NCBI GenBank assembly: GCA_944332525.1
Contig: CALVKD010000001.1
Location: 49,841-113,840, forward strand
Reading direction: 5' to 3'
From: an uncultured Bacilli bacterium
GTDB lineage: Bacteria; Bacillota_I; Bacilli_A; RFN20; CAG-449
Length of the DNA: 64,000 nucleotides
In this document: one piece after another, positions 1 through 64,000 of the stretch
How the letters are laid out: every line of letters starts with the position of its first letter
How positions within the stretch are numbered: position 1 is the first letter of the stretch
The notes under the pieces: model-generated
What the model saw: only the letters and a program-made list of their open reading frames with translations
Database searches by the model: none
Told to the model about the DNA's origin: nothing
Made by a program: the position numbers and the translations under genes

Positions 1-688
1 TAAAGCGATGCTTGCAGATGATTTTAAAGATTACGGTTATAATGATAAACAAATGGTCAAGATGTTAATGGATAATAAAATACTTGATAAATATCCGTAT
101 CAAACACTTGATGATTTGTTTGCTGGTATAGCTACAAAAAATCCACCTACTTCTAGTATTATTGATGCATTAGGTTTAAAGAAATTTTCTGATGATGTCG
201 CATTAAAAAAATATTTAGGAAAGAACTCTTCTAAAACTTATAATCCAAATCAAGCGATTTTGGTTAATGGAGTGGATCAATTAAAAGTCACAGTTGCTCC
301 TTGTTGCTCACCGCTTCCTGGAGACAAGATTATCGGATTTGTTTCACGCGGAAAAGGCGTAAAGATTCACCGAGTTGAATGTCCAAATATCAAAGAAGAG
401 CAAAGACTTATCCAAGTTATGTGGAATCCGGATATGAAAGATCAAAACTTCCCGGTTAATGTTGAAGTTGATGCAAATGACCGAAATAATTTGCTTGTCG
501 ATATCATGTCGCTTTTAAGCCAGTTAAAAGTTCCTTGCCAAAAAATTTCGGCAAAAATTCACCGCGATACTGTCACTGTTCAGGTATCGATGACGGTTAT
601 GCTTCCAAATATTGTTAAGATGCAAGATTTATTTAATGCGCTTATCAATATTGATGGGGTTTATGACGTGAAAAGGGTCATGAAATAA
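1..688 (+). CDS. relA: (p)ppGpp synthetase/hydrolase RelA/SpoT, C-terminal TGS-ACT fragment; the 5' end lies outside the window
   Basis: In-frame ORF runs to the window edge. The C-terminal ACT-like region (GVKIHRVECPN...VEVDANDRNNLLVDIMSLL) is typical of the Rel C-terminus. Confidence 0.7.
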   Translation, partial: KAMLADDFKDYGYNDKQMVKMLMDNKILDKYPYQTLDDLFAGIATKNPPTSSIIDALGLKKFSDDVALKKYLGKNSSKTYNPNQAILVNGVDQLKVTVAPCCSPLPGDKIIGFVSRGKGVKIHRVECPNIKEEQRLIQVMWNPDMKDQNFPVNVEVDANDRNNLLVDIMSLLSQLKVPCQKISAKIHRDTVTVQVSMTVMLPNIVKMQDLFNALINIDGVYDVKRVMK

Positions 689-1684
689 ATGAGAAAAAGT
701 AACTTAGTTAATGAAAAAGTTTTAAAAGAATATCGCGTTCATCAGTCGATGCGCTTAATTGATTTTTTGATGGATACTTTTGCAGCTAAAAGCAGAAACA
801 ACATCAAATCTTTATTAACCAGAAGATTAGTTTTGGTTAATGGTGCACCAGTTTCCCAATTTGATTTTGAAGTCGTGAATGGCGATATTATTCAAATCTC
901 ACCACATCCGGTTCGGGAAACTAGACAAAAAGCTTCAAAATTGGAAATTATTTACGAGGATGAAAATTTTATCGTAATCAACAAGCCATCTAATCTTCTT
1001 TCGGTTGCGAGCGATAAAGAAAAAACTATTACAGCTTATCGCTTATTGTCTGATTATGTCAAACAAGAAGATAAGCGCAAAAGAATTTATGTCGTTCATC
1101 GAATTGATAAAGAAACATCGGGTGTCTTAGTCTTCGTTAAGAGCGATAAGCTTAGACACTTATTAACTGATGGCGATAACTGGAATAATCTAGTCAAGAA
1201 AAGAGAGTATATCGCTCTCTGCGAAGGCGCAATGGAAAAGAAAAGCGATATCTTAATCAATAATCTGCTTGAGTCTAATACCAATTTGGTGTACGTAGCC
1301 CATGGAAAAGACGGACATAAAGCAATTACCAAATATAAGGTCATTAAAGAAAATGAAAAGTATTCTCTTTTAGATGTGGAAATTGAAACGGGTAGAAAAA
1401 ATCAAATCCGCGTTCAATTAAAACATATTCATCATCCAATTGTCGGAGATGAAAAATATCTTTCATCAAGTGATCCAATTCACAGATTAGGATTACATGC
1501 TTATAAGCTTGTGATTACGAATCCATTAGATAACAAAACGATGACATTCGTGGCAAAAGAGCCAAAAGAATTTGAACGCGTTTTTGCGAAAGATTTTATT
1601 GAACCCCAAAAGCGTAAAAGTTTTAAAAATGATAGAATGGCTTCTGTTGAGAAAAATAAGAAGTCATCTATAATTAATAAATGA
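689..1684 (+). CDS. rluD: RluA-family rRNA pseudouridine synthase (S4 domain plus catalytic domain)
   Basis: HRIDKETSGVLVFVKS catalytic Asp motif and an N-terminal S4-like region. 331 aa. Confidence 0.8.
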   Translation: MRKSNLVNEKVLKEYRVHQSMRLIDFLMDTFAAKSRNNIKSLLTRRLVLVNGAPVSQFDFEVVNGDIIQISPHPVRETRQKASKLEIIYEDENFIVINKPSNLLSVASDKEKTITAYRLLSDYVKQEDKRKRIYVVHRIDKETSGVLVFVKSDKLRHLLTDGDNWNNLVKKREYIALCEGAMEKKSDILINNLLESNTNLVYVAHGKDGHKAITKYKVIKENEKYSLLDVEIETGRKNQIRVQLKHIHHPIVGDEKYLSSSDPIHRLGLHAYKLVITNPLDNKTMTFVAKEPKEFERVFAKDFIEPQKRKSFKNDRMASVEKNKKSSIINK

Positions 1685-1693
1685 GGTATAACT

Positions 1694-2977
1694 ATGGCAA
1701 ATTATCAAGTACAAAGAGGAACGTATGATGCGTATTATGAAGATGCGTATTATATTCATGAAATTGAAGATTTATTAGGTACAATTGCCCAAACATACGC
1801 CTTTAGCGAAATCGTTACCCCGATTTATGAACAAACCGAGTTGTTTGCTCGTTCAGCTGGTGAAGGCAGCGATATCGTGACGAAGGAAATGTTCTCTTTT
1901 ACTGACCGCGGTGGAAGAAATATCACGATGCGTCCGGAATTAACAGCCGGGGTTATTAGAGCAGTTGTCACTAATAAATTATATGCAAATAGCGATTTAC
2001 CATTGAAACTATATTACTGTGGACCGGCTTTCCGCTATGAAAGACCGCAAAAAGGTAGATATCGCCAATTTACTCAATTTGGAGTTGAATGCGTCGGCGT
2101 TAATTCCTATCTTAATGATGTTGAAGTCATCACTTTAGGGTATCGCGCTTTAATGGAATTAGGTTTCCCGCATGTTATTTTAAAAATTAATTCTTTAGGA
2201 AATAAAGAATCGCGTCAAAAATATATGACCGCACTTCGCGAATATTTTGCAAATCATATTGAAAACATGTGCGATGACTGCAAACACCGTTTTGGAACAA
2301 ATGTCCTACGCATCTTAGACTGCAAAGATCCAGATGATCAAAAAATTATTCAAGATGCTCCAAAAATTGAAGATTATCTCGATCAAGAATCCAAAGATTA
2401 TTTTGATAAGGTTAAAGCGATGCTCGATGAAGATCAAATTCCTTACGAAGTCGATGAAACATTAGTAAGAGGATTAGATTATTATTCTCATGTCGTGTTT
2501 GAGTATCACTTTATTACTGAAGATGGAACATCGTTAGGGGCAATAGCCGCAGGTGGACATTACGATAATTTGGTTAAAGAAATCGGAGGTCCTGAGTTAT
2601 CAAGCGTCGGCTTGGCTATCGGAATTGAAAGAGTCTTCACATTATTAAAACAAATTGCTCCTGAAAGATTCAGCAAATTGACAGTTCCAGTTTATCTAGC
2701 TCATATCGGTGAAGAAGCTATTGATCATACATATTTGCTCATGCAGCACTTGAGAAATGATGGAATGATTGAATGCGATATGACATTTGAAAATAAGAAT
2801 CTTTCCGCTCAAATTAAAATTGCTAATCGCAAGGGTGCAAAATTATTGATCATCGTCGGTGAAGATGAGATGAAAAAATATGCTTATCAAGTCAAAAATC
2901 TTGAAGAAAAAACGCAAGAAGTCGTCGAATACGATAAGTTAATCGATTATATCAATAATTTAGAAATAGAATATTGA
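1694..2977 (+). CDS. hisS: histidyl-tRNA synthetase
   Basis: Class II motifs RPELTAG, GPAFRYERPQKGRYRQFTQ and the GGHYDNL anticodon-binding region. 427 aa. Confidence 0.95.
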   Translation: MANYQVQRGTYDAYYEDAYYIHEIEDLLGTIAQTYAFSEIVTPIYEQTELFARSAGEGSDIVTKEMFSFTDRGGRNITMRPELTAGVIRAVVTNKLYANSDLPLKLYYCGPAFRYERPQKGRYRQFTQFGVECVGVNSYLNDVEVITLGYRALMELGFPHVILKINSLGNKESRQKYMTALREYFANHIENMCDDCKHRFGTNVLRILDCKDPDDQKIIQDAPKIEDYLDQESKDYFDKVKAMLDEDQIPYEVDETLVRGLDYYSHVVFEYHFITEDGTSLGAIAAGGHYDNLVKEIGGPELSSVGLAIGIERVFTLLKQIAPERFSKLTVPVYLAHIGEEAIDHTYLLMQHLRNDGMIECDMTFENKNLSAQIKIANRKGAKLLIIVGEDEMKKYAYQVKNLEEKTQEVVEYDKLIDYINNLEIEY

Positions 2978-2989
2978 AGGTGAAAAAAA

Positions 2990-4741
2990 ATGTTAAAAAT
3001 GGAAGCACGGGACCATACTAATGGTGAATTAAGACTTTCCGATGTCGGTAAAACTGTTAAGCTTATCGGCTGGGTCAGCAAAAGAAGAAATTTAGGATCG
3101 CTTGTTTTTATCGATTTACGCGATCGCTATGGCTATACGCAAATCGTCTTTGAAAGCGAATCATTCCCGGAAGCCGCTAAAATTAGAAATGAGTATATTA
3201 TTGAAGTTGAAGGTGAAGTCTGTAAGAGACAAACGCCTAATCCAAAATTACCTACCGGTGAAATTGAAGTAAATGCTAAAAAGATTACCATTGTCAATTC
3301 AGCTAATACTACTCCGTTTATTATCGCAGATGAAACTGATGCTTTAGAGGATACTCGTTTAAAATATCGTTATCTCGATTTACGCCGTCCGATGATGCAA
3401 CGCTATTTGATGAACAGAGCTAAGATTACTAAATCGATTAGAGAATATCTTGATAATCAAGATTTTATCGAAATTGAAACACCTATTCTTACTCTATCAA
3501 CCCCAGAAGGAGCACGTGACTATCTCGTCCCTTCAAGAACTCGTAAAGGTTCTTTCTATGCTCTTCCACAATCACCGCAACTTTTCAAACAACTTTTGAT
3601 GATTGGTGGATTAGAAAGATATTATCAAATTGCTAGATGCTTCCGCGATGAAGATTTAAGAGCTGATAGACAACCTGATTTTACTCAAGTTGATATTGAA
3701 ACTTCATTCTTATCACAGGATGAAATTTTAACTTTACTTGAAGGTTGCATTAAAAAGGTTTGGAAAGATGTTTTAAATATTGATATTGAAACTCCTTTTA
3801 GAAGAATCCCTTGGAAAATTGCGATGGGAAAATATGGTTCAGATAAACCAGATACCCGTTTTGATCTTTTCTTAAATGATATTAAAGAAGATATTTCAGG
3901 AATTACTTTCCAAGCGTTAGCAGAAGCAGAGGATGTTAGAGCCTTGGTTATTCCGCATCAAGCAGCAGAAACATCGCGTAAAATTGCTGATTCATTAAAT
4001 GATATTTCCAAAAAATTCGGTATTAAACAAGTGACAACCTTAAAATTTGTTAATGGAGAGATTACCGGATCATTTACTAAATTCTTAAGCGATGATATCA
4101 AAAATAAGCTTACTGAGCATCTTGGACTTAAAGAAGATGATTTATTAATCATCGCTGGTGGCAGCTTTAATCACGTCTGTTTTGCCTTAGGAGCAATTAG
4201 AAGCTTCTACGCTAAAAAGTTAAATTTAATTCCACCTCATTCATTTGATTTCCTTTGGGTTGTCGATTTCCCACTCTTTGATAAACTCGATGATGGCAGC
4301 TACACTTCTGAGCACCATCCATTTACTCGCCCAAGAAAAGAAGATGAACAATATTTAGATACTTGCCCAGAAAAGGTTCTTTCTGCAGCATATGATATCG
4401 TTATTAATGGTTATGAAGCTGGCGGTGGATCATTAAGAATTTATGATCAGAATATGCAAAAGAAAATATTTGAAATACTCGGATTTACAGAAGAAGATAT
4501 CAAGAGAAAATTTGGCTTCTTCGTCGATGCTTTCCAATATGGTACCCCACCTCATGGCGGAGCAGCGTTTGGTCTTGATCGTTTAACAATGATTATTTCT
4601 GAAACTGATAATATCCGCGATGTTATCGCCTTCCCGAAGAATCTATCTGCTGTCTGTCCGATGTCTAATGCTCCAATGCCAGTTGATGAACAACAACTTA
4701 AAGATCTCGGAATTAAAGTCGTTACAGAGGAGGACAAGTGA
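2990..4741 (+). CDS. aspS: aspartyl-tRNA synthetase
   Basis: FRDEDLRADRQPDFTQVDIE, GGSLRIY and GLDRLTM motifs. 583 aa. An AGGTGA SD lies 8 nt upstream. Confidence 0.95.
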   Translation: MLKMEARDHTNGELRLSDVGKTVKLIGWVSKRRNLGSLVFIDLRDRYGYTQIVFESESFPEAAKIRNEYIIEVEGEVCKRQTPNPKLPTGEIEVNAKKITIVNSANTTPFIIADETDALEDTRLKYRYLDLRRPMMQRYLMNRAKITKSIREYLDNQDFIEIETPILTLSTPEGARDYLVPSRTRKGSFYALPQSPQLFKQLLMIGGLERYYQIARCFRDEDLRADRQPDFTQVDIETSFLSQDEILTLLEGCIKKVWKDVLNIDIETPFRRIPWKIAMGKYGSDKPDTRFDLFLNDIKEDISGITFQALAEAEDVRALVIPHQAAETSRKIADSLNDISKKFGIKQVTTLKFVNGEITGSFTKFLSDDIKNKLTEHLGLKEDDLLIIAGGSFNHVCFALGAIRSFYAKKLNLIPPHSFDFLWVVDFPLFDKLDDGSYTSEHHPFTRPRKEDEQYLDTCPEKVLSAAYDIVINGYEAGGGSLRIYDQNMQKKIFEILGFTEEDIKRKFGFFVDAFQYGTPPHGGAAFGLDRLTMIISETDNIRDVIAFPKNLSAVCPMSNAPMPVDEQQLKDLGIKVVTEEDK

Positions 4742-6066
4742 TGAACTTTGCATCTTATAATCTAGAAAGAAATCTTCTTTCTGCATTACAAGATCTCGGT
4801 TATGTCACCCTGACCCCTATTCAGGAAGCAACTTTGCCAAAGGCCTTGAAAGGAGAATCTTTCATCGCTAAGGCAGAAACCGGTTCAGGGAAGACGCATG
4901 CCTATCTTGTACCGCTTATCAATAACTTAAACCATAATTCTGCATCTTTGCAGGCAATCATTCTTGAACCGACAGGTGAATTATGCCGTCAGGTTTATAA
5001 CTTTGCTAAAGAGCTTAGCAATTTAACAAAGGATTTTAACGTTGAATATTATTATCAATCATCGACATTAAAAGAAGAAAGAAACTATTCATCACCAACT
5101 ATCATGATTATGACTCCAGGAAAACTCTTAGAGCTGATTAAAAACCATTTAATCTCGCTTTCAGAGGTTTCTTCGTTAGTTCTTGATGAATCCGATATGC
5201 TTTTTGAAGGTGAAGCAAAAGGTTTAATGGAAGAAGTCTTAAGCTATATTAAAGCTAAGCAGAAAATGATTTTTACTGCGACGATGAAAGAGCATGAAAT
5301 TAATGCTTTAAAAAAATATTTTGGAATAAATAAATATTATGAAGTCAGTAAAAATTATACGTCTAAAAATGTCCTTCACCATTTTGTCGATATCAAACAT
5401 CGGGATAAAGTCAAAGCTCTTGAACTTTTCCTCAAGATAAAAAAACCATATTTTGCTTTAGTATTTCTTAGCAAGGTTAAAGAAGCAAAACAGACTTATC
5501 AAAAACTTAACGATGATGGTTTTACTTGCGCTTTATTAAGCTCAGAATTATCTGACCGCGAGAGAAAAAATCTTCTCAAACGGATTAACGATGGTGAGTT
5601 TTCTTTAGTTATTTGTTCCGATTTAGCTTCGCGGGGACTTGATTTTCCATCCGTTAGCGATGTTATTTCTCTGGATATTCCGCGTTCAATAGATTATTAC
5701 TATCACCGCGCGGGAAGAACTGGCCGATACAAAAACAAAGGTGATTCATATATCTTCTATGATGATGAACTAAATAAAGAAGCAAAAAAGACATTAGAAA
5801 GCAAGCTAACTTTCGATTATTTAATTTTACGCGATGAAGACCTTAAAGAAGATAAAAAACGGGTAAATCAACCTAAGAAGAGAAACCTTGAATTGGAAAA
5901 AGAAATCAAAAAGGCTGTCAGCAAAGTTCGCTCAGATAAAGTTAAACCAAATTATAAAAAGAAAATGAGAAGAGCTGCTGAAAAAGCGGTTAAACAACAT
6001 AAAAGAGCGATTATTATCAAAAATCTAAAATCTAAAAGGAAGGCTTTAGCTAGCGTTGATAAATGA
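4741..6066 (+). CDS. DEAD-box ATP-dependent RNA helicase with DESD motif II variant and a Lys-rich C-terminal tail
   Basis: AETGSGKT (motif I), PTGEL (Ia), DESD (II), TAT (III), HRAGRTGR (VI). The ATG at 4741 follows a GAGGAGGA SD; the track's GTG at 4738 is less likely. Confidence 0.85.
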   Translation: MNFASYNLERNLLSALQDLGYVTLTPIQEATLPKALKGESFIAKAETGSGKTHAYLVPLINNLNHNSASLQAIILEPTGELCRQVYNFAKELSNLTKDFNVEYYYQSSTLKEERNYSSPTIMIMTPGKLLELIKNHLISLSEVSSLVLDESDMLFEGEAKGLMEEVLSYIKAKQKMIFTATMKEHEINALKKYFGINKYYEVSKNYTSKNVLHHFVDIKHRDKVKALELFLKIKKPYFALVFLSKVKEAKQTYQKLNDDGFTCALLSSELSDRERKNLLKRINDGEFSLVICSDLASRGLDFPSVSDVISLDIPRSIDYYYHRAGRTGRYKNKGDSYIFYDDELNKEAKKTLESKLTFDYLILRDEDLKEDKKRVNQPKKRNLELEKEIKKAVSKVRSDKVKPNYKKKMRRAAEKAVKQHKRAIIIKNLKSKRKALASVDK

Positions 6067-6536
6067 TTGAAAAAGCATATTTTCGCATTTTTAATAAGTC
6101 TTTTCGCATTATATCTGAAAATCAACAAATTATTGAAATTTATCCATCTAAAGAGTTTCTGCAAATACAAGAAGGATATGCCGCGGAATGCGTAAAGCAA
6201 TTAAAAGAATATTTTTCTGGTAAAAGAAAACAGTTCTCCTTAAATCTTTGCTTATCTGGAACAAAAAATGAAAAAGAGGTTTATCGCTTACTTTTATCTG
6301 TCCCATATGGTCAAACGATTACCTATCAAGAATTAGCTAAACTTTACGGAAACGTTAATTCATCGCGGTTTATCGGTAATTGCATGCGCAAAAATCGCTT
6401 GCTATTTATTTTGCCGTGTCACCGCGTTGTCAAAAAAAACCGAGCAGGAAATTATTTGCTCGGTGAAGATTTTAAAAATTGGCTATTAAATTTAGAGAAA
6501 TCACATATTTCTGATTTCATTAATAAGGACGTCTAA
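6063..6536 (+). CDS. ogt: methylated-DNA-protein-cysteine methyltransferase (O6-alkylguanine repair)
   Basis: The active-site LPCHRVV motif. 157 aa. ATGA overlap with the upstream gene. Confidence 0.8.
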   Translation: MIEKAYFRIFNKSFRIISENQQIIEIYPSKEFLQIQEGYAAECVKQLKEYFSGKRKQFSLNLCLSGTKNEKEVYRLLLSVPYGQTITYQELAKLYGNVNSSRFIGNCMRKNRLLFILPCHRVVKKNRAGNYLLGEDFKNWLLNLEKSHISDFINKDV

Positions 6537-7553
6537 GGCGTCCTTTTCTTCTATTGTCTTATAGATTTGACCTTTTTTAAAGATGACGTATTTTCCTTTT
6601 CCTCCAGCTAACCCAATGTCTGCATGCTTACCCTCACCAGGACCATTAACAATACAACCCATTACAGCAACGGTAATTTTTTTATTTATTTTATTTAATT
6701 CTGCAGAGACTTTATTAGCTAGCGAGATTAAGTCAACTTGAGTTCTTCCGCAGGTTGGACAAGAGATTAATGTCGGATAATTATCGTATAAACCCAAATC
6801 ATGTAATAAGCGTTTGCAAGCGATTATTTCTTCGCAAGGATCATCTGATAATGAAATTCTAATTGTGTCTCCGATGCCTTCGAGAAGAAGCGGAGCTAAA
6901 CCGGCTGCTGAACGGATTAAACCAATTTCTTTAGTTCCCGCTTCGGTGATTCCTAAATGCAATGGATATGGAAAAACTTTACTAGCTTCGCGGTAAGCAG
7001 CAATTGTTGTTAATACCGATGATGCCTTAAGAGAGATTACAATATCATAGAAACCTTGACTCTCAAAATAATCAACGTATTTTTTGGCTAATGAAACAAT
7101 ACCCCTCGCAGTTACTTCATCATTGTTCTGCTTTAGTGTTTCTTCATCAAGAGATCCGGAATTAACACCGATTCGAATAGCTACATGCTTTTCTTTAGCT
7201 TTATCGAGAACGAGTTTAACCTTTTCTAACCCCCCAATATTTCCAGGGTTTATTCTTATTTTATCAATACCGTTATCCATCGCTAATAAAGCTAAGCGAT
7301 AATCAAAATGGATGTCTCCGACAAGAGGAATCGCGATTTGCTTCTTGATATCTGCAATAGCTCTTGCATCATCTTCATCCATAATCGAGCAACGAATCAT
7401 CTCGCAGCCTAATTCAGTTAATTTATTAATCTGTGAAACAACCTCAGCAACCTTACTGGTTTTGATATTGCACATCGATTGAATGACAACTTTATTTTGA
7501 TGTCCGATTTGAATATTTCCGACCTTAACTGCGCGTGTTTCTGCTCTTTTCAT
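6501..7553 (-). CDS. ispG: 4-hydroxy-3-methylbut-2-enyl diphosphate synthase (MEP pathway)
   Basis: GcpE family: N-terminal TRAVKVGNIQIGHQNKVVIQSM and C-terminal CPTCGRT Fe-S cysteines. 350 aa. Confidence 0.9.
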   Translation of the reverse strand: MKRAETRAVKVGNIQIGHQNKVVIQSMCNIKTSKVAEVVSQINKLTELGCEMIRCSIMDEDDARAIADIKKQIAIPLVGDIHFDYRLALLAMDNGIDKIRINPGNIGGLEKVKLVLDKAKEKHVAIRIGVNSGSLDEETLKQNNDEVTARGIVSLAKKYVDYFESQGFYDIVISLKASSVLTTIAAYREASKVFPYPLHLGITEAGTKEIGLIRSAAGLAPLLLEGIGDTIRISLSDDPCEEIIACKRLLHDLGLYDNYPTLISCPTCGRTQVDLISLANKVSAELNKINKKITVAVMGCIVNGPGEGKHADIGLAGGKGKYVIFKKGQIYKTIEEKDALDVLINEIRNM

Positions 7554-7714
7554 ATCTAAAACCTTCCTAAATGATTTGATAACTTAATTATAATAGAAAA
7601 ACTTCGCGGAATAGTTAAAAATCCTAATTATTTCTGTAAAAAGTAAAATTTGTTATGGAAATTAATATTATTACTATGATAAAATACCTATTGTGAAATT
7701 GGAGGTGTCCAAAA

Positions 7715-7867
7715 ATGGCTCGTGATAACATTATTTTACAATGTACCGAATGCGGCAATCAAAACTATACAAGTACCAAAAATAAAAAGGCCCATCCTGA
7801 AAGAATGGAAATCAAAAAATATTGCCCAAACTGCAACCGCATGACCGTTCATAAGGAAAAGAAATAG
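7715..7867 (+). CDS. rpmG: 50S ribosomal protein L33
   Basis: 50-aa [53 protein letters not shown] with CxxC...CxxC zinc-ribbon spacing. GGAGGTG SD is 5 nt upstream. Absent from the ORF track, which has a length cut-off. Confidence 0.85.
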
Positions 7868-7886
7868 AGCTAAGGCTCTTTTTTTG
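7866..7886 (+). terminator. weak intrinsic terminator after rpmG
   Basis: AGAGC-TAAG-GCTCT hairpin (5-bp stem) followed by TTTTTTT. Confidence 0.35.
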
Positions 7887-8533
7887 TGTTTATGGAAATT
7901 AAAGTATTTAATAAATTCCCATTATTTAGTGCTCAGAGTTACTTACTCGTTAAAGGTGAAAAAGCTTTATTAATTGATTGCGGCTATCTTAGCGATGAGT
8001 TAATCCAAGCCCTTAAAGATGTTACATTATGCGGTGTAATCATCACCCATGGTCATTTTGATCACATACGCGGTATTGATAATTTAAAAAAACTCTATCC
8101 TGATTTAAAGATTTTTTATAATCAGACAGATATAAATTTTTTAAGTAATCCAATTAATAATTGTTCGCGCTTTGCTGATAAAAACGATGTCGTTATTAAT
8201 GAGGAAACTATTTCTTTAAGTGAAGGAATACACGCTGTTGGTGAGTTTGAATTCGAAGTGATTTATACTCCTGGTCATACCAAAGATAGTATGTCAATTC
8301 TCTTCCCAAAAGAAAATGTTATTTTTACAGGCGATTTTTTATTTCCGCGAACTGTCGGAAGATGTGACTTACCGACTTCATCGATTAGTGATTTAGAAAA
8401 ATCCTTAAAAAAGATAATACCGTATATTAACGATGAATTAATAATTTACTGCGGGCATGATCAAGCCACAAATGGAAAAAGAATTTGCCAAGAAAACCAA
8501 TATATCAAAGATATATTAAACAAAACATTTTAA
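7886..8533 (+). CDS. MBL-fold metallo-hydrolase (glyoxalase II-like)
   Basis: HGHFDHIRG metal-binding motif. 215 aa. Confidence 0.75.
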   Translation: MFMEIKVFNKFPLFSAQSYLLVKGEKALLIDCGYLSDELIQALKDVTLCGVIITHGHFDHIRGIDNLKKLYPDLKIFYNQTDINFLSNPINNCSRFADKNDVVINEETISLSEGIHAVGEFEFEVIYTPGHTKDSMSILFPKENVIFTGDFLFPRTVGRCDLPTSSISDLEKSLKKIIPYINDELIIYCGHDQATNGKRICQENQYIKDILNKTF

Positions 8534-8579
8534 AAAATTATTATTTTTGCTAGAATAATAAAGAATTATAGGAGGAATT

Positions 8580-9143
8580 ATGGTAAACGTTACTGAAGTT
8601 AGACCAGGAAATGCATATGCCTGGGAAGGAGAAATCTATAGCTGCATCGATATTGATCTCAATAAGACTGCAATGGCTAAGATGAAAGTCAAAATTAAAT
8701 CAAAGAATTTACGTACCGGAGCCGTTCTCGATATGTCATTCATCGGCGGTGATAAAGTCGAAATCTTACACCTCGATAAGAAGAAAATGGGTTATCTTTA
8801 TGATGATGAAGATTTCGTCTATTTCATGGATAACAATACTTATGAACAAGTATCAATTGCTAAAGATCGTTTAAAATGGGAACTCAACTTCCTCAAAGAA
8901 GGTACTGAAGTTGAAATTCTTGATTACGAAGGAGAAATGCTCGGTATTTCCTTACCAGCAAAAGTCGCTTTAACAATTACTGAATGCGAACCAGCAGTTA
9001 GAGGCGATACAGTTAATAAAGCTATGAAAGATGCTTATCTTGAAACAGGTTTAAAAGTTAGAGTTCCATTATTCATCGAACAAGGAGAGAAAGTCTGGGT
9101 CTTCACCAATGATGGAAGCTATGATTCCCGGGCTAACGACTAA
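8580..9143 (+). CDS. efp: elongation factor P
   Basis: MVNVTEVRPGN...KSKNLRTGAV N-terminus. 187 aa. Confidence 0.95.
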   Translation: MVNVTEVRPGNAYAWEGEIYSCIDIDLNKTAMAKMKVKIKSKNLRTGAVLDMSFIGGDKVEILHLDKKKMGYLYDDEDFVYFMDNNTYEQVSIAKDRLKWELNFLKEGTEVEILDYEGEMLGISLPAKVALTITECEPAVRGDTVNKAMKDAYLETGLKVRVPLFIEQGEKVWVFTNDGSYDSRAND

Positions 9144-9146
9144 TTT

Positions 9147-9431
9147 ATGTGGCAAACAATTCTCTATATTTTAATCGGATTAATTGTTGGAGCAGTAGCG
9201 ACATTCTTCATTACTCGTTATTTCTTTACAAAACAATTAAAAGAGAATCCTCCGATTACTGAAAAGCAAATCAGAGTTATGTTCCAGAGTATGGGTATGC
9301 GTCCTTCTGAAGCAAAAATTCAGCAAGTTCTTCGTTCTATGGGAATTCAACCATCGACTAACCAAGAGAAAAAGCAACCATACATTAACGAAAATAAAAA
9401 GAAGAATAAAGAAGATTCTCAAGGTAAATAA
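9147..9431 (+). CDS. yneF: UPF0154/YneF-family small membrane protein
   Basis: Single N-terminal TM helix followed by a conserved cytoplasmic region. In B. subtilis yneF lies in the same yne cluster as plsY(yneS)-parE-parC. Confidence 0.55.
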   Translation: MWQTILYILIGLIVGAVATFFITRYFFTKQLKENPPITEKQIRVMFQSMGMRPSEAKIQQVLRSMGIQPSTNQEKKQPYINENKKKNKEDSQGK

Positions 9432-9434
9432 TTT

Positions 9435-9463
9435 AAGCCCGTTTAACGGGCTTTTATTTTTTT
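9435..9463 (+). terminator. intrinsic terminator after yneF
   Basis: AAGCCCGTT-loop-AACGGGCTT hairpin followed by TTTTATTTTTTT. Confidence 0.7.
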
Positions 9464-9480
9464 AGAAAATTATAAAGTTT

Positions 9481-9509
9481 AAAAAAGAGGATTTATTTAT
9501 CCTCTTTTT
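9481..9509. terminator. bidirectional hairpin between convergent yneF and plsY
   Basis: AAAAAA-GAGGAT-TTATTT-ATCCTC-TTTTT. The hairpin overlaps the plsY stop codon. Confidence 0.5.
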
Positions 9510-10224
9510 CATTTTCATCGGAATGATTGTCAGTTGAAGTTGATTTTTTCATTAACCATTTGGCTTTATTTTCCGTTCCATTTATTAATCTAGCAATATT
9601 TTGATGATGCCTTACAATCACGTAAAGAGCGACAAAGATCAAAAATAGTGAGTAATAAAGATCGCCGACCATCGCGAAATTCATAAACATTTGCGAAAAG
9701 TTTGGAATAAAGGAAATTCCTGCGACAACGACGCCAGCAGCCATTGATCCAACTGAAACATATTTAGTTGTAAAGAAGAAGAGAGCAAATGCCGCGATAC
9801 CGATTAATGCGAAAAGATAATTTGTCGCAAATAAGATTCCAAACATGCAAGCCACTGCTTTGCCTCCGCGAAACTGAAAGAAAACTGGGAAAGTGTGGCC
9901 TATGCAGGCTCCAACACCGGCGATATAGACTAAATAGGACGGGTCAAGATATAAAATTTGATTAACAGAAGGTATCCGAGCAATCAGTAAAACAATCCAC
10001 ATGGCAATCATCGTCTTAAGCATATCTAAGATGATTGTAATTAAGCCAATTTTTTTACCTAGTACTCTACCAGTATTTGTCCCTCCGGCATTATGAGATC
10101 CAAGAGTGCGAACATCGATATTAAAAAATAGCTTTCCAATAATAACTCCGTTAGAGATACTACCAAAAAGATATCCGATTACAAGCGAACAGATAATTGA
10201 GAGTATAATGCTAAGAGCTTCCAT
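9493..10224 (-). CDS. plsY: glycerol-3-phosphate acyltransferase PlsY, with a short acidic C-terminal extension
   Basis: GSGNIGATN-like HNAGGTNTGRVLG motif and multiple TM helices. 243 aa. Confidence 0.9.
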   Translation of the reverse strand: MEALSIILSIICSLVIGYLFGSISNGVIIGKLFFNIDVRTLGSHNAGGTNTGRVLGKKIGLITIILDMLKTMIAMWIVLLIARIPSVNQILYLDPSYLVYIAGVGACIGHTFPVFFQFRGGKAVACMFGILFATNYLFALIGIAAFALFFFTTKYVSVGSMAAGVVVAGISFIPNFSQMFMNFAMVGDLYYSLFLIFVALYVIVRHHQNIARLINGTENKAKWLMKKSTSTDNHSDENEKEDK

Positions 10225-10246
10225 AAGAGTTTACCTCCGTTTATCT

Positions 10247-10273
10247 ATTATACTGATTTTTTTTAATTTGTAA
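10247..10273 (-). promoter_or_regulatory. putative sigma-A promoter of plsY
   Basis: On the minus strand: TTACAA, 15-nt spacer, TATAAT. GGAGG SD lies before the ATG. Confidence 0.35.
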
Positions 10274-10365
10274 TACATAAATATCCTCTTTTAAAAAATA
10301 GGCATATTTAAAAAAAGTGCAAATTAATAATGAAAATTGAAGTCGATATTATTTTACTTATTTAA

Positions 10366-11724
<1,359 letters not shown>

Positions 11725-11734
11725 TTGACGAAGA

Positions 11735-11765
11735 AAAACTATCCGGTTTCCGGATAGTTTTTTTA
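11735..11765 (+). terminator. intrinsic terminator after eno
   Basis: AAAAACTATCCGG-TTT-CCGGATAGTTTTTT. Confidence 0.8.
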
Positions 11766-11918
11766 TGCAAAAAATATAAAATATTAATATATAATTCCGT
11801 TATTTTAAAAAAAATTAATCTAAATATAGCAGTATCGCAAAATTATATTTATTATAAATAAGGAAGTAAGATTTACTTACATAATTTTTTTAGATTTTTT
11901 TATTATTTGAGGTAACAA

Positions 11919-13904
11919 ATGGCAAATAAAGATATTGAAATGGAAAAAAAGAAAGATGCTTATTCAGCATCAGATTTAACTGTCTTACATAATCTTGAAC
12001 CAATCACGACTCGTCCGGGTATGTATATCGGATCAACCGATTATTTAGGTACTCATCATTTGGCATGGGAAATTATTGATAACGCGGTAGATGAAGTCGT
12101 CGCTGGATTTGGTAACACGATTAAAGTAACAATTAATGAAGACGGATCACTAACGATTGAAGATCAAGGCCGGGGAATTCCTTATGACTTTAATAAAAAA
12201 GAAGGTAAGGATGGTTTTGATATTATTTTCTGTACAATTCATGGCGGCGGCAAATTTACCGATAAAATTTATAAAACTTCATCAGGTTTGCACGGAGTTG
12301 GTGCAGCCTGCGTTAATGCTTTTGCTGAATTTTTAAATATTCGCGTGTATAAAGATGGCAAGATCATTGAAGGTGGTTACCGCGATGGAGGCAAGAAAAA
12401 GATAGCTCCTCATGAAGTTGGCACAACTACTCGCCACGGCTCGATAATTACTTTTAAACCACTGTTAGGGATTCTCACCGATATTACCTGGCGTTATGAA
12501 CTGTTTCAATCGCACCTTGATAATACTGCCTCTCAGTTACCGGGGGTTACTATCTCTTTAGAAGATAAGAGAAGCGGAAAAAAAGAAATTTTTTGCTACG
12601 AAAACGGAATATATGATTTTTTAAAGAAAAAAAATGAAAAAAGCATTGCTCTTTGTCCGATTTGCCATGGTAAAGAAGGCGTCGACGGCGACACCATTGA
12701 ATTTGTTTTCCAATATTTAGATAAAGTGTATGATGAGCATCTCTATTCTTTTGCAAATACAGTCTATACTCCTGATGAAGGATACCACGTTCAAGGATTT
12801 AGAACTGGCTTTAACAAGGCAATCAATGACTATGCTAAGGAAGAAGGATATATCAGAGGTACTCAGAGAGTTGAACCAGACGATATCAAAGAGGGTTTAA
12901 CTGCAGTTATTTCAGTAATGATAAAAGAACAAGAACTGCACTTCGTCGGCCAAACAAAAGGCAAACTCGGAACAGCTTCAATCAAGCAGCCAGTTCAAAA
13001 TTTTGTATACAACAAGGTTTATTATTACTTAAAAGAAAATAAACCTATTGCAACAAAGATAATGGATAAAATCATGACGGCTGCGAACGCGAGAGTCAAA
13101 GCTAGAAAAGCCTCTGAAGAAGTTCGTGGCGGATCAATTAAGGCAAATGACCCTAAAGCTCAACTGCAATTATCAGGAAAGCTTGTTCCACCTAACTCTA
13201 AAGATTACTCTAAATGTGAGCTATTTATTGTCGAGGGTGATTCAGCAGGCGGTTCAGCGAAGAAATGCCGCGATAAAACTTATCAAGGCTTATTACCTCT
13301 ACGCGGCAAACCAAAGAATATTTCGACTGATGCCGAAGATGCTTTTATGAAAAATGAAGAATTATCGACGTTGACTTATACTATAGGAACGGGAGCTGGA
13401 AAAGATTTTAATTATAAAAATTTACGTTATGGAAAAATCATTATCATGACCGATGCTGATACCGATGGTTCACATATTCAAAATCTTTTACTAAACTTCT
13501 TTTATAAAAAGATGCGTCCTTTAATTGAAAAGGGCCATATTTATGTTGCGTGTCCACCTCTCTACCGCGTCTATAAAATGTCTGGTAAAAAGGTAATTGA
13601 AGAATTTTGTTGGTCAGATCAAGATTTGGAAGTGGCGAGAAAGAAAATTGGTTCAGGATATACTATATCCCGTTATAAAGGACTTGGTGAAATGAACGCT
13701 GATCAATTATGGGAAACGACAATGGATCCAAAGCATCGCCGTTTAATTCAAATTAAGATGAATAATGAAGATTCAGCTGGTGATAAAATCGATTTATTTA
13801 TGGGAAAAGATGCTTCTAGACGTCAAGAATGGATTAACGAAAACATTGATTTTTCTGATAAATCTGATTTTATAGCTATTAAAAAGGAGAATGAACATGC
13901 CTAA
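11919..13904 (+). CDS. parE: type IIA topoisomerase B subunit, probably topoisomerase IV ParE
   Basis: GHKL ATPase and Toprim motifs (EGDSAGGSAKK, PLRGK, DADTDGSHI). plsY-parE-parC order matches B. subtilis. 661 aa. Confidence 0.8.
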   Translation: MANKDIEMEKKKDAYSASDLTVLHNLEPITTRPGMYIGSTDYLGTHHLAWEIIDNAVDEVVAGFGNTIKVTINEDGSLTIEDQGRGIPYDFNKKEGKDGFDIIFCTIHGGGKFTDKIYKTSSGLHGVGAACVNAFAEFLNIRVYKDGKIIEGGYRDGGKKKIAPHEVGTTTRHGSIITFKPLLGILTDITWRYELFQSHLDNTASQLPGVTISLEDKRSGKKEIFCYENGIYDFLKKKNEKSIALCPICHGKEGVDGDTIEFVFQYLDKVYDEHLYSFANTVYTPDEGYHVQGFRTGFNKAINDYAKEEGYIRGTQRVEPDDIKEGLTAVISVMIKEQELHFVGQTKGKLGTASIKQPVQNFVYNKVYYYLKENKPIATKIMDKIMTAANARVKARKASEEVRGGSIKANDPKAQLQLSGKLVPPNSKDYSKCELFIVEGDSAGGSAKKCRDKTYQGLLPLRGKPKNISTDAEDAFMKNEELSTLTYTIGTGAGKDFNYKNLRYGKIIIMTDADTDGSHIQNLLLNFFYKKMRPLIEKGHIYVACPPLYRVYKMSGKKVIEEFCWSDQDLEVARKKIGSGYTISRYKGLGEMNADQLWETTMDPKHRRLIQIKMNNEDSAGDKIDLFMGKDASRRQEWINENIDFSDKSDFIAIKKENEHA

Positions 13905-16458
13905 GAAGAAAGATGAAATCATTGAAGAAATAAGTTCTCATGAAATGATTTTAGAAAATGAAATTGAAGATGTTTTAAGTAATGGTTTTGGGCGTTATTC
14001 AAAGTATGTTCTCCAAGAAAGAGCTGTTCCAGATGTAAGAGATGGACTTAAACCTGTTCAAAGAAGAATCATCTATACGATGTACTTAGAAGGTAATTTC
14101 GCTTCAAAACCAACTAGAAAATGCGCGCGTACTGTCGGTGCTGTTATCGGGCGTTTCCATCCACATGGAGACACTTCAGTTTATGAAGCGATGGTTAGAT
14201 TATCGCAAGACTGGAAAATGCGGGTTCCATTAATTGATTTCCAGGGAAATAATGGATCTATCGACGGTGATGGACCAGCGGCATACCGTTATACTGAGGC
14301 GAGATTAAGCGAGATCGCGGATGAGATGGTCAGAGATTTAAATAAAAATACTGTCGACATGGAATTAAACTTTGATGACCAGGAGTTAGAGCCGGTTGTC
14401 TTACCTTCGCGTTTCCCTAATCTTTTAGTTAATGGTTCTCAAGGAGTCGCGGTTGGAGCATCAACCGATATTCCGCCTCACAACCTCGGAGAAGTAATCG
14501 ATGGAGTAATTTATCGATTAAGTCATAAACGTTGCTCAGTAAGCGATTTAATGTCCTTTATTAAGGGACCAGACTTTCCTACTGGAGGAATAATTGTTAA
14601 TCCTCAGGATTTAATGCAAATTTATCAAAGCGGTAAAGGTTTAATCCGCTTGATGTGCCGTTACCATACCGAAGAGGGAAAGAATTTAAATTCCTTGGTT
14701 ATTACCGAAATTCCTTACGGCGTTGAAAAATCATCGCTCGTTTTAAATATTGCGAAATGCCGCGTTCAAAATAATCTTGATGCAATTCTCGATGTTCGCG
14801 ATGAAACGGATAAAAATGGTTTAAGGATCGTTATCGAAGTCAAAAAAGATACCGATATTGATCAGCTAACTAAATATATTATATCTAAAGGTGTTTTGAC
14901 TACTTCCGTCAAATTTAATATGTTGGTTATCGATCATAATCGTCCGAGAACGTTAAATTTACTGGAAGCTGTTGATTGCTATATTGAACATCAAATCGAT
15001 GTTATAACCCGTAGATCGAAGTTTGATTTAAATAAATACGAAGAAAGATTACACATCGTTGAAGGCTTAATTAAAGCTTTATCAATCCTTGATGAAGTTG
15101 TGAAAACAATCCGTCAATCAAAAGATAAAGCTGATGCTAGAACTCGCTTAATTAACAATTTTGGTTTCTCAGAAAAACAAGCTGAGGCCTTGCTTAATTT
15201 GCAGTTATATCGCTTATCGAATACTGATGTAACAACTTTAGTTGCTGAAGGAAAAGATTTACGCGAAAAAATTGCAGACTTAAAAGAGTTATTAGCTTCT
15301 CCTGAGAAGATGAATAAACTTATTGCTAGCGATTTGAAGGCGATTAAAGCAAAGTTCCCATCTACTCGTCTTACCTCATTCCAAGAGGAAGAAATGGACT
15401 TAAAAGTCGATATGAAAGCTCTTGTCAGTAAAGATGAAACGATGGTAACCTTTACTAGAGATGGCTACGTGAAGAGAACATCTCTCCGTTCATACTCAAG
15501 CGATGCTGCACCTGGTTTGAAAGACGGCGATGTTGTTAGAGGTGTAGTCAAATGTTTCACTACCGATAATTTAATTTTAATTACATCGCAGGGTAATTTC
15601 TTACAGGTTCCAATTTTCCGCTTATCCGAAATAAAATGGAAAGATGAAGGAAAGCACATCAATGAAATTGGAGCTTTAGGTAATAATGAAAAGATTATTG
15701 GCGGATTTGTTGTTGAAGAATATAAAGAGGGTATCTTCGTTACAATGCTTTCAAAAAATGGGCAAATTAAGAGAACACCTCTTGAAGAATTCCAAACTAC
15801 TAGAATCGCTAGAACTGTTAAAGCCTTTAATTTAGCAAAAGGCGATGAATTAGTCAAAATGGTCGTAACAAATGGAGAAAAGAATCTATTAATCGCTGCA
15901 TCAGATGGAACTACTTCACTCTTCAATGAAAATGAACTTGAACCTTTATCATTGAAAGCTGGTGGAGTTAAGGCCATTGCTAGACTATCAGATGATGCCT
16001 ATTTAGTGACACTACTTGCTCTTGATAAGAAAGAAACTTTACTCGGTGTTATCGTAAAAGAACAATCGGCTATAACGATTCGCAGCGATAAATTGACATT
16101 GGGAAAACGCATGGGTGTCCGCGATAACCTCTTTGGTGTCTACCTATCTAATCCAGTTACCTTGTTGGGTATCGTAGAATGCGATAAAAATAAGATTGCA
16201 GAAGTGGTTTTGACAAATCGCATCCGCGATAAAATCGATTTTGCAAATGTTAGCAATAAACCTTTGGGAATGAAGCTTAAACCTGGAAATCTTGATTTAG
16301 CATCTAAAGAAAATATTAGTGATATTTCTTATTATGATACGATGGTTATTAATTCTGAAACTAAAGTTTATTCAAATAAGAAGCAATCGAAAAAAATTGC
16401 TGAAGAAAAGAAAGAAAAGCGCGAATACTCACTTTCTGACTATATTGATTTCGATTAA
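13897..16458 (+). CDS. parC: type IIA topoisomerase A subunit, probably topoisomerase IV ParC
   Basis: Motifs AMVRLSQDW and AAYRYTEARL with the catalytic Tyr. No QRRGGKG GyrA box seen in the C-terminal domain. A start at 13897 fits the AAGGAGA SD better than the track's 13891. Confidence 0.8.
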   Translation: MPKKKDEIIEEISSHEMILENEIEDVLSNGFGRYSKYVLQERAVPDVRDGLKPVQRRIIYTMYLEGNFASKPTRKCARTVGAVIGRFHPHGDTSVYEAMVRLSQDWKMRVPLIDFQGNNGSIDGDGPAAYRYTEARLSEIADEMVRDLNKNTVDMELNFDDQELEPVVLPSRFPNLLVNGSQGVAVGASTDIPPHNLGEVIDGVIYRLSHKRCSVSDLMSFIKGPDFPTGGIIVNPQDLMQIYQSGKGLIRLMCRYHTEEGKNLNSLVITEIPYGVEKSSLVLNIAKCRVQNNLDAILDVRDETDKNGLRIVIEVKKDTDIDQLTKYIISKGVLTTSVKFNMLVIDHNRPRTLNLLEAVDCYIEHQIDVITRRSKFDLNKYEERLHIVEGLIKALSILDEVVKTIRQSKDKADARTRLINNFGFSEKQAEALLNLQLYRLSNTDVTTLVAEGKDLREKIADLKELLASPEKMNKLIASDLKAIKAKFPSTRLTSFQEEEMDLKVDMKALVSKDETMVTFTRDGYVKRTSLRSYSSDAAPGLKDGDVVRGVVKCFTTDNLILITSQGNFLQVPIFRLSEIKWKDEGKHINEIGALGNNEKIIGGFVVEEYKEGIFVTMLSKNGQIKRTPLEEFQTTRIARTVKAFNLAKGDELVKMVVTNGEKNLLIAASDGTTSLFNENELEPLSLKAGGVKAIARLSDDAYLVTLLALDKKETLLGVIVKEQSAITIRSDKLTLGKRMGVRDNLFGVYLSNPVTLLGIVECDKNKIAEVVLTNRIRDKIDFANVSNKPLGMKLKPGNLDLASKENISDISYYDTMVINSETKVYSNKKQSKKIAEEKKEKREYSLSDYIDFD

Positions 16459-16460
16459 TT

Positions 16461-16486
16461 AAGAGATGGCAACATCTCTTTTTTTG
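16461..16486 (+). terminator. intrinsic terminator after parC
   Basis: AAGAGATG-GCAA-CATCTCTT followed by TTTTTT. Confidence 0.7.
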
Positions 16487-16538
16487 TATCTATATATTAG
16501 ATATTTATTTATAAGCATTTTTATATTAAAATAATAAT

Positions 16539-17069
16539 ATGAAAAGTTTTATTCCAAATTTTTATTGTAGCGATATCTTCCATTTAAGTGATTCTTTTTT
16601 TATTGAAAACAAAATTAAATGCGTTTTATCTGATCTAGATAACACTTTAGATGTCTATAATGAGTTACAGCCATCTCAACGCGTTAAAGAATTTAAAGAA
16701 AGATTAGAAAAAAATGGTATTGAGTTATGTATTGTTTCCAATAATAAAAAGAAAAGAAAAGGAATTTATGCGAAAAGATTAGGGGTAAAAGCGATATTTT
16801 CAGCACATAAACCAGGAGGAAAACGGATTAGTAAATTTATAGCAGATTTAGGATATAAAAAGAGCGATGTCCTCTTAGTTGGCGATCAGCTTTTGACCGA
16901 TGTTCTCTGCGGAAAAAATGCTGGAATTAAAGTTTGTCTTACAGATCCGATTAGTCACCTCGATCAATGGACGACGCATTTTAATCGGTTGATTGATAGG
17001 CCTTTACGGAAACATCTGAAAAAGAAAGGGTATCTTGAGAAAGTGATGGTGAAAGATTATGGAAAATAA
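16539..17069 (+). CDS. yqeG: YqeG-family HAD phosphatase (subfamily IIIA)
   Basis: DLDNTL HAD motif I. First gene of the conserved yqeG-yqeH operon. Confidence 0.8.
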   Translation: MKSFIPNFYCSDIFHLSDSFFIENKIKCVLSDLDNTLDVYNELQPSQRVKEFKERLEKNGIELCIVSNNKKKRKGIYAKRLGVKAIFSAHKPGGKRISKFIADLGYKKSDVLLVGDQLLTDVLCGKNAGIKVCLTDPISHLDQWTTHFNRLIDRPLRKHLKKKGYLEKVMVKDYGK

Positions 17070-18174
17070 AAATGAATTTGTAAAATTATATTGCCCTGGC
17101 TGCGGAGCACTTCTTCAAAACGATAATCCTTTAAAGAGCGGTTTTGTCCCTAAAAAATTAGAAGCAAAAAGTAATTTCCTCTGTCAGAGATGCTTCCGTT
17201 TACAGCATTACGGTGAAGCTTATGAAGATATTCATTACTCTAATGATTATCAAACAATTATCTCTAAAGCTAAAAAAAGTGACGCATTAATTGTTTACGT
17301 TGTTGACCTTTTTGCATTTGACTGCTCGATTATTAATTCTTTAATTACAGCGATTAAGGATGCTAGAGTGGCAGTAATCTGTTCTAAAAGAGATGTAATC
17401 CCGTCTTCGGTAAAAGACGAAAAACTAATTAATTTCGTTCGTTATAGACTAGAAGAAGTCGATATAAAGCCTTTAGCTATCATGGTTTCTTCGGCAATTA
17501 ATAATTATAATCTCGATGAGATTCTTGAGACCTGTGAAAAACTGAGAAATGGGAATGATGTCTATCTTTTCGGTGCTGTCAGCGTCGGTAAATCTTCATT
17601 AGTTAATGCCTTTTTAAAGATGTATGATAATAAGACGACTGAGATGATAACTACATCACCATATCCGGGAACGACACTTAATGTCATTAGAGTACCAATC
17701 GATGAAAAATCATATGTCTATGATACTCCGGGTATCATGACAGAATCTTCAATTTTCGCACATGTCGATAGGAAGCTTTTGAAATATGTTTTACCGCGTA
17801 AAGAGATTAAGCCACGCGTCTTCCAATTATTAGCTAATCAATCGTTAATTGTTAATAATTTGGCAAAAATAGATGTTTATGACAAGGCGAACCTGATTAT
17901 CTTTATGTCAAATGATTTAGAGGTAAGAAGGGCAAAGTTTGAAAGATCGGATACAACATTTAATAATTTAATAAAAAATAAACAATTTAAGCTTCTTGAT
18001 AGAAATGTCTTGTCAGTTAATGACTTACAAGAGCATAATCTTGACGTACCGCATCAAGACTGCGATATTGTTATTTCTGGACTCTTATGGATTAAAATAA
18101 AAGGCTCAGGTCAAAAAATCTGCGTTCGAACCTTAAAAGGTGTCGATGTGGTAATAAGGGAATGTAAAATATAA
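17059..18174 (+). CDS. yqeH: ribosome biogenesis GTPase YqeH
   Basis: N-terminal CPGCG...CQRC zinc finger, a circularly permuted GTPase domain, and GAVSVGKSS. Confidence 0.85.
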   Translation: MENKNEFVKLYCPGCGALLQNDNPLKSGFVPKKLEAKSNFLCQRCFRLQHYGEAYEDIHYSNDYQTIISKAKKSDALIVYVVDLFAFDCSIINSLITAIKDARVAVICSKRDVIPSSVKDEKLINFVRYRLEEVDIKPLAIMVSSAINNYNLDEILETCEKLRNGNDVYLFGAVSVGKSSLVNAFLKMYDNKTTEMITTSPYPGTTLNVIRVPIDEKSYVYDTPGIMTESSIFAHVDRKLLKYVLPRKEIKPRVFQLLANQSLIVNNLAKIDVYDKANLIIFMSNDLEVRRAKFERSDTTFNNLIKNKQFKLLDRNVLSVNDLQEHNLDVPHQDCDIVISGLLWIKIKGSGQKICVRTLKGVDVVIRECKI

Positions 18175-18175
18175 T

Positions 18176-18466
18176 ATGTTAACTAAAAATCAAATTCGTT
18201 ATTTACGTTCGCTCGCGAACACTTGTGAAAATAAATATCAAATCGGTAAATTTGAAATTAGCGATACCGTTATCGATTTATTAGATAAGGCGCTTCTTAA
18301 GCACGAATTAATCAAGGTTGTCGTCAACCAATCCGTTTCTGATAACAAGAGTGATTATGCTTATTTATTAAGCGAAGCTCTCCATTGTGAGCTTATTCAA
18401 ATAATTGGCAATGTTATTGTTTTATATCGTAAAAATTTAAGAGAACCAAAAATTATCTTACCATAA
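18176..18466 (+). CDS. yhbY: CRM-domain RNA-binding protein YhbY/YqeI
   Basis: LTKNQIRYLRSLA...IKVVVNQS pattern. 96 aa. Confidence 0.8.
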   Translation: MLTKNQIRYLRSLANTCENKYQIGKFEISDTVIDLLDKALLKHELIKVVVNQSVSDNKSDYAYLLSEALHCELIQIIGNVIVLYRKNLREPKIILP

Positions 18467-18467
18467 C

Positions 18468-19565
18468 ATGAAGAGATTACTTTATTTCGGTGGATCGTTT
18501 GATCCTATTCACAATGCACATTTAAAATTAGCATCTCTGGCTAAGGACGCTTTAAATTGCCAGAAATGCTTTTTTGTCTTAGCAAAAAATCCGCGTTGGA
18601 AAGACCCGACATGTTCGGCAGAAGACCGTTTAAAGATGCTCCGCTTAGCCATTAAAGGACATCCGGGCTTTGCTATTTCTTTAATTGAATATAATTCGGA
18701 TAAGGATACTACCTATACCTATGACACGGTCAAAACAATTCTTAGATATCATAAAAATGATCAACTATTCTATTTAATTGGTTCAGATCAGCTTGAGAAA
18801 CTCGATAAGTGGTATAAAATTGATGAACTGTCTAAGATGATTAAGTTTGTAGTTTTTAGGCGGAGTAATTATCCACTTAACGAAGAAAATATGAAGCGAT
18901 ACGATGTAAAGTTACTTAATGCTGAAGAGATGGACATTTCTTCGACAAAAATTCGCTTATTAAATAATCTTGACTGCCCTAAACCAGTCCTTGATTATAT
19001 TGCAAAATATCAGCTTTATTATACTTCACTTCTTAAAAACTATATTTCAAGTAAGCGACTAAATCATTGCTTCTCTGTAGCATCGTTAGCTTATGATATT
19101 GCTTTAGACAATCATAAAGACCCTTATAAGGCTTATCATGCTGGATTAATTCATGATATTGCAAAAGGTTTAAATAAAGAAAAAAGCTTAGAACTCATGC
19201 AAAAATATTTTCCAAGCGAAATTGGAAAAGTCGGAGAATGGGGTTACCATCAATTCTTAGCTGTTGTCATCGCTAAAGATATATTAAAAATAACTGATGA
19301 AGAAGTGTTAGAGGCGATAGAATATCACGCGACGGGGAAAAAACATATGTCACCTCTAGCAAAAATTATCTATTGCGCAGATAAGATAGATCCAACTAGA
19401 GGGTATGATTCTAGTGAATTAATAAAGAAATGTAAGGAAAATTACAAGGAAGGATTCAAGGCGGTTTTAAAAGCTAATATTGCCTATTTTAAAGAAAAGG
19501 GAATTGATTACTTAAATGACTACAGCAAGGAATGCTTTGAATATTATTTAGGAGAAACTGACTAA
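18468..19565 (+). CDS. nadD: nicotinate-nucleotide adenylyltransferase NadD fused to the HD-domain phosphohydrolase YqeK
   Basis: N-terminal GGSFDPIHNAH nucleotidyltransferase motif; C-terminal HD domain (HxxxxxxHDIAKG) as in YqeK. Single 365-aa ORF. Confidence 0.8.
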   Translation: MKRLLYFGGSFDPIHNAHLKLASLAKDALNCQKCFFVLAKNPRWKDPTCSAEDRLKMLRLAIKGHPGFAISLIEYNSDKDTTYTYDTVKTILRYHKNDQLFYLIGSDQLEKLDKWYKIDELSKMIKFVVFRRSNYPLNEENMKRYDVKLLNAEEMDISSTKIRLLNNLDCPKPVLDYIAKYQLYYTSLLKNYISSKRLNHCFSVASLAYDIALDNHKDPYKAYHAGLIHDIAKGLNKEKSLELMQKYFPSEIGKVGEWGYHQFLAVVIAKDILKITDEEVLEAIEYHATGKKHMSPLAKIIYCADKIDPTRGYDSSELIKKCKENYKEGFKAVLKANIAYFKEKGIDYLNDYSKECFEYYLGETD

Positions 19566-19903
19566 TGGAAGAATTAACATTAAATTTAATCAAAAAAGTT
19601 GTTGAGGATAAAAAATGTGAAGACATCGCTGTTTATGACGTTAGAACATCTTCACCAATTTGCTCATATATTGTGATCGCAACTGTTAATAATGCGCGTC
19701 AAGGAAAAGCTGTTGCTGATCAAATCGAAGAGGAAGTCGAAAAATTAGGCGGACATATTCATCACGTTGAAGGAGATGAACGTACTCCATGGATTTTAAT
19801 TGATGAAGGAGATATTATAATTCATCTCTTTACGGAGCAGGAAAGACAAAGAATTAATCTCGATGAACTCATCACTCAGGTTAACAATCATGCAAGAATA
19901 TAA
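19565..19903 (+). CDS. rsfS: ribosomal silencing factor RsfS (Iojap)
   Basis: 112 aa at the conserved position after nadD/yqeK. The DIAVYDV...YIVIAT pattern is typical. Confidence 0.85.
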   Translation: MEELTLNLIKKVVEDKKCEDIAVYDVRTSSPICSYIVIATVNNARQGKAVADQIEEEVEKLGGHIHHVEGDERTPWILIDEGDIIIHLFTEQERQRINLDELITQVNNHARI

Positions 19904-20576
19904 TTTAATCATTATCGCGATGAAAGAGGAAGAAGAGGCATTTATTAAATCTCTTCCAATCGAAGTTAAAGATTTTAGCGATAATTTAAAAACATTCACA
20001 TACAATAATGAAAATTTTCTAATTATGCGCGGAGAAGTCGGAAAAGGATCGACGTGTTTTCATCTTGGTTATTTAGATGCAAGATATAAGATTAAAAGAA
20101 TATTTAATATCGGAACATCTGGTGGGCTTTTCAGTAAGATGAATATCGGCGACATTGTTATTGCTGATAAAGTTTGCTATTTCGATGTCGATGCTTGTGA
20201 ATTCGGCTATAATTATGGTCAAGTTCCAGGATTCCCATTATATTTTGAAACAGATCAAAAATATGTTGAAAGTAAGTTAAATGTTTTAAAAGAGGCGGAC
20301 TTTTCTTTTAAAATTTGGAATGGATTAATTGCATCTAGTGACACTTTCATGACAAGAGATAAGATTTCAAAATTTTCGATTTCAGAAATAAAGCCTTTCT
20401 GCGTTGAAATGGAAGCGGCAGCAGTAGGTCAGTCAGCGTACTTGATGAAAGTACCGTTCGTCATAATTAGATCGATTAGCGATATTATAACAAGACCGGC
20501 AAATGCTGATGATTCTGTAAAAAATATTGAGATTTGCTCAAAAAATTGCGCAGAAGCGCTATTAGCATTAATTTAG
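19890..20576 (+). CDS. mtnN: 5'-methylthioadenosine/S-adenosylhomocysteine nucleosidase
   Basis: PNP/UDP phosphorylase fold motifs (GTSGGL, EMEAAAV). ATG at 19890 overlaps the rsfS stop. Confidence 0.85.
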   Translation: MQEYNLIIIAMKEEEEAFIKSLPIEVKDFSDNLKTFTYNNENFLIMRGEVGKGSTCFHLGYLDARYKIKRIFNIGTSGGLFSKMNIGDIVIADKVCYFDVDACEFGYNYGQVPGFPLYFETDQKYVESKLNVLKEADFSFKIWNGLIASSDTFMTRDKISKFSISEIKPFCVEMEAAAVGQSAYLMKVPFVIIRSISDIITRPANADDSVKNIEICSKNCAEALLALI

Positions 20577-20684
20577 TATATCTTTAGTAAAATCATAGTT
20601 ATAGTAATAAATTAGTATTTATTTAGTATAAAGTAATATATTAGTAGAAAATTAGTTATCTTATACTTTTATTATTTTTAGTAG

Positions 20685-20716
20685 AAGAGAGTGTTTAATT
20701 TATCACTCTTTTTATT
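20685..20716 (+). terminator. putative intrinsic terminator after mtnN
   Basis: AAGAGAGTG, 10-nt loop, CACTCTTT, then TTTTATTT. Confidence 0.45.
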
Positions 20717-20751
20717 TGAATAATTATTCCTCTATTTTTATATTATTAATT

Positions 20752-20779
20752 ACTTCGCATAATTGATATTATGTAAAGA
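20752..20779. other. dif: candidate dif chromosome-dimer resolution site (XerC/XerD core)
   Basis: ACTTCGCATAA-TTGATA-TTATGTAAAGA: two 11-bp arms with a CATAA/TTATG dyad around a 6-bp centre. The XerD arm TTATGTAAA and left ACTTC match the Firmicute dif as I recall it. Lies in the convergent terminus-like gap, 1.4 kb from xerD. Confidence 0.5.
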
Positions 20780-20953
20780 ATAAAGAAATTTGATAATAAA
20801 AATCAAAAAGTAATTAGTAGTATTAAGATTAAAAAACTTATATACTACTAATTACTTACTTCATACTATATTTAAACTAATTTATTACTATTTAACTAAT
20901 AAATCACTAATTAACTACTAATGCATTAATTACGCCATAATTATGGCAAGTCA

Positions 20954-22144
20954 TTAATCTTTTAGTAACTCGTCTATAATTGATCCAATTTGAAAGTCTT
21001 TTTTCTCTAATTTAAAGTTTTCAATAATTGTTCTTCCCATATCAGCAAACGAATTTCTATCTTCAATTCTTCTCCCGTTTTTAAATGATTTGCTATATGC
21101 AATAAAAGGAACTTTTTCACGCGTATGATCTGACCCTGGCATTGTCGGATCGTTACCGTGATCAGCAGTGACAATCAACAAATCATCATCTTTTAATAGT
21201 TTAATTAAATCGCCTAAATCTTTGTCAAATTCTTCGATGCATTTTCCGTATCCAAGTGGATTTCTTCTATGTCCATATTCAGAATCAAATTCAACTAAAT
21301 TGACAAAGCATAATCCTTTAAAATCTTCTTTAGCGATTTCTTGAGTGATTTCCATACCGTTATGATTCGATACTGTTTTAAAAGTCTTAGTTACTCCCAC
21401 ACCATTAAATATATCATTAATCTTACCGACACAGATGACATCATAACCATGGTCTTTCATCGTTTCCATATAAGTATAAGACGATGGTGATAAAGCATAA
21501 TCGTGACGACGCGGCGTTCTAGTAAAGTTATCCTTATTTGTTCCAATAAATGGTCTAGCAATAACTCTTCCAACTTTATATTCCTCTTTCATACAAAGTT
21601 CTCTTGCGACTTCACATAAATGATAAAGTTCTGGCACAGAGACAACGGCTTCATTTGCTGCGAGCTGGAGGACTGAATCAGCTGATGTATAAAGAATAAT
21701 TTCTCCTGTCTTTAAAGTTCTTTCACCAAGTTGCTTAATAATCTCGGTTCCCGAGGCAGCAATATTACCAATATACTTTTTACCTGTTTTCTCTTCTAAT
21801 TCATCAATTAATTCTTGAGGAAATCCCGTATCAGTGAAAGTCTTGAAAGGTTTTGTAGTTAAGACACCCATCATTTCCCAATGTCCAGTCATCGTATCTT
21901 TGCCGTTGCTCTCTTCATTTAATGCACAGACATAGGAATTGGCATGCGAAACCTTTTCAGTTCCAAGAATATCACTATTTATATCGTATAATCCTAGCAT
22001 ATTCAACGTTGGGATATTTAATCCTTTGCAACGCTCTGACACGTGAACGAATGTATTTGCACCTTCATCATGGAATTTATCTGCGTCAGCCATCGCACCG
22101 ACACCTAACGAATCCATAACGATCAAAAATACTCTTTTAAACAT
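20954..22144 (-). CDS. deoB: phosphopentomutase
   Basis: [21 protein letters not shown] and TADHGNDP alkaline-phosphatase-superfamily motifs. 396 aa. Confidence 0.9.
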
Positions 22145-22156
22145 AATTCCTCCTAT

Positions 22157-23032
22157 TTATTTCATCATCTTATCATATTCACTAATTAAATGTTTTGTTT
22201 CGACGTGAGTATAAATTTCTGTTGTTTTAATATCGGCATGCCCAAGCAAAGCTTTAACTGTTGATAATGAACATCCATTTTCTAAAAGATGCGAAGCAAA
22301 GCAATGTCTAATAGTATGCGGCGATACCTTATTTATTATACCGATTCTTTCAAATGATTTCTTAATAATTAAATAAAATTCTTGTCGAGAAATCATTTTT
22401 CCGCGGTCAGATATAAATATCTGCTTTTCTTTTTGATATTTTGAATTATTTCTTACTCCTTCAAAATATTTAATTAGATAGTTTTTGGCTACTTCATCAA
22501 TTGGTATAACTCTTTCTTTCGCACCTTTACCCTTAACTTTTAATTGACTTTTTTCCAAAGAAACCTCATTGAGTGTCAAAGATAAAAGCTCACTAACGCG
22601 TAATCCGCATGCGTACATTAATTCTATCATTGCTTTGTTTCGAATATCTTTGCTTGTTTCTAAAGGCAAAGAATCAAGCATCTCACGCATTTTTTCTTTT
22701 GAGATGATATAAGGCAGATATTTTCCTTTTTTATGACTTTCTAATGAAGAAAAATCAAACGACAAATCAGCGTGCAAAGAAAGATAAACTAAGAAATTTT
22801 TAATAGATGAGAGCTTTCTCACAATGGATGAGGCCTCTAAATCTTCAGAATGGAGCTTTTCAAGAAAGTTATTTACTTTTTCGGGTGATAAGTCATCTTT
22901 TGTACTTTTATCGCCTAGGAAGGCCAAAAACTGCTTTAAATCATTTTTATAAGATTCAATAGTTGATTTAGATAGTCCTTTTTCGACAACGAGAGAAATC
23001 AAATATTCATCTATATATTCTTTAAGAAGCAT
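22157..23032 (-). CDS. xerD: tyrosine site-specific recombinase XerD/RipX
   Basis: R...HxxR...Y catalytic motifs (RHCFASHLLENGCSLSTVKALLGHADIKTTEIYTHV). Next to deoB, as ripX is in B. subtilis. Confidence 0.85.
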   Translation of the reverse strand: MLLKEYIDEYLISLVVEKGLSKSTIESYKNDLKQFLAFLGDKSTKDDLSPEKVNNFLEKLHSEDLEASSIVRKLSSIKNFLVYLSLHADLSFDFSSLESHKKGKYLPYIISKEKMREMLDSLPLETSKDIRNKAMIELMYACGLRVSELLSLTLNEVSLEKSQLKVKGKGAKERVIPIDEVAKNYLIKYFEGVRNNSKYQKEKQIFISDRGKMISRQEFYLIIKKSFERIGIINKVSPHTIRHCFASHLLENGCSLSTVKALLGHADIKTTEIYTHVETKHLISEYDKMMK

Positions 23033-24200
23033 CTTTTTTCTCCTTTAAATCGCTCGCTAGCATTAATATATTCTTTTTTACTTTATGATTAAGCTGTTTT
23101 ACCAAAAGTTTAGTAGAAGCCTTATTTTCTTTAGGAGCATCTAACAAAGTCATCTGTACATATTTATCTTTCTCATCAGTTAGTGATGAAAGACCCACTC
23201 CCGCTAAACGAAACAGTTGAGAAGAAAATAATTTATCAAAAAGTTCCATGGCTTTATCATAAATGACAACGTAATCATTAGTCGGTTCCGATAGAGTAAT
23301 CGAACGGGTAATGCTTTTAAAAGATGCATCTTTCAAAATTAAAGTCACAGTTTTACCGACTTTTTTATCTTTTTTAGCGCCTTGCGATATTTCTTTACTC
23401 TTTTGTAAAATCATCTGTCTTAATTCTTCATAATCGCTCGTATCATAAAGAAAAGTTGACGTTGATGAAATTGATTTAGCTTCTCTCTGGACAGGATTAA
23501 CCTCATCATCGCCCTCACCGCGAATCCAAGCTTTAACTTCATCATAGAATTTTCCGAGAATCTTTTTAAGTGAAGGTGATTCGTTGACAGCTAAATCGCC
23601 AATTGTATAAATACCGATTTCATTAAGCTTCGGGTAAGTCTTTTTGCCAATACCCCAAAAATCTTTAATTTTCAAGGGATATAATAACTCTTGAATGCGA
23701 TCTTTAGTGATAATGGTTATTCCCATCGGTTTTTTATAATCCGATCCCATTTTAGCTAAAAACTTGTTGTTTGCTAAACCGATTGATGACTGAAGCTTAG
23801 TCACTTGAAAGATTCTCTGCTGAAGCGACTGTAAATATCCATATTTATCTGTGACGTATGAAAGGATATCAGTTAAATCTAAATAAGCCTCATCAATTGA
23901 TACCTGTTCTAAAACATCGGTTACATTATTTTTAAGATAGGTGAAGAACTCCTCGCTTTTCTGATGATAAAAAGCAAAATCAACCGAGCGAATAATTACA
24001 TCTTTACAAGCTTTTTTAGCTAAATAAGTTGGCATTCCCGAATAAATTCCATACTTCCTCGCCTCATATGTTGAAGTAGAAACAATCCCGCGGCGAGTAT
24101 CGGAAGCGATAATTAAAGGTTTACCTTTGAGCGATGGTTCTTTTAAAATTGCGCAGGCAGCGAAGAATTGATTTATATCGATATGCATTATCCATTTCAT
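23022..24200 (-). CDS. dinB: DNA polymerase IV (Y-family)
   Basis: HIDINQFFAACA, SIDEAYLD and GIGKKT motifs. The real start may be the M at residue 5. Confidence 0.9.
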   Translation of the reverse strand: MKWIMHIDINQFFAACAILKEPSLKGKPLIIASDTRRGIVSTSTYEARKYGIYSGMPTYLAKKACKDVIIRSVDFAFYHQKSEEFFTYLKNNVTDVLEQVSIDEAYLDLTDILSYVTDKYGYLQSLQQRIFQVTKLQSSIGLANNKFLAKMGSDYKKPMGITIITKDRIQELLYPLKIKDFWGIGKKTYPKLNEIGIYTIGDLAVNESPSLKKILGKFYDEVKAWIRGEGDDEVNPVQREAKSISSTSTFLYDTSDYEELRQMILQKSKEISQGAKKDKKVGKTVTLILKDASFKSITRSITLSEPTNDYVVIYDKAMELFDKLFSSQLFRLAGVGLSSLTDEKDKYVQMTLLDAPKENKASTKLLVKQLNHKVKKNILMLASDLKEKKDAS

Positions 24201-24206
24201 AACTAA

Positions 24207-25859
24207 TTATTTACTGATAAGCGATCTTGCAGCTTCAATAGCTTCCTCGGTCACTTCTCCAGCTATCATTTTTGCCATAGCGACAATCTTCTCATCATCA
24301 GATAATGGATGAACAAGTGAATATGTCCGCCCATTTTCAGATATTTTTTTGACTTCGTAAGCCTGCTTCGATTGAGCGACTAAAGCCGGCAAGTGTGAAA
24401 TCAAAATAACCTGGGAATCAACGCTTAAGTCTCTCATCTTTTTTCCTAGCGATATCCCGACTTTTCCCGACACTCCAACATCGATTTCATCAAAAATAAT
24501 GACATCTTTTGGAAGTAATTTATTAAAGACATACTTTAACGCAAAATTTAAACGCGATGATTCACCTAATGAAGCGGTTTTATCAAGCATCAAAAAGCGT
24601 TCACCTTCATTTGCTCTTAACATAAAGACAATATCATCGTTACCATCTAAATTAAATTTCTCGCTCTTAAAGAAATCTATTCTAAATAAAGCGTTTTTAA
24701 AATCCAAATCAACCAGCGTTTTATTAATTTCTGAAGATAAATCCAGGCTATATTTTTGTCTAATAGCCGTGATTTTTATAGATAAATCAACTAATTTTTT
24801 TTCGCTTAAGAAAATTTTTGTGTTAATTTTTTCCATTGCCGATTGATAATCTTCAATTAACAATAATTGCTCTTTCATTTTATTTAGAGAATCTAGAATA
24901 TCCGCGGTTGTATACCCGTATTTTCTTCTTAATCCATGTAATGTGAAGAGGCGGTCTTTAACTTCTTCTAGCTCTCTTTTTTTATCTTCGGCTGATTCAA
25001 AAATATTTTTTATTTCACTATAGGAATCATCTAAATCGTAATAAGCTTCTTCAAATTGGTTTTTTAAAGCCTCAATCTCTTCATCATCAATTCGCGATAA
25101 AGCCTTTTTAGCCGAGTAAAGCGAGTCTTTTGCATTATCATAATAATTAAGAAATTCGCTTAAGGTATCGCTTGTCCTTTCAAAATTAGAAAGACTTTCT
25201 CGACGTTTTTCTAAATCTTCCATTTCGTTTTCGGCAATATGTAAATTTTCGAGTTCGGCGATATTTTTTTTCAAAGTCTCTTCATCAGATATTTGCTCTG
25301 CTTGCTCTTCTTTTTCTTTTTTTTCTTTTAAGGCTTGCTGATAAATAAAATATTCATCATGGTAGTCTGTGAAAATTTTCTTTTCTTCAGCTGATGATTT
25401 GTTTTTTAAGTAGAGATCTAACAAATTAAGCTGATTTTCACTATGCAGATAAAAGGCGTCTTTTTGCTGAGAATGGATATCGATAACGTAATCCATTACT
25501 TTTCGAAGCAAGGTTAACGACGCTGAGGCATTGTTAATTTTAATAGTATTATGATTATTTTTATCAATTGTTCGAGAAATGATTAAGGTATGAGAGGAAA
25601 GTTCTTTACCGATTAGCTCCGAGATGAAGTTTTCATTAACTTGGCTTTTTAAGATAAATGTGCCTTCAATAAAGGCTTTATCTTCTCCAGTTCGAATCTT
25701 TTCAAGTGATGATTTGCTGCCGGAAAGTAAGCTTATCGCGTCAATTAATATGGATTTTCCTGCACCAGTTTCCCCGATTAAAGCAATAAAAGAAGAATCT
25801 AGCGATAAATCTAGATCATCAATTAATGCAAAATGAGAAATTTTTAAACGAGTAAGCAT
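24207..25859 (-). CDS. recN: DNA repair protein RecN
   Basis: N-terminal Walker A GETGAGKS, a coiled-coil middle, and C-terminal IIFDEIDVGVSG. 550 aa. Confidence 0.9.
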   Translation of the reverse strand: MLTRLKISHFALIDDLDLSLDSSFIALIGETGAGKSILIDAISLLSGSKSSLEKIRTGEDKAFIEGTFILKSQVNENFISELIGKELSSHTLIISRTIDKNNHNTIKINNASASLTLLRKVMDYVIDIHSQQKDAFYLHSENQLNLLDLYLKNKSSAEEKKIFTDYHDEYFIYQQALKEKKEKEEQAEQISDEETLKKNIAELENLHIAENEMEDLEKRRESLSNFERTSDTLSEFLNYYDNAKDSLYSAKKALSRIDDEEIEALKNQFEEAYYDLDDSYSEIKNIFESAEDKKRELEEVKDRLFTLHGLRRKYGYTTADILDSLNKMKEQLLLIEDYQSAMEKINTKIFLSEKKLVDLSIKITAIRQKYSLDLSSEINKTLVDLDFKNALFRIDFFKSEKFNLDGNDDIVFMLRANEGERFLMLDKTASLGESSRLNFALKYVFNKLLPKDVIIFDEIDVGVSGKVGISLGKKMRDLSVDSQVILISHLPALVAQSKQAYEVKKISENGRTYSLVHPLSDDEKIVAMAKMIAGEVTEEAIEAARSLISK

Positions 25860-26093
25860 TTAAATATCCTTATCCTGACTTTCTTCTTCTGAGTAATTCT
25901 TCACTTCGCCATCTTCAACAATAAAAGATAACTTATTCATCGAATCATTTAATTCTTTACTTAAATCTTGGGAAAGCGTTTTTCCTTCTTGATACAAACT
26001 AATGCTTTCTTTCAAAGTTAAAGAATCCTTTTCTAAAGATTTGACGATTTCTTCTAACCTAGCAAGTTTTTCTTCAAATGTTTTATTTTCCAT
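25860..26093 (-). CDS. xseB: exodeoxyribonuclease VII small subunit
   Basis: 77 aa with LARLEEIVKSLE. Overlaps the upstream xseA. Confidence 0.85.
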   Translation of the reverse strand: MENKTFEEKLARLEEIVKSLEKDSLTLKESISLYQEGKTLSQDLSKELNDSMNKLSFIVEDGEVKNYSEEESQDKDI

Positions 26094-27357
26094 TCTTCTC
26101 CACCTTCTCTTTCACTTCTGCTTTAATTACCCCGTCTTTTAATTCTAAATCAATTAAATCTCCATTTTTAATTTCTTTTACGGAAGTAATAACCTTATTG
26201 TTTTTAATAATAACGCTATAGCCGCTTTCTAGCAGCGAAAACGGATCGAGATAAGTTAGTTTATCATTAAGGGAGTTAATCTTCGTTAAAAGCCCTTTTA
26301 TGCGTTCAATTATTAAATTAGACAAATTTTCTTGAGCATCACTATATGAATTATATTTTCTTTGCAAAATATTTTTTATTAAGAAATTTTGTTTGTCGTT
26401 AAGATGAGAAATTTCAGATTGCAAATTAAGTAAAATATTTTTTGGAGATTTTGATTCAATAATCTTCATTAAATATACTAATTTTTCGCTTAATAAACGA
26501 TATCTTTTCTCTAAGGAATTATCAAGGCTCTCACTTTGAAGTTTAACTAACCGCAATAGTTCTTCCTTACTCGGAACAACCTTATTAGCAGCATCGGTAG
26601 GAGTAATCGCCTTGCAGTCAGAGATATAATCAAGCAATGTTGTATCAATTTCATGACCGATTGCCGAGATTAGAGGTATCTTTAACTCATAGCAGCGCCT
26701 AATTAATCCTTCATCATTAAAAACGCGTAAATCTTCTTTTCCTCCGCCGCCGCGGGTAATAACTAAAACGTCTAATGGAAAATTTTCACTTTCATTAATA
26801 GCCCTAATAATATCATTAGGTGCACTTTCACCCTGAACTAATGCAGGAAAGATATACACTTCAACTTTAAATCGGTTCTTCAAAGTCGTTAAAAAATCAT
26901 GGATGGCCGCGCCTTTTTTAGCAGTAATTAATCCAATTTTTTTTGGCAAAAACGGTAAAGGTTTCTTAGGTTTAGAAAGAATACCCTCTTCAGCTAACTT
27001 CTTTTTCAAAAGAGCTAATTTTAGTAGATACTCTCCTTCACCATATGGAAACATCTCGGTCACATAGAGCTGGTATTGGCCGCTTTTTTCATAAACGCCC
27101 ACTGTTCCCTTAACTAGAACTAAATCGCCATTTTTAATAGGAAAATTAACTTTTCGTGCATGAAAAGCAAACATCGCACATTTGATAAGAGCATTTTCAT
27201 CGCTTAAGGAAAAGTAAAAATGACCGGTATAGTGTTTTGTTAACGAGGTAATTTCACCTAAAACCATGACAGACATCAGCCCGCCATCAGATTCAATCAG
27301 ACTCTTTATATGTAAAGTTAATTCCGATACGGTGAGATAGTTATTCATTTTAATCAA
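26083..27357 (-). CDS. xseA: exodeoxyribonuclease VII large subunit
   Basis: N-terminal OB fold (VMVLGEITS) and the catalytic region VLVITRGGGGKEDL. 424 aa. Confidence 0.9.
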   Translation of the reverse strand: MIKMNNYLTVSELTLHIKSLIESDGGLMSVMVLGEITSLTKHYTGHFYFSLSDENALIKCAMFAFHARKVNFPIKNGDLVLVKGTVGVYEKSGQYQLYVTEMFPYGEGEYLLKLALLKKKLAEEGILSKPKKPLPFLPKKIGLITAKKGAAIHDFLTTLKNRFKVEVYIFPALVQGESAPNDIIRAINESENFPLDVLVITRGGGGKEDLRVFNDEGLIRRCYELKIPLISAIGHEIDTTLLDYISDCKAITPTDAANKVVPSKEELLRLVKLQSESLDNSLEKRYRLLSEKLVYLMKIIESKSPKNILLNLQSEISHLNDKQNFLIKNILQRKYNSYSDAQENLSNLIIERIKGLLTKINSLNDKLTYLDPFSLLESGYSVIIKNNKVITSVKEIKNGDLIDLELKDGVIKAEVKEKVEKNGK

Positions 27358-27757
27358 GTGCCCGATCTAAAACAGCATTAATAAATTTATAATCTTTTTC
27401 TCCGCAATACTTTTTAGCTAGTTTGACCGCAACATCGATAACAATAGCTTTATCAACGTCGCCGACGTAACGATATTCGCCAAGAGCCATCATTAAAACA
27501 GCGATAACTAACAGATTAATTCTTTCAAACTTCCAGGTCGTGCAGTACTCGCGAATTTCTTTTTCTAGATTGCTAACATGCGAGAGAACTTTAATCGAGG
27601 TTTCCCTAATAAATAGACTTACTTCATCATATGGAGTGTCTAGAGTTGTTTCAATCAACGGGACTATCTCAAAAGATTTTCCCATCCGCATTAAAAATAA
27701 TGATTGGTAGACGATAAATAATACTTTTTCTTGCTCTTGATTACGTGATTCACTCAT
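27350..27757 (-). CDS. nusB: transcription antitermination factor NusB
   Basis: 135 aa with the typical C-terminal FINAVLD. Sits at the position conserved in the asp23-nusB-xseAB cluster. Confidence 0.8.
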   Translation of the reverse strand: MSESRNQEQEKVLFIVYQSLFLMRMGKSFEIVPLIETTLDTPYDEVSLFIRETSIKVLSHVSNLEKEIREYCTTWKFERINLLVIAVLMMALGEYRYVGDVDKAIVIDVAVKLAKKYCGEKDYKFINAVLDRALD

Positions 27758-27786
27758 AATATTTTCTTTCCTAAAAAAATGAGGAT

Positions 27787-28131
27787 TTATTCAATCCCCA
27801 TCACCTTAACATTGACTGAGAACGGAATAAATTCCGTCATCGAAGAGATTGCATAAGCGACTTCTTCTTGAATAGCTAAGCAAACTTGATTGACATTAGC
27901 TTCCGAGGAGATGATGACTTCGACGTCACAGTTCAGACGGTTGTTTTCAATTTTGCATTGAATCGGCCGATGCAATAAAAATAAAAATTTTTCTGGAGAT
28001 TTCTTTAATTTAACCCCTTTAATTTTTTCAATTGCAATGGAGACAATTTCATCAAAAACATTATTGGCAATCGCCAAAGTTCCCCGTTTTGCGTAATTTT
28101 GAATGTAGACGTATTCTGCCATATGTATCAC
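27787..28131 (-). CDS. Asp23/Gls24-family alkaline shock protein
   Basis: DUF322-like sequence, 114 aa. In the yqhY-equivalent position upstream of nusB. Confidence 0.7.
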   Translation of the reverse strand: MIHMAEYVYIQNYAKRGTLAIANNVFDEIVSIAIEKIKGVKLKKSPEKFLFLLHRPIQCKIENNRLNCDVEVIISSEANVNQVCLAIQEEVAYAISSMTEFIPFSVNVKVMGIE

Positions 28132-28182
28132 CTACTTTTATTTTAAAAAAATATTTATAATGTTGCAACAATTTGCGTGATT

Positions 28183-28671
28183 TTATAGATAAGTAAAATC
28201 ACTATTATCGACATAGTATGCCGACCTTTGAAGATTTTTCCCGCTGATAAGAAATTTAAGAGAATCGCTTCTATCAGCAATTAGGTAAGTAATCCGAAAC
28301 CCACTCAGCGCAAAATTATTTGCGTCATTTTTTTCGCTTAAGGTAAACGAATCGGAAAAATACCCTAAATTTGCAGCTTGGACATTATCAGAAAGCGAAT
28401 ATGAAGAATTGATAACAATTAATTTTAAATCGTCGATTTGTAGATTTTTATAAGTTATCAATAATGAAACATCATAATATCCGCTTTGCTTACTTTCAAA
28501 TGAAGTAACCGAATAATTAAACGGTGCCTCCTCAAGCGATGAATAATCGCTTTGATTAAGTAAAAATTGTAAGTCGCTTTGATAAATATCCGCGTAGTTT
28601 TTATCGGTTACTCGATAACCATTACAAGAAACTAGCAAAACAAGTGACAATAAGTAAATAATCTTCTTCAT
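28183..28671 (-). CDS. hypothetical lipoprotein
   Basis: Signal peptide with LLVSC lipobox (MKKIIYLLSLVLLVSCNG). The rest is Ser/Tyr/Asp-rich with no recognisable domain. Start chosen at the internal M to avoid overlap with leuS. Confidence 0.45.
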   Translation of the reverse strand: MKKIIYLLSLVLLVSCNGYRVTDKNYADIYQSDLQFLLNQSDYSSLEEAPFNYSVTSFESKQSGYYDVSLLITYKNLQIDDLKLIVINSSYSLSDNVQAANLGYFSDSFTLSEKNDANNFALSGFRITYLIADRSDSLKFLISGKNLQRSAYYVDNSDFTYL

Positions 28672-28672
28672 A

Positions 28673-31075
28673 CTATTTAGCGACAATATTGACAATCTTA
28701 TTCTTTACAACAATAACTTTCTTAATTTCTAAACCGGCTAATTTACCTTTAATTACTTCATTATTTAAGGCAATTTCTCTCACTTCATTTTCTTCTTGAT
28801 CGACTTTGATTTCAATTGTCGCACGAAGTTTTCCATTAACTTGAACACCGATAGTTATAGTCTGCTTAACAAGTTTGCTTTCATCATAAACCGGCCACTT
28901 TTGATAATCTACTATCTCTTTTTCACCAGTCATCTGATAGAGTTCTTCACCTAAATGAGGACAGACGCAAGAAAGCATCTTAGCGAAATCCTTTAAATAA
29001 GGGACATATATTTCTTTAGCCTTATAACAGTCGTTAATGAAAACCATCATTTGAGCTAAAGCCGTATTAAACTGTAAGTTTTCAAAATCATGATCAACCT
29101 TTTTAATTAAGAAGTTAAATGAATAATCGAGTTCACCATTATTTTCATTTCTCCATTTATCGGTGAATTCTTTTTCGCTGTAGAGACGGTATACGCGGTC
29201 TAAGAAACGTTTAGCACCATCTAAACCGCTATTTGACCATGGAAGAGAAGCCTCTAATGGACCCATGAACATTTCATAGAAACGTAAAGCATCAGCGCCA
29301 TAACTCTTAACAATATCATCTGGATTGATGACGTTTCCGCGAGATTTTGACATCTTTTCACTATTTTCACCAAGAATCATTCCTTGATGGAAAAGTTTTT
29401 TAAATGGTTCTTTGCATTTTACTACTCCGATATCGTAAAGGAATTTATGCCAGAAACGAGCATATAATAAGTGAAGAACCGCATGCTCAGCTCCGCCGAT
29501 ATATAAATCGACTGGCAACCAGTGCTCAATTAATTTAGGATCAGCTAAAGCTTTAAGGTTGTGTGGATCAATATAGCGAATATAGTACCAGCACGAACCC
29601 GCCCATTGCGGCATTGTATTAGTCTCTCTCCGGCCTTTCATGCCGTCAATAGTAACTTCAAGCCAATTTTTTGCATGAGCTAACGGAGATTCTCCTTCTC
29701 TTGACGGTGCGAAATTATCGACTTCCGGCAAAGTTAATGGGAGCTCATCTTCTGGGACAGCGCGAATGGTTCCGTCTTCCATATGAATTAGAGGAATTGG
29801 TTCTCCCCAATATCTTTGACGTGAGAAAAGCCAGTCGCGTAATTTATAATTAACTTTTCTTCTACCTTGTTTTAATTCGATAAGTTTATCGGTTATCGCT
29901 TTCTTTGCTTCAGCAATATTCATTCCGTCAGCAAACGAAGAATTAATATGTTTTCCATCTCCTTCGTACGCTTTTTCAGAAATGTCTGCTTCAATAACCT
30001 TGCGAATAGGCAAATTATATTTCTTAGCGAATTCGTAATCGCGTTGATCATGGCTTGGTACTGCCATAACGGCACCAGTTCCATAGCTAGCTAAAACATA
30101 GTCGCCGATAAAAACTGGGACTTCTTCTCCGTTAATTGGATTGATGCAGTAAGCACCGGTAAAAACGCCTGTTTTATCTTTATTTAAATCGGTGCGTTCC
30201 ATATCGGATTTTGTTTGGCATCTCTTAATATATTCCTCAACGGCAGCTTTTTGCTCAGGAGTAGTGATTTTTTCAACTAATGGATGCTCAGGTGCTAAGA
30301 CGCAATATGAGCAGCCAAATAAAGTATCCGCTCTCGTCGTAAAGACAGTGAAAATATAATTTGTACCCTTAACTTTGAAATCGATTTCTGTACCTTCGCT
30401 ACGTCCAATCCAGTTTCTTTGCATTTCTAATGTCGATTGCGGCCAATCTAATTCATCGAGGCCTTCTAACAACTTATCAGCGTAGGCTGTAATTTTTAAA
30501 ACCCATTGACGCATTGGTTTTCTGATAACTGGAAATCCTCCGCGTTCACTCTTTCCGTCGATAACTTCTTCATTAGCTAAAACAGTCCCTAAATCTGGGC
30601 AGTAGTTAACCGGAACATAACGAACTTCAGCCAATCCTTTTTCATACATCTTTAAAAAGATCCACTGCGTCCATTTATAGTAATCTTCATCTGTTGTTCT
30701 AATTTCCTTGCTCCAATCGTAAGAAAAACCTAACATCTGCATTTGCTCGCGGAAATGGTCAATATTCTTATATGTAAATCCTTTCGGATGATGGCCGGTT
30801 TTTAAAGCAAATTGTTCTGCTGGCAAACCAAAAGCATCAAATCCCATCGGATGTAAAACGTTGAAGCCTTTCATCCTTTTCATTCTCGCGACGATATCTG
30901 TCGCTGTATATCCTTCTGGATGTCCGACATGTAATCCTTGTCCTGATGGATATGGAAACATATCCAATACGTAATATTTCGGCTTAGAAAAATCATAGAC
31001 ATCACAAAAATACGTCTGGTGATCAGCCCAGTATTTTTGCCATTTCTTTTCAATATTTTGATAATCGTAACCCAT
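28673..31075 (-). CDS. leuS: leucyl-tRNA synthetase
   Basis: HVGHPEGYT (HIGH) and KMSKS motifs. 800 aa. Confidence 0.97.
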
Positions 31076-31135
31076 CGGGAAACCTCCAATTCTACAACAC
31101 TATTTAACTAACTTAGTATAAAATAAACATCTCTA

Positions 31136-32053
31136 TTATTCAACTTGATTATCGCCGCTTCCGTCTTTACTAATAAAGACATTTTCAACGTTTTTAATCA
31201 AGGCGAACATTTTTTCATGAAAACTTCGCATACTCAAAATTTTCTTTTCAAAAATTTCTGATGATATGCGGTGGAAAATTCCATCCACAAAAGTCATTTT
31301 TAAATCTTTAACAAAGAGCAAGAGATGCTCATCATCAAAAACGAGATTGATTTTATGATTAAAATAATTATCGATTTCAATAACTGATTTAATACCTCCA
31401 TTATCCATAAAATCATAAATTTTATTACCTGAAGCATAGATATAAAAATTATCAGATAATGAATAAGAGGCAAAACCATAAGCATTAAGAGCTTCATTTT
31501 CATAATATTTTTTTGCATATACTTCCTCATCGCAGATTTGAAAGAAGAAGTTTGTCGCGACATTAAATTCGGAAATAAATATCATTCCGTATCCAGTTTT
31601 AACGTGATCATTATAACGGACGAGATAAATATCAAACGATCGTTCGCTAGTAGCATCAGAATAAGCCTCTAGATAATAGAATTTTTTCAGAAAAAATATT
31701 TTTTTTAAATAGTTATCGCGTTCTTGATTAATGATGATGTTATTGTCTAAAAGATATATTTCTTCAAGTTTGCATTCATTTAGAAAAATCTTCTTGTATT
31801 CGTCGAGATAGATTTTATTAAGCCTTAGGCTATAGAGAAATGCTGATAAAACAATTAAGATGGTAATCAAGACAAAATATAAACTAACAAAATATATTAA
31901 TCCGTGAATAATTTCCCTCTTTTCTAGATATTTTAATAAAAAATATCCACCAAATAGTAAAATTGCGAAAACGACGATAAAAATCGAGAGTTTTAGAAAA
32001 GAAAAAAACTTGATTCTATTTAATTGCTGAACGCGGACTTCATAGTTTTTCAT
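31136..32053 (-). CDS. hypothetical membrane protein: two N-terminal TM helices and a domain of about 230 aa of unknown function
   Basis: 305-aa ORF with hydrophobic segments at about 15-40 and 50-76. No recognisable motif. Last gene of the jetABC-like operon. Confidence 0.45.
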   Translation of the reverse strand: MKNYEVRVQQLNRIKFFSFLKLSIFIVVFAILLFGGYFLLKYLEKREIIHGLIYFVSLYFVLITILIVLSAFLYSLRLNKIYLDEYKKIFLNECKLEEIYLLDNNIIINQERDNYLKKIFFLKKFYYLEAYSDATSERSFDIYLVRYNDHVKTGYGMIFISEFNVATNFFFQICDEEVYAKKYYENEALNAYGFASYSLSDNFYIYASGNKIYDFMDNGGIKSVIEIDNYFNHKINLVFDDEHLLLFVKDLKMTFVDGIFHRISSEIFEKKILSMRSFHEKMFALIKNVENVFISKDGSGDNQVE

Positions 32054-32107
32054 AATTCAATTATAGAAGATGCGTTTTAACATTTAAACAGAGATCAAGT
32101 ATTTTAA

Positions 32108-32557
32108 TTAATCATTGTATCGAGAATTATCGAGATTCTTTTTTCTTTTTTTCCTCTTTCTAACGAAGATTAAGCAGATGATGAATAATCCGCCATAGAT
32201 AATTAACATAAAGTAATTATTCCAAGCTAGGAAATTCGTCAAAGGCTCTGTGTTATTAACAAAATTTCCAATAAACACAGCAAGAGCATTGCTTAAGTAA
32301 GCATGAAACGTTGCTAATGGAAGAGATATAGCATTTAACGCCTGATCTAGAAATGCTCCAATATGGTTCAAATCTTTCAAATTATCGGTTAATACACCGG
32401 TCGATGATAGATAGTAAAGCCCATTGGAAAGGAAGAAAGCAAAGAAAAAGAAGGTGATAAAACGTGTTTTTTTAGCTATCACGACGATGATAACCATCAA
32501 AACAATTAATATGATAAGAAATATCAGACTATTTAGCAAAAGGTCTAATCCATCCAT
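32108..32557 (-). CDS. hypothetical small polytopic membrane protein with a basic C-terminal tail
   Basis: 149 aa, 3-4 hydrophobic segments, C-terminal RKRKKRKK. AGGAGA SD sits 11 nt after the jetC-like stop, so translational coupling is likely. Confidence 0.4.
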   Translation of the reverse strand: MDGLDLLLNSLIFLIILIVLMVIIVVIAKKTRFITFFFFAFFLSNGLYYLSSTGVLTDNLKDLNHIGAFLDQALNAISLPLATFHAYLSNALAVFIGNFVNNTEPLTNFLAWNNYFMLIIYGGLFIICLIFVRKRKKRKKNLDNSRYND

Positions 32558-32568
32558 AATAGTATCTC

Positions 32569-35500
32569 CTATTTACCATGATACACGAATGGATCCATAT
32601 GCGAAACATTTTCTTGAGGTTTTCTTGTAACAACTAAGGTTCTATCGACAACCGTTGAGATATCGAGAACTTTCTCTGGTGGTGCCGAAATGATTACTTG
32701 CAAATCGAAATCTTTTAAAATCTTAATGGATTCAACAATTCTGTTACGATCCATCTTTGAGAAAGCTTCATCAAAGATAACTAATCTGATGCAGTTAGAA
32801 ATATTCTTATTGGCCTTAACGCGGTAAAGCTGTGAGAAAGAAGCTAAGATTGAGATATAGAATGGTGTTTGCGTTTCACCGCCAGAAGCCTTTTTAATAT
32901 TTCTCGCTAAGGAATAGACGGCTCCGTCTGGCTTTTTAACTTTTAAGTCGAAGATTAAATATGAGCGATAATCTGTGAACTTTTCAATATTTTGAGCGAC
33001 TTGTTCAGCTTTATCCTTACCTTCTCCATCAGAGATTAAACGGAATAAATTATCCATGACATCTTTATGCTTGAGCAAGAAAGCTTCATCATCGCTATCG
33101 ACATCGAGCAACATCTCATCGGTAATCATATTGTAATAATCGATATATTGAGGATTTGGTTGAATTGTAAATTCATAGGAATCCTGACCGAAATGCGCAT
33201 CTTTTAAAGCTTCGTTAAGGTCACCGATTTGTAAACGCGCCTGTTCAATAGCCGTTTTTAATTTAAAAATGAAATCATCCTTAAATTCTTTAGTTGCCTT
33301 TTGATGTGCATCTTCAATTTTGACTAAGTACTGAGGAAGTTTGACATCGCGCAGCGTTGTTAATTCTCTCTCAAAATCATCATTATCTTCTTTAGTGATA
33401 TCATATGATAATTTATAGGTAATAACGTAAGAAGACCGACGATCTTTCAATTGTTCATTAAGGTTTCTAATTCTGTTTTGAACCTTAGAGTAGATATCAT
33501 CATATTTTAAACGGATATCAGCTAATGAGAGATTGCTTGCGAGTTCGTTATCAAAGGTTGGTTTTGCTGTTTGCTCAACCCATTCCGTATCAAATGAATT
33601 CTCAATTTCTTCCATGTAAGCTGAGGATTTCTTAACTTCTTGCGGAATCTTTTCTTCTTTAGTGACTTTAATATTATTCTGTAAAGCACCTTTTTCGAGA
33701 ATTAATTCATTTTTCTGATTGTTAAGTTGTTCGATATCGGTATCAATTCTCTTAATCTTCGTATCAGTAGTTTGCAGATCTTGACTCGTACCAGCTTTTA
33801 ATTCTTCTTCGTACTGTTTAAGATTATTCTTTAATGAAGCGAGTAAATCGCTGCTATCGAGCTGATTGAGGCAAATCATCTGCTCAGATTGCGACATAAT
33901 ATCGAGTTCTTTAGCTTCAGATAAAGTATCAACTAATTCTTTTAATGCTCCGATTGATTTAGCTTCTAAATCGAGTTCTTTCATTCTCTGATCGCGGACT
34001 TCACGCGATACCGATCTTCCAATCAACGGATAACGGTAAAGGCGATCTGGTATGACAAAGGAAGCAAATGAACGATATCCAATGCAGGAAGGACAAATAC
34101 CATGTCCGGATTCTCTAGCTTCTTGGAAAGTTTCACATTTTGTTAATCGACCAATTAAGAAATTAGTATAATCGCGGGCACCTTTATGATCGGTAATAAT
34201 TTCTTCGGCCAAAGAATTTTCTTCAGCTTCAAAATTATGCTGAGCTAACGCTCTCTCATCGACTAAACCCGTCCGGTGATAGCCGTTTCTCTTCATAATA
34301 CCCGGCAATAACTTATTAGCAACTTCGTAATATTTATCCTTAACGAATAAATTAAGTTTCTGAGCGGAAATAAATCCCTCAATTGCATTAATCCAGCGCT
34401 TATTACGAATATCGACCAAATCAGCGTAAATTAAGACATCAACTTTTTCATGGAAATGATCTTCAAGAGCCAATTTTAATTGATTTCTGACATTGAGGAA
34501 AGCATCGTCATAGTATTTACCGCTGCTTGAAGTAACTAAAGTCTGCTTTTGCTGGCTAATTCTATTGATAACCATACCGATAGATGACTTTAAGACGCTA
34601 TATTCTTCAATAACAACATTTTTAAAATCACTAATAGCCGATGAAAAGTTTTTGAATAAGTCTGGTGTCAAAGAGCCTAAATTCAAGGCTTCTTTGGTTG
34701 CCATTAACGCTTTATCAAGATTGGCACATTCTAATTCAAGATGCTTCAAAGACTCTAATACTTTGTTATCATCAGTATGCTCAGCAGAACTCAAGCATAA
34801 TGAATTAATTTTATTTTCATAATTTAAGAAATTATTAACATACGTATTAATGCGAGTATATAAAGCTTGAAGATTTTCTTCAATCTCGCAAACTTTTCTT
34901 TCAGCATCTTGATAAGATTTTCTTAAATCTTGAGTTAATTTATAATTATCATTAGAAAATTTATAAGCGATTAAGGTTTGCTTTTGTTCTTCAAGAGCTT
35001 CAATATCGCTTTCGATTTCCCTAATTGAAGAATCAATTTCAGCAATTCTTTCCTCAGCGCGGCTGATATCATTATGATAAGATGCGATATAATCAGAAGA
35101 AATCTGTAAGAAAATTCTCTTCGAGATATAGGAAGCTAAGGACATTTCTTTACGTTTATCAACTATCTGTTGATAAATATTATGAATTTCTTCAAGCGAT
35201 TTAATTTTTACCATCATCTCATCGGCTTCGATTTTTAAGCGTTCATATGAGGTAATATTTGATTTCATCGATTCAATATTAATATCATTAGGAACATCGC
35301 AAACATATTCGGTGATAAAGGATTCAATATTGGTGATAGGTATAAAGGAAACAGCCTTCTTAAAGAGTGAGAAGTATTTTTCCTTAAGATTACCAAATTT
35401 TTCTTTAATGACCCCTTGGTATTGCGCGTTTGAATCACAGAAAATAAATTTATCGCTATTATAATTTGCACTAAAATACTCTTGCAAAGTCTTTTGTGAC

Positions 35501-35937
35501 ATTGGAACGCGATCGATTAAGAAATGGTTTTCTGGAAATTTATCTTCGAGATAGAAGAAGCGGTGTTGCTCAGAACCATCATCGAAAACATCAAAAACGA
35601 CACCGACAGTAAACGGTTGATTCAAGACATCATCGAAAAATTCCAGTGCGATATAGGAAGTAAAGCGACCAGTTCTTAAAAATTTTGTCGATCCATCTTC
35701 ATTATCACCGACTTCACAGCGCAGATACCCTTTTAAAGTACGACCGGATTTTTCATTAGCAGCCTTATTAAAAGAACGACCATAGGTGTCGCCAAGCAAA
35801 ACAACTTGCATAGCATCGATAACTGTCGATTTTCCGGCAGCATTAACACCGGTTAAAAAGTTTAACATGCCGAATTCAACTTCAATATTTTGGAAATAGT
35901 GCCAGTTGATCAGACGCAATTTAGTTAATTTTTTCAT
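32569..35937 (-). CDS. MukB/MksB/JetC-like SMC-family ATPase
   Basis: 1122 aa. N-terminal LRLINWHYF...GVNAAGKST (MukB-type Walker A). Long coiled-coil regions around a globular hinge of about 170 aa (GICPSCIGYRS). C-terminal SGGE signature, Walker B LVIFDEAFSKMD and a D-loop. Confidence 0.7.
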   Translation of the reverse strand: MKKLTKLRLINWHYFQNIEVEFGMLNFLTGVNAAGKSTVIDAMQVVLLGDTYGRSFNKAANEKSGRTLKGYLRCEVGDNEDGSTKFLRTGRFTSYIALEFFDDVLNQPFTVGVVFDVFDDGSEQHRFFYLEDKFPENHFLIDRVPMSQKTLQEYFSANYNSDKFIFCDSNAQYQGVIKEKFGNLKEKYFSLFKKAVSFIPITNIESFITEYVCDVPNDINIESMKSNITSYERLKIEADEMMVKIKSLEEIHNIYQQIVDKRKEMSLASYISKRIFLQISSDYIASYHNDISRAEERIAEIDSSIREIESDIEALEEQKQTLIAYKFSNDNYKLTQDLRKSYQDAERKVCEIEENLQALYTRINTYVNNFLNYENKINSLCLSSAEHTDDNKVLESLKHLELECANLDKALMATKEALNLGSLTPDLFKNFSSAISDFKNVVIEEYSVLKSSIGMVINRISQQKQTLVTSSSGKYYDDAFLNVRNQLKLALEDHFHEKVDVLIYADLVDIRNKRWINAIEGFISAQKLNLFVKDKYYEVANKLLPGIMKRNGYHRTGLVDERALAQHNFEAEENSLAEEIITDHKGARDYTNFLIGRLTKCETFQEARESGHGICPSCIGYRSFASFVIPDRLYRYPLIGRSVSREVRDQRMKELDLEAKSIGALKELVDTLSEAKELDIMSQSEQMICLNQLDSSDLLASLKNNLKQYEEELKAGTSQDLQTTDTKIKRIDTDIEQLNNQKNELILEKGALQNNIKVTKEEKIPQEVKKSSAYMEEIENSFDTEWVEQTAKPTFDNELASNLSLADIRLKYDDIYSKVQNRIRNLNEQLKDRRSSYVITYKLSYDITKEDNDDFERELTTLRDVKLPQYLVKIEDAHQKATKEFKDDFIFKLKTAIEQARLQIGDLNEALKDAHFGQDSYEFTIQPNPQYIDYYNMITDEMLLDVDSDDEAFLLKHKDVMDNLFRLISDGEGKDKAEQVAQNIEKFTDYRSYLIFDLKVKKPDGAVYSLARNIKKASGGETQTPFYISILASFSQLYRVKANKNISNCIRLVIFDEAFSKMDRNRIVESIKILKDFDLQVIISAPPEKVLDISTVVDRTLVVTRKPQENVSHMDPFVYHGK

Positions 35938-36566
35938 TCTGCATCCTCCATAAATTCTTCATCCGGAAGTGATTCAACTTGCTTATATAGGCTTTGAATT
36001 ACTTCGTAATCAACCACAAATGCAATTGAAGGATTAATATAGAAAGTTAAATTTTTCTCATAAAAATCCCCGCTTATTCTCGTTATAATATTATGTTGTT
36101 CTAAAAAGCGATATGACGATTCAAGCGATGAATACGAGACCCTTTTATCTTGACGAATTAAATGCATATTAATTAAGCACTGCATTAATTCATGGCTAGT
36201 AAAACGGACGACTTGATTAAGTGCGTCATCATTATTTTGAGTTTCGTAGACATATCTTAAAGCAAAAATAACTAAGGATGTTTTTAAATCCAATTTCAAA
36301 TGATTTTCTTCATATTCATTTTTAATAGAAATTACCCCGCGCGATGAATCTTTATTAACAATCCATCCAGATAAAGAGAGATAGTTTGAAACTAAATCAA
36401 GATGGCGCTCAATAAAGGAATACTCTTTACTCGCCCGCATCATCTTCGCATTGCGGTCGTAATAATCTCTGAGAATAAAACTTTTCAGCATCAAAGTATT
36501 AACCACATGGGCGAATTCCTCTTTTTCGACATTGCGCAATTGTTCATATTCTTCTAGCATCGTCAA
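35934..36566 (-). CDS. MukE/MksE/JetB-like kite subunit candidate
   Basis: 210 aa, overlapping both neighbours by 4 nt. Size and position match the kite subunit of MukFEB-like operons. Assigned by context, not by motif. Confidence 0.45.
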   Translation of the reverse strand: MTMLEEYEQLRNVEKEEFAHVVNTLMLKSFILRDYYDRNAKMMRASKEYSFIERHLDLVSNYLSLSGWIVNKDSSRGVISIKNEYEENHLKLDLKTSLVIFALRYVYETQNNDDALNQVVRFTSHELMQCLINMHLIRQDKRVSYSSLESSYRFLEQHNIITRISGDFYEKNLTFYINPSIAFVVDYEVIQSLYKQVESLPDEEFMEDAE

Positions 36567-37993
36567 TTCTCCTTTTTAGTATAGATATAATCTGGTGCAT
36601 TAACTTTATCATTAACTTCGACGTTGACGTTTAATTTATCCTCGCGGTCCATATCATAGAAACTAATCGGTGCTGTTGCTTTAATTGCTCCAAGCATCAA
36701 ATAGAGGAAATCATCAACGCTTTCAACTTTACAATCGTGGACGCGTATTTGTTTTTTATCTTGAAAATTTTCAGCCATAAATTCCATAACTCTCTCATCG
36801 GAGTAACGCGCTGTTTCAGCCATTGCCATCGTCATTTGCGAATCATCGAAAATATGTTCATCATCAGGTAATGGAAGCGGATCAGAGAAGAACTTTTGAT
36901 TTCTCTCATATGGTTTTCTAAGCGATCCCTCATCATAATAACCCTGCGTGTAGAGTTTTATTGAAGAGCCAAATGCCCTAATAATATTTGGATATGAGGA
37001 ATTTCTATCTTGCTCATTTTTGGAAAGATTTCTAGCTAATACCGTAAAAATCTTTTCGAGTTTACCCTTAACCGATTTATCGTGGTTATTGAGGAAGATG
37101 ACCTTATCCGCCGAAGCTTTAACATATTCCGATTGCGAAACATCAATATTATTAATTTCCGTAGACAAGCGGAGATAGATATCTTGAATTCTCGTAATCT
37201 TTTTTACTACATCATCAGTAGCTTCTAATCGCGATTTGACCGATTTATTTTCTTTAAGGCATTGATCAATTAATTTTTCACGTACTGTATCAACTTCTAA
37301 CCAGCGTTTCAAAATTGAAGAAATTGGTCCGTGATAAAGAGTGATTGAATCATGGGTTTTTAACGGATGGTAAATTGGATCGACGACGTCTTCACGGCAG
37401 ATATCAAAATGCTGCTTGAGGACTTCGTTAGGCTCAAACATATCGCTGAGCTGACGTTTATATACTTTAATTGAATGATCGAGTTTAGCTACCTCAATGG
37501 CTAATGATTCAGTATTGTTATAGGCATTTTCTAAGGTTTTATACATTGATTCATCTTGATTATCATCTTCATATTTTAAATCAGCATATGTTGTATGCAC
37601 GTAGCTAACATAATGATTTGCAGAAGTGTCGGCAAATTCGTAAATCAGTTTCAACATATTAACAGAATATGAAGGAAGCAAGATATATTCGGTGCCTGTT
37701 TTTGTGTCGTAATCAATATAAATCCAACCTGTTTCAATTAAGCGTTTAACAATTTGATTTGCTTTCGCGCCAATTGATGTTTCGCTTACTACACCATCTT
37801 CTTCATCAACGTAAGAATTTAAATCATCGCCGGAACGACTCTTTAATAATTCGACATAATCATTTTTTCTTATGCGCGCGCGATAAAGGTTTAATGCATC
37901 ATAAAGCACGATTAAAGCATCGCCGTAAACTCCCTTATTACGCGATGCTAAAATTGAAAAGAAATTATCCGGTAATTTTGCAAATAAATTCAT
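36563..37993 (-). CDS. MukF/MksF/JetA-like kleisin subunit candidate
   Basis: 476 aa, first gene of a translationally coupled three-gene operon with the SMC-like ATPase. Assigned by size and context. Confidence 0.45.
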   Translation of the reverse strand: MNLFAKLPDNFFSILASRNKGVYGDALIVLYDALNLYRARIRKNDYVELLKSRSGDDLNSYVDEEDGVVSETSIGAKANQIVKRLIETGWIYIDYDTKTGTEYILLPSYSVNMLKLIYEFADTSANHYVSYVHTTYADLKYEDDNQDESMYKTLENAYNNTESLAIEVAKLDHSIKVYKRQLSDMFEPNEVLKQHFDICREDVVDPIYHPLKTHDSITLYHGPISSILKRWLEVDTVREKLIDQCLKENKSVKSRLEATDDVVKKITRIQDIYLRLSTEINNIDVSQSEYVKASADKVIFLNNHDKSVKGKLEKIFTVLARNLSKNEQDRNSSYPNIIRAFGSSIKLYTQGYYDEGSLRKPYERNQKFFSDPLPLPDDEHIFDDSQMTMAMAETARYSDERVMEFMAENFQDKKQIRVHDCKVESVDDFLYLMLGAIKATAPISFYDMDREDKLNVNVEVNDKVNAPDYIYTKKEN

Positions 37994-38049
37994 AGTATCA
38001 CCACTTTTAATATTACCCCTTTTTTAATATATTTTATATATTAAAGAAT

Positions 38050-38802
38050 TTATTTTCTATTTTTTTCAATATATTCAGAATCAAGCTTTTTTAATTCTTT
38101 GAGTTTCTCAGAAATCATCGCTTTTATCTTATCAGCTAACTCTTGAGTGTTCATATTTTTATATTCTTCATATTTTAATGGTTCAAAGATATGAATAAAT
38201 ACTGGCTGTTTCTTCAAATTGGAACTTTTGGAGTCAAGTATCCGAAATGAGCCCCACATCGCAACGGGGAAAATATCTACTTTAGCCTGCATCGCCATTT
38301 TTAATGATCCAGCTTTAAAATCGCCAAGAGTATGGTCTTTATCTTTGCTTCTTGTTCCCTCTGGAAAAATAACCCATTTTTTATTATCTTGTAAAAGCGA
38401 TGTTCTCACCTGCTGCATTACCTTGATTTCTTGTCTAAGATTTTCTCTTTCGAGATAAAGTCCATCAATAGCCTTAATGACTTTTCCAACATAAATATAT
38501 TTCTCAGCTTCCTTTTTAGCGACGAAAGTCGTTATCTGCGGAGAAATAGCTACAATCATCAAGGCATCCATAAAAGATTGATGATTAGGCGTCAATAAAT
38601 AACTAGGCTGTACTGGTAATGTCTTTTTCCCGGTTAAAATGATTTCGACATTTAACGCTTTAATAGTATTAATTATAATTTCCCGCATTTGATTATAGCG
38701 TTTCTGCAAGGAATAATTTTGTTTTGAAGCGGAATATATGAGCGGATACTTTCTTATTAAGTATGGTACTGCCCGAAAAACATAACCGAGATATTTATTC
38801 AT
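38050..38802 (-). CDS. plsC: 1-acyl-sn-glycerol-3-phosphate acyltransferase
   Basis: HQSFMD (HX4D) and FPEGTRS acyltransferase motifs. 250 aa. Confidence 0.8.
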   Translation of the reverse strand: MNKYLGYVFRAVPYLIRKYPLIYSASKQNYSLQKRYNQMREIIINTIKALNVEIILTGKKTLPVQPSYLLTPNHQSFMDALMIVAISPQITTFVAKKEAEKYIYVGKVIKAIDGLYLERENLRQEIKVMQQVRTSLLQDNKKWVIFPEGTRSKDKDHTLGDFKAGSLKMAMQAKVDIFPVAMWGSFRILDSKSSNLKKQPVFIHIFEPLKYEEYKNMNTQELADKIKAMISEKLKELKKLDSEYIEKNRK

Positions 38803-38810
38803 AAAGCCTC

Positions 38811-39107
38811 CTATAAGCCACGCTTATTAAATTGGTAATCGGCTCCGGCAATATACATAAGAGCTTCAACGACGATAATAATTTTTCCCTCGTAAACTTC
38901 TAATCTACCATCGACCGAGATCAATGTGCCATTTTTATACGAAAATAAAGAATTACGATCATCGCGCGACCACATCATCAAAGGAAATATATCTTTTGGA
39001 TAGACTCCTTGATCATCTTTATATTGACGCGTGACTTCAATATAACGAATTGGGGATTTACTTTCTCTTTCGAGTAAAACTCCATTTAGTGAGACATGAT
39101 TAATCAT
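38811..39107 (-). CDS. short single-stranded-DNA-binding protein paralog (OB fold only, no acidic C-terminal tail)
   Basis: MINHVSLNGVLLERE...MMWSR...ISVDGRLEV...IIVVEAL aligns with the SSB OB fold (MLNRVVLVGRL...VTWRR...GVDGRLQ). About 98 aa. Start chosen at the internal M. Confidence 0.6.
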   Translation of the reverse strand: MINHVSLNGVLLERESKSPIRYIEVTRQYKDDQGVYPKDIFPLMMWSRDDRNSLFSYKNGTLISVDGRLEVYEGKIIIVVEALMYIAGADYQFNKRGL

Positions 39108-39178
39108 AGCAAAACACCTCACCTATATTTTACCATGTTAAGAAATAACCGCGTCCGCGACTAATCGCAGATGAGTCT

Positions 39179-41317
39179 CTACCTAGTAACGATAGTTAAA
39201 GAGATTGGTTCAATAGAAAGTTTCTTAATTTTGTTATTTCCTTGAACGAGACCATTCCCGTCGAAAAGCAAACGGAATTCATCTCCTAAAGGATATTCAA
39301 TAACCGCGTTTGATGGATTGATATAAACTCTGACTTCTGCTAAAGATCCTATTTCTTTACCTTGATAAGAAATCTCTAAAGCTCCCGATGGTAAATCTTT
39401 AAAGGATATGGTTTCTTTAATTTTTTCTTTACTAGCTAAATGGAAAAACGGATAAGATTTTCTTAATGAAATAATATCTCTAAGATAGGTAACTAAATCA
39501 AATCGTTGATCCATTAAATCATAATCAAAGCCATTAATATCATCCATCGCGTTATAAGAATTATAAATACCTTTTTTCGATTTACCGATTTCCTGACCTT
39601 CATGAATAAAAGGAAGTCCGCAAGATAAAATCAACGCTCCATTCAATAATTTAATTCTCTTTAAAAGCAATGATTCGCTTTCATAGGCGTTGGAGACGAG
39701 CATTTTATCAAAGACAGTCGCATTATCATGGCATTCGATAAAATTAATCGATTGAGTCACTTCTTTGAATAGAGGTGGGAAGCCTAGAGGTAACGCTGAA
39801 CCTAAAAAGCAGTGCTTAAATCCATCGATATAGTTTGTATCACCGAGCAGATAGCCTTTGACCCAAAGATCATAATCACCAGATTTTCCCTTGACCGTAT
39901 CTCTATAACGATCATTAAAGAAACCGATTCCACTCATTCTTAAGGCATTATTGAGATTACTTCTCTGCGATGAAGGTAACGTCGTCGGCATATCCCAGCC
40001 TTCGCCATACATAATAAAATCGCTTTTAACTTCTTGACATCTTCTCTTTACTTCAAGAATCGTATCAATATCAATTAAACCCATTAAATCAAAACGGAAC
40101 CCATCAATTCCGAATTCTTGGACCCAATAAAGGCAAGAATCAACAATAAATTTTCTCGCCATCGGATGCGAAGTATTAAATTCATTACCGCAATACGAAC
40201 CATTTGAGAGATTTCCATCATCGCGGAAGCGGAAATAATAAGATGGACAAACTTTTTCAAAGCAAGATGACTCCATGTTAAAGACGTGATTATAGACAAC
40301 ATCCATAATTACTCTAATCCCAGCTTTATGCAGAGCCGCTACCATCTTCTTCATTTCAATAATCCGCGCATATGGGTCTTTGGAATCTGAAGAATAGCTT
40401 CCTTCTGGAACGTTATAGTAAAGAGGGTCGTATCCCCAGTTATAATTTTCGAATTCATTGACATCGCATCCAGTGCAAAAATCAAATGACGGCATTAATT
40501 GAACATGGGTTACTCCGAGGTAGCGAAGGTAATCAAGACCAATTGGATTATTATTACGAGTTTTACAAGAAGGCTGAGCCAATCCTAAAAATTTACCCTT
40601 GTGAATTATTGAAGTTCCATTTTGGCTAGTCATATCGCGGATAGAACATTCATAAATAATGCAGTCACAAGGAGATGATAACTTAGGCAGATACGATTCA
40701 TTTAAATCGATAACAACTTCGCGCGGATCAACGATGACACCAACGCTTGACTGACTAGTGACAGCTTTGCAATACGGGTCATTAGCGATTGTAAGTTGAC
40801 CATTAATTCTTACTAAAAAGTAATATTGGCATTTTCCGAGATCGCCGCTTGCACGTCCTTGAAAAACACCGGTATCAGTATTTTTTTCTAATGTAACAAT
40901 ATTTTCTTTTCCATCTTTAATATAAACGCAATATGCTGAGGAAGCTAAAGGTGAAAAAAGGCGGAAAGTCGTGTAATACTTATGGAAGTGTGCCCCCATT
41001 ACATCGTCGCTTTTATACAAAGAACAAATTCGATCATTTCTCAAAAGGACCGACATATTAAGATAGCAACATAAATAGCGATCATCATAAACTTTATACT
41101 CGGCACCAATCGTTAATGAAGGAACATTAGTCAAGACATAATGGAAATGATGTCCAGTTTCGCGAGCATCCTGAATAGTTAATTCACAAATTCGAATATC
41201 ATCGCAATATAAATAGAAGTGTTTAGCGTATTGGTTAGTGTAGACCTTATGGACATGGACAGAGATAGAGTTATCTTTATTTAAGGTCGCATTAAGAATT
41301 TCATCAAAATTATTCAT
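39179..41317 (-). CDS. pulA: GH13 type I pullulanase/debranching enzyme, cytoplasmic (no signal peptide)
   Basis: YNWGYDP, GFRFDLMG, EGWD and HDN catalytic-region motifs. 712 aa. Confidence 0.85.
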   Translation of the reverse strand: MNNFDEILNATLNKDNSISVHVHKVYTNQYAKHFYLYCDDIRICELTIQDARETGHHFHYVLTNVPSLTIGAEYKVYDDRYLCCYLNMSVLLRNDRICSLYKSDDVMGAHFHKYYTTFRLFSPLASSAYCVYIKDGKENIVTLEKNTDTGVFQGRASGDLGKCQYYFLVRINGQLTIANDPYCKAVTSQSSVGVIVDPREVVIDLNESYLPKLSSPCDCIIYECSIRDMTSQNGTSIIHKGKFLGLAQPSCKTRNNNPIGLDYLRYLGVTHVQLMPSFDFCTGCDVNEFENYNWGYDPLYYNVPEGSYSSDSKDPYARIIEMKKMVAALHKAGIRVIMDVVYNHVFNMESSCFEKVCPSYYFRFRDDGNLSNGSYCGNEFNTSHPMARKFIVDSCLYWVQEFGIDGFRFDLMGLIDIDTILEVKRRCQEVKSDFIMYGEGWDMPTTLPSSQRSNLNNALRMSGIGFFNDRYRDTVKGKSGDYDLWVKGYLLGDTNYIDGFKHCFLGSALPLGFPPLFKEVTQSINFIECHDNATVFDKMLVSNAYESESLLLKRIKLLNGALILSCGLPFIHEGQEIGKSKKGIYNSYNAMDDINGFDYDLMDQRFDLVTYLRDIISLRKSYPFFHLASKEKIKETISFKDLPSGALEISYQGKEIGSLAEVRVYINPSNAVIEYPLGDEFRLLFDGNGLVQGNNKIKKLSIEPISLTIVTR

Positions 41318-41319
41318 AA

Positions 41320-43734
41320 TTAATCCTCGCTTTGGTTATCTTCATTTAAGTATTCATCCGACAGGGTGCGCCTGCCGTTTTCTTTAATTATTATTCCGTC
41401 TTCTTCAAGAGCATCAAGCAAACCATCTGCTCTAGCAAATCCGATTTTAAAGGCGTTTTGAATTTTTGTCGGAGTGCATTTTCCAGTTTCTAAAACGTAA
41501 TTTTTAACCGCTGGATAAAGGTCATCATCATGGAAATCTTTAACGCTTTCATTAATTAAATCATAAGCTGTTGGAGCTTTCGATGATAAATCGAATTTTG
41601 GATCATAATGGACTGACGCATATTTCTTAATATGCTCACAGACGGCATAAATTTCTTTTCCGTCAATATAAGCTGACTGAACTCTGAGCAACGATTTCGG
41701 CGAAGGCAACCGGGCGAGCAAGTCTCCTTTTCCCATTAAGTTTTCCGCGCCATCTTCATCGATGATAATTCGTGACTCTAACGATGAAGAAACCGACAAA
41801 GCGATTCTTGACGGGATATTCGCCTTGATTTCACCAGTAATTATTTTAGCTGATGGTCTTTGGGTGGCAATAACCATATAAATTCCGCAAGCTCGTGCTT
41901 TTTGAGCTAAGCGCTGAATGAATTTGCTCGTCTCTTTGTCGCCATCGGACATAAAGTCAGCAAACTCATCACAGATCATCACGATATAAGGGATTTTCGG
42001 ATAATTCTTTTCTTCACAGACTTCGAGGTATTCTTTGTAGTTAGCAGCCCCTTCGCCTTTTTCAGCAAATAAATCATAACGGCTTTCCATTTCTTCAACT
42101 AATTTTTTCAAGGCGATTTTTCCTTGATCGGTCGAAGTGATAACCGGGCAGAGCAAATGCGGCAAATTTTGGTAACGCAAGAATTCAACGCGCTTAGGGT
42201 CGATAAGCATAAGTTTTAACTCATCGGGTTTATTTCTCATTATTAATGAAGTGATAATATTATGGATAAATACTGATTTACCAGAACCAGTAGTTCCGGC
42301 GATTAATAGGTGAGGCATATCATCAAGCTTGCAAGATATAACTTTACCGGAGATATCCTTACCTAATGGGAATAGCAATTTATCCTTTGCATTATCGGCG
42401 ATTGACTGCATGCAATCTTTAAATGAAACTAAATTCGAAGTTTTGTTTCCAACCTCAATTCCGCATGTATCCTTGCCTTCAATAATTGTTTCAATTCTTA
42501 CTGTTTTATTTCCTTCTAAACGGACTCCTAAATCAGTCTCGAGATTATTGAGGACACTAGTTTTAACATTGTGATTAAGTTTTACGTCAAAGCGAGTTAC
42601 TGATGGACCAATAGTATAAGATATAACTGATGCGCCGATATCAAAGTCGCGGAAACATTCATTAATTTTCTTTGCTCTTTCATCGGCAATCGCAATTTTT
42701 TCTTGTAAATTATTATTTACACTTCTATCTTTTAGAAGGTCAAGGCTCGGATAGACATAAGGGCCTTTATATTCTTCTTCAGGAGTGATTGTTTCAATAG
42801 TTTCTTTTTCAGATTTTTTATTAAAGAAAGAATCAAACTTATCGTTTTTATAGGTATCAATAATCCGTGGCTCTTTCTTAACTGTTTTCTTTTCTTCCAT
42901 TTTCTTCATCGCTTCTTCATGTGAAGGATCAGAGAAAGTAAAAGAATTAGGCTTAATTTCCTCTTTAACTAAATTTACCTCTTCTGGAAGTGGTTCCTTA
43001 ATACTTTCAACTAGTTTTTCACTAGGTTGAGCTATTTTCTTTGTCGGTACGTAAGCTTCCATTTCTTCTTCGATCTTTTCGACATGTATTTCTCTTTTTA
43101 AAGGAGATTCAGTGCTTGGCGAAGAATAATCTGTCTCGGTCTTTTTTAGTTCCTTTTCTTTCTCACGAATAGTTTTGACTTCATTTTTTACGCTGACTAG
43201 ATGTGAAATCAACTGGCTTATCGGAAGGAGTAAAACAAAGATAGCTCCTAAGAAAATTAACAAAGCCGAAATAATCAAGGTACCAATACTAGTAAAGGCA
43301 GTATTTAATGCAGCAGAGAAAAAATACCCGATAAACCCTCCGTTAAGAGAAGAGACGATATCACCAAAAGAGGTAAAAGATAAACCGCTTGATTTTATTG
43401 AATTAGTTAAATCGCTATAAAAAGAGAAAAAGTTATTCATATTTAATCCATCGCTTTGGCTTAACCCAATAGTTAATCCAAAGAAAAGTAAAATAACTCC
43501 CGTCAGAGAAATAATTTTCACCTTTTTGCGAATAAAGATTTTATTAAGTCCATCAAGAAAAAGAAAAACGCTAACTAAGAAATAAGTAGCTCCAAAAATG
43601 TATGCCAAAACAAATGTTAGAAATTTAGAAATTAATCCAACATTTATAAAGGCTAAAACAGAAATAACGATTTCTAAAATACCTAATAATATTCTTGTAA
43701 CCCTAGTCGAGGTCTGATTTTTTTCTTTCTTCAT
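41320..43734 (-). CDS. ftsK: DNA translocase FtsK/SpoIIIE
   Basis: N-terminal TM helices, a Glu/Lys-rich linker, and a motor domain with GTTGSGKS. 804 aa. Confidence 0.9.
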   Translation of the reverse strand: MKKEKNQTSTRVTRILLGILEIVISVLAFINVGLISKFLTFVLAYIFGATYFLVSVFLFLDGLNKIFIRKKVKIISLTGVILLFFGLTIGLSQSDGLNMNNFFSFYSDLTNSIKSSGLSFTSFGDIVSSLNGGFIGYFFSAALNTAFTSIGTLIISALLIFLGAIFVLLLPISQLISHLVSVKNEVKTIREKEKELKKTETDYSSPSTESPLKREIHVEKIEEEMEAYVPTKKIAQPSEKLVESIKEPLPEEVNLVKEEIKPNSFTFSDPSHEEAMKKMEEKKTVKKEPRIIDTYKNDKFDSFFNKKSEKETIETITPEEEYKGPYVYPSLDLLKDRSVNNNLQEKIAIADERAKKINECFRDFDIGASVISYTIGPSVTRFDVKLNHNVKTSVLNNLETDLGVRLEGNKTVRIETIIEGKDTCGIEVGNKTSNLVSFKDCMQSIADNAKDKLLFPLGKDISGKVISCKLDDMPHLLIAGTTGSGKSVFIHNIITSLIMRNKPDELKLMLIDPKRVEFLRYQNLPHLLCPVITSTDQGKIALKKLVEEMESRYDLFAEKGEGAANYKEYLEVCEEKNYPKIPYIVMICDEFADFMSDGDKETSKFIQRLAQKARACGIYMVIATQRPSAKIITGEIKANIPSRIALSVSSSLESRIIIDEDGAENLMGKGDLLARLPSPKSLLRVQSAYIDGKEIYAVCEHIKKYASVHYDPKFDLSSKAPTAYDLINESVKDFHDDDLYPAVKNYVLETGKCTPTKIQNAFKIGFARADGLLDALEEDGIIIKENGRRTLSDEYLNEDNQSED

Positions 43735-43833
43735 AAACTTATAATACTATGTTTTTTCTGAGATAAAAAGATTATCATAAATACTTTAATAATTTATTTT
43801 TTTGATATATATCTGAATATTTTTTCTATTTTC

Positions 43834-43868
43834 GACAAAAGAAAAAGTTTGCTTTTAGGGGCAAACTT
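43834..43868 (-). terminator. putative intrinsic terminator (minus strand) after the 77-aa membrane protein gene
   Basis: On the minus strand: AAGTTTGC, 8-nt loop, GCAAACTT, then TTTTCTTTTG. Confidence 0.45.
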
Positions 43869-44100
43869 ATTCATACTTTTTTTGATTCTTCCAAAGGTAG
43901 ATTACAGTAAATAAACATCCGATCACGATGATTATTGAACCATATATCACATATGGAAGAATATTTGGTGCGAGTTGCATGTAATTAGATATTGCCTTAA
44001 TAGCAATGAACCCGATTAGTAATGCAAGCATAGAGATATCGCACGCGAGTAAAATTCTTAATGCTCTCTTCATCTCGATCATTCCCCTTTTCGTTTTCAC
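43867..44100 (-). CDS. hypothetical small membrane protein (two TM helices)
   Basis: 77 aa, between the ftsL-like gene and ftsK. Confidence 0.4.
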   Translation of the reverse strand: MKTKRGMIEMKRALRILLACDISMLALLIGFIAIKAISNYMQLAPNILPYVIYGSIIIVIGCLFTVIYLWKNQKKYE

Positions 44101-44102
44101 GA

Positions 44103-44330
44103 CTAATCGATAATGACGATATCATCTGCTTCTTGACTTTGCACTTGATTTTGAACCCGCTCGCTTTGGGTCATCGCAACAGTTAATTCCTGATTGGTGT
44201 TAATGATGTTAAATAATGAGGCTCCACCAATTACGATAGTAAGCAAGAATAGCGCTAGTCCGACAATACCTAAACGGAAGCAGATATAATCAAACTTCGT
44301 TTTATTTACTTTGCTGGTTTTGTTTTTCAT
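44103..44330 (-). CDS. FtsL-like small bitopic division protein candidate
   Basis: 75 aa with a single TM helix and a Gln-rich periplasmic coil. Immediately downstream of rsmH, as ftsL is in dcw clusters. Confidence 0.4.
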   Translation of the reverse strand: MKNKTSKVNKTKFDYICFRLGIVGLALFLLTIVIGGASLFNIINTNQELTVAMTQSERVQNQVQSQEADDIVIID

Positions 44331-44335
44331 AAGTC

Positions 44336-45259
44336 CTACTTCCTTTCTAGCACGCGGAGGTGTGCGCTTTTACTACGCGGATTGGCTTCAATCTCTTCTT
44401 TAGAAGGGTTAATCACCTTTCTGGTAACTAATGTGAATTCCGTTTTACGAGGTTCGCTAGGTAAGGTGCGAGATCCTTCCCCTTGATAAGTGTATTTTCG
44501 GAAAATATTTTTCACGATTCGGTCTTCGAGGGAATTAAAGGAAATAACACAGAGACGACCGTGATGATCAAGCATATTAATTGCGGCTTCTAAACCTCTT
44601 TCTAGAACTGCGAGTTCATCATTGACCTCAATTCTGATTGCCTGGAAAACTTGTTTGGCCGGATGGCCTTTCTTTTCCAAGACTTTAAACGGTAATGAAG
44701 CTTTAATAATATCGACAAGTTCAAACGTTGTCTCAATTTTTTTCTTTAATCGTTCCCTAACGATGTTAGAAGCGATTTGATAGGAGTATTTCTCCTCGCC
44801 ATACTCTTTGAAGATGCGTGTTAACTCTTCAAGAGAATAATCATTGACTACTTGATAAGCAGTTAAATTTTTATCGCGATCCATTCTCATATCAAGCTTT
44901 GCATCATATCGATACGAGAATCCGCGGTCACCTTCGTCAAACTGAGCTGAGGACACACCGAGATCGAAGATTGCACCGGATATTTTGTCCACATTTCTCT
45001 TCTTTAATTCTGAGGCGAGATTTTCGAAGTTGGCATGAATAATTTCGTAACGCGAAGATATCTTTGCTAGACGCGCTCTACTTTCTTCAATTGCCTGTTC
45101 ATCTTGGTCAAAGCAATAAAGGAATCCATCCTTGAGTAGCGACAAGATCTTAGAGGAATGCCCTCCGCGACCTAATGTAGCATCAACATATGTGCCGCTT
45201 GGGTTAATCTCAAGATTAGCTATGGTTTCCTGAAGGAGGACAGGAACATGGCTATACAT
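44336..45259 (-). CDS. rsmH: 16S rRNA (cytosine1402-N4)-methyltransferase
   Basis: MraW family: HVPVLL...YVDATLGRGGHS. 307 aa. Confidence 0.95.
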   Translation of the reverse strand: MYSHVPVLLQETIANLEINPSGTYVDATLGRGGHSSKILSLLKDGFLYCFDQDEQAIEESRARLAKISSRYEIIHANFENLASELKKRNVDKISGAIFDLGVSSAQFDEGDRGFSYRYDAKLDMRMDRDKNLTAYQVVNDYSLEELTRIFKEYGEEKYSYQIASNIVRERLKKKIETTFELVDIIKASLPFKVLEKKGHPAKQVFQAIRIEVNDELAVLERGLEAAINMLDHHGRLCVISFNSLEDRIVKNIFRKYTYQGEGSRTLPSEPRKTEFTLVTRKVINPSKEEIEANPRSKSAHLRVLERK

Positions 45260-45698
45260 TCTTATCTTCCTTTTGTGCTATAACCTTAGCATTGGCTTCG
45301 AATGACGCATCATCATTGGCTGAGACTTGTGAATAGATATCTTTGTCCCAGATCTCAACGTGATCATAATTACCGACAACAACAACATCTTTGGTGATGT
45401 GAGCTCTGGCAAGATGATCCTTGCTGAGTGTGATCCGTCCGACTTTATCAAATTCATAATCCATTGAGGAAGCAAAGAAAGTTCTCTTATAGGTTCTCTC
45501 TTCTGGCACTAATTCGTTAAGTCGAGCATTTTTTTCACTTAATTCAATGAAGGTTTCTTCTGGATATAAGCAAAGGCAATTATCAAAACCTTTGGTAACA
45601 TAACATCTACTACCAATAATGTCCCTCATTTTTTGAGGAAGTATTAATCGCGACTTCTCGTCGAGATGGTAAAAGTATGTTCCAAAGAATATTTGCAT
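45252..45698 (-). CDS. mraZ: transcriptional regulator MraZ
   Basis: MQIFFGTYFYHLDEKSRLILP duplicated DXXXR-type domain. ATG at 45698 with GGGAGA SD is preferred over the track's GTG at 45713. Confidence 0.9.
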   Translation of the reverse strand: MQIFFGTYFYHLDEKSRLILPQKMRDIIGSRCYVTKGFDNCLCLYPEETFIELSEKNARLNELVPEERTYKRTFFASSMDYEFDKVGRITLSKDHLARAHITKDVVVVGNYDHVEIWDKDIYSQVSANDDASFEANAKVIAQKEDKNV

Positions 45699-45760
45699 TA
45701 CACTTTCTCCCACCAGATACCCTTATTATACCCTACTCACCCACTTTTGCAATAGATTTT
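45699..45760 (-). promoter_or_regulatory. mraZ promoter with MraZ-box direct repeats
   Basis: Minus strand TTGCAA, 16 nt, TATAAT. Four GTGGG/AGGGT-type repeats at 10-11-bp spacing (TGGGTgagtaGGGTAtaataaGGGTAtctggTGGGA) overlap the -10 hexamer and the leader. Confidence 0.5.
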
Positions 45761-45803
45761 ATAGATTATTTGCTAAAAATTGATTTTTGCCAATAAATTT
45801 TGG

Positions 45804-45835
45804 TAAAAAAAAGTTCAGGATTAGAACCTGAACTT
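45804..45835 (-). terminator. intrinsic terminator (minus strand) after the 45845-46354 gene
   Basis: Minus strand AGTTCAGG, 7-nt loop, CCTGAACT, then TTTTTTTT. Confidence 0.7.
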
Positions 45836-45844
45836 ACCACAATT

Positions 45845-46354
45845 TTAACTTTTTTTCTCCTCATCGGCAAATATTGAAGCTAAATCAGAGAATGGTGAAG
45901 TACCTTCTTGATGCTTTTTATACATATCTTCAGTAATTACTTCCCACCCATCTCCACTGAAAGATTCTTTTTCATCTTCTCCGACAATTTTTAAGGGAAG
46001 CGAAGATAGAATTAAAGATGTTACCAATTCATCGAGATCAAGTTCATCGCCTTCAAGAATATAAATATCATCGCTGAGATCTTCTTCTTTATCATAAGCA
46101 ATCGTAAGATCATCTGTAACGTTTAGCGGATAGGTTAATGGTTTCAAAGTCCTCGTCGATGCTAAAGTTAACGTTCCCTTAATTTCAATTTTCATAATAG
46201 TTAAGTAGGAAACATATTGAACCGTCACCTTTACCTTTAACGGAGAAGCTTCTAAAATTAACTGATTGTTCTTAATTACTTCTTCTGGCAAGACAAAATC
46301 AAAAAGGTATTCTCTAATCTTGTTTGAAGTCAATTCCTGCTTAGATAATTTCAT
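45845..46354 (-). CDS. hypothetical acidic protein, possibly DUF177/YceD-like
   Basis: 169 aa. The acidic C-terminal half recalls DUF177 but the usual cysteines are absent. Weak assignment. Confidence 0.3.
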   Translation of the reverse strand: MKLSKQELTSNKIREYLFDFVLPEEVIKNNQLILEASPLKVKVTVQYVSYLTIMKIEIKGTLTLASTRTLKPLTYPLNVTDDLTIAYDKEEDLSDDIYILEGDELDLDELVTSLILSSLPLKIVGEDEKESFSGDGWEVITEDMYKKHQEGTSPFSDLASIFADEEKKS

Positions 46355-47225
46355 TAATGTATCCTTTCTTCAAGAAATATTCTCTTACTTGATTCATAAT
46401 AAAACGAATATCCGGATGAGCGCGTTCCGAGCAGCGTAACTCAAAAATTAATTTCCATTCTTGAATTGATGCAGTGACGACGATTTCAGTTTTTAAAGAA
46501 TTAGGCAAAACGCTTCTAGCCACCTGTGGGGTGGTAACATTTAAGAGGTCAAAATACGACTTCTCAGCATTTTCCATTGCCTTAGTCCAAATCATTAATC
46601 CTTCTTCCGGTAAAGTAACAGGTTTAATGACAGTAATTTCATTATTGAACTTATCTTTTGAATAATTACAATAGCGCGTTGACTCCTGAGAATAACTAGC
46701 TAAGCGATGACGGACCAATTCATGAGTAACTCCGCGATCAGTAATCAAACTAATGGTCACATACTGATGCATCTCTCTTTCATTTGCTGATAAAAGCGAA
46801 AAATCAGTGATCAACTCAATTTTAAATTCTTCTTCGCCGCGTTTTTTATCAAAGAGCAAAGGATAGCTTTTTTCTAGGAAATAAGCAAAAGTTTTTAATT
46901 CGCTAGGGAAGACATCTTTTTGGTATTGGGTCAAAAACGCCCGAACATTAAATGAGACAAGCGGTTCACTTTCATATGAAAGATGGAAGAAAGGAACGTC
47001 AATCTCCTTTAAAATATGGTAAAAAGGTTCTTCTAGACGGAAGCAAAAATTATAGTGTTCTAAGACTGAGCCATGATTGTTAAGGCAGATTTTCTTAACA
47101 AATTGATAGGCGGAATCCTCGGTTATTTTGTCTTCTGATTTATAGCAAACTCTTCCGCACATCTCAATTTTTTGGAAGAGGCGGTTTTCATTTATTTCTT
47201 TAAAACTAGGACTAACAATTTTCAT
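46341..47225 (-). CDS. thyX: flavin-dependent thymidylate synthase
   Basis: ThyX signature RHRLASYSQESTRY. 294 aa. Confidence 0.85.
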   Translation of the reverse strand: MKIVSPSFKEINENRLFQKIEMCGRVCYKSEDKITEDSAYQFVKKICLNNHGSVLEHYNFCFRLEEPFYHILKEIDVPFFHLSYESEPLVSFNVRAFLTQYQKDVFPSELKTFAYFLEKSYPLLFDKKRGEEEFKIELITDFSLLSANEREMHQYVTISLITDRGVTHELVRHRLASYSQESTRYCNYSKDKFNNEITVIKPVTLPEEGLMIWTKAMENAEKSYFDLLNVTTPQVARSVLPNSLKTEIVVTASIQEWKLIFELRCSERAHPDIRFIMNQVREYFLKKGYINEII

Positions 47226-47941
47226 TTAAATACTCTCCTAATATAATCATATAATTCATGGCTTGTGCCTTTATTTATAACATTTTTCTCATTTTCGTGA
47301 CGTGAAAGCAAGCAGTCGGTTACCAAATAAGTTTGACATCCGAGTTCACTAGCGCACATATCTTCTTCGACATCATTTCCAACCATCAGCAGTTCCTCCG
47401 GTTGGATTTTTAGTCTAGAAATAATCTCCCGGTAGTAATTTAAATCAGGTTTGATATAGTGAAAATCTTCGCCGAATGTTACAAAAAGAAAATCTTTACT
47501 ATCAATATCACCCCATTGCATTCTCGCTAAAATTCCTTCATGCGGGAACAATGGATTGGTCGCGACAATCATCTTGATATTTTTTTCTTTTAAATATTCG
47601 ATTACTTTTTTCAGATATGGATTACCAACAACTAAATCTTTAAGAGAATTAAAATTGCTTTGATAATATTCGCTAACAAGTCTTTTCATTAACTCTTTAT
47701 CAAAAGGGAAATAATTTTCTAACGCTTGGTAAAATTTATCATATGCGGAACTCTCATTATTAATCTTCAAAATATCTTCCATCGACTGCAAAAGTCCGTA
47801 TCCAAAGGTCTTTTCATCAATCGCGAGTTCGCTGTGCCCGCATAGATATTTATATAGTGATTTGAGATAGGCCTTAATAAATTCTTTAATAGAAAAATCA
47901 ATTAATGTTCCATCGAGATCAAAAGCCACAACTTTAATCAT
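47222..47941 (-). CDS. HAD-family hydrolase
   Basis: FDLDGTLID motif I. 239 aa. Confidence 0.65.
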   Translation of the reverse strand: MIKVVAFDLDGTLIDFSIKEFIKAYLKSLYKYLCGHSELAIDEKTFGYGLLQSMEDILKINNESSAYDKFYQALENYFPFDKELMKRLVSEYYQSNFNSLKDLVVGNPYLKKVIEYLKEKNIKMIVATNPLFPHEGILARMQWGDIDSKDFLFVTFGEDFHYIKPDLNYYREIISRLKIQPEELLMVGNDVEEDMCASELGCQTYLVTDCLLSRHENEKNVINKGTSHELYDYIRRVFK

Positions 47942-50322
47942 GATCTTAAATAAGCTCCTAACTTTTTATTTAAAACACTAATAATTGTATTTTCTAATGG
48001 GTCGATATCGTTATCAGCCAAGGTTTTATCAAGAGACTGGTAAGTGATACTTAAAGCTAATGACTTGTATCCTTCCTCGATGTGCTCACCTTGATAAACA
48101 TCAAAAATTTCAACGTTTTTAACTAAGTTCTTACCTTCTTTTTTAATCAATTTGACTACTTCACCAGCGCTGATGTCAGCTTTTAAAACAAAAGCGTAAT
48201 CACGTGAAATTGCCGGATAACGAGAGATTTTTTCCATCTTCTTTACGGAAGTCTTTAATTCTAAGAATTTATCTAAATTGATATCGAGAATATATGTTTC
48301 GCCGATATCTTCGCTTAACGAAGGATGAATTTCTCCCATTACTCCAACCAAAGTATTTCCAAAATAAATACCAGCTGAACGACCAGGATGGAGATATTGA
48401 GACTTAATAAGATTAATTTTATAACGGTTTTCGTCAATTGATAATAAAGACATCATCGCTTGGAAGATACCAGAAATATCATAGAAATCATATTTGCGAG
48501 TTTCCATTTTACCCCGTGAATAATTTTGTCCTCTTAAAGCGATAGCTAATTCATTATATGATTGCTTATCAGTCGTAATTTCTGATATTTCAAAAATTGC
48601 TAAATTCTCATTTTGATGGGCAATATTGTATTTTACGACATTGACTAGCGAAGGTATTAAACCTCTTCTCATAACAGAATGATCACTAGTCATCGGATTC
48701 ATTATCTTTATTTCAGCGTCATCGTTTAAGAAAACTAATTGTTTGTTTTCTTCAGGTGAAACCAACGTATAGGTCATAACCTCATGAAGGGAAACAGCGA
48801 TTAGATGTTCACGAATTCGTTTTAACAAAACTTTCTTCTCATCAAGCCCGCCTATGGTTGTTTCCATACTCGGTAAAGTTGCTTTTACTTTGTCTAAACC
48901 GAGAAGGCGAATTACCTCTTCGCTTAAATCAGCATCGCAGTGCAAATCAATTCGGTAAGGCGGAACGATAGCAGTAAATTTATCACCATCATCAACAACT
49001 TTAATTTCTAATCTCTCTAAAGTGTTTTTGATTTCTTCATTAGTAAATTCTGTGCCGAGTCGTCCATTGATATAGGAATATGTACATTCAATTTTTATTT
49101 CTTCATGGGAAAGATGATCTTCATTAACAATTGCACAAACAATCTTAGCATCAGCTAAATCTTTTAAAAGCTGCATAGTTAAATTTAAAACGTACTCAGT
49201 TTGATGCGGATTAATCCCTTTAATAAAATGTGCCGATGAATCAGAAGACAAGCCTAAGCGCTTAGAAGTTCTTCTAACATTTACCCCATTAAAGTAAGCA
49301 GCCTCAACAGCAATATTTTTTGTATTAGAGTTAACGGCGCAACTCTCGCTTCCCATAACTCCGCCAAGGCATCCAATCATCTTATCATTTTTAATGACGA
49401 TATCACCTTTTTGCAATTGATAGGTCTTTCCATCGAGAGCAGTAAATTGCCCCTCGTAATCACTAGTCACTTCAAAGTTTTTTGAACCGAATAAATCAAG
49501 GTCGTACATATGAAGAGGTTGACCGGTAGTAATCATAATAAAATTACCAATATCAACAATATTATTAATTGAACGAATTCCTTGCCCCTGCAGAGCTCTC
49601 TTCAGCCAAAGAGGAGATTCTTTTACTGTAAGACCTTTAACCTCAGTTACAGCGAATTGCTGACATTCATCAGTAGAAATCTTAACTGTTAAATCACTTT
49701 TATCGGTTGGTAATTCTTTCATCTCCGGCAAAATAACTTTTCTTTGAAATAGAGCGCCGAGTTCTTTCGCTAATGCAAAAATTGATAAGCAATCCGGGCG
49801 ATTAGCCAAAACATTGATATCAAAAATGACATCATCGAGACCTAAATATTCTAAAACGTTTTCATCGCCAACCACGGCATCATTTGGAAGTTCTTCAATA
49901 CCATTAAGTTGTGCTGGTGTCAACTCAGCTTTATCAACGCCAATTTCATAAAGTGCGCAACACATTCCGTTTGATTCGACATTTCTAATTTTTGATTGTT
50001 TAATTTCAATATTATCAAATCCTAAATGCGCTCCAACCATCGCAACAATTACCTTTAATCCAGTTCTAGCATTCGGTGCACCGCAAACAATTTGCTTAAT
50101 TCCGTATTTCGGTCCGAGATCAACTTTTAAAACATGCAAGTGATCGGAATCCGGATGTTTTTCACATTCTAAAATTTCACCGATTACTAAGTGATCTGCT
50201 TTTGCTAATGGTCTAATTTCTTCAACTTCAAGTTGAGCGAAAGTTAATTTATCTGCAATTTCTTCAGGAGTAAGATTGCTCAAATCGACATATTTTTTTA
50301 ATAAATTTAAACTTGCTCTCAT
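47938..50322 (-). CDS. pheT: phenylalanyl-tRNA synthetase beta subunit
   Basis: 794 aa. N-terminal tRNA-binding domain plus B3/4 and B5 regions. Confidence 0.95.
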   Translation of the reverse strand: MRASLNLLKKYVDLSNLTPEEIADKLTFAQLEVEEIRPLAKADHLVIGEILECEKHPDSDHLHVLKVDLGPKYGIKQIVCGAPNARTGLKVIVAMVGAHLGFDNIEIKQSKIRNVESNGMCCALYEIGVDKAELTPAQLNGIEELPNDAVVGDENVLEYLGLDDVIFDINVLANRPDCLSIFALAKELGALFQRKVILPEMKELPTDKSDLTVKISTDECQQFAVTEVKGLTVKESPLWLKRALQGQGIRSINNIVDIGNFIMITTGQPLHMYDLDLFGSKNFEVTSDYEGQFTALDGKTYQLQKGDIVIKNDKMIGCLGGVMGSESCAVNSNTKNIAVEAAYFNGVNVRRTSKRLGLSSDSSAHFIKGINPHQTEYVLNLTMQLLKDLADAKIVCAIVNEDHLSHEEIKIECTYSYINGRLGTEFTNEEIKNTLERLEIKVVDDGDKFTAIVPPYRIDLHCDADLSEEVIRLLGLDKVKATLPSMETTIGGLDEKKVLLKRIREHLIAVSLHEVMTYTLVSPEENKQLVFLNDDAEIKIMNPMTSDHSVMRRGLIPSLVNVVKYNIAHQNENLAIFEISEITTDKQSYNELAIALRGQNYSRGKMETRKYDFYDISGIFQAMMSLLSIDENRYKINLIKSQYLHPGRSAGIYFGNTLVGVMGEIHPSLSEDIGETYILDINLDKFLELKTSVKKMEKISRYPAISRDYAFVLKADISAGEVVKLIKKEGKNLVKNVEIFDVYQGEHIEEGYKSLALSITYQSLDKTLADNDIDPLENTIISVLNKKLGAYLRS

Positions 50323-50324
50323 AA

Positions 50325-51356
50325 TTACTCCTTATCAAATTGTTTGAGAAATCTCAAATCGTTAGTGTAGAATCTACGAATATCATCAACTCCAAATTTT
50401 AGCATTGCTGTTCTTTCAATTCCGATGCCAAAGGCAAAACCTTGATAAACTTTATTATCAAATCCGCACATTTCTAAGACATGCGGGTGAACCATTCCAG
50501 CGCCAAGAATTTCAATCCAGCCTGTTCCTTTGCAAAGCGAGCAGCCTTTTCCACCGCATTCAAAGCAAGAAATATCAACTTCAACCGATGGTTCCGTAAA
50601 TGGGAAATATGATGATCTCATTCTGATTTTTCTTTTTTCGCCAAACATTTTTTTAGCGAATAATTCTAGTGTTCCTAGTAGGTCGCCGAGCGAGACATTC
50701 TTATCGATAACCAAACCCTCAATTTGTCCAAATTGGTGGGAATGGGTCGCATCATCATCGCGACGGTAAACCTTTCCCGGAGAAATAATCTTAATCGGTC
50801 CGACGCCATGCTTAGATAGCATTACTCTTGCTTGAACCGGTGAGGTTTGACTCCGTAAAAGATTATTATCATCGATAAAGAAAGTATCCTGCATATCGCG
50901 TGCTGGATGATCCTTAGGTACATTCAATAATTCAAAATTGAAATGATCAGTTTCTTTTTCTGGTCCCTCAACAATTTGATACCCCATTGAAGTAAAAATA
51001 TCACTAATTTCATCAACAATAGTCGTAAAAAGATGTTTAGATCCACGTAAATAATTTCTAGGAGTTAATGTAATATCTATTTTTTCTTTTTCAAGTTTTT
51101 CTTCAAGAGCTTTTTTTGCTAATTCTTCTTTTTTTGACTCTAAAGCTGCATTTATATCATTTTTTGAAGTGTTAATTAATTGTCCAAAAGCCGCTTTTTC
51201 TTCTTTAGAAAGTTCCTTCATATGGCTCATAAAAGACATTAATTCACTTTTTTTTGAAAGATATAAATTTCTTATATCATTTAATTTATCGAGACTATCT
51301 GCGCTAGCAATAGACTGCTTTGCTTCGCTAACAATTTGTAAGATTCTTTCCTTCAT
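50325..51356 (-). CDS. pheS: phenylalanyl-tRNA synthetase alpha subunit
   Basis: Class II core motifs ([20 protein letters not shown]). 343 aa. Confidence 0.95.
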
Positions 51357-51358
51357 AA

Positions 51359-52486
51359 CTATTCCTCATCGCTATTTTGTTCTTTTTTCTGATTAAGGAA
51401 AAATGGGAGAACATTATCATCTTCCTCTTCATCAGCATCTTGATGATCAACCGGTTGAGCGATAACTGTTTCATTATTCTCAGCTAACGGATCAAATTCA
51501 CTATCAAATTCGGTAGCGACGATAGAGATTAACATTTCATCGTTAAGTTCATCATTCATCTGGACGCCAAAGATGATATTTGGGGTGTTTTCCGAAGCCG
51601 ATGTAATATAATCAATTGCTTCTTTAACTTCATCAAGTGAAACATTTGTTCCGCAAGTAACATTTGCGATAATTGAATGCGATCCCTTGATTGAAGCCTC
51701 AAGTAATGGTGAAAGCAATGCGCTAGAAGCAGCATCAGTAGCTTTCTTTGGACCTTTACCTGAGCCAAAGCCGATAAGCGCTAAGCCCTTCCCTTCAAGC
51801 GTTGCTTTAACATCGGCGAAGTCGAGATTAATGACACCCGGTAAAACAATTAAATCAGTAATAGTTTTGACCGCTTGAACTAAAACGCGATCAGCTTCAG
51901 CAAAAGCTTCTTTAAATGGACGTGTTCCGTTCATCATCATCAATTTATCATTGCTAACAATAATAATCGCATCAACGTATTGCTTTAAATCATTGATTCC
52001 GTCGATGGCATTTTTTCTGCGCTTTTCACCTTCAAATGAGAATGGTCTAGTAACGATAGCGACTGTTAAAGCCCCGACATCTTTTGCAATCTTTGCAACA
52101 ACAGGAGCAGCTCCAGTACCAGTACCACCACCCATTCCAGCAGCGATAAAAACCATGTTTGCTCCTTCAAGAATTTCTCTAATTTCTTTTTCTGAAGCCT
52201 CAGCAGCTATTTTACCAACTTTTGGATTTCCGCCAGCACCTAAACCATGGGTGACATCTTTTCCTAAGATTAACTTATGTTCAGCTTTTGAAGATGCTAA
52301 TGCCTGAGCGTCGGTATTGCAGGCATAAAATGTTACACCTAATAAATTCTCAGCGACCATCTGATTAACTGCATTTGATCCGCCGCCACCGCAGCCGATG
52401 ACAACGATGCGCGCAACCGGTTCTAACGCGGAGAAGGTTTCTTCCTTTTTTGTTTCTTCAACTTGTTGTAATGTATATTCGTCCAT
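51359..52486 (-). CDS. ftsZ: cell division GTPase FtsZ
   Basis: GGGTGTG tubulin signature ([15 protein letters not shown]). 375 aa with an acidic C-terminal tail. Confidence 0.97.
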
Positions 52487-52500
52487 AAATCTATCTCCCC

Positions 52501-53712
52501 TTATAATTCTTCATCGAATTTATAATTTTGTTTTTTACTAACTTTTTTATTATCAACACGGGTTATAGAAGAAGTAATTGTTTCCTCTTCAACAATCGGC
52601 GTCCGCTTTGATTCGTATTTAATTATTCCGAGGACGGAAATCATATTTTTATTACGAGCTCCAATATTTTCCATATCGAAATTTAATACGGTTCTATTAA
52701 GAGCATTAGCTAAGAGCATATAGAAATTATTGAGATTACTCGTTCCACCGATAACGATTAACGGCAAGTTTTCACTACCCTCAAAATCGCTTTCTAAGAG
52801 ATCTCTTACTTTTTCTAAATTTCTCTTAAGCACATCTTTAATAGTTTGAGTTAAATCATCAAATGTAATTTTTCCCTCAATAAACAACGGAAAGGCAGGT
52901 GACTTTTCCATTCCGTAACGGCATTTTAATAATTCAGCTTCGTTATAGGAAAGATTGAATCTCCGACCAATCTCGGACGTAATATCATCTCCACCGAAAA
53001 GAATAGTCTTACTATCGATAACCTGCGCCTTGTTATGAATAAAAGAGACCGTAGTTAATTGATATCCGATATCAAGTAAAATATATGATTCTGGCATCTT
53101 TGCTTTAGTCGATAGATATAAAGCTGCTGCATGGGATGCTGGAACGAGATGCTTCAAAGTTAGACCGCTTTGAGCTATCAAATGCTTAACGGCATTAACA
53201 AGCGGGGTATCAAGAGCATAAATCGCGCCATGTAAGGAAAGTGACTGCGATATCTTCCCAAGCGGTTCTTCATCATAACGCTCTGTCTCATTGATAATGT
53301 AGGTATCTGGTACAATATCAATTATCGTTAAGTCCTTATATAGAGAAGCATTACTCTTTTTCATCGCGGTTAAAATATTCATCGTATCAACGTGTTGGAT
53401 GACATTATTACCATCGACAGTAATCGTCGTTCCCGTATCAACCTTACAAAGCATATTCAGCGATGGCAAGGCAACAGTCACATCAGTAAAATGAATTTTT
53501 AAATGTTCCTCTATTTCCTTAACGACACTTTGAAAAGTTTTTAAAACGAGAGGCTCATCGATAATCATGCCGTTTTTTAAGCCGTGACAATCAGCTTCGA
53601 CTTTATCAAGAACATAAATCTGATTATTGAGGCAAAAACCAGCTAAACACTTAATTGCCCGTGAAGTGAACTCAACTCCAAGATAATAATTGCTATTTTC
53701 CATCTTTATCAA
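52501..53712 (-). CDS. ftsA: cell division protein FtsA
   Basis: Actin-fold ATPase located between ftsQ-like and ftsZ. 403 aa. Confidence 0.85.
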   Translation of the reverse strand: MIKMENSNYYLGVEFTSRAIKCLAGFCLNNQIYVLDKVEADCHGLKNGMIIDEPLVLKTFQSVVKEIEEHLKIHFTDVTVALPSLNMLCKVDTGTTITVDGNNVIQHVDTMNILTAMKKSNASLYKDLTIIDIVPDTYIINETERYDEEPLGKISQSLSLHGAIYALDTPLVNAVKHLIAQSGLTLKHLVPASHAAALYLSTKAKMPESYILLDIGYQLTTVSFIHNKAQVIDSKTILFGGDDITSEIGRRFNLSYNEAELLKCRYGMEKSPAFPLFIEGKITFDDLTQTIKDVLKRNLEKVRDLLESDFEGSENLPLIVIGGTSNLNNFYMLLANALNRTVLNFDMENIGARNKNMISVLGIIKYESKRTPIVEEETITSSITRVDNKKVSKKQNYKFDEEL

Positions 53713-54514
53713 GCCTCCATTCTGAAGTAATTTCCTGGTTATTGTTTACTAAGCGAAAATATAAAGAATAGTATTGGATTTGCTGATCGCCAAAGTTACT
53801 ATGGGACAGTACCATTTTACTTTTATCGATTTCATTATATACATTTAGGACATTATTTTTTCTCAGCTGACCAAGATAATAGCTGAGGGAAAACTCTTCA
53901 TCAAAACTAAATCGCACCCTAATTAAATAATCATTTGAAAACGAATAATAAAAATAAAATTCCCCATCGTACTGCGACAAAGAAATATAGTCAGTATTTT
54001 TTTCTAGGGCATTGAGATTAGCTGAAATAATTAATGATTTTTCATAACTAGACAAATCAGCTGGAACATCACCTAAAAATTCTGGTGCGAGCAAACTTTG
54101 CCGCTGATAGTAGTCGCTTTCAGAAGCGTCAACTACTTCCCCGTCGTATAGATAGCAAGTAGCGTCGTTAACAAAAGAGACGGCTTTTTCTAAAAAACTA
54201 ATTTTAAACATTAACGGATTCAATGTCACATCAATATTAGCTAATTCACTATGGCTCTTTAGTTTTGATTCTATCTCTTTACTGTTTAAGGAAAACACCG
54301 AAGTATTTTCGTCGATATCAAGATAGTTTAGAATTCTTTCTTTATTTAAAGCAATACCTCCATCAATTACTAGCTTTCCAGCTTTTGAGATTGGAGATAC
54401 CAAGTAAAAAAGTAAACAAAGAAACATCGCTATGACAAAAGCGAAGCGAACAAAAAAGTTAACTAGCTCACGACGATTCTTTTTCTTCACTAAAATCTGA
54501 TAAGAATTTTCCAT
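53693..54514 (-). CDS. FtsQ/DivIB-like division protein candidate
   Basis: 273 aa with an N-terminal TM helix and a POTRA-like LVIDGGIALNKERILNYLDI. Position is upstream of ftsA. Confidence 0.45.
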   Translation of the reverse strand: MENSYQILVKKKNRRELVNFFVRFAFVIAMFLCLLFYLVSPISKAGKLVIDGGIALNKERILNYLDIDENTSVFSLNSKEIESKLKSHSELANIDVTLNPLMFKISFLEKAVSFVNDATCYLYDGEVVDASESDYYQRQSLLAPEFLGDVPADLSSYEKSLIISANLNALEKNTDYISLSQYDGEFYFYYSFSNDYLIRVRFSFDEEFSLSYYLGQLRKNNVLNVYNEIDKSKMVLSHSNFGDQQIQYYSLYFRLVNNNQEITSEWRLDKDGK

Positions 54515-54566
54515 ACCCAGTACCTTTTTTTATCTTACCATAATTAAAAGTAAAAAGTTTATCTTT

Positions 54567-56099
54567 TTAAGGTTTAATTTTGAGAATTCTTAATTGAGGA
54601 GTAACACGAGAGTTAAACTCATTTTTTTCTAAATTTCCCAATAGCAGACAAGTATCACAGTTTTCAGGTTTTTTTAGATTAAATCCAATAGCAGAAAACG
54701 TTGGACTACTGACTTTTAAATGTTGATTTTCTTTACCGATTGAATATAATGTCGATGTCTTTACTTTTATCCCAAGTAATGGTTCTGGAAAACCTTGTCC
54801 AAACGGTTTTAATGTTTCAATTATTTGAAGATTTTCTAATGTAATTTCATTTTCTGAAACATCAATATATTCTTCAGCTTTTTCTTCAATGATTTGGTTT
54901 CCCATAAAAAGATTTCCTGTTTCGATGAATTTAGATAAATCTTCTTTTTTTAAGGATAGTCCGCCGGCGCTATGATGTCCGCCACCGGTTAACAAATATG
55001 GTTTTTCTTCGTCGAGAAGTAAAAGGATATTAAAATCATTAGCAGTTCTAATGGAACCTTTAATCACACCATTTTCACTAGAATCGGTCAATACGATTGA
55101 AACTTTATGATATAAATTAGCTAGCTGTCCTGCCAAAAGACCCACAAGCCCTTCTTTCAAATCTTTTTTATAATAAACAATCAAATGTACATCTGTAAAA
55201 TCAGGAAGAAGATTTATTTCTTTTCTTAGGAGATTTTTTCTTTTCTCATTGACCGCTATAATTTCCTCAACAAGTGTTGAATCATCATTCAAAACGAATT
55301 CAACTAATCGAGATATTACAGGCTTTTCCATCATTCTGCCATAGGCATTAAGTTTTGGTATAATATCAAATCCTAAAACTTTTTCATCAATGTATGACTG
55401 ATTAGTTAATTTCCATAAACTATTATTCTTATTGGAATTTAAAATTTTTATACCCAATCTTACTAATATGCGGTTATAAGATTTTAATTCCATCATATCT
55501 GAAATTGTGGCCGTCATCGCCAGAATTAAATTTTTTTCATTGATTCCATCAAGAAGCAATCTCGATACCATAAAAGCAACATAAGAAGCACAATTAAGAA
55601 CATTTTTTTCTTTTTTTAGATAAGGATGAACAAGAATTGCCCGTTGATCAGGATTCTTTTCAAAGTCATGGTGATCAATTATTAAAACTTTAATTCCTTT
55701 ATCTAAAAGAAAACTTACCGCTTCATGTTGATGTACTCCGTTATCGACTAAAATAACCAAATTGTATCCTTTATCAGCGATTTGCTGAGCCCGTGAAAGA
55801 TTAATTCCATATCCGTCTACATAACGCGAAGGTAGATAATATCCTCTTTGTCCTCCTAATAAAGTTAAAGTATTGACCATTATAGATGTTGAGCAAATTC
55901 CATCTACATCATAATCTCCGTAAACCATGATTTTTTCATCGTTTGATAGCGATTTTTTTATTAGTGTAACCGCCTCTTGGATATTCAAAAAGTTATTAGG
56001 GTTTTCTAAATCTACTAGATTGAAATCACGGGTTATTTCATTATAGTCTTGCGGTGAAAGATGGTAATAATTTAAAAGTTTTTCCAAAAAAGAATTCAT
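54567..56099 (-). CDS. recJ: DHH/DHHA1 phosphoesterase, RecJ-like single-stranded DNA exonuclease
   Basis: DYDVDG and IIDHHD (DHH) motifs plus the GGGHHSAGG DHHA1 motif. 510 aa. Confidence 0.7.
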   Translation of the reverse strand: MNSFLEKLLNYYHLSPQDYNEITRDFNLVDLENPNNFLNIQEAVTLIKKSLSNDEKIMVYGDYDVDGICSTSIMVNTLTLLGGQRGYYLPSRYVDGYGINLSRAQQIADKGYNLVILVDNGVHQHEAVSFLLDKGIKVLIIDHHDFEKNPDQRAILVHPYLKKEKNVLNCASYVAFMVSRLLLDGINEKNLILAMTATISDMMELKSYNRILVRLGIKILNSNKNNSLWKLTNQSYIDEKVLGFDIIPKLNAYGRMMEKPVISRLVEFVLNDDSTLVEEIIAVNEKRKNLLRKEINLLPDFTDVHLIVYYKKDLKEGLVGLLAGQLANLYHKVSIVLTDSSENGVIKGSIRTANDFNILLLLDEEKPYLLTGGGHHSAGGLSLKKEDLSKFIETGNLFMGNQIIEEKAEEYIDVSENEITLENLQIIETLKPFGQGFPEPLLGIKVKTSTLYSIGKENQHLKVSSPTFSAIGFNLKKPENCDTCLLLGNLEKNEFNSRVTPQLRILKIKP

Positions 56100-56140
56100 C
56101 GTTTTTCCTCAAAAAAAGGTCGCAATAGCGACCTTAATTA

Positions 56141-58762
56141 TTAATCATTAATACCTGGAATAATAATTTCCTCAGGTTCTGCACCTTTGTTGCGGTTTTG
56201 CTTTGCTAATTTTTCTCTCTTAGCCATTAATTTTTTAGCTCTTCTTTCTTTGAGTTTTGTATTTTTGAACTTCTTTTCGAAAACAGAAGCTAAAGGTGTA
56301 ACCATAAAGACGGCGAATACTCCATTAATGAACATAGTAATTGCAAAGACAATATAGATATTCATCATTCCAATTGGTGATAATGGAATTAAAACAAGAG
56401 GCAAAACAGTGAAGCAAACAAACGATAGACCCATTTGCGTAACATTGCGCTTATAAGCTTTTTCCAGTAATTCCACTCTCTGATCGCTTGTTGTAATTTT
56501 AACCTTTGACTCATTTTTAAGTTGATTTAATGAAGTTCCAAGCGGAATCATAAACAATAACGAGAGAAGCATTCCGCCGAGAACAGCAATTCCGAGATAA
56601 GCAGATGTCTCAAACCGAGCTAATGACAATATTGCAATAGCAATAAATGTTGATCCTGCGACAGAGATAAGCGATGCAAGAGCCATCGTGTAGCGATATC
56701 TAATTAAGAAATAGACAAACACAATACCCAATGATACACCCATTAAAACGAATGTATTATAGAAATCGCTTGTAACGATACCAGGAGTTACAGTATATGA
56801 ATTAATCATTGGTCCTTCATAACCTTCCATAGCATCAAAAGTTCTAACAAAGTTATCTAGTGCGATATATGTTTCACTATCAAGTGATAGAGGAGACGAT
56901 AAATCAGCGTAGAAATATAAATATGTATCCCCTTCTTGGCCAAAAGGATTTTCCATATTTGTGACAACCCAAGAATTAGTTACTTCAACTTCACCAAATG
57001 AATTAATATACGCGACAAAGTTATCTAACTGAGTACCTTCTACCGGTGTAAAGTTCTCCGGAATTTTCTCTTCGAAAAGCGTCTCAATACTTGTTCTAAC
57101 TTCAATTCTGCCAAATGGTTCAAAGGAATTATAATTAAATGCACCAGCGGTAAATCCTAATGTAATTAATGAGACAGCAGATAAAGCGACTAAGCCAAGA
57201 TATACGCCTAAAGTAGCTTTAAATCCTTTTTTGACATTTAATTTTTGAATTGAATTTTCTGGGACTAAGTTTACTCCATCCCCAGAATCATTAATATATT
57301 TATCATTAATGCGATATAATTTGTGTTTATTTTCTAATTTGCTATTAAAGAGGAAATGATTGAGAATACGTGAAACTAAGAAAACTAAGATAACGCTAAG
57401 TAATGATGAGAAGACAAAGAATAACGAGAAGTTTTGAATACTTTGGCGAGATATTAAACTAAGGACAATACCTAAGACAAAGAAAATGACGGTTGTATCA
57501 ACAGCGGTAGAAATAGTTTTTCTAAATCCTTCTGCCGAAGCTTTACTAATTGCTCTGCCAAGATAAACTTCTTCTTTGATTCTGCGGTAATAAACACATA
57601 GCATATTAATCGCAAAACCAAATGTCACAACTATGGAAATTATGGTTATAGGATTAACTATGAAGTTAAATAAATTAAGAATGAACATATCAGCAAGAGC
57701 TGTCAAAGCAACTCCGATAGCACCAGAGATTGCCATGAATCCATAGGAAATAAGTAGGAAAAGACAAACTAGAACAGTACTAACGATAAAAGTAACATTC
57801 ATCCACATAACCGCATCGCCACCATATTCAGGAGTATAACTACGGCGGTATACTTCAGTAATCTCATAATCGCTTAAACTCTTTTGATTAAACATTCTCT
57901 CAAATGAGTGAGCGGATTCAGCATTCATTAAAATTGTCGATTCGGTATTTGCTGCGTATCCATAAGCTGCAAATGTCAAATAGTAACGCGCATCTTCGCC
58001 TTCACCTTCAACGGTAAATATTGAATTATCAATGCCTTCGCTTTCACCAGTTGTTGTTTTCCAAACGCGGTGGGAATCAAAAGCTGCTGAAGTTGAAGTA
58101 TCATCACTTGTGGATTCAGATAAATCGATAACCGCCAAGACTTTGCTTTGGAGTTGTTCGCCTGTCATACCAAATGTTTCAGAAACATAGTTAGTATCAG
58201 CTAAATCTGTATAATCTAAATCATCGGTTTTTCCTTGCCATAAGACTAATAAAGAATTGCCTACTTCATCTTTAGCATTATTTATAACACCTTGCACTTC
58301 AGAAGTAACTTCAAGACGAATATATGCTTGGTTTTGATAATTGTATAAAACTTCAGCAGATCCAGGAACAATTGGATCGCTATCAGTTCCATCAGTGCCA
58401 TCAGTGGTATAGAAAGAAAAATTTCCAGATGACCCGACACTTCTTAAAATATTGTCAACGCTATTAGAGTTACGTGAGCCTAATACGATTTTAATTTCGT
58501 AATTATTTTCTCCATCAGATGCCTTTTGAATACTATAATTCGTAGCACCTGAAGCTTCAAGACGATCACCCATAACGCTAACGACATTATCGATATCGAT
58601 TGTTGTCTCTTCATTACCAGCTCCGGAAATTTTATATAAAACTTCTGTACCATTAGCAAATTCTTGGGAATATGAGAGGTTTTCATTAATTCCTTGAACA
58701 TTAAATAGCACCAATCCGAGCATGGAGATTGTCAAGACGATAAATGCAATTAATCGACGCAT
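56141..58762 (-). CDS. secDF: protein-export membrane protein SecDF (fused)
   Basis: 873 aa. An N-terminal TM helix and a large extracytoplasmic domain, then two clusters of about 6 TM helices typical of a SecD-SecF fusion. Confidence 0.75.
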   Translation of the reverse strand: MRRLIAFIVLTISMLGLVLFNVQGINENLSYSQEFANGTEVLYKISGAGNEETTIDIDNVVSVMGDRLEASGATNYSIQKASDGENNYEIKIVLGSRNSNSVDNILRSVGSSGNFSFYTTDGTDGTDSDPIVPGSAEVLYNYQNQAYIRLEVTSEVQGVINNAKDEVGNSLLVLWQGKTDDLDYTDLADTNYVSETFGMTGEQLQSKVLAVIDLSESTSDDTSTSAAFDSHRVWKTTTGESEGIDNSIFTVEGEGEDARYYLTFAAYGYAANTESTILMNAESAHSFERMFNQKSLSDYEITEVYRRSYTPEYGGDAVMWMNVTFIVSTVLVCLFLLISYGFMAISGAIGVALTALADMFILNLFNFIVNPITIISIVVTFGFAINMLCVYYRRIKEEVYLGRAISKASAEGFRKTISTAVDTTVIFFVLGIVLSLISRQSIQNFSLFFVFSSLLSVILVFLVSRILNHFLFNSKLENKHKLYRINDKYINDSGDGVNLVPENSIQKLNVKKGFKATLGVYLGLVALSAVSLITLGFTAGAFNYNSFEPFGRIEVRTSIETLFEEKIPENFTPVEGTQLDNFVAYINSFGEVEVTNSWVVTNMENPFGQEGDTYLYFYADLSSPLSLDSETYIALDNFVRTFDAMEGYEGPMINSYTVTPGIVTSDFYNTFVLMGVSLGIVFVYFLIRYRYTMALASLISVAGSTFIAIAILSLARFETSAYLGIAVLGGMLLSLLFMIPLGTSLNQLKNESKVKITTSDQRVELLEKAYKRNVTQMGLSFVCFTVLPLVLIPLSPIGMMNIYIVFAITMFINGVFAVFMVTPLASVFEKKFKNTKLKERRAKKLMAKREKLAKQNRNKGAEPEEIIIPGIND

Positions 58763-58892
58763 ATATTTCCTCCTAAAAGTTCATAATCAAGAACAATTCC
58801 TTTTATATATTAATAATATATAAACAATTGCCTTTTTAATATACAACTAATATTATCTATTTTCAACAATAAGAGCGACTTTTCTAAGCCAT

Positions 58893-59900
58893 TTACCTTA
58901 ACAGAGAAGCGAATGTATTTATTTTTAAATGCTGATAGGCTTTTTCTGTAGCCACTCTGCCGCGCGGAGTCTTATTAATCAATCCGAGTTTCAATAAATA
59001 TGGTTCATAGACCTCTTCAAGATTTCTAACTTCCTCACCAATTGTTGAAGCAAGAGTCTCTAGACCTACTGGTCCTCCGTTAAACCGCTTAATGAGTGCC
59101 TCTAGATAGTGAAGATCAATTTCATCAAGTCCTAATTCATCAATTTTTAGGCGTTTTAAAGCATCTAAAGCAACATTCTCATCGATGTATGTTTGATCAT
59201 TAAATGTCGCAAAATCGCGAACGCGGCGATAGATTCTATTTGCTATACGCGGAGTTCCCCTGCTGCGTTTAGCAATTTCCTCTGCTCCTTCTTGTGAAAT
59301 CGGCATAGAAAAAACGCGGCTCGTCCTTTTGATGATTTTCATTAACTCTTCCAAAGAATAATAATCTAATCTATGCGTTATACCGAAACGATCGCGTAAT
59401 GGTGAGGTTAAATCGCCAGGCTTAGTTGTCGCACCGACAAGCGTGAACGGCTTAAGCTGTATTGTGATATTCCTAGCATCCTCATCACGGCCTAAAAGAA
59501 AGGTTAATTTATAATCTTCCATCGCCTCATAAAGTATCTCTTCAACTATGCGCGGCAAACGGTGAATTTCATCGATAAATAAGACATCGCCTTCACCGAG
59601 ATTTGATAAAATCATTGCCAAATCCGCAGGCTTTTCGATTGATGGGCCATTTACTAAGCGAATATTGCTGTTCATTTCATGAGCTATAACATATGCTAAC
59701 GTCGTCTTACCCAATCCAGGAGGTCCGTAGAGCAAAATGTGATCAAGAGGCTCATCGCGGTTAATCGCCGCCTTGATGAAAACGCGGAGGTTTTCTTTAA
59801 AATCCTCCTGTCCAACATATTCATCTAAAGTCAATGGTCTTAAGGTGAGATCGACTTCCTCTTCTTTATTTTCCAAAACTGGATCTAATAATCTGTCCAT
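58893..59900 (-). CDS. ruvB: Holliday junction helicase RuvB
   Basis: GPPGLGKTTLA Walker A and DEIHRL. 335 aa. Confidence 0.95.
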   Translation of the reverse strand: MDRLLDPVLENKEEEVDLTLRPLTLDEYVGQEDFKENLRVFIKAAINRDEPLDHILLYGPPGLGKTTLAYVIAHEMNSNIRLVNGPSIEKPADLAMILSNLGEGDVLFIDEIHRLPRIVEEILYEAMEDYKLTFLLGRDEDARNITIQLKPFTLVGATTKPGDLTSPLRDRFGITHRLDYYSLEELMKIIKRTSRVFSMPISQEGAEEIAKRSRGTPRIANRIYRRVRDFATFNDQTYIDENVALDALKRLKIDELGLDEIDLHYLEALIKRFNGGPVGLETLASTIGEEVRNLEEVYEPYLLKLGLINKTPRGRVATEKAYQHLKINTFASLLR

Positions 59901-60487
59901 TATTTACCTGCCTTTTTTAAAACCTCAGAAACAATTTCCGATGCTGACAAAGTTTCGGGTATTTTTAAGAGATAATTATCGATATCGCTTTTTTTGAATC
60001 CAAGTGAAAGTAAGACTTTTTTTGCATCTTCTTGGTTTTGATTAAGAGATAAAGATAAATTATTTTGATTTAAAGCGATATTAGTCAATGTAGAAGATCT
60101 TAGCGAACCTTTCAAATCAAGAATAATCTGTCCGGCTGCTTTTGCACCAATCGACGGAAGTTTTTTTAAAGCTTTAATATTATCTGTTTCAACCCAAGTT
60201 AAAAATTCATCAACAGAAACATTATGAAGAGCACTTATAGCTGTTTTCGGTCCAATTCCTTTAACAGTAATTAATTTATTAAAAAGATTTTTCTCTTCTT
60301 TGGTTCGAAAACCCACTAATAATTCATCATCGTCTTTAACAATATGTTGAGTGTAAACAAGCATTTCCTCGCCGACAACAAAATCATGCGGATTGATAAT
60401 TGATATTTCAAAGCCGATTCCTCCAACATCAATAACCGCCATTTCATCAGTAACGAGGCTAACCCTTCCGCGTAAATAATAATACAT
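59900..60487 (-). CDS. ruvA: Holliday junction DNA-binding protein RuvA
   Basis: MYYYLRGRV...GIGPKTA HhH motifs. 195 aa, overlapping ruvB. Confidence 0.9.
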   Translation of the reverse strand: MYYYLRGRVSLVTDEMAVIDVGGIGFEISIINPHDFVVGEEMLVYTQHIVKDDDELLVGFRTKEEKNLFNKLITVKGIGPKTAISALHNVSVDEFLTWVETDNIKALKKLPSIGAKAAGQIILDLKGSLRSSTLTNIALNQNNLSLSLNQNQEDAKKVLLSLGFKKSDIDNYLLKIPETLSASEIVSEVLKKAGK

Positions 60488-60551
60488 ATCTTACCTCTAT
60501 AAAAAAGCGTACCCGCTTTCTTTATTTTAAACTTTTTCGGTACGCTTTGCA

Positions 60552-61829
60552 TTAGGAATAATATTCAAATTCAAAGTCACAGAGGGTGACGGTATCACCA
60601 TCCTGTGCTCCCATTTTAGCTAAGGCCTCATCAACGTCAAGCTTTCTAAGGGTAAAAATTAATCTTTCAATTCCCTCATCAGTTGATAAATTGATTAAAG
60701 AATAAGTACGTTCAATTCTTTCACCTTGAATTTTAAAGCGATGTGCTCCAGTCCTAACGATTTCAAATTCTTTCTTCGCCTCTTCAAGAGCATCGTAAAC
60801 TTTAACTTTTTCTCCCTTATCTTCGTAGATTGGGAAATAATCAGTTTTCTTAACTAGATCAGCGAGATAATATAATAATTCTTTAATATTTTCATGAAGC
60901 AACGAAGAAATTAAAAATACTTTATAATTTTTTCCTTCTAAAACTTTAGCTATTTTTTCCGCTTTTTGCCGCGTTTCTTCATCTTCAACTTTATTGATAG
61001 CTACAACCATTGGCCTTTCAAGCAGATGATAACCATATGTGTCGAGTTCATGGTTGATATCCTCAAAATCCTTTAACGGATCTTCTCTTTCAATATCGAG
61101 AATATGAAGTAAAACTTTACAGCGTTCAACATGTCTAAGGAAAGTTAATCCTAAACCTTTTCCTTCGGATGCACCTTTAATCAATCCTGGCAAATCAGCG
61201 ATGACAAAATGATTATCTTCGTCTAGTTCAACCATTCCTAAAACTGGAACAATAGTTGTAAATGGATAATCGCCTATCTCTGGTCGAGCGGAAGATACAA
61301 CATTGACGAAAGTAGATTTACCTACGCTTGGAAATCCGACAAGTCCAACATCTGCAATTAATTTTAACTCTAAAGTCAAAACTTTTTCTTCGCCAGGAAG
61401 ACCATTTTCGGCAATTCTTGGAGCCCGGTTGCGCGATGAAGCAAAACAAGCATTACCGCGTCCACCACGTCCGCCTTTACAAATCATAAAAGTTTGATTT
61501 TCTTCTTTCATATCAACTATGAAATTATGTCCAGGCTCTTGATAAACAACTGTTCCGATTGGTACCTCGAGATAAATGTCTTTACCTTTAGCACCATACA
61601 TTTTTTTCGCCATGCCATCTTCACCATCGCTAGCGACGACTTTTCGAGCATGCCGATAATTAATTAATGTTGAAGTATGATTTGTCGCAACAAAATAAAT
61701 AGATCCACCGCGGCCACCATTTCCGCCGGAGGGTCCACCCCGCTCAACAAATTTTTCATGATGAAAAGCGATGGCACCGTCTCCGCCTTTTCCTGATTTG
61801 ACAGTTAATTTTGCCCGATCGATAAACAT
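60552..61829 (-). CDS. obg: GTPase Obg
   Basis: MFIDRAKLTVKSGKGGDG Obg fold with a GFPSVGKST G domain. Start set at the conserved MFID rather than the upstream in-frame M. Confidence 0.95.
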   Translation of the reverse strand: MFIDRAKLTVKSGKGGDGAIAFHHEKFVERGGPSGGNGGRGGSIYFVATNHTSTLINYRHARKVVASDGEDGMAKKMYGAKGKDIYLEVPIGTVVYQEPGHNFIVDMKEENQTFMICKGGRGGRGNACFASSRNRAPRIAENGLPGEEKVLTLELKLIADVGLVGFPSVGKSTFVNVVSSARPEIGDYPFTTIVPVLGMVELDEDNHFVIADLPGLIKGASEGKGLGLTFLRHVERCKVLLHILDIEREDPLKDFEDINHELDTYGYHLLERPMVVAINKVEDEETRQKAEKIAKVLEGKNYKVFLISSLLHENIKELLYYLADLVKKTDYFPIYEDKGEKVKVYDALEEAKKEFEIVRTGAHRFKIQGERIERTYSLINLSTDEGIERLIFTLRKLDVDEALAKMGAQDGDTVTLCDFEFEYYS

Positions 61830-61876
61830 TACTTTTCCTCCTTTAAAAAAGACCACCATTTTCTGGTGGTCAGTTA

Positions 61877-62164
61877 TTACATTTCTACTGGATAAACAGA
61901 AGCTTGTTTTCTCTTTTTGCCAACTCTTTCGAATTTGACAATTCCATCAACTGTAGCGAAGATTGTGTCATCCCCACCGCGCATGCAATTTACACCTGGA
62001 TAAATTTTTGTGCCGCGTTGACGATAAATGATTGAACCAGCAGTAGCGAATTCACCATCAGATTTTTTTGCGCCTAATCTCTTTGATTCTGAATCACGGC
62101 CGTTCTTAGTAGAACTGACACCTTTCTTCGAAGCAAATAATTGAATATTTAATAAAAACTTCAT
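61877..62164 (-). CDS. rpmA: 50S ribosomal protein L27 with an N-terminal propeptide ([15 protein letters not shown])
   Basis: Conserved FASKKG cleavage context and L27 core. GAGGTG SD before the ATG at 62164. Confidence 0.9.
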
Positions 62165-62181
62165 TTTTTGCACCTCTTTCA

Positions 62182-62469
62182 TTACTTGATCTTGATATAT
62201 TGAGGATAAGCTTCTTCCAAGGTTTGTAACTGAATAACCATCGTTCGCAACGTTTCATTATTCTTGTTATTAACCTCAACATAAGCATCACCCTCAGCGA
62301 GACGAATCTCTTTAATCTCATCATCTCGTAAGGCATTAAAGCCTCCTGTAACGATTGCCGAAGCTGCAGCGCAGACAAGATCTCTCCCGCACTCAGCATA
62401 ATCAGCATGTCCGGAAATCTTCAATCCGACGATTTCCTGATCTTTTTTGATTAAAGTAACTTTAATCAT
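62182..62469 (-). CDS. prp: ribosomal-processing cysteine protease Prp (DUF464)
   Basis: 95 aa with catalytic-region [19 protein letters not shown]. Lies between rplU and rpmA as in Firmicutes. Confidence 0.8.
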
Positions 62470-62475
62470 CGATAA

Positions 62476-62784
62476 TTAAGCATTGATGGCTTTAATCGTT
62501 AACCGAGTATATGGTTGACGATGGCCGCTTAACCGACGGTAATTAGCTTTGCTCTTGTATTTGAAGACAAGAACTTTCTTTTCTTTTCCTTGCTTGTCGA
62601 TAGAAGCAGTAACAGTAGCATCTTTAACATATGGTGCACCGACTTTTAACTTATCGCCGCTAACTAAGAGAACCTTATCAAAAGTAACTTCTGAATTGAC
62701 TTCTCCTTCGATTTTTTCAACGTAGATAGTTTGACCTACTTCGACCTTGACTTGCTTTCCGCCAGTCTCAATAATTGCGTACAT
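62476..62784 (-). CDS. rplU: 50S ribosomal protein L21
   Basis: [15 protein letters not shown]-terminus. Start set at MYAII rather than the upstream in-frame M. Confidence 0.9.
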
Positions 62785-62811
62785 TTTCGCACCTCCTAAT
62801 AATATAGTCAT

Positions 62812-62935
62812 GACTCGCTCTTAAGGTAGATTTTCATCTTTAAAAGACCTCTTCAAGGCGGTTGGGCCCCTATATTAGGCTACAACATAGTTAAAATATC
62901 ATTTTTCTTCAATTTTAGCAATGAAAATTTAACAA
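62812..62935 (-). ncRNA. possible L21-leader (ribosomal protein autoregulatory leader) upstream of rplU
   Basis: 124-nt untranslated region upstream of rplU-prp-rpmA with GC-rich paired segments (GGCGGTTGGGCCCC). Assigned by position and family knowledge only. Confidence 0.25.
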
Positions 62936-63631
62936 TTAGAAAAGATTATTTTCTTGATAATTTATTTCTTTGTTTAAAGATAATGAAAAGAAACTATTTT
63001 TACCAATTATTAAATGATCAATCAAAGTTACATTTATCATTCCTAATATTACTTGAATATTTTTTGTTTCGGCTAGATCGCCACGTGACGGCGATAAATT
63101 ATCTGACGGATGATTATGCGCGATATATAACTTTTTAGCATGGTGACATAGGCATTCCTCCATAATTTTCTTTGGATATAGGGAAACGCTAGTCTCTCCC
63201 CCGCTAGCCACTACTTCCGCATATAGAAGTTTTTGATTTTTATCAAGCATTATTAAAGCTAGATGTTCTTCTTTCTTTTCACAAATCAAACTTCTAAATA
63301 TATTCCCTGCACCTATTAAGGTAATGGTTTCTTTAGCTAATGCCTCTTGCTTTTTTACTCTTAAGTAAATTTCATTAATCGCAGCAATTTTAATAGCCTT
63401 AGCCAATTTTATACCATCATTTGTCATAAGTTCATCAAGAGATAATTTTAAAATGCTACCAAGACTACCATATTTTTTAATCAGTCCATAGCTAATATCA
63501 AGAACATCTTTATTTTTATTGCCATAGCCAATTAATATAGCGATTAATTCCATATCGCTCAGCTGGTCAATTCCGGTGAGTAAGGCTTTTTCTCGCGGCC
63601 TTTGTTGCTTATTGAGATTTTTTATTCCCAT
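62936..63631 (-). CDS. radC: RadC-family JAB/MPN domain protein
   Basis: JAMM motif HNHPSDNLSPSRGD and an N-terminal HhH region. 231 aa. Confidence 0.85.
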   Translation of the reverse strand: MGIKNLNKQQRPREKALLTGIDQLSDMELIAILIGYGNKNKDVLDISYGLIKKYGSLGSILKLSLDELMTNDGIKLAKAIKIAAINEIYLRVKKQEALAKETITLIGAGNIFRSLICEKKEEHLALIMLDKNQKLLYAEVVASGGETSVSLYPKKIMEECLCHHAKKLYIAHNHPSDNLSPSRGDLAETKNIQVILGMINVTLIDHLIIGKNSFFSLSLNKEINYQENNLF

Positions 63632-63795
63632 GTAAATTTAAATCCGCCAGGTAATGTAGTCGAACCCTCGCTTGACATAAATAAGCGATAAACAATTACA
63701 GCAACTATCGCAGCGACCATGACCGCCATCACCGCGGCAACCGTTAGTTCGCCTCCTTTAAGATTTTTCATTTCATCAATAGTTAATTCTCTCAT
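63622..63795 (-). CDS. hypothetical 57-aa peptide with a double-glycine-leader-like N-terminus and a hydrophobic core
   Basis: MRELTIDEMKNLKGG followed by ELTVAAVMAVMVAAIVAVIVYRLF...LPGGFKFTWE. AAGGAGGA SD lies 9 nt upstream. Overlaps the radC start. Below the ORF-track cut-off. Confidence 0.4.
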   Translation of the reverse strand: MRELTIDEMKNLKGGELTVAAVMAVMVAAIVAVIVYRLFMSSEGSTTLPGGFKFTWE

Positions 63796-63800
63796 AAAAA

Positions 63801-63831
63801 AATCCTCCTTACTTAGCAGATAGGGAGGATT
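63801..63831 (-). terminator. intrinsic terminator after valS, containing the SD of the downstream small ORF
   Basis: Minus strand AATCCTCC(C), loop, GGAGGATT, then TTTTTTT immediately before the ATG at 63795. Confidence 0.5.
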
Positions 63832-63848
63832 AAGTAAAAATAATTAAA

Positions 63849-64000
63849 CTAATTTAAAATATCGCGCTTTTTTTGATACTCGGCTAATTCTTTTAAATAT
63901 TTTTCGCGTTTAGCTTTTTCTTCATTAATTTTCTTTTCTGGAGCTTTAGCGATAAAAGCAGGATTATTTAACATTTTATCGCCGCGGAGTAATTCGTTCT
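63849..64000 (-). CDS. valS: valyl-tRNA synthetase, C-terminal coiled-coil fragment; the rest lies outside the window
   Basis: The reverse-strand frame gives ...LNNPAFIAKAPEKKINEEKAKREKYLKELAEYQKKRDILN*, matching the ValS C-terminal motif (NxGFxxKAP...). Confidence 0.75.
   Translation of the reverse strand, partial: NELLRGDKMLNNPAFIAKAPEKKINEEKAKREKYLKELAEYQKKRDILN

What the first reader, a model, noticed from the sequence alone, without database searches (positions are those of the whole stretch)
20572..20953. Probable replication terminus: gene-strand switch plus a dif-like XerCD site next to xerD
Every CDS from 20954 to the window end, about 45 genes, is on the − strand. CDSs to the left are predominantly on the + strand. 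The two blocks converge on a 377-bp AT-rich gap. Inside it, ACTTCGCATAA-TTGATA-TTATGTAAAGA (20752-20779) has the 11-6-11 architecture of a dif core, with a CATAA/TTATG dyad. It matches about 21 of 28 positions of the B. subtilis dif as I recall it (ACTTCCTAGAATATATATTATGTAAACT), including the conserved XerD arm TTATGTAAA. The xerD/ripX homolog is 1.4 kb away and ftsK is 20 kb away, also on the − strand.
Basis: partly seen in the sequence, partly recalled or inferred. Interest (0 to 1): 0.75.

Follow-up and report, generated by a model that had tools for sequence, protein, structure and literature searches.

The report
Chromosome dimer-resolution site with flanking repeats
The 28-base sequence is a genuine dif site, where a circular bacterial chromosome is un-knotted after replication; that part is ordinary, but it is framed by conserved mirror-image arrays of an 11-base repeat that no described system explains.

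Summary
ACTTCGCATAA-TTGATA-TTATGTAAAGA lies at 20752-20779 in a 377-bp, 17% GC gap. Two gene blocks converge there, and cumulative G-C peaks at 20827-20834. An XerD-like gene lies 1.4 kb away and an FtsK gene with a gamma domain 20.5 kb away.

The real evidence is comparative. Three lineages fetched through XerD protein homology (43-47% identical) keep a dif in the same gap, with conserved arms and a freely varying 6-bp centre. The same arms occur once per locus in at least 120 genomes of many phyla, including 60-72% GC genomes.

"Replication terminus" is likely but only partly testable. The skew comes mostly from gene orientation, and only 64 kb is available.

One feature is new. dif is flanked by opposed arrays of TTAGTA-type units with 11-bp phasing, nine on each side and all pointing at dif. 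They are unique in the window and more conserved than neutral sites. They recur next to dif in many low-GC Bacilli. In most of these relatives, though not here, a DnaA box sits about 85 bp from the XerD arm. Their function is unknown.

The parts
19863..20576 (+). Last gene of the + strand block: 5'-methylthioadenosine/S-adenosylhomocysteine nucleosidase-like (PNP_UDP_1). Its TAG stop codon (20574-20576) is part of the first repeat unit.
   Evidence: Pfam; NCBIfam TIGR01704 at 120 bits, above the 73.8 cut-off; same gene in the same position in L001, L004, L125, L128 and L131.
20573..20684 (+). Left repeat array. Nine TAGT cores at 20574, 20585, 20596, 20602, 20613, 20624, 20642, 20653 and 20679, with consensus wwTTAGTAw. 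Spacing is mostly 11 bp, and all units are on the + strand pointing towards dif.
   Evidence: Polarity 9:0, and 0 of 20000 shuffles reach 9 cores. It is the only such cluster in 64 kb. Identity to L001 is 88% against 65% at 4-fold degenerate sites, P=1e-6. The same feature is present in L001, L083, L004, L047, L086 and L125.
20684..20713 (+). Hairpin with a 10-bp stem whose 3' arm runs into a T-tract. Probably the intrinsic terminator of the + strand operon.
   Evidence: Predicted energy -10.6 kcal/mol, z -2.67. Identity to L001/L083 is 93-97%. The simple terminator scan missed it because the loop is 10 nt.
20752..20779 (+). dif core site. Putative XerC arm ACTTCGCATAA (20752-20762), central region TTGATA (20763-20768), putative XerD arm TTATGTAAAGA (20769-20779).
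20843..20921 (-). Right repeat array. Nine ACTA cores on the + strand at 20844, 20847, 20865, 20876, 20887, 20895, 20906, 20914 and 20917, which read as TAGT on the - strand pointing towards dif. The unit consensus across lineages is cTACTAAaTAt, with 11-bp phasing. Two oppositely oriented cores lie at 20815 and 20818.
   Evidence: Polarity 9:2, and 1 of 20000 shuffles reaches 9 cores. Identity to L001 is 76% against 65% neutral, P=0.011. An array at the same place on the XerD-arm side occurs in 27 of 61 distinct low-GC dif loci.
20934..20947 (-). GCCATAATTATGGC hairpin immediately after the deoB stop codon. It has no T-tract, so it is a weak terminator candidate.
   Evidence: Predicted energy -9.0 kcal/mol, z -1.9. 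Partly conserved in L001/L083.
20954..22144 (-). First gene of the - strand block: phosphopentomutase (deoB).
   Evidence: NCBIfam NF003766 at 534 bits, above the 256 cut-off.
22157..23032 (-). Xer-family tyrosine recombinase, best match XerD. It is the only Xer gene in the window.
   Evidence: Pfam; NCBIfam; phmmer against all window ORFs found only this gene; homologues are named XerD by NCBI.
41320..43734 (-). FtsK/SpoIIIE DNA translocase with a gamma (KOPS/XerD-interacting) domain.
   Evidence: Pfam FtsK_alpha, FtsK_SpoIIIE and FtsK_gamma (45 bits, above the 30.6 cut-off).

Best explanation
window:20752-20779 is the chromosomal dif site of an uncultured low-GC Bacilli bacterium. It sits where the two oppositely oriented gene blocks, and most probably the two replication arms, converge.

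Mechanism, inferred from the well-studied XerCD/FtsK systems of E. coli and B. subtilis: XerC binds the ACTTCGCATAA arm and XerD the TTATGTAAAGA arm of each sister copy. FtsK, anchored at the septum, pumps DNA towards dif and activates XerD through its gamma domain. Two pairs of strand exchanges across the 6-bp centre then turn a chromosome dimer into monomers.

The core is embedded between two mirror-image arrays of an 11-bp-phased TTAGTA-type repeat, and these arrays are under purifying selection. I infer that an unidentified DNA-binding protein binds them along one face of the helix on both sides of dif and modulates access to it, either as a polar barrier or as an architectural accessory. 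The existence and conservation of the arrays are shown. Their binding partner and role are not.
For: 1. Exact 11-6-11 site, unique in the window.

2. Three lineages retrieved through XerD protein homology, independently of any DNA pattern, keep the same convergent mtnN/deoB-xerD gap. These are L004 (47% identical XerD), L125/L128 (47%) and L131 (43%). Each has a dif there: ACTTCGCATAA-TCTATA-TTATGTAATAA, ACTTCGCATAA-GCACCA-TTATGTAAAGT and ACTTCGTATAA-TAACTA-TTATGTAAACA. The arms are conserved and the centre varies freely, as expected for a Xer core site.

These span many phyla and include dozens of genomes at 60-72% GC, where such an AT-rich 19-specified-base pattern cannot arise by chance.

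4. Against the closest relative (L001; 4-fold degenerate sites 65% identical, n=678), dif is 96% identical, while the spacers next to it are 67-72% identical, i.e. neutral.

5. The gene-strand switch and the cumulative G-C maximum at 20827-20834 both fall here. Intergenic + strand skew is +0.09 on the left and -0.20 on the right. The two lagging-strand genes have a lower coding-strand GC3 skew (-0.21) than leading-strand genes (-0.12 and -0.06).

6. An XerD-like gene and an FtsK with a gamma domain are present.

7. The arrays show polarity, uniqueness in the window, 11-bp phasing and conservation above neutral. They recur next to dif in many lineages regardless of which gene lies beyond them.
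Against: No XerC gene lies in the 64 kb, and the Xer gene scores below NCBIfam's XerD equivalog cut-off.

Single copy per replicon and a position opposite oriC could not be tested. The source genome is not in the protein-indexed collection, and only 64 kb is available.

The GC skew is dominated by codon positions 1-2, which track gene orientation. The replication-specific component rests on only two lagging-strand genes and 3.3 kb of intergenic DNA.

Simple identity to model dif sites discriminates poorly in this AT-rich DNA.

For the arrays, no candidate binding protein was found in the window: no RTP, Rok-like or other unexplained DNA-binding ORF.
Confidence: 0.88

Rival explanations
1. The site is dif, but replication forks do not normally fuse here. 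The strand switch marks only the boundary of two co-oriented gene blocks, and termination occurs some kilobases away.
For: Most of the skew comes from codon positions 1-2 (GC12 skew +0.16 to +0.21 on every coding strand; GC3 skew is negative on all). Kono et al. found that dif lies near the skew shift point, within about 1.4% of the genome, but argued that termination is not at dif (PMC3025954).
Against: Intergenic skew and the GC3 difference between leading-strand and lagging-strand genes both change sign or size as expected for convergence at this gap. The G-C maximum is within 80 bp of dif.
Confidence: 0.25
2. The opposed arrays are polar replication-fork barriers. A terminator protein bound to them lets a fork enter the roughly 160-bp interval that holds dif but not leave it, by analogy with Tus-Ter and with the RTP-bound IRI/IRII inverted repeats of B. 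subtilis.
For: The repeats are mirror-oriented directly around the G-C maximum and dif. They are conserved in polarity across lineages. Known fork traps are two opposed groups of polar sites around dif (PMC10331603).
Against: There is no RTP homologue in the window or in any low-GC locus (best E 0.4). The units are 11 bp and tandem, unlike the ~30-bp A+B Ter sites. In most lineages only the XerD-side array exists, and a one-sided trap would not work. No terminator-protein gene lies next to the arrays, unlike rtp and tus.
Confidence: 0.1
3. The arrays are a nucleoprotein platform, together with the DnaA box found in relatives. A nucleoid-associated or winged-helix protein, with DnaA in relatives, coats one helical face next to the XerD arm. 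This would organise or gate the Xer/FtsK reaction, or anchor or insulate dif, for example from read-through transcription of the converging operons.
For: Phasing is 11 bp (31 adjacent spacings of 11; pairwise 11 occurs 40 times and 22 occurs 21 times). The array is always on the XerD-arm side. A DnaA-box-like TT[AT]TCCACA lies at +55..+100 bp, mode +85, in 18 of 27 array-bearing loci against 0 of 34 without an array; Fisher P=4e-9, or 2e-8 after collapsing strains. WACTA is the preferred 5-mer of B. subtilis Rok, which shares 36 genomic regions with DnaA (PMC6212790). The arrays stay next to dif when the neighbouring gene differs.
Against: The window lineage itself has no DnaA box. No Rok-like or other candidate protein was found in the window. 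WACTA is not specifically depleted in the window (Markov ratio 0.86-1.0). Chromosomal dif is not known to need accessory sequences, and plasmid cer/psi accessory sequences lie on the XerC side (PMC5357621).
Confidence: 0.4
4. The arrays have no function of their own. They would be AT-rich low-complexity DNA expanded by slippage in a gap that tolerates it, or simply stop-codon-rich 3' trailers of the two converging operons.
For: The gap is 17% GC. The first unit overlaps the mtnN stop codon. Unit number varies between lineages from 2 to 15.
Against: The left array is 88% identical to L001 against 65% at neutral sites, P=1e-6, while the adjacent spacers evolve neutrally. Polarity is strict and phasing is 11 bp. 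Clusters of 5 or more units per 100 bp occur only within 300 bp of dif in about 385 kb of low-GC loci. The arrays co-occur with a precisely positioned DnaA box. On the right the array lies downstream of the hairpin, so it is not simply 3' UTR.
Confidence: 0.15
5. The 28-mer is not the host dif. It would be a chance palindrome, or the attachment scar of a Xer-exploiting mobile element (IMEX) or plasmid-type cer/psi site.
For: The same arm pattern occurs on 41 viral contigs. Identity to model dif sites is only 20-21/28.
Against: There is one copy only and no phage or plasmid genes nearby. All neighbours are housekeeping genes. BLAST of the gap against phage and plasmid collections found nothing. 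The site is conserved at the orthologous position across deep divergence. None of the viral hits carries the arrays.
Confidence: 0.03

Closest known systems
B. subtilis dif with CodV (XerC) / RipX (XerD) and SpoIIIE/SftA
   Same: A 28-bp 11-6-11 site. The XerD arm TTATGTAAA is identical over 9 of 11 positions and ACTTC opens the left arm, giving 21/28 overall. It lies in the terminus region of a Bacilli chromosome. An XerD-like recombinase and an FtsK-family translocase are encoded.
   Different: The left arm (TTCGCATAA) resembles the proteobacterial/pan-bacterial XerC arm (GCGCATAA) more than B. subtilis CCTAGAA. The xerD gene is 1.4 kb from dif, in synteny conserved across the clade. Flanking phased repeat arrays are not described for B. 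subtilis dif.
E. coli dif / XerCD / FtsK-KOPS
   Same: Core architecture, the CATAA/TTATG dyad (20/28 identical), and an FtsK with a gamma domain.
   Different: The flanking repeat is not a genome-wide strand-skewed motif like KOPS. Outside the gap, TTAGTA occurs 3 forward and 4 reverse on the left arm and 10 forward and 10 reverse on the right arm.
Replication fork traps: RTP with the IRI/IRII Ter sites of B. subtilis, and Tus-Ter of E. coli
   Same: Opposed polar DNA elements bracket the terminus and dif. From memory, and not verified in a paper here, B. subtilis Ter sites also contain ACTAA motifs.
   Different: No RTP or Tus homologue was found (Pfam). The repeats are tandem 11-bp units rather than a 30-bp bipartite site. 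The array is one-sided in most relatives. No fork-arrest data exist.
Rok binding regions of B. subtilis (Rok plus DnaA)
   Same: The core of the repeat, (A/T)ACTA, equals Rok's preferred AACTA/TACTA. Rok regions are co-occupied by DnaA, and relatives place a DnaA box beside the array (PMC6212790).
   Different: Rok is confined to some Bacillus species. No Rok-like ORF was seen in the window, and there is no specific genome-wide depletion of the motif. Rok sites are not known to be phased arrays or linked to dif.
Accessory sequences of plasmid Xer sites (cer with ArgR/PepA, psi with ArcA/PepA)
   Same: Protein-binding DNA of 100-200 bp next to a Xer core site that shapes the recombination complex (PMC5357621).
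   Different: Those lie on the XerC side of plasmid sites and replace FtsK control. Here the conserved array is on the XerD side of a chromosomal site, and an FtsK gamma domain is present.

Membership tests
XerCD-type chromosomal dif site | A 28-bp core: two 11-bp arms in imperfect dyad symmetry around a 6-bp centre. | tested here: met
   ACTTCGCATAA-TTGATA-TTATGTAAAGA with a CATAA/TTATG dyad.
XerCD-type chromosomal dif site | Sequence agreement with established dif sites. | tested here: met
   21/28 to B. subtilis and 20/28 to E. coli, which is weak on its own. Both arms are identical to a pattern found once per locus in at least 120 genomes of many phyla, including 60-72% GC genomes.
XerCD-type chromosomal dif site | Conserved at the orthologous position in relatives, with constrained arms and a free central region. 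| tested here: met
   L004, L125/L128 and L131 (protein-anchored) plus L001/L083. dif is 96% identical against 65% at neutral sites.
XerCD-type chromosomal dif site | A single copy per replicon. | tested here: inconclusive
   Unique in the 64-kb window at up to 3 mismatches, and one match per retrieved stretch in relatives. The whole replicon is not available. The exact 26-mer is absent from JGI metagenome contigs.
XerCD-type chromosomal dif site | Located at the GC-skew shift point / convergence of the two replication arms, opposite oriC. | tested here: inconclusive
   The gene-strand switch and the G-C maximum fall within 80 bp of dif. The skew is largely driven by gene orientation, and the position relative to oriC is not testable.
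XerCD-type chromosomal dif site | The genome encodes both XerC and XerD. | tested here: inconclusive
   One XerD-like gene is present (289 bits, below the 329.6 cut-off; XerC model 265 bits). There is no second Xer gene in the window, and the rest of the genome is unavailable.
XerCD-type chromosomal dif site | An FtsK-family translocase with a gamma domain to activate XerD. | tested here: met
   Residues 736-788 of the FtsK protein encoded at window:41320-43734 match FtsK_gamma (45 bits).
XerCD-type chromosomal dif site | Binding, cleavage and dimer resolution by the cognate recombinases. | not testable with these tools
   This requires experiments.
RTP/Ter or Tus/Ter replication fork trap (considered for the arrays) | A terminator protein of the RTP or Tus family is encoded. 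| tested here: not met
   phmmer with verified B. subtilis RTP gave a best E of 0.4 over 2066 ORF segments of the window and all low-GC loci. No such Pfam family appeared among the window ORFs. The rest of the genome was not examined.
RTP/Ter or Tus/Ter replication fork trap (considered for the arrays) | Polar sites in two opposed groups bracketing the terminus. | tested here: met
   9:0 and 2:9 polarity around dif in the window. Most relatives have only one side.
RTP/Ter or Tus/Ter replication fork trap (considered for the arrays) | Orientation-dependent fork arrest. | not testable with these tools
   This requires 2D gels or marker-frequency analysis.
KOPS/SRS-type FtsK-orienting polar sequences (considered for the arrays) | A motif strongly strand-skewed along each replication arm, switching at dif. 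| tested here: not met
   Outside the gap, TTAGTA is unskewed: 3:4 on the left arm and 10:10 on the right arm.
Rok-type nucleoid-protein binding region (considered for the arrays) | Enrichment of AACTA/TACTA in bound regions, depletion of the motif elsewhere in the genome, and a Rok homologue encoded. | tested here: inconclusive
   The motif is enriched in the arrays. There is no specific depletion elsewhere (Markov-3 ratio 0.86 and 1.00). No Rok-like ORF lies in the window. The whole genome was not tested.

The most novel reading that the evidence does not exclude
In a broad clade of uncultured low-GC Bacilli, dif may not be a bare 28-bp site. It may be the centre of a conserved nucleoprotein module made of 11-bp-phased cTACTAAaTAt repeats pointing at dif and, in most lineages, a DnaA box fixed about 85 bp from the XerD arm. 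In the window's lineage the box has been lost and the repeats have expanded to nine units on each side in mirror orientation. If this module is a polar barrier or a DnaA-linked device, it would be a third, independently evolved termination/dimer-resolution control system beside Tus-Ter and RTP-Ter, and the first to place DnaA at dif.
Probability: 0.2. Interest if true: 0.85.

Novelty: new variant of a known kind. Interest (0 to 1): 0.45.

Why it matters
The dif call is routine annotation, but it fixes the terminus region of a poorly known gut or environmental Bacilli lineage.

The flanking module is what matters. Fork traps are known only from Tus- and RTP-bearing groups, and most bacteria are thought to lack one (PMC10331603). 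No accessory DNA is known for chromosomal dif. No link between DnaA boxes and dif turned up in the literature searched.

A conserved, polar, helically phased repeat array placed exactly at dif, with a DnaA box at a fixed distance in relatives, is a concrete and testable candidate. It could show how termination, dimer resolution and possibly initiation control are coupled in Firmicutes-like bacteria.

Tried and rejected
- **Exact-protein look-up of the window's XerD:** not on record, so the source genome could not be extended.
- **Rfam scan, ORF scan and promoter/terminator scan of the gap:** nothing beyond chance.
- **BLAST of the gap against plasmid and phage collections:** no match. The viral-contig scan found 41 dif-like sites, none with the arrays, so an IMEX or plasmid origin was rejected.
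- **Arrays as KOPS:** rejected, because there is no strand skew outside the gap.
- **Arrays as DnaA-trios or an origin:** rejected. Genes converge here, the G-C sum is at a maximum rather than a minimum, spacing is 11 bp rather than 3 bp, the distance from the box varies from 9 to 21 bp in relatives, and the window has no DnaA box.
- **RTP homologue:** none found.
- **Rok-style motif depletion:** not seen.
- **The four unannotated ORFs near the Wadjet-like genes:** these are lipoprotein, membrane or OB-fold-like proteins, not obvious DNA-binding candidates.
- **Literature search for Ter sequence strings:** unproductive.
- **Scan of JGI metagenome contigs for the exact 26-mer:** no hit, so it gave no test of copy number.
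Full report
**Observation**

The sequence ACTTCGCATAA-TTGATA-TTATGTAAAGA is at window:20752-20779 on the + strand. It is unique in the window even with three mismatches, and no shuffle produced a match.

It lies in a 377-bp gap (20577-20953) of 17% GC. The gap has no ORF of 20 codons or more and no Rfam match.

On the left, 18 of 20 ORFs are on the + strand. The two exceptions are ispG and plsY. On the right, every non-nested ORF to the end of the window, about 38, is on the - strand.

The last + gene is an MTA/SAH-nucleosidase-like gene and the first - gene is phosphopentomutase. Next comes a Xer-family recombinase at 22157-23032. Its best NCBIfam hit is XerD at 289 bits, with XerC at 265 bits, and both are below the equivalog cut-offs. 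An FtsK with alpha, motor and gamma domains lies at 41320-43734. No second Xer gene is in the window.

All other genes are chromosomal housekeeping genes, including parE/parC, hisS, aspS, eno, leuS, pheST, ftsAZ and ruvAB.

**Is the site more than chance?**

In this AT-rich DNA it is weak. Other 28-mers in the window reach 19/28, and against E. coli dif the site (20/28) ties with a chance match at 62147. The decisive evidence is comparative.

1. The window's XerD has one close relative (95% identical) and then only homologues at 49% identity or less. Loci fetched through those proteins, with no DNA pattern involved, keep the same convergent arrangement of mtnN, a gap, and deoB-xerD. Each gap holds a dif:
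   - L001/L002: ACTTCGCATAA-TTGATA-TTATGTAAATA
   - L004: ACTTCGCATAA-TCTATA-TTATGTAATAA
   - L125/L128: ACTTCGCATAA-GCACCA-TTATGTAAAGT
   - L131: ACTTCGTATAA-TAACTA-TTATGTAAACA

. The arms are constrained and the six central bases vary freely. That is what is expected of a Xer core site.

2. The pattern ACTTCGCATAA-N6-TTATGTAA was scanned across one genome per species. The loci come from Bacilli, Clostridia, Gamma-, Beta- and Deltaproteobacteria and others. Dozens of these genomes have 60-72% GC, where such an AT-rich pattern cannot occur by chance. The window's arms therefore equal a pan-bacterial dif consensus.

3. Against L001, 4-fold degenerate sites of six flanking genes are 65% identical (n=678). 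dif is 27/28 identical (P=1e-4), while the DNA immediately beside it is 67-72% identical, which is neutral.

I conclude that this is the chromosomal dif (confidence about 0.9).

**Is it the replication terminus?**

Cumulative G-C is maximal at 20827-20834, and the 2-kb skew changes sign exactly here. Most of this skew reflects gene orientation. Codon positions 1-2 have a skew of +0.16 to +0.21 on every coding strand, while GC3 skew is negative on all coding strands.

The replication-specific signal is modest but points the right way. GC3 skew is -0.21 for the two lagging-strand genes against -0.12 and -0.06 for leading-strand genes. Intergenic + strand skew is +0.09 on the left and -0.20 on the right.

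Published surveys place dif within about 1.4% of the genome from the skew shift point, but argue that forks need not fuse at dif itself. Convergence of the two replication arms at this gap is therefore likely (about 0.75-0.8). The position relative to oriC and the copy number of the site in the whole replicon could not be tested.

**What else is in the gap**

- **Left of dif:** nine TAGT cores (consensus wwTTAGTAw) lie on the + strand at 20574-20679, with none in the opposite orientation.
- **Right of dif:** nine ACTA cores lie at 20844-20917, against two in the opposite orientation.

Both arrays therefore point at dif. Shuffles of each flank reach these counts 0 and 1 times in 20000. These are the only clusters of the motif in 64 kb. 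Outside the gap the motif shows no strand bias, so it is not KOPS-like.

Adjacent cores are most often 11 bp apart. Across ten lineages there are 31 adjacent spacings of 11 bp, and among all pairs 11 bp occurs 40 times and 22 bp 21 times. This puts the units on one face of the helix.

The left array is 88% identical to L001 (P=1e-6 against the neutral 65%) and the right array is 76% identical (P=0.011).

A hairpin with a T-tract at 20684-20713 lies between the left array and dif. It has a predicted energy of -10.6 kcal/mol and is 93-97% conserved. It is probably the terminator of the + strand operon. On the right, a weaker hairpin at 20934-20947 lies between the deoB stop codon and the array. 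The arrays are therefore not simply transcribed 3' trailers.

**The arrays are linked to dif, not to the neighbouring genes**

In about 385 kb of low-GC loci, clusters of five or more units per 100 bp occur only within 300 bp of a dif and in the correct polarity.

The array on the XerD-arm side is present when the adjacent gene is deoB, an ABC permease or a PemK-like gene. The left array is confined to part of the clade.

A metagenome scan for dif plus two ACTA cores 11 bp apart returned 19 loci from about 12 lineages. The unit consensus is cTACTAAaTAt.

A DnaA-box-like TT[AT]TCCACA also appeared in nearly all of these loci, although the pattern did not ask for it. It is always in the same orientation and starts 73-86 bp (mode 85) after the 28-mer. 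In some lineages there are up to four boxes, including perfect TTATCCACA and TGTGGATAA.

Of 61 distinct low-GC dif loci, 27 have the repeat pair. Eighteen of these 27 have the box at +55..+100, against 0 of the 34 loci without the pair. Fisher P is 4e-9, or 2e-8 after collapsing strains.

The window's own lineage (window, L001/L083, L004) has no box within 300 bp of dif. Instead it has longer arrays on both sides.

**What the arrays might be**

- **Fork trap:** no RTP homologue exists in the window or in any low-GC locus. The units are unlike the ~30-bp bipartite Ter sites, and most lineages have only one array. I rate a classical fork trap as unlikely (about 0.1).
- **Origin:** the region is not an origin. 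Genes converge, the G-C sum is at a maximum, and the repeats are 11 bp apart rather than 3 bp apart.
- **Rok-like binding:** the core (A/T)ACTA equals the preferred 5-mer of B. subtilis Rok. Rok is a minor-groove-binding winged-helix nucleoid protein that shares 36 chromosomal regions with DnaA (PMC6212790). This is a suggestive parallel, given the DnaA box in relatives. However, no Rok-like ORF is in the window, and the motif is not specifically depleted elsewhere in the window.
- **Plasmid-type accessory sequences:** those of cer and psi lie on the XerC side, not the XerD side.

My best inference (about 0.4) is a protein-coated, helically phased platform next to the XerD arm. It would gate or organise the Xer/FtsK reaction, or insulate dif. 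A non-functional origin by slippage is disfavoured by the conservation, polarity, phasing and box co-occurrence (about 0.15). Literature searches found no description of DnaA boxes or phased repeats at dif.

**Verdict**

The terminus interpretation is likely but not fully testable from 64 kb.

The dif core is an ordinary new member of a very well known family. The conserved mirror-image repeat arrays around it, and the dif, DnaA-box and repeat module of related lineages, are not explained by any described system. They make the locus a new variant that deserves experimental follow-up.

Noticed in passing
L020, L047, L052, L086, L125-L129, L131-L133, L175-L180, L183, L187, L192, L193 (73-86 bp after the dif 28-mer, on the XerD-arm side): A DnaA-box-like TT[AT]TCCACA lies at a nearly fixed distance (mode +85 bp) from dif, always in the same orientation, followed by 2-4 phased cTACTAAaTAt units. 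L125 and L176 carry 3-4 boxes, including perfect TTATCCACA and TGTGGATAA. The box is absent from the window's own lineage. It is present in 18 of 27 array-bearing loci and 0 of 34 loci without an array.
   Followed up: partly
window:32569-37993 (-), plus 31136-32557: Wadjet/Mks-like condensin genes lie 12-17 kb from dif: JetA (36563-37993), JetB/DUF4194 (35934-36566) and a 1122-aa SbcC/JetC-like ATPase (32569-35937). They are followed by two membrane-type ORFs with no family hit where a JetD would be expected. The block is conserved in L001.
   Followed up: no
window:11919-16458, 23022-27357, 54567-60487, 62936-63631: The terminus-proximal 64 kb is rich in chromosome-maintenance genes: parE/parC, dinB, recN, xseA/B, ftsK, recJ, ruvAB and radC. 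The xerD-deoB linkage next to dif is conserved down to 43% XerD identity. In the published survey, xerD genes were mostly near the replication origin rather than near dif (PMC3025954).
   Followed up: no
L076:3325-3576, L020:1720-2385, L040:4862-5344: In three relatives, a gene inserted between the dif module and the next conserved gene looks PemK/MazF-like by eye (a VCPLK motif). It ends right at the repeat array. This fits islands accumulating at the terminus. No family search was run on it.
   Followed up: no
L134-L174 (IMG/VR viral contigs): Forty-one viral contigs, mostly of mid to high GC, carry an exact match to the dif arm pattern. They are presumably Xer-exploiting integrative elements or prophage calls that include host dif. 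None has the repeat arrays.
   Followed up: partly
L047 (CAVJWU010000003.1) and L036 (DUGS01000016.1): L047 is labelled 'Azospirillum sp. CAG:239', but it has 28% GC and the Bacilli-type mtnN/dif/deoB arrangement with arrays. L036 is labelled Methanosarcina sp. but carries a bacterial-type dif on a 3.8-kb contig. Both labels look unreliable, through mis-binning or legacy naming.
   Followed up: no
L125:138-911, L129:3985-4758, L130:640-1413: Relatives with 47% identical XerD encode Spo0A, and in L129 a SpoIVB-type peptidase, just upstream of dinB-xerD. Part of this clade is therefore probably spore-forming, and the 'Acholeplasmatales' guess is not supported.
   Followed up: no
window:62147-62174 (-): A chance 20/28 match to E. 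coli dif lies inside a coding region. It shows that plain identity to a model dif is not a safe criterion in AT-rich genomes.
   Followed up: yes

What the first reader, a model, noticed from the sequence alone, without database searches (positions are those of the whole stretch)
20572..20940. Opposed arrays of TTAGTA / TACTAA hexamers flanking the dif-like site
The left half of the gap carries at least 7 copies of TTAGTA on the + strand, at intervals of about 9-19 bp. The right half carries the reverse complement TACTAA or close variants at least 4-7 times. So the motif polarity flips across the dif-like core. A 10-bp inverted repeat TTAGTAGTAT/ATACTACTAA lies at 20814-20851. This looks like a structured protein-binding landscape rather than simple low complexity. 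Its role is unknown. It could be a terminus-organising or Xer accessory site array, a polarity signal, or a terminator cluster.
Basis: seen in the sequence. Interest (0 to 1): 0.55.

Follow-up and report, generated by a model that had tools for sequence, protein, structure and literature searches.

The report
Phased repeat arrays flanking dif
The two opposed TTAGTA/TACTAA arrays are real: they are enlarged copies of an 11-bp repeat that uncultured gut Bacilli keep next to their chromosome-dimer resolution site dif (usually with DnaA boxes), but the polarity flip follows the two converging operons, not the replication terminus.

Summary
The 377-bp gap between convergent mtnN and deoB holds a dif site at the GC-skew switch. 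It has about 10 TTAGTA-like units on the left and about 8 TACTAA-like units on the right, mostly in 11-bp register, far beyond shuffled expectation. In 66 related species-level genomes (uncultured gut Bacilli), about 55 carry 2-4 CTACTAA units 100-140 bp from the XerD arm of dif. Forty-five also carry DnaA-box-like sites at +73-75, +84-89 or +94-99, quantised by about 11 bp. This window and its closest relatives lost the box and expanded the arrays on both flanks. Arrays also occur at a few other operon boundaries. At plsY, a minus-strand gene 10 kb left of dif, they follow the gene, not dif. Ter-like and KOPS-like readings are therefore not supported. My best reading is a DNA-level array for an unidentified protein, one unit per helical turn, at transcription-unit ends, with the dif-adjacent copy as the conserved core. 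A Xer-accessory role stays open. No known family fits.

The parts
19863..20576 (+). mtnN (5'-methylthioadenosine/S-adenosylhomocysteine nucleosidase), last gene of the left operon. Its TAG stop is the TAG of the first TTAGTA unit.
   Evidence: NCBIfam TIGR01704 at 120 bits, above its cutoff of 73.8; ORF list.
20573..20683 (+). Left array: about 10 TTAGTA-like units (6 exact) on the + strand in 11-bp registers, lying between the mtnN stop codon and the mtnN terminator.
   Evidence: The same-species locus L001 and the relative L207 have the same arrangement.
20684..20717 (+). Intrinsic terminator of the mtnN operon: hairpin 20684-20713 followed by a T run.
   Evidence: RNA fold -10.6 kcal/mol, z = -2.9. 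The simple scan missed it because the stem is AT-rich.
20753..20780 (+). dif site, ACTTCGCATAA TTGATA TTATGTAAAGA (XerC arm, spacer, XerD arm).
   Evidence: Cumulative GC skew peaks at about 20-21 kb. xerD lies at 22157-23032. A homologous 28-mer in the same orientation is found in 66 of 80 related loci.
20789..20807 (.). Weak inverted repeat TTTGAT-N7-ATCAAA just right of dif. It occupies the position of the A-run/hairpin/T-run bidirectional terminator seen in relatives.
   Evidence: RNA folds of -2.2 and -2.6 kcal/mol; consensus of relatives.
20796..20857 (-). Intrinsic terminator of deoB: hairpin 20808-20857 plus a T run at 20796-20807 on the minus strand.
   Evidence: RNA fold -19.6 kcal/mol, z = -5.9, 0 of 200 shuffles as stable.
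20843..20921 (-). Right array: about 8 units reading TTAGTA-like on the minus strand (TACTAA, AACTAA, CACTAA and TACTAT on +). It lies between the deoB stop codon and the deoB terminator and overlaps the terminator's right arm.
   Evidence: It is homologous in position to the 2-4-unit array found in about 55 of 66 related genomes.
20954..22144 (-). deoB (phosphopentomutase), last gene of the right operon dinB-xerD-deoB.
   Evidence: NCBIfam NF003766 at 534 bits.
22157..23032 (-). xerD-type tyrosine recombinase, 1.4 kb from dif.
   Evidence: TIGR02225 at 289 bits, below its equivalog cutoff of 329.6, and the tyrosine-recombinase model NF001399 at 276 bits, just below its cutoff of 279, so the XerD assignment is by best match. 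Synteny with dif holds across the clade.

Best explanation
Both arrays are amplified copies of a lineage-specific 11-bp repeat element. Its consensus is aaCTACTAAwT, which reads TTAGTAG on the coding strand. In each of the two operons that converge on dif, the element sits between the stop codon and the Rho-independent terminator. That much is shown. The polarity flips because the operons converge (shown by comparison with relatives). I infer that the element acts at the DNA level as a binding array for an unidentified sequence-specific protein, one unit per helical turn, all on one face of the helix. In most relatives the deoB-side copy is joined to 1-3 DnaA boxes, and the whole module keeps helical register with dif. 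The inferred function is a nucleoprotein boundary complex at the ends of transcription units. It would reinforce termination, or block RNA polymerase, just outside dif, and may also shape the DNA next to the XerD arm. In this genome and its nearest relatives the DnaA box was lost, and the arrays expanded to about 8-10 units on both flanks.
For: The arrays are real and phased at 11 bp. Each lies between a stop codon and an intrinsic terminator. In 66 species-level genomes carrying a dif near deoB, TACTAA-N5-TACTAA (at most 1 mismatch) gives 82 hits at +60..+200 from dif on one strand, that is, arrays in about 55 of the 66 genomes. DnaA-box-like TTWTCCAC[AC] occurs 50 times in the 100 bp right of dif (45 loci) against 31 times in the other 817 kb. 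Box positions fall only at 73-75, 84-89 and 94-99, apart from the second boxes of tandem pairs at 106-108 (Rayleigh R = 0.77 at period 11). The spacer between dif and the box has no 11-bp periodicity, so repeat slippage does not explain the quantisation. The module persists whatever gene lies to its right (deoB, a PemK-like gene, an ABC permease, or a + strand ORF). Of 124 array sites, 117 are intergenic. The other sites are operon boundaries: parC|yqeG, xseB or spo0A|dinB/dxs, upstream of xerD, glyS|dnaG, upstream of hisS, and the plsY 3' end. At plsY, a head-on gene 10 kb left of dif, six of seven species orient the array with the gene. In L026 the array lies in a divergent promoter region upstream of a TATAAT, which favours DNA-level over RNA-level action. 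No array occurs in about 126 kb around ruvB from three relatives, nor in the rest of this 64-kb window. There is a precedent for a winged-helix protein that prefers AACTA/TACTA and shares sites with DnaA: Rok (PMC6212790).
Against: No binding protein has been identified, and none of the window's ORFs I scanned is a candidate. The arrays are transcribed as 3' UTR or intercistronic RNA, so an RNA-level role is not excluded. The window itself has no DnaA box, so part of the argument rests on relatives. A few arrays are inverted relative to their genes (L003, L054, L212, L215). The related genomes share ancestry and synteny, so counts of loci overstate independent events. That a roadblock helps termination here is inference only.
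Confidence: 0.4

Rival explanations
1. Xer accessory region. The dif-adjacent array, with DnaA boxes in relatives, binds architectural proteins that wrap or loop DNA next to the XerD arm and control chromosome-dimer resolution. This would work like the accessory sequences of plasmid cer/psi sites or the arm sites of lambda-type attP.
For: The distance to dif is fixed and the DnaA-box position is quantised by about 11 bp, with a non-repetitive spacer. The module's orientation relative to dif is invariant in about 55 species and does not depend on the flanking gene. A second array usually sits directly upstream of the operon that contains xerD. In the window, arrays flank the core on both sides at about +/-100 bp.
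Against: The module lies on the XerD-arm side, not the XerC side as in cer/psi (established knowledge). The same arrays occur at sites unrelated to Xer: the plsY 3' end, glyS|dnaG and hisS. A bidirectional terminator sits between dif and the module. XerD here is 291 aa and has no extra arm-binding domain. Orientation relative to dif cannot be separated from inherited synteny.
Confidence: 0.2
2. RNA-level element. UUAGUAG repeats in 3' UTRs and intercistronic spacers act on the transcript. They could bind an RNA-binding protein, act as a processing or stability signal, or serve as a three-frame stop-codon trap, because an 11-nt period rotates the TAG-TAG pair through all three frames.
For: Orientation follows the mRNA sense strand at nearly all sites, including the head-on gene plsY. 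The arrays lie in transcribed regions between stop codon and terminator, or directly before the next start codon, and the stop codon is often inside the first unit.
Against: An 11-nt period has no obvious RNA rationale but matches the DNA helical repeat. The element is associated and phased with DnaA boxes, which are DNA elements. An array lies upstream of a -10 element in a divergent promoter region in L026. No Rfam family matches. The element is found at only a few genes.
Confidence: 0.15
3. Operator sites of an ordinary transcription factor that binds tandem direct repeats 11 bp apart, like OmpR/PhoB-type regulators. Its regulon would include dinB-xerD-deoB, dnaG, hisS and the yqeG operon, and the dif-flanking copies would have no terminus-related role.
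For: Arrays sit 1-23 bp upstream of the start codons of dxs, dinB, xerD, dnaG and hisS. They persist upstream of dinB whatever the upstream gene is. At hisS, dnaG and yqeG a TATAAT-like hexamer follows the array (my reading of the sequences).
Against: In this window none of those genes has an array; only the two gene-less dif flanks do. The dif-proximal copy has no downstream gene yet is the most conserved one. At dxs and dinB the array abuts the ATG and leaves no room for a promoter.
Confidence: 0.12
4. Replication or segregation polarity element: Ter-like polar fork barriers forming a trap around dif, or KOPS-like FtsK-orienting sequences.
For: The arrays are opposed across dif at the skew switch. 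Near dif in relatives, left-side arrays read TTAGTA on + (19 against 2) and right-side arrays read TACTAA on + (37 against 2). Known fork traps (Tus, RTP) arose independently and are rare, so a third type is conceivable (PMC10331603).
Against: At plsY, 10 kb left of dif, six of seven species have the opposite orientation, which would block incoming forks. Many genomes with 4-6 kb of left flank have no left array. Single motifs show no leading-strand skew in the window. No RTP- or Tus-like gene is present among the window ORFs I scanned.
Confidence: 0.07
5. Neutral AT-rich minisatellite produced by replication slippage, with no function.
For: Copy number varies from 2 to about 10 between relatives and is expanded in this lineage. 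Unrelated 11-bp TACTAA tandem repeats exist in many metagenomic contigs.
Against: The heptamer CTACTAA and its 11-bp spacing are conserved at orthologous positions across genomes whose DeoB is only 57-70% identical, while the surrounding intergenic sequence is not conserved.
Confidence: 0.05

Closest known systems
Rok-bound regions shared with DnaA in Bacillus subtilis (winged-helix nucleoid-associated silencer)
   Same: The Rok winged helix prefers AACTA and TACTA, exactly the cores of the units here (TACTAA, AACTAA). Thirty-six B. subtilis regions bind both Rok and DnaA (PMC6212790). Here the arrays adjoin DnaA boxes in 45 of 66 relatives.
   Different: Rok sites are loose AT-rich regions, not strictly 11-bp-phased oriented heptamers. 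Rok is known only from some Bacillus species. No Rok gene was seen in this window. TACTA rarity in this window is not specific (Markov O/E 0.86).
Accessory sequences of plasmid Xer sites (cer with ArgR/PepA, psi with ArcA/PepA)
   Same: Protein-binding sites lie about 100-150 bp from a XerC/XerD core and need correct helical phasing. From my own knowledge, ArcA binds direct repeats 11 bp apart.
   Different: Those sequences lie on the XerC side and on plasmids. Here the module is on the XerD side of a chromosomal dif, a terminator lies in between, and identical arrays occur far from any Xer site.
Replication terminators: RTP-Ter of B. subtilis (inverted pair IRI/IRII) and Tus-Ter of E. coli
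   Same: Opposed, polar protein-binding sites at the replication terminus (PMC10331603).
   Different: The orientation rule fails at plsY. No terminator-protein homolog was found. The units are simple direct repeats rather than A/B half-sites.
Basal unwinding system of oriC (DnaA boxes plus DnaA-trios / DnaD recognition element)
   Same: In relatives the order and orientation is 5'-TTATCCACA ... CTACTA-3'. B. subtilis oriC has 5'-CTACTATTACTTCTACTA-3' next to DnaA boxes 6 and 7 (PMC10201434; PMC8287927).
   Different: The element is at the terminus, not the origin. The units are 11 bp apart rather than contiguous trinucleotides. The spacer is up to about 30 bp rather than at most 16 bp. The window has no box.
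FapR operator
   Same: The same hexamers and the same 5-bp spacer: TTAGTA-N5-TACTAA (PMC5028935).
   Different: The FapR site is a single inverted repeat in fab/pls promoters. Here the repeats are direct arrays, and no FapR-type palindrome exists in the window beyond chance.

Membership tests
dif (XerC/XerD chromosome dimer resolution site) | 28-bp site with XerC arm, 6-bp spacer and XerD arm, matching the Firmicutes consensus | tested here: met
   20753-20780 reads ACTTCGCATAATTGATATTATGTAAAGA. Homologous sites with at most 5 arm mismatches occur in 66 of 80 related loci.
dif (XerC/XerD chromosome dimer resolution site) | Located at the replication terminus (GC-skew switch, convergent genes) | tested here: met
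   Cumulative GC skew is maximal at about 20-21 kb. Genes are on + to the left and on - to the right.
Intrinsic (Rho-independent) terminator | Stable hairpin followed by a U run, downstream of a gene on the same strand | tested here: met
   Hairpin 20684-20713 plus T run (+ strand, -10.6 kcal/mol). Hairpin 20808-20857 plus T run (- strand, -19.6 kcal/mol, z = -5.9).
KOPS/SRS (FtsK/SpoIIIE-orienting polar sequences) | Over-represented along the replichores and strongly skewed to the leading strand | tested here: not met
   TTAGTA: 36 observed against 39 expected. Outside the gap the counts are 3 toward dif / 4 away on the left and 10 toward / 9 away on the right. TTAGTAG: 0 toward and 3 away.
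KOPS/SRS (FtsK/SpoIIIE-orienting polar sequences) | Recognised by the FtsK gamma domain | not testable with these tools
   Needs biochemistry.
Ter sites of a replication fork trap (RTP or Tus type) | All sites on one side of the terminus share the orientation that lets forks in and not out | tested here: not met
   Arrays at the plsY 3' end, 10.2-11.7 kb left of dif, have the right-side orientation in 6 of 7 species.
Ter sites of a replication fork trap (RTP or Tus type) | Cognate terminator protein (RTP or Tus homolog) encoded, usually next to a Ter site | tested here: inconclusive
   No such hit among 38 window ORFs scanned. Only 64 kb of the genome is available.
Xer accessory sequences (cer/psi type) | Protein-binding region within about 200 bp of the Xer core, in fixed helical phase | tested here: met
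   The array lies at +100..+140. The DnaA box lies at 73-75, 84-89 or 94-99, with no intermediate positions. This applies to relatives; the window has arrays only.
Xer accessory sequences (cer/psi type) | Located on the XerC-arm side and bound by ArgR or ArcA plus PepA | tested here: not met
   The conserved module is on the XerD-arm side. ARG or ArcA boxes were not specifically searched.
oriC basal unwinding system (BUS) | DnaA box followed within 0-16 bp by at least 3 contiguous DnaA-trios, inside oriC | tested here: not met
   Criteria from PMC8287927. Here the units are 11 bp apart, TACTAA starts 9-50 bp after the box start, and the locus is the terminus. There is no box in the window.
Rok-type silencer binding region | Enrichment of AACTA/TACTA in the bound region | tested here: met
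   ACTA occurs 9 times in 173 bp on the right, and its complement TAGT occurs 8 times in 176 bp on the left, against 2.1 and 2.6 expected.
Rok-type silencer binding region | A Rok homolog encoded in the genome, and genome-wide depletion of AACTA/TACTA | tested here: inconclusive
   No candidate in the window. TACTA is the 4th rarest of 96 AT-rich pentamers, but its Markov O/E is 0.86 and that of AACTA is 1.00.
FapR operator | 17-bp palindrome TTAGTA-N5-TACTAA | tested here: not met
   6 matches at up to 2 mismatches against 5.1 expected, none convincing.
Known RNA families (Rfam 15) | Match to a covariance model | tested here: not met
   No hit at E <= 1 in 19500-22000. No hit at gathering score in nine related loci.

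The most novel reading that the evidence does not exclude
The dif-adjacent module (DnaA box or boxes plus phased CTACTAA repeats, in helical register with the XerD arm) is a new kind of chromosomal Xer control region. In it the replication initiator DnaA and an unknown repeat-binding protein build a complex next to dif. That complex would couple replication status or transcription insulation to chromosome-dimer resolution, across a whole order-level clade of uncultured gut Bacilli. The two-sided arrays of this window would be a box-less derivative.
Probability: 0.2. Interest if true: 0.85.

Novelty: new variant of a known kind. Interest (0 to 1): 0.6.

Why it matters
Chromosomal dif sites are usually regarded as bare 28-bp sites controlled by FtsK; accessory DNA is known only for plasmid Xer sites. 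Here a large uncultured clade of gut Bacilli keeps about 140 bp of structured DNA next to dif. It comprises DnaA boxes and one-per-turn heptamer repeats, and the distance to dif is quantised by the helical repeat. If the module acts on Xer, on termination of transcription in front of dif, or on DnaA, it would link the initiator protein to the terminus. That link has not been described. The repeat itself defines a binding site for a protein still to be found. The site is short and specific enough to be used directly as bait. The work also shows that a 'polarity switch at dif' can be produced simply by convergent transcription, which is a useful caution for genome scans.

Tried and rejected
1. 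KOPS-like polarity signal: rejected. There is no over-representation and no strand skew.

2. Ter-like fork trap: rejected as the main reading. Arrays at the head-on gene plsY follow the gene, and many genomes lack a left array within 4-6 kb.

3. FapR operator: the same hexamers occur, but there are no palindromes.

4. oriC-type BUS copy: the box-to-CTACTA order is the same, but the units are not contiguous trios and the locus is the terminus.

5. Known RNA families: none found.

6. Candidate binding protein in the window: the small and unannotated ORFs gave Ogt, EF-P, UPF0154, Asp23, MraZ, YceD, RuvA and so on. Three had no family: by eye, one lipoprotein-like, one membrane protein and one OB-fold-like. 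None is RTP-, Tus-, Rok- or FapR-like.

7. The PemK-like gene that abuts the module in at least 17 relatives as the binding partner: it is absent from this window by tblastn.

It did reveal arrays at glyS|dnaG and hisS.

9. Pentamer depletion as a signature of a Rok-like silencer: inconclusive.

10. Cruciform or long hairpin formed by the two complementary arrays: the single strand folds better than shuffles (z = -3.9). With 78% complementarity and a 163-nt spacer, I regard this as a by-product of the inverted arrays.

Full report
**Setting.** The finding lies in the 377-bp gap (20577-20953) between two convergent genes. On the left is mtnN (19863-20576, + strand), the last gene of a yqeG-yqeH-yhbY-nadD/yqeK-rsfS-mtnN operon. 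On the right is deoB (20954-22144, - strand), the last gene of dinB-xerD-deoB. Cumulative GC skew rises up to about 20-21 kb and falls afterwards, and genes point inward from both sides, so this is the replication terminus. The 28-mer ACTTCGCATAATTGATATTATGTAAAGA at 20753-20780 is a Firmicutes-type dif.

**The organism.** The closest genome records are metagenome-assembled genomes labelled uncultured Bacilli, 'Mollicutes', Coprobacillus sp. CAG:826, Candidatus Scatoplasma, Onthovivens, Enteromonas and similar. One locus, L001, has a DeoB 98% identical to the window's and is presumably the same species. From my own knowledge these names correspond to the GTDB orders RF39/RFN20 and neighbours. 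NCBI files them as Bacilli incertae sedis.

- Exact TTAGTA occurs six times on the + strand left of dif and once right of it. TACTAA occurs twice, ACTAA five times and ACTA nine times on the right.
- The hexamer is not enriched in the window as a whole (36 against 39 expected), but 10 of the 36 copies fall within 400 bp.
- Against dinucleotide-preserving shuffles of the gap itself, the left count is 5 against 0.5. The strand-polarity index is 15 against 0.1 +/- 3. Neither value is reached in 5000 shuffles.
- Pairs spaced exactly 11 bp number four on each side, against 0.1-0.2 expected.
- The units form 11-bp registers with occasional frame jumps. Lag-11 autocorrelation is 0.49 and 0.57, against about 0.35 at other lags.

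**Local anatomy.** Both arrays lie between a stop codon and an intrinsic terminator.
- On the + strand the order is: mtnN stop (the TAG of the first unit), array 20573-20683, hairpin 20684-20713 with a T run, then dif.
- On the - strand the order is: deoB stop, array 20921 down to 20843, hairpin 20857 down to 20808 (-19.6 kcal/mol, z = -5.9) with a T run at 20807-20796, then dif.
- The consensus terminator scan found nothing because the stems are AT-rich.
- Because the arrays are mutually complementary, the whole gap folds better than shuffles as a single strand (z = -3.9). I regard this as a by-product.

**Relatives near dif.** A scan of one genome per species with DeoB returned 80 loci. In 66 of them a dif with the same orientation lies 0.2-4.5 kb downstream of deoB. 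Aligning on dif revealed a conserved module on the XerD-arm side. Its parts, in order, are:
- dif;
- an A run, a hairpin and a T run, which I read as a bidirectional terminator;
- about 50 bp of unconserved spacer;
- a DnaA-box-like site (consensus AgTTtTCCACAtat, often TTATCCACA, sometimes two or three copies);
- 10-30 bp of spacer;
- two to four units of aaCTACTAAwT spaced exactly 11 bp apart;
- the stop codon of whatever gene comes next.

**Numbers for the module.** TACTAA-N5-TACTAA with at most one mismatch gives 82 hits in +60..+200 on that strand. About 55 of the 66 genomes have the array. The box occurs 50 times in the 100 bp right of dif, in 45 genomes, against 31 times in the remaining 817 kb on both strands. 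The right-hand neighbour may be deoB, a PemK-like gene, an ABC permease or even a + strand ORF, so the module belongs to dif rather than to a gene.

**Helical register.** Main box positions relative to dif fall at 73-75, 84-89 or 94-99; the only other values, 106-108, are the second box of a tandem pair. No box falls in between (Rayleigh R = 0.77 at period 11). The intervening spacer shows no 11-bp periodicity, so the quantisation is not repeat slippage. It looks like a helical-phase constraint.

**Where this window sits in that picture.** The window, its conspecific L001 and the relative L207 have no box. They have enlarged arrays on both flanks of dif.

**Other array sites.** In the same loci, arrays also occur after parC and upstream of yqeG (about -3.3 kb). 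They occur directly upstream of the operon that contains xerD, at the xseB|dxs, xseB|dinB and spo0A|dinB junctions, or immediately before xerD (+4.5 to +8.4 kb). A metagenome scan added glyS|dnaG and a site upstream of hisS. Of 124 sites, 117 are intergenic.

**Where arrays are absent.** None occurs in about 126 kb around ruvB from three relatives. None occurs in the remaining 63.6 kb of this window, including the parC|yqeG and xseB|recN junctions. The element is therefore sparse and is placed at boundaries of transcription units.

**What sets the polarity?** Near dif, all left-hand genes are on + and all right-hand genes on -. Replication direction and transcription direction are therefore confounded there (left arrays 19:2, right arrays 37:2). 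Nine loci anchored on ParC broke the confound. plsY is a minus-strand, head-on gene 10.2-11.7 kb left of dif. Seven species carry an array at its 3' end, again between stop codon and terminator. In six of them the array reads TTAGTA in the plsY sense, which is the orientation typical of the right side of dif. Single heptamers show no strand skew in the window. The flip across dif is therefore a consequence of two operons converging. A dif-centred polarity signal of KOPS type, or a fork trap of Ter type, is not supported.

**DNA or RNA?** The arrays are transcribed, so an RNA role cannot be excluded. Four observations favour the DNA level. First, the period equals the helical repeat. Second, the arrays are joined to DnaA boxes, which are DNA elements, in fixed order and orientation, and the boxes are in helical register with dif. 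Third, in L026 the array sits in a divergent promoter region upstream of a -10 element. Fourth, no RNA family matches.

**Best explanation (confidence 0.4).** I take the element to be an array of sites for an unidentified sequence-specific DNA-binding protein, one unit per turn on one face of the helix, marking ends of transcription units. The dif-adjacent copy, with DnaA, is the conserved core. Its inferred role is a boundary or roadblock complex that keeps transcription out of dif and may shape the DNA beside the XerD arm. The anatomy and the conservation are shown. The binding and the function are inferred.

**Rivals.**
- A true Xer-accessory function (0.2) is favoured by the helical register with dif and by the second array in front of the xerD operon. 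It is weakened by the module's position on the XerD side, by the intervening terminator, and by identical arrays at unrelated genes.
- An RNA-level element (0.15).
- An ordinary regulon operator (0.12).
- A Ter- or KOPS-like element (0.07).
- A neutral minisatellite (0.05).

**Comparison with known systems.** The nearest precedent for the motif is B. subtilis Rok. Its winged helix prefers AACTA and TACTA, and it shares 36 chromosomal regions with DnaA (PMC6212790). Rok sites are not phased oriented heptamers, however, Rok is known only in some Bacillus species, and the pentamer depletion test here is inconclusive. The order 5'-DnaA box ... CTACTA-3' recalls the oriC unwinding system, whose B. 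subtilis top strand reads CTACTATTACTTCTACTA (PMC10201434; criteria in PMC8287927). The spacing, the spacer length and the terminus location all fail those criteria. The FapR operator uses the same hexamers as an inverted repeat (PMC5028935), and none occurs here. Known fork traps are limited to Tus and RTP lineages (PMC10331603), and the orientation rule fails here. I found no description of DnaA boxes or phased repeats next to a chromosomal dif in the searched literature. That is absence of evidence within that library only.

**Verdict.** It is partly wrong: the polarity is transcriptional, not terminus-centred. The element fits no known family. I rate it a new variant of a known kind (a phased protein-binding repeat array or recombination-site accessory DNA), with interest 0.6.

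Noticed in passing
window 31136-37993 (- strand): The ORF at 36563-37993 matches Pfam JetA (Wadjet) at 270 bits. It is followed by ORFs of 210 aa, 1122 aa (SMC-like by length), 149 aa and 305 aa. This looks like a Wadjet/JetABCD-type or condensin-like operon about 10-17 kb from dif. Only JetA was checked.
   Followed up: partly
L005, L007, L009, L011, L014, L018, L019, L024, L027, L029, L034, L036, L039, L041, L042, L058, L072: first gene right of dif: A 170-215 aa protein with a PemK/MazF-like toxin domain (PF02452, 44 bits) and an N-terminal extension of about 60 aa abuts the dif module in at least 17 species. No antitoxin gene is obvious. It is absent from this window by tblastn.
   Followed up: partly
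L086, L093, L094, L108, L116, L164, L171, L183, L185, L190, L191, L195, L198 (metagenome contigs, GC 0.44-0.55): An unrelated family of intergenic arrays of 4-8 units of TACTAA plus tcaca/taacc (period 11 bp). It occurs in contigs of about 50% GC that I take, by composition only, to be Bacteroidales-like, next to various genes (a 145-aa protein starting MAKVEFSAG..., murI, engB, ribosomal protein genes). Its function is unknown.
   Followed up: partly
window 18468-19565 (+): nadD and yqeK are fused into one 365-aa ORF (NF005519 at 314 bits for the whole length, plus TIGR00488 for residues 189-344). The fusion is conserved in the relatives (ORFs of 355-375 aa left of dif).
   Followed up: no
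L208, L211, L212, L213, L215 (about 3.5-4.8 kb right of dif, and between parC and yqeG): Several relatives encode Spo0A (PF08769), a sigma-70-family factor between parC and yqeG, and SpoIIIAH-like proteins, so parts of this clade look like spore formers. At the corresponding positions the window has recN and no sigma-factor gene.
   Followed up: no
window 24201-24217: AACTAATTATTTACTGA, a two-unit array with 2 mismatches, overlaps the recN stop codon just upstream of the dinB start. This is the position where relatives carry a full array. It could be a decayed remnant or chance.
   Followed up: partly
L003 +250..+278, L054 +5498, L212 and L215 at the plsY 3' end: A few arrays are inverted relative to the usual gene-sense orientation, or form head-to-head pairs (for example TACTAATAGTA). 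These exceptions are not explained by any of the readings.
   Followed up: no
window 38811-39122 (- strand): A 103-aa ORF with no Pfam hit sits between the 712-aa ORF at 39179-41317, which I take to be recG only from gene order (not scanned), and an acyltransferase gene. In B. subtilis, from my own memory of its gene order, fapR occupies that position. By eye the sequence looks like a small OB-fold/SSB-like protein, not FapR.
   Followed up: no

What the first reader, a model, noticed from the sequence alone, without database searches (positions are those of the whole stretch)
31136..37993. MukFEB-like (Wadjet JetABC / MksFEB-type) condensin operon lacking the JetD/MksG nuclease, extended by two membrane proteins
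There are three translationally coupled genes with 4-nt overlaps, of 476 aa, 210 aa and 1122 aa. The last one is unambiguously a MukB-type SMC ATPase: an LINWxxF N-terminus, an AAGKST Walker A, coiled coils, a hinge, then SGGE and a DEAF Walker B. Sizes and order match the kleisin-kite-SMC of the Wadjet anti-plasmid system or the MksFEB condensin. No roughly 400-aa Toprim/DUF2220 JetD gene follows. Instead a 149-aa polytopic membrane protein starts 11 nt after the SMC stop with its own SD, and a 305-aa two-TM protein follows. Both are of unknown function, and leuS comes next. In a small wall-less genome that should already encode SMC-ScpAB, this second SMC complex with a non-canonical membrane-bound fourth and fifth gene is the strongest candidate for an undescribed variant system. 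The membrane proteins could be an effector or anchor replacing JetD.
Basis: partly seen in the sequence, partly recalled or inferred. Interest (0 to 1): 0.8.

Follow-up and report, generated by a model that had tools for sequence, protein, structure and literature searches.

The report
Nuclease-less Wadjet SMC operon, chromosomally fixed
This is a DNA-folding SMC motor of the Wadjet anti-plasmid type (JetA, JetB, JetC) that lacks its DNA-cutting subunit and sits at one fixed chromosomal position across a whole group of small-genome gut bacteria, so it looks like a defence system turned into a housekeeping chromosome organiser; the two membrane genes behind it are optional, fast-evolving companions and not a replacement nuclease.

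Summary
Five co-directional minus-strand genes (476, 208/210, 1122, 149 and 305 aa) sit between a plsC-like gene and leuS. Profiles identify the first three as type I Wadjet JetA, JetB and JetC, with ATPase motifs intact.

No JetD exists in the 64-kb window, in about 10 kb beyond each edge, or in 74 of 75 assessable related species. The one outlier, Caldicoprobacter, has a normal JetD, which served as a positive control.

In this uncultured RFN20-like Bacilli clade, jetABC occupies one housekeeping position (jetABC, then glgCDA, then leuS). That fits a domesticated MksBEF-like condensin better than a mobile defence island.

The 305-aa protein is a divergent DUF3137 membrane protein. It has two TM helices and a cytoplasm-facing domain whose best structural match is TtfA. 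It shows no nuclease or Toprim features. It appears ancestral behind jetC but was lost at least five times and is present in 24 of 75 species.

The 149-aa protein arose once, in the window's subclade. 48 of 75 species have neither gene.

Whether Smc-ScpAB coexists could not be tested.

Verdict: a new variant of a known kind, of moderate interest.

The parts
36563..37993 (-). jetA (kleisin, MukF/MksF-like), 476 aa
   Evidence: Pfam PF18982 JetA scores 4.3e-80 over residues 31-456. PADLOC JetA1 PDLC00449 scores 1.6e-104 over the full length. The gene is present in 77 of 80 related loci.
35934..36566 (-). jetB (KITE, MukE/MksE-like), 210 aa from the TTG start or, more likely, 208 aa from the ATG at 36560
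   Evidence: Pfam DUF4194 scores 2.6e-15. PADLOC JetB1 PDLC00502 scores 2.1e-59. The ATG with an AAGGAG Shine-Dalgarno sequence lies 2 nt after the jetA stop.
32569..35937 (-). jetC (MukB/MksB-like SMC ATPase), 1122 aa
   Evidence: PADLOC JetC1 PDLC00519 scores 1051.6 bits over residues 1-1109. Pfam AAA_29 scores 5.9e-16 and SbcC_Walker_B scores 3.7e-23. Walker A GKST, the SGGE signature and the DEAF Walker B are invariant in alignment A1. The best solved relative by profile is JetC 8as8_A at 4e-10. jetC shares an ATGA overlap with jetB.
32108..32557 (-). Small polytopic membrane protein ('tm149'), 149 aa, with a conserved C-terminal polybasic tail followed by an acidic/aromatic end
   Evidence: It starts 11 nt after the jetC stop with an AGGAG Shine-Dalgarno sequence. 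It has no Pfam, PADLOC or NCBIfam family. Homologs are found only in the window's JetC subclade, in 16 loci by jackhmmer, always directly after jetC. Conserved features come from the family alignment.
31136..32053 (-). Two-TM DUF3137-family membrane protein ('p305'), 305 aa, with a cytoplasm-facing TtfA-like alpha/beta domain

Best explanation
The locus encodes a complete, intact JetA-JetB-JetC complex (kleisin, KITE and SMC) of type I Wadjet ancestry. It lost its JetD nuclease in the ancestor of a large clade of uncultured, reduced-genome gut Bacilli (RFN20-like: CAG-449, CAG-826, 'Ca. Onthovivens') and has since stayed at one housekeeping chromosomal position.

Shown: the family identity, the intact ATPase motifs, the local absence of JetD, and the clade-wide synteny.

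Inferred: without JetD the complex cannot cleave DNA by the Wadjet route. It therefore most likely acts as an ATP-driven DNA loop extruder on the host chromosome. That would make it an MksBEF/MukBEF-like condensin and an independent case of a defence SMC turned to housekeeping.

The 305-aa DUF3137 protein is probably the ancestral fourth gene of this JetD-less operon. It is a membrane-anchored, non-enzymatic scaffold-type protein whose soluble domain faces the cytoplasm. At most it is a dispensable membrane tether or modulator of the complex. The 149-aa protein is a later addition specific to the window's subclade. A functional link of either membrane protein to JetABC is not demonstrated.
For: Identity: Pfam and PADLOC hits for JetA, JetB and JetC are very strong, and the best PDB relative by profile is JetC 8as8.

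Integrity: Walker A, the signature motif and Walker B are invariant across relatives at 43-64 % identity. JetC is about 1117-1138 aa in 78 JetD-less genomes.

No JetD: none was found in any window ORF of 120 aa or more, or in about 10 kb beyond either edge. jackhmmer and tblastn seeded with a true JetD found nothing in the window or in the other loci then held (L001-L083, L085, L086). The positive control, L084 JetD_C, scores 3.5e-28.

Housekeeping context: in most loci jetABC is followed by glgC-glgD-glgA and, further on, leuS. Upstream neighbours are ftsK-pulA-plsC or sigA-relA-rluD.

Tally: 74 of 75 assessable GTDB species loci are JetD-less.

p305: it is a DUF3137 protein with a confident model and a TtfA/CCDC47-like fold. 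It occurs on both sides of the deepest split of the JetD-less JetC tree. The 284-aa proteins in the same position are remote homologs (hhalign 94.7 %, E 5.8e-08). Its topology is cytoplasmic.
Against: - No functional data exist. A role on the chromosome is inferred only from the missing nuclease and the genomic context.
- It is unknown whether Smc-ScpAB or a distant jetD lies elsewhere in the genome, since only about 84 kb could be inspected.
- JetC and LeuS identities to the window do not co-vary (r about -0.3). Strictly vertical descent of the module is therefore not proven, although its position is conserved.
- The membrane genes evolve much faster than JetC (26 % against 62 % identity in the closest relative). 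That pattern is also seen in defence effectors.
- The promoter and terminator scans were at chance level, so the operon boundaries are not established.
Confidence: 0.55

Rival explanations
1. It is still a defence system with a non-canonical effector. JetABC senses small circular DNA by loop extrusion, and the membrane proteins (DUF3137, with or without tm149) replace JetD. They would do so by sequestering the trapped plasmid at the membrane or by triggering membrane damage.
For: - The DUF3137 gene sits exactly where jetD sits and is probably ancestral to the JetD-less clade.
- Three family members found independently of JetC all lie behind jetABC.
- The adjacency survives changes of both flanks: glgC, leuS or other genes downstream, and two different upstream contexts.
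- The accessory proteins diverge very fast.
- The soluble domain faces the cytoplasm.
- The tm149 tail is conserved, and it is degenerate in the one lineage that lost p305.
- C. glutamicum Mks proteins are anchored at poles and septa (PMC10123090).
Against: - 48 of 75 species keep an intact jetABC with neither membrane gene.
- Unrelated genes (a bile-salt-hydrolase-type CBAH, an amino-acid ABC transporter) are inserted between jetC and p305.
- p305 has no nuclease, Toprim, pore or toxin signature, and only E93 and L96 are near-invariant.
- Neither membrane protein has a PADLOC hit.
- The context is housekeeping and fixed, not a variable island.
Confidence: 0.15
2. The two membrane genes are unrelated neighbours kept only by regional synteny, just as glgCDA and leuS are. 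The functional unit is jetABC alone.
For: - The whole region is syntenic, so adjacency alone carries little information.
- The membrane genes were lost repeatedly.
- Insertions separate p305 from jetC by 1.7-3.3 kb in L015, L016, L032, L046 and L086.
- p305 has no Shine-Dalgarno sequence and has a promoter-like TTTAAA-17-TATAAT immediately upstream, which suggests its own transcript.
- DUF3137 is a general bacterial family that is not known to be tied to SMC systems. This last point is my own knowledge plus two incidental literature mentions.
Against: - p305-type genes stay next to or near jetC through rearrangements on both sides and across the deepest JetC split.
- No member of this subfamily was found anywhere other than behind jetABC.
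- tm149 is tightly coupled to the jetC stop, with an 11-nt gap and a Shine-Dalgarno sequence overlapping the stop codon.
Confidence: 0.3
3. The operon is a decaying remnant. After JetD was lost, jetABC became functionless and is simply not yet deleted.
For: The nuclease that executes the only demonstrated Wadjet function is absent.
Against: - Full-length JetA, JetB and JetC with invariant ATPase motifs persist in about 78 species whose JetC proteins have diverged to 41-64 % identity.
- These genomes are reduced, and about 5.4 kb of useless DNA would not be expected to survive in them.
- Only 2 of 80 loci show a broken or partial jetC, and both are on short contigs.
Confidence: 0.03

Closest known systems
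Type I Wadjet JetABCD (e.g. E. coli GF4-3, PDB 8as8; also called MksBEFG or EptABCD)
   Same: The three core families are the same (JetA PF18982, JetB DUF4194, JetC MukB-like ATPase), the gene order is jetA-jetB-jetC, the genes are tightly coupled, and the best PADLOC models are all type I. A JetD-bearing relative, Caldicoprobacter, is only slightly more distant at 39 % JetC identity.
   Different: There is no JetD/MksG Toprim nuclease. The locus is fixed in a housekeeping context across a clade instead of being patchy and island-borne. A DUF3137 membrane gene often occupies the fourth position.
MksBEF of Pseudomonas aeruginosa, and mycobacterial MksB (JetD-less Muk-like condensins)
   Same: Both are a kleisin-KITE-SMC trio without the nuclease. 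[quoted passage not shown]
   Different: The loss here is independent and occurred in Bacillota. The sequences are closer to type I Wadjet of Clostridia. The module is core and syntenic across an order-level clade. It has optional membrane-protein neighbours. No functional data exist.
MukBEF of gamma-proteobacteria
   Same: The architecture is the same and there is a weak MukB N-terminal match. MukBEF is the example of a Muk-type complex that replaced Smc-ScpAB.
   Different: The Pfam MukB hit is below the cutoff (17.9 bits against 23). There is no evidence here for replacement of Smc-ScpAB, and no MatP or topo IV interaction data.
TtfA (mycobacterial trehalose-monomycolate transport factor A, PDB 6t84) and CCDC47
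   Different: Sequence identity is only 7 %. p305 has two TM helices and a DUF3137 sequence signature. The biology is unrelated (mycolate export, ER translocon). This is a fold resemblance only.
DUF3137 (PF11335) proteins
   Same: 20 of 31 p305-family members hit the model, best 2e-08, over the soluble domain.
   Different: The window copy alone is below the gathering score (15 bits against 26.1). This is a fast-diverging subfamily restricted to positions downstream of jetABC. DUF3137 itself has no known function.

Membership tests
Wadjet type I (JetABCD) | JetA kleisin (PF18982 / DUF5716) | tested here: met
   Pfam gives 4.3e-80 and PADLOC JetA1 gives 1.6e-104.
Wadjet type I (JetABCD) | JetB KITE subunit (DUF4194) | tested here: met
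   Pfam gives 2.6e-15 and PADLOC JetB1 gives 2.1e-59.
Wadjet type I (JetABCD) | JetC MukB-like SMC ATPase with intact Walker A, signature motif and Walker B | tested here: met
   PADLOC JetC1 gives 1051.6 bits over the full length. The motifs are invariant in alignment A1. The profile hits JetC 8as8.
Wadjet type I (JetABCD) | JetD Toprim nuclease (DUF3322 plus DUF2220/JetD_C) in the operon | tested here: not met
   There is no JetD_C hit in any window ORF of 120 aa or more. jackhmmer and tblastn with a verified JetD found none. None lies within about 10 kb outside the window. The rest of the genome was not visible.
Wadjet type I (JetABCD) | Restriction of small circular plasmids | not testable with these tools
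   This requires a transformation or cleavage assay.
MksBEF-type (JetD/MksG-less) condensin | Kleisin, KITE and MukB-like SMC encoded together without a nuclease gene | tested here: met
   74 of 75 related species share this state.
MksBEF-type (JetD/MksG-less) condensin | Acts on the chromosome (organisation or segregation) | not testable with these tools
   This is inferred only from the fixed housekeeping context.
MukBEF | MukB N-terminal domain (PF04310), with MukF and MukE families | tested here: not met
   PF04310 scores 17.9 bits, below the cutoff of 23. No MukF or MukE Pfam hit appears, and the JetA and JetB families hit instead.
Smc-ScpAB | SMC_N plus SMC hinge protein, with ScpA and ScpB | tested here: not met
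   For JetC, SMC_N scores 15.7 bits, below the cutoff of 40. The only other SMC-like ORF in the window is a 550-aa RecN-type protein. Whether Smc-ScpAB lies elsewhere in the genome was not tested.
DUF3137 (PF11335), for the 305-aa protein | Match to the PF11335 profile above the gathering score | tested here: inconclusive
   The window protein scores E 0.023 and 15 bits, below the cutoff of 26.1. However, 20 of 31 aligned family members hit PF11335, best 2e-08.
Nuclease or Toprim effector (JetD replacement), for the 305-aa protein | Toprim or nuclease fold, or conserved catalytic residues | tested here: not met

The most novel reading that the evidence does not exclude
In this RFN20-like clade, the JetD-less JetABC has replaced Smc-ScpAB as the only chromosomal condensin. 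That would be a second, independent MukBEF-style takeover, this time inside Bacillota and only about 40 % identity away from nuclease-bearing Wadjet. In this reading, the DUF3137 protein (with tm149 in some lineages) is a membrane anchor or loader that couples the SMC motor to the cell membrane in cells that, in part of the clade, lack a wall.
Probability: 0.12. Interest if true: 0.75.

Novelty: new variant of a known kind. Interest (0 to 1): 0.42.

Why it matters
The SMC field proposes that chromosomal MukBEF and MksBEF arose from plasmid-cutting Wadjet systems by loss of the nuclease (PMC10586767). This clade looks like an independent example of that step:
- about 75 species carry an intact, positionally fixed JetABC;
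- a JetD-bearing sister system lies at a similar sequence distance;
- a membrane protein sits in the old JetD slot in a third of the species.

That provides a comparative set for asking which JetA, JetB or JetC surfaces change when the nuclease is lost. It also allows a test of whether a defence SMC can become, or coexist with, the cell's condensin. The practical limit is that all members are uncultured, so tests would need heterologous expression.

Tried and rejected
1. JetD elsewhere in the window. Every ORF of 120 aa or more was scanned with Pfam. A verified JetD was used as a jackhmmer and tblastn seed. Both window edges were extended by about 10 kb. Nothing was found.

2. Word-indexed homolog searches for the 305-aa protein, as a single sequence and as a profile, returned only 1 and 3 clusters. 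The exhaustive HMMER search was needed and found 18 clusters.

It was repeated with 17 permitted rows.

5. Single-sequence PDB searches for JetA, JetB and JetC found nothing. Only the JetC profile reached 8as8.

6. The test of vertical descent by correlating JetC and LeuS identities failed, with r about -0.3. I therefore rely on conserved position, not on co-divergence.

7. Promoter and terminator scans of 28-39.5 kb were at chance level (49 found against 49.1 expected, and 8 against 6.4), so they do not define the operon.

8. A B. subtilis-type dif site was not found within 3 mismatches.

9. Rfam and tRNA scans found nothing in the window.

10. My first hhalign run for the 284-aa group was contaminated with unrelated ORFs of the same length. 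It was redone cleanly with a reversed-sequence control.

11. The presence or absence of Smc-ScpAB in the genome could not be addressed with the available look-ups.
Full report
**1. Observation**

The minus strand carries five closely spaced genes between a plsC-like acyltransferase (38050-38802) and leuS (28673-31075):
- 36563-37993, 476 aa
- 35934-36566, 210 aa
- 32569-35937, 1122 aa
- 32108-32557, 149 aa
- 31136-32053, 305 aa

The 1122-aa protein contains LINWHYF, NAAGKST, SGGE and DEAF. These positions are invariant in an alignment with nine relatives at 43-64 % identity.

I read the junctions directly:
- jetB and jetC share an ATGA overlap.
- The 149-aa gene starts 11 nt after the jetC stop, and its AGGAG Shine-Dalgarno sequence overlaps that stop.
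- The next gaps are 54 nt and 60 nt.

There is one correction. The probable jetB start is the ATG at 36560, which has AAGGAG 8 nt upstream and gives 208 aa. It lies 2 nt after jetA's TGA. The overlapping TTG is less likely, and the 210-aa sequence is absent from the protein collection while the other four are present.

**2. Identity of the SMC genes**

- Pfam gives JetA (PF18982, 4.3e-80), DUF4194/JetB (2.6e-15), and AAA_29 plus SbcC_Walker_B for the large protein.
- PADLOC gives JetA1 (1.6e-104), JetB1 (2.1e-59) and JetC1 (1051.6 bits, full length).
- The MukB N-terminal and SMC_N hits are below their cutoffs.
- A JetC family profile finds E. coli JetC 8as8 as the best solved relative (4e-10), followed by MukB. 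Single sequences find nothing in the PDB.

This is therefore a type I Wadjet-type JetABC. It is not a MukBEF or an Smc-ScpAB.

**3. Absence of JetD**

- All window ORFs of 120 aa or more were scanned with Pfam. The window is housekeeping throughout: relA, rluD, hisS, aspS, parE/parC, xerD, dinB, recN, xseA, nusB, leuS, ftsK, mraZ/mraW, pheST, ftsZ/ftsA, recJ, ruvAB, obg and radC. Nothing hits JetD_C, DUF2220 or DUF3322.
- As a positive control, the 416-aa ORF overlapping jetC in Caldicoprobacter oshimai (L084) hits JetD_C at 3.5e-28.
- Used as a jackhmmer and tblastn seed, that JetD finds nothing in the window or in the other loci then held.
- Contigs of the same species extending about 10 kb beyond each window edge carry only housekeeping genes.
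- The rest of the genome could not be inspected.

**4. Relatives and context**

JetC has more than 2000 relatives at E <= 1e-30. The closest are unnamed metagenomic proteins. The named ones are 'Erysipelotrichales bacterium', 'Bacilli bacterium' and 'Ca. Onthovivens'.

A scan of GTDB species genomes returned 80 loci, mostly uncultured Bacilli or 'Mollicutes' MAGs including CAG-449 and CAG-826. These names belong to order RFN20, in which some families are predicted to lack peptidoglycan (PMC10868615).

In these loci jetABC sits at one chromosomal position. It is typically followed by glgC-glgD-glgA and then leuS. Upstream is either ftsK-pulA-plsC or sigA-trmK-relA-rluD.

Among the 75 loci with enough downstream sequence:
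- 48 have jetABC alone
- 16 have only a 305-aa-type gene
- 8 have both membrane genes
- 2 have only the 149-aa type
- 1 has JetD (Caldicoprobacter)

A fixed, syntenic, clade-wide position in a housekeeping neighbourhood is the opposite of the patchy, island-borne distribution that is usual for defence systems. That last comparison rests on established knowledge of defence systems.

**5. The 305-aa protein**

- Word-indexed searches found essentially only its own cluster.
- An exhaustive HMMER search found 18 clusters among 1.84 billion representatives, most about 300 aa.
- In the closest relative (JetC 62 % identical) it is only 26 % identical, so it evolves fast.
- The family alignment shows a short basic N-terminus, two TM helices, a conserved juxtamembrane motif (N-K-Y ... 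E-x-K-L) and a soluble domain of about 200 aa with almost no invariant residues.
- PF11335 (DUF3137) hits 20 of 31 members, best 2e-08. The window copy alone is sub-threshold.
- An AlphaFold2 model from a 17-row alignment is confident (pLDDT 86.3, pTM 0.80). It has two long helices (5-45 and 53-96), an alpha/beta domain and a long C-terminal helix.
- Summed over 22 members, K+R counts are 113 at the N-terminus, 36 in the loop and 93 after TM2. This indicates an N-in/C-in topology, so the soluble domain faces the cytoplasm (inference).
- The 284-aa two-TM proteins directly after jetC in five further genomes are remote homologs (hhalign 94.7 %, E 5.8e-08 over 223 columns, against 6.6 % for a reversed control).

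**6. Linkage of the membrane genes to jetABC**

For a link:
- Every p305-type gene found lies 16 nt to 3.3 kb downstream of jetC.
- Three members found by sequence alone, independently of JetC, also lie behind jetABC plus a TM gene of about 150 aa.
- On a JetC tree rooted on the JetD-bearing outgroup, p305 occurs on both sides of the deepest split of the JetD-less clade. It is therefore most simply ancestral in the fourth position and was lost at least five times, including in the large 'Onthovivens-like' clade.
- The 149-aa gene arose once, in the window's subclade.
- The most conserved feature of the 149-aa protein is a C-terminal polybasic run followed by an acidic/aromatic end. That feature is degenerate in the one lineage that lost p305 (L011 and L012).

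Against a link:
- Two thirds of the species do without both genes.
- Unrelated genes are inserted between jetC and p305: a choloylglycine-hydrolase gene in L015 and L016, an amino-acid ABC transporter in L046 and L086, and others in L032.
- The whole region is syntenic anyway.
- p305 lacks a Shine-Dalgarno sequence and has a promoter-like element just upstream.

I therefore treat a functional link as possible but unproven, at roughly one in three.

**7. Mechanism**

Shown: an intact kleisin-KITE-SMC ATPase set without its nuclease, kept for a long time at a fixed locus.

Inferred: it still loads on DNA and extrudes loops, but it cannot execute Wadjet-type cleavage. The most likely role is chromosome organisation or segregation. 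This matches what is described for P. aeruginosa MksBEF, which reviewers of the field consider a JetD-loss derivative (PMC10586767).

If p305 is involved, it would act as a non-catalytic membrane tether. A polar or septal anchoring precedent exists for C. glutamicum Mks proteins (PMC10123090).

The rivals are a defence system with a membrane effector (0.15), membrane genes that are merely syntenic (0.3, compatible with the main reading), and a decaying remnant (0.03).

**8. Caveats**

- Identities of JetA, JetB and JetC to the window correlate with each other (r 0.94-0.96) but not with LeuS (r about -0.3). The subclade at 54 % JetC identity has 60-64 % LeuS identity, while the 42 % JetC group has 65-71 %. 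This is unexplained. It could reflect rate heterogeneity or an old transfer of the module into the same locus.
The window's mraZ-mraW is not followed by mur or pbp genes, which is compatible with peptidoglycan deficiency but does not prove it.

**9. Verdict**

The 'undescribed variant with a membrane effector replacing JetD' is only weakly supported.

The more robust and more interesting result is a clade-wide, positionally fixed, nuclease-less Wadjet derivative in reduced-genome Bacilli, with a DUF3137 membrane protein as a probably ancestral but dispensable fourth gene. It is a new variant of a known kind (an MksBEF-like, JetD-less condensin). Interest is moderate, at 0.42.

Noticed in passing
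window 1-64000, switch at about 20576-20954: Genes at 1-20.5 kb are almost all on the + strand, and genes at 20.9-64 kb are all on the - strand. GC skew flips from positive to negative at the same point, where cumulative skew peaks. This convergent arrangement looks like a replication terminus. parE/parC (11919-16458), xerD (22157-23032) and ftsK (41320-43734) lie nearby, and jetABC is only about 11-17 kb away. No B. subtilis-type dif site was found within 3 mismatches.
   Followed up: partly
loci L002-L086 compared with the window: JetA, JetB and JetC identities to the window correlate with each other but not with LeuS identity. The group at 54 % JetC identity has 60-64 % LeuS identity, while the group at 42 % has 65-71 %. 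This could be rate heterogeneity or an old transfer of the jet module.
   Followed up: partly
window 43734-54514: The division cluster is reduced. mraZ-mraW (44336-45713) is followed directly by ftsK, with no ftsL, pbp or mur genes. An FtsQ-type POTRA protein, ftsA and ftsZ sit separately at 51359-54514. This is compatible with a peptidoglycan-deficient organism, as predicted for some RFN20 families.
   Followed up: no
window 7886-8533 (+): This 215-aa metallo-beta-lactamase-fold protein has an ortholog in L091 with a precomputed hit to PF23023, the Anti-Pycsar Apyc1 family of cyclic-nucleotide-degrading enzymes. It may be an ordinary MBL hydrolase.
   Followed up: no
window, whole: No tRNA gene and no Rfam family reach threshold in 64 kb. 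In particular, no T-box leader precedes any of the five aminoacyl-tRNA synthetase genes (hisS, aspS, leuS, pheS, pheT), which is unusual for Bacillota.
   Followed up: no
L015 11216-12475, L016 13879-14952, L046 13821-16508, L086 13883-16594: In some relatives, unrelated genes are inserted between jetC and the DUF3137 gene. L015 and L016 have a choloylglycine/bile-salt-hydrolase-family gene (CBAH, 1.4e-93). L046 and L086 have a three-gene amino-acid ABC transporter, recognised from the sequences.
   Followed up: partly
window 32108-32557 and its homologs: The most conserved feature of the 149-aa family is a C-terminal tail of 5-8 Lys/Arg followed by an acidic/aromatic end (E/D-D-Y/F). The tail is degenerate (IRKPKAVD) in L011 and L012, the only lineage that kept this gene but lost the DUF3137 gene.
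   Followed up: partly
window 38811-39122 (-) and 38050-38802 (-): A 103-aa ORF, whose ortholog in L002 has a faint SSB hit, and a plsC-like acyltransferase precede jetA. The same pair sits upstream of jetA in L002, L087 and L090, but not in L003 or L005.
   Followed up: no
window 28183-28695 (-): A 170-aa ORF with a lipoprotein-like N-terminus (LLVSCNG) overlaps the 3' end of leuS by 23 nt. It has no Pfam family. ORFs of similar size follow leuS in L001 and L002.
   Followed up: no
window 56141-58762 (-): An 873-aa protein between recJ and ruvB matches only SecD_SecF_C, and weakly (5.5e-07). It may be a very divergent fused SecDF.
   Followed up: no
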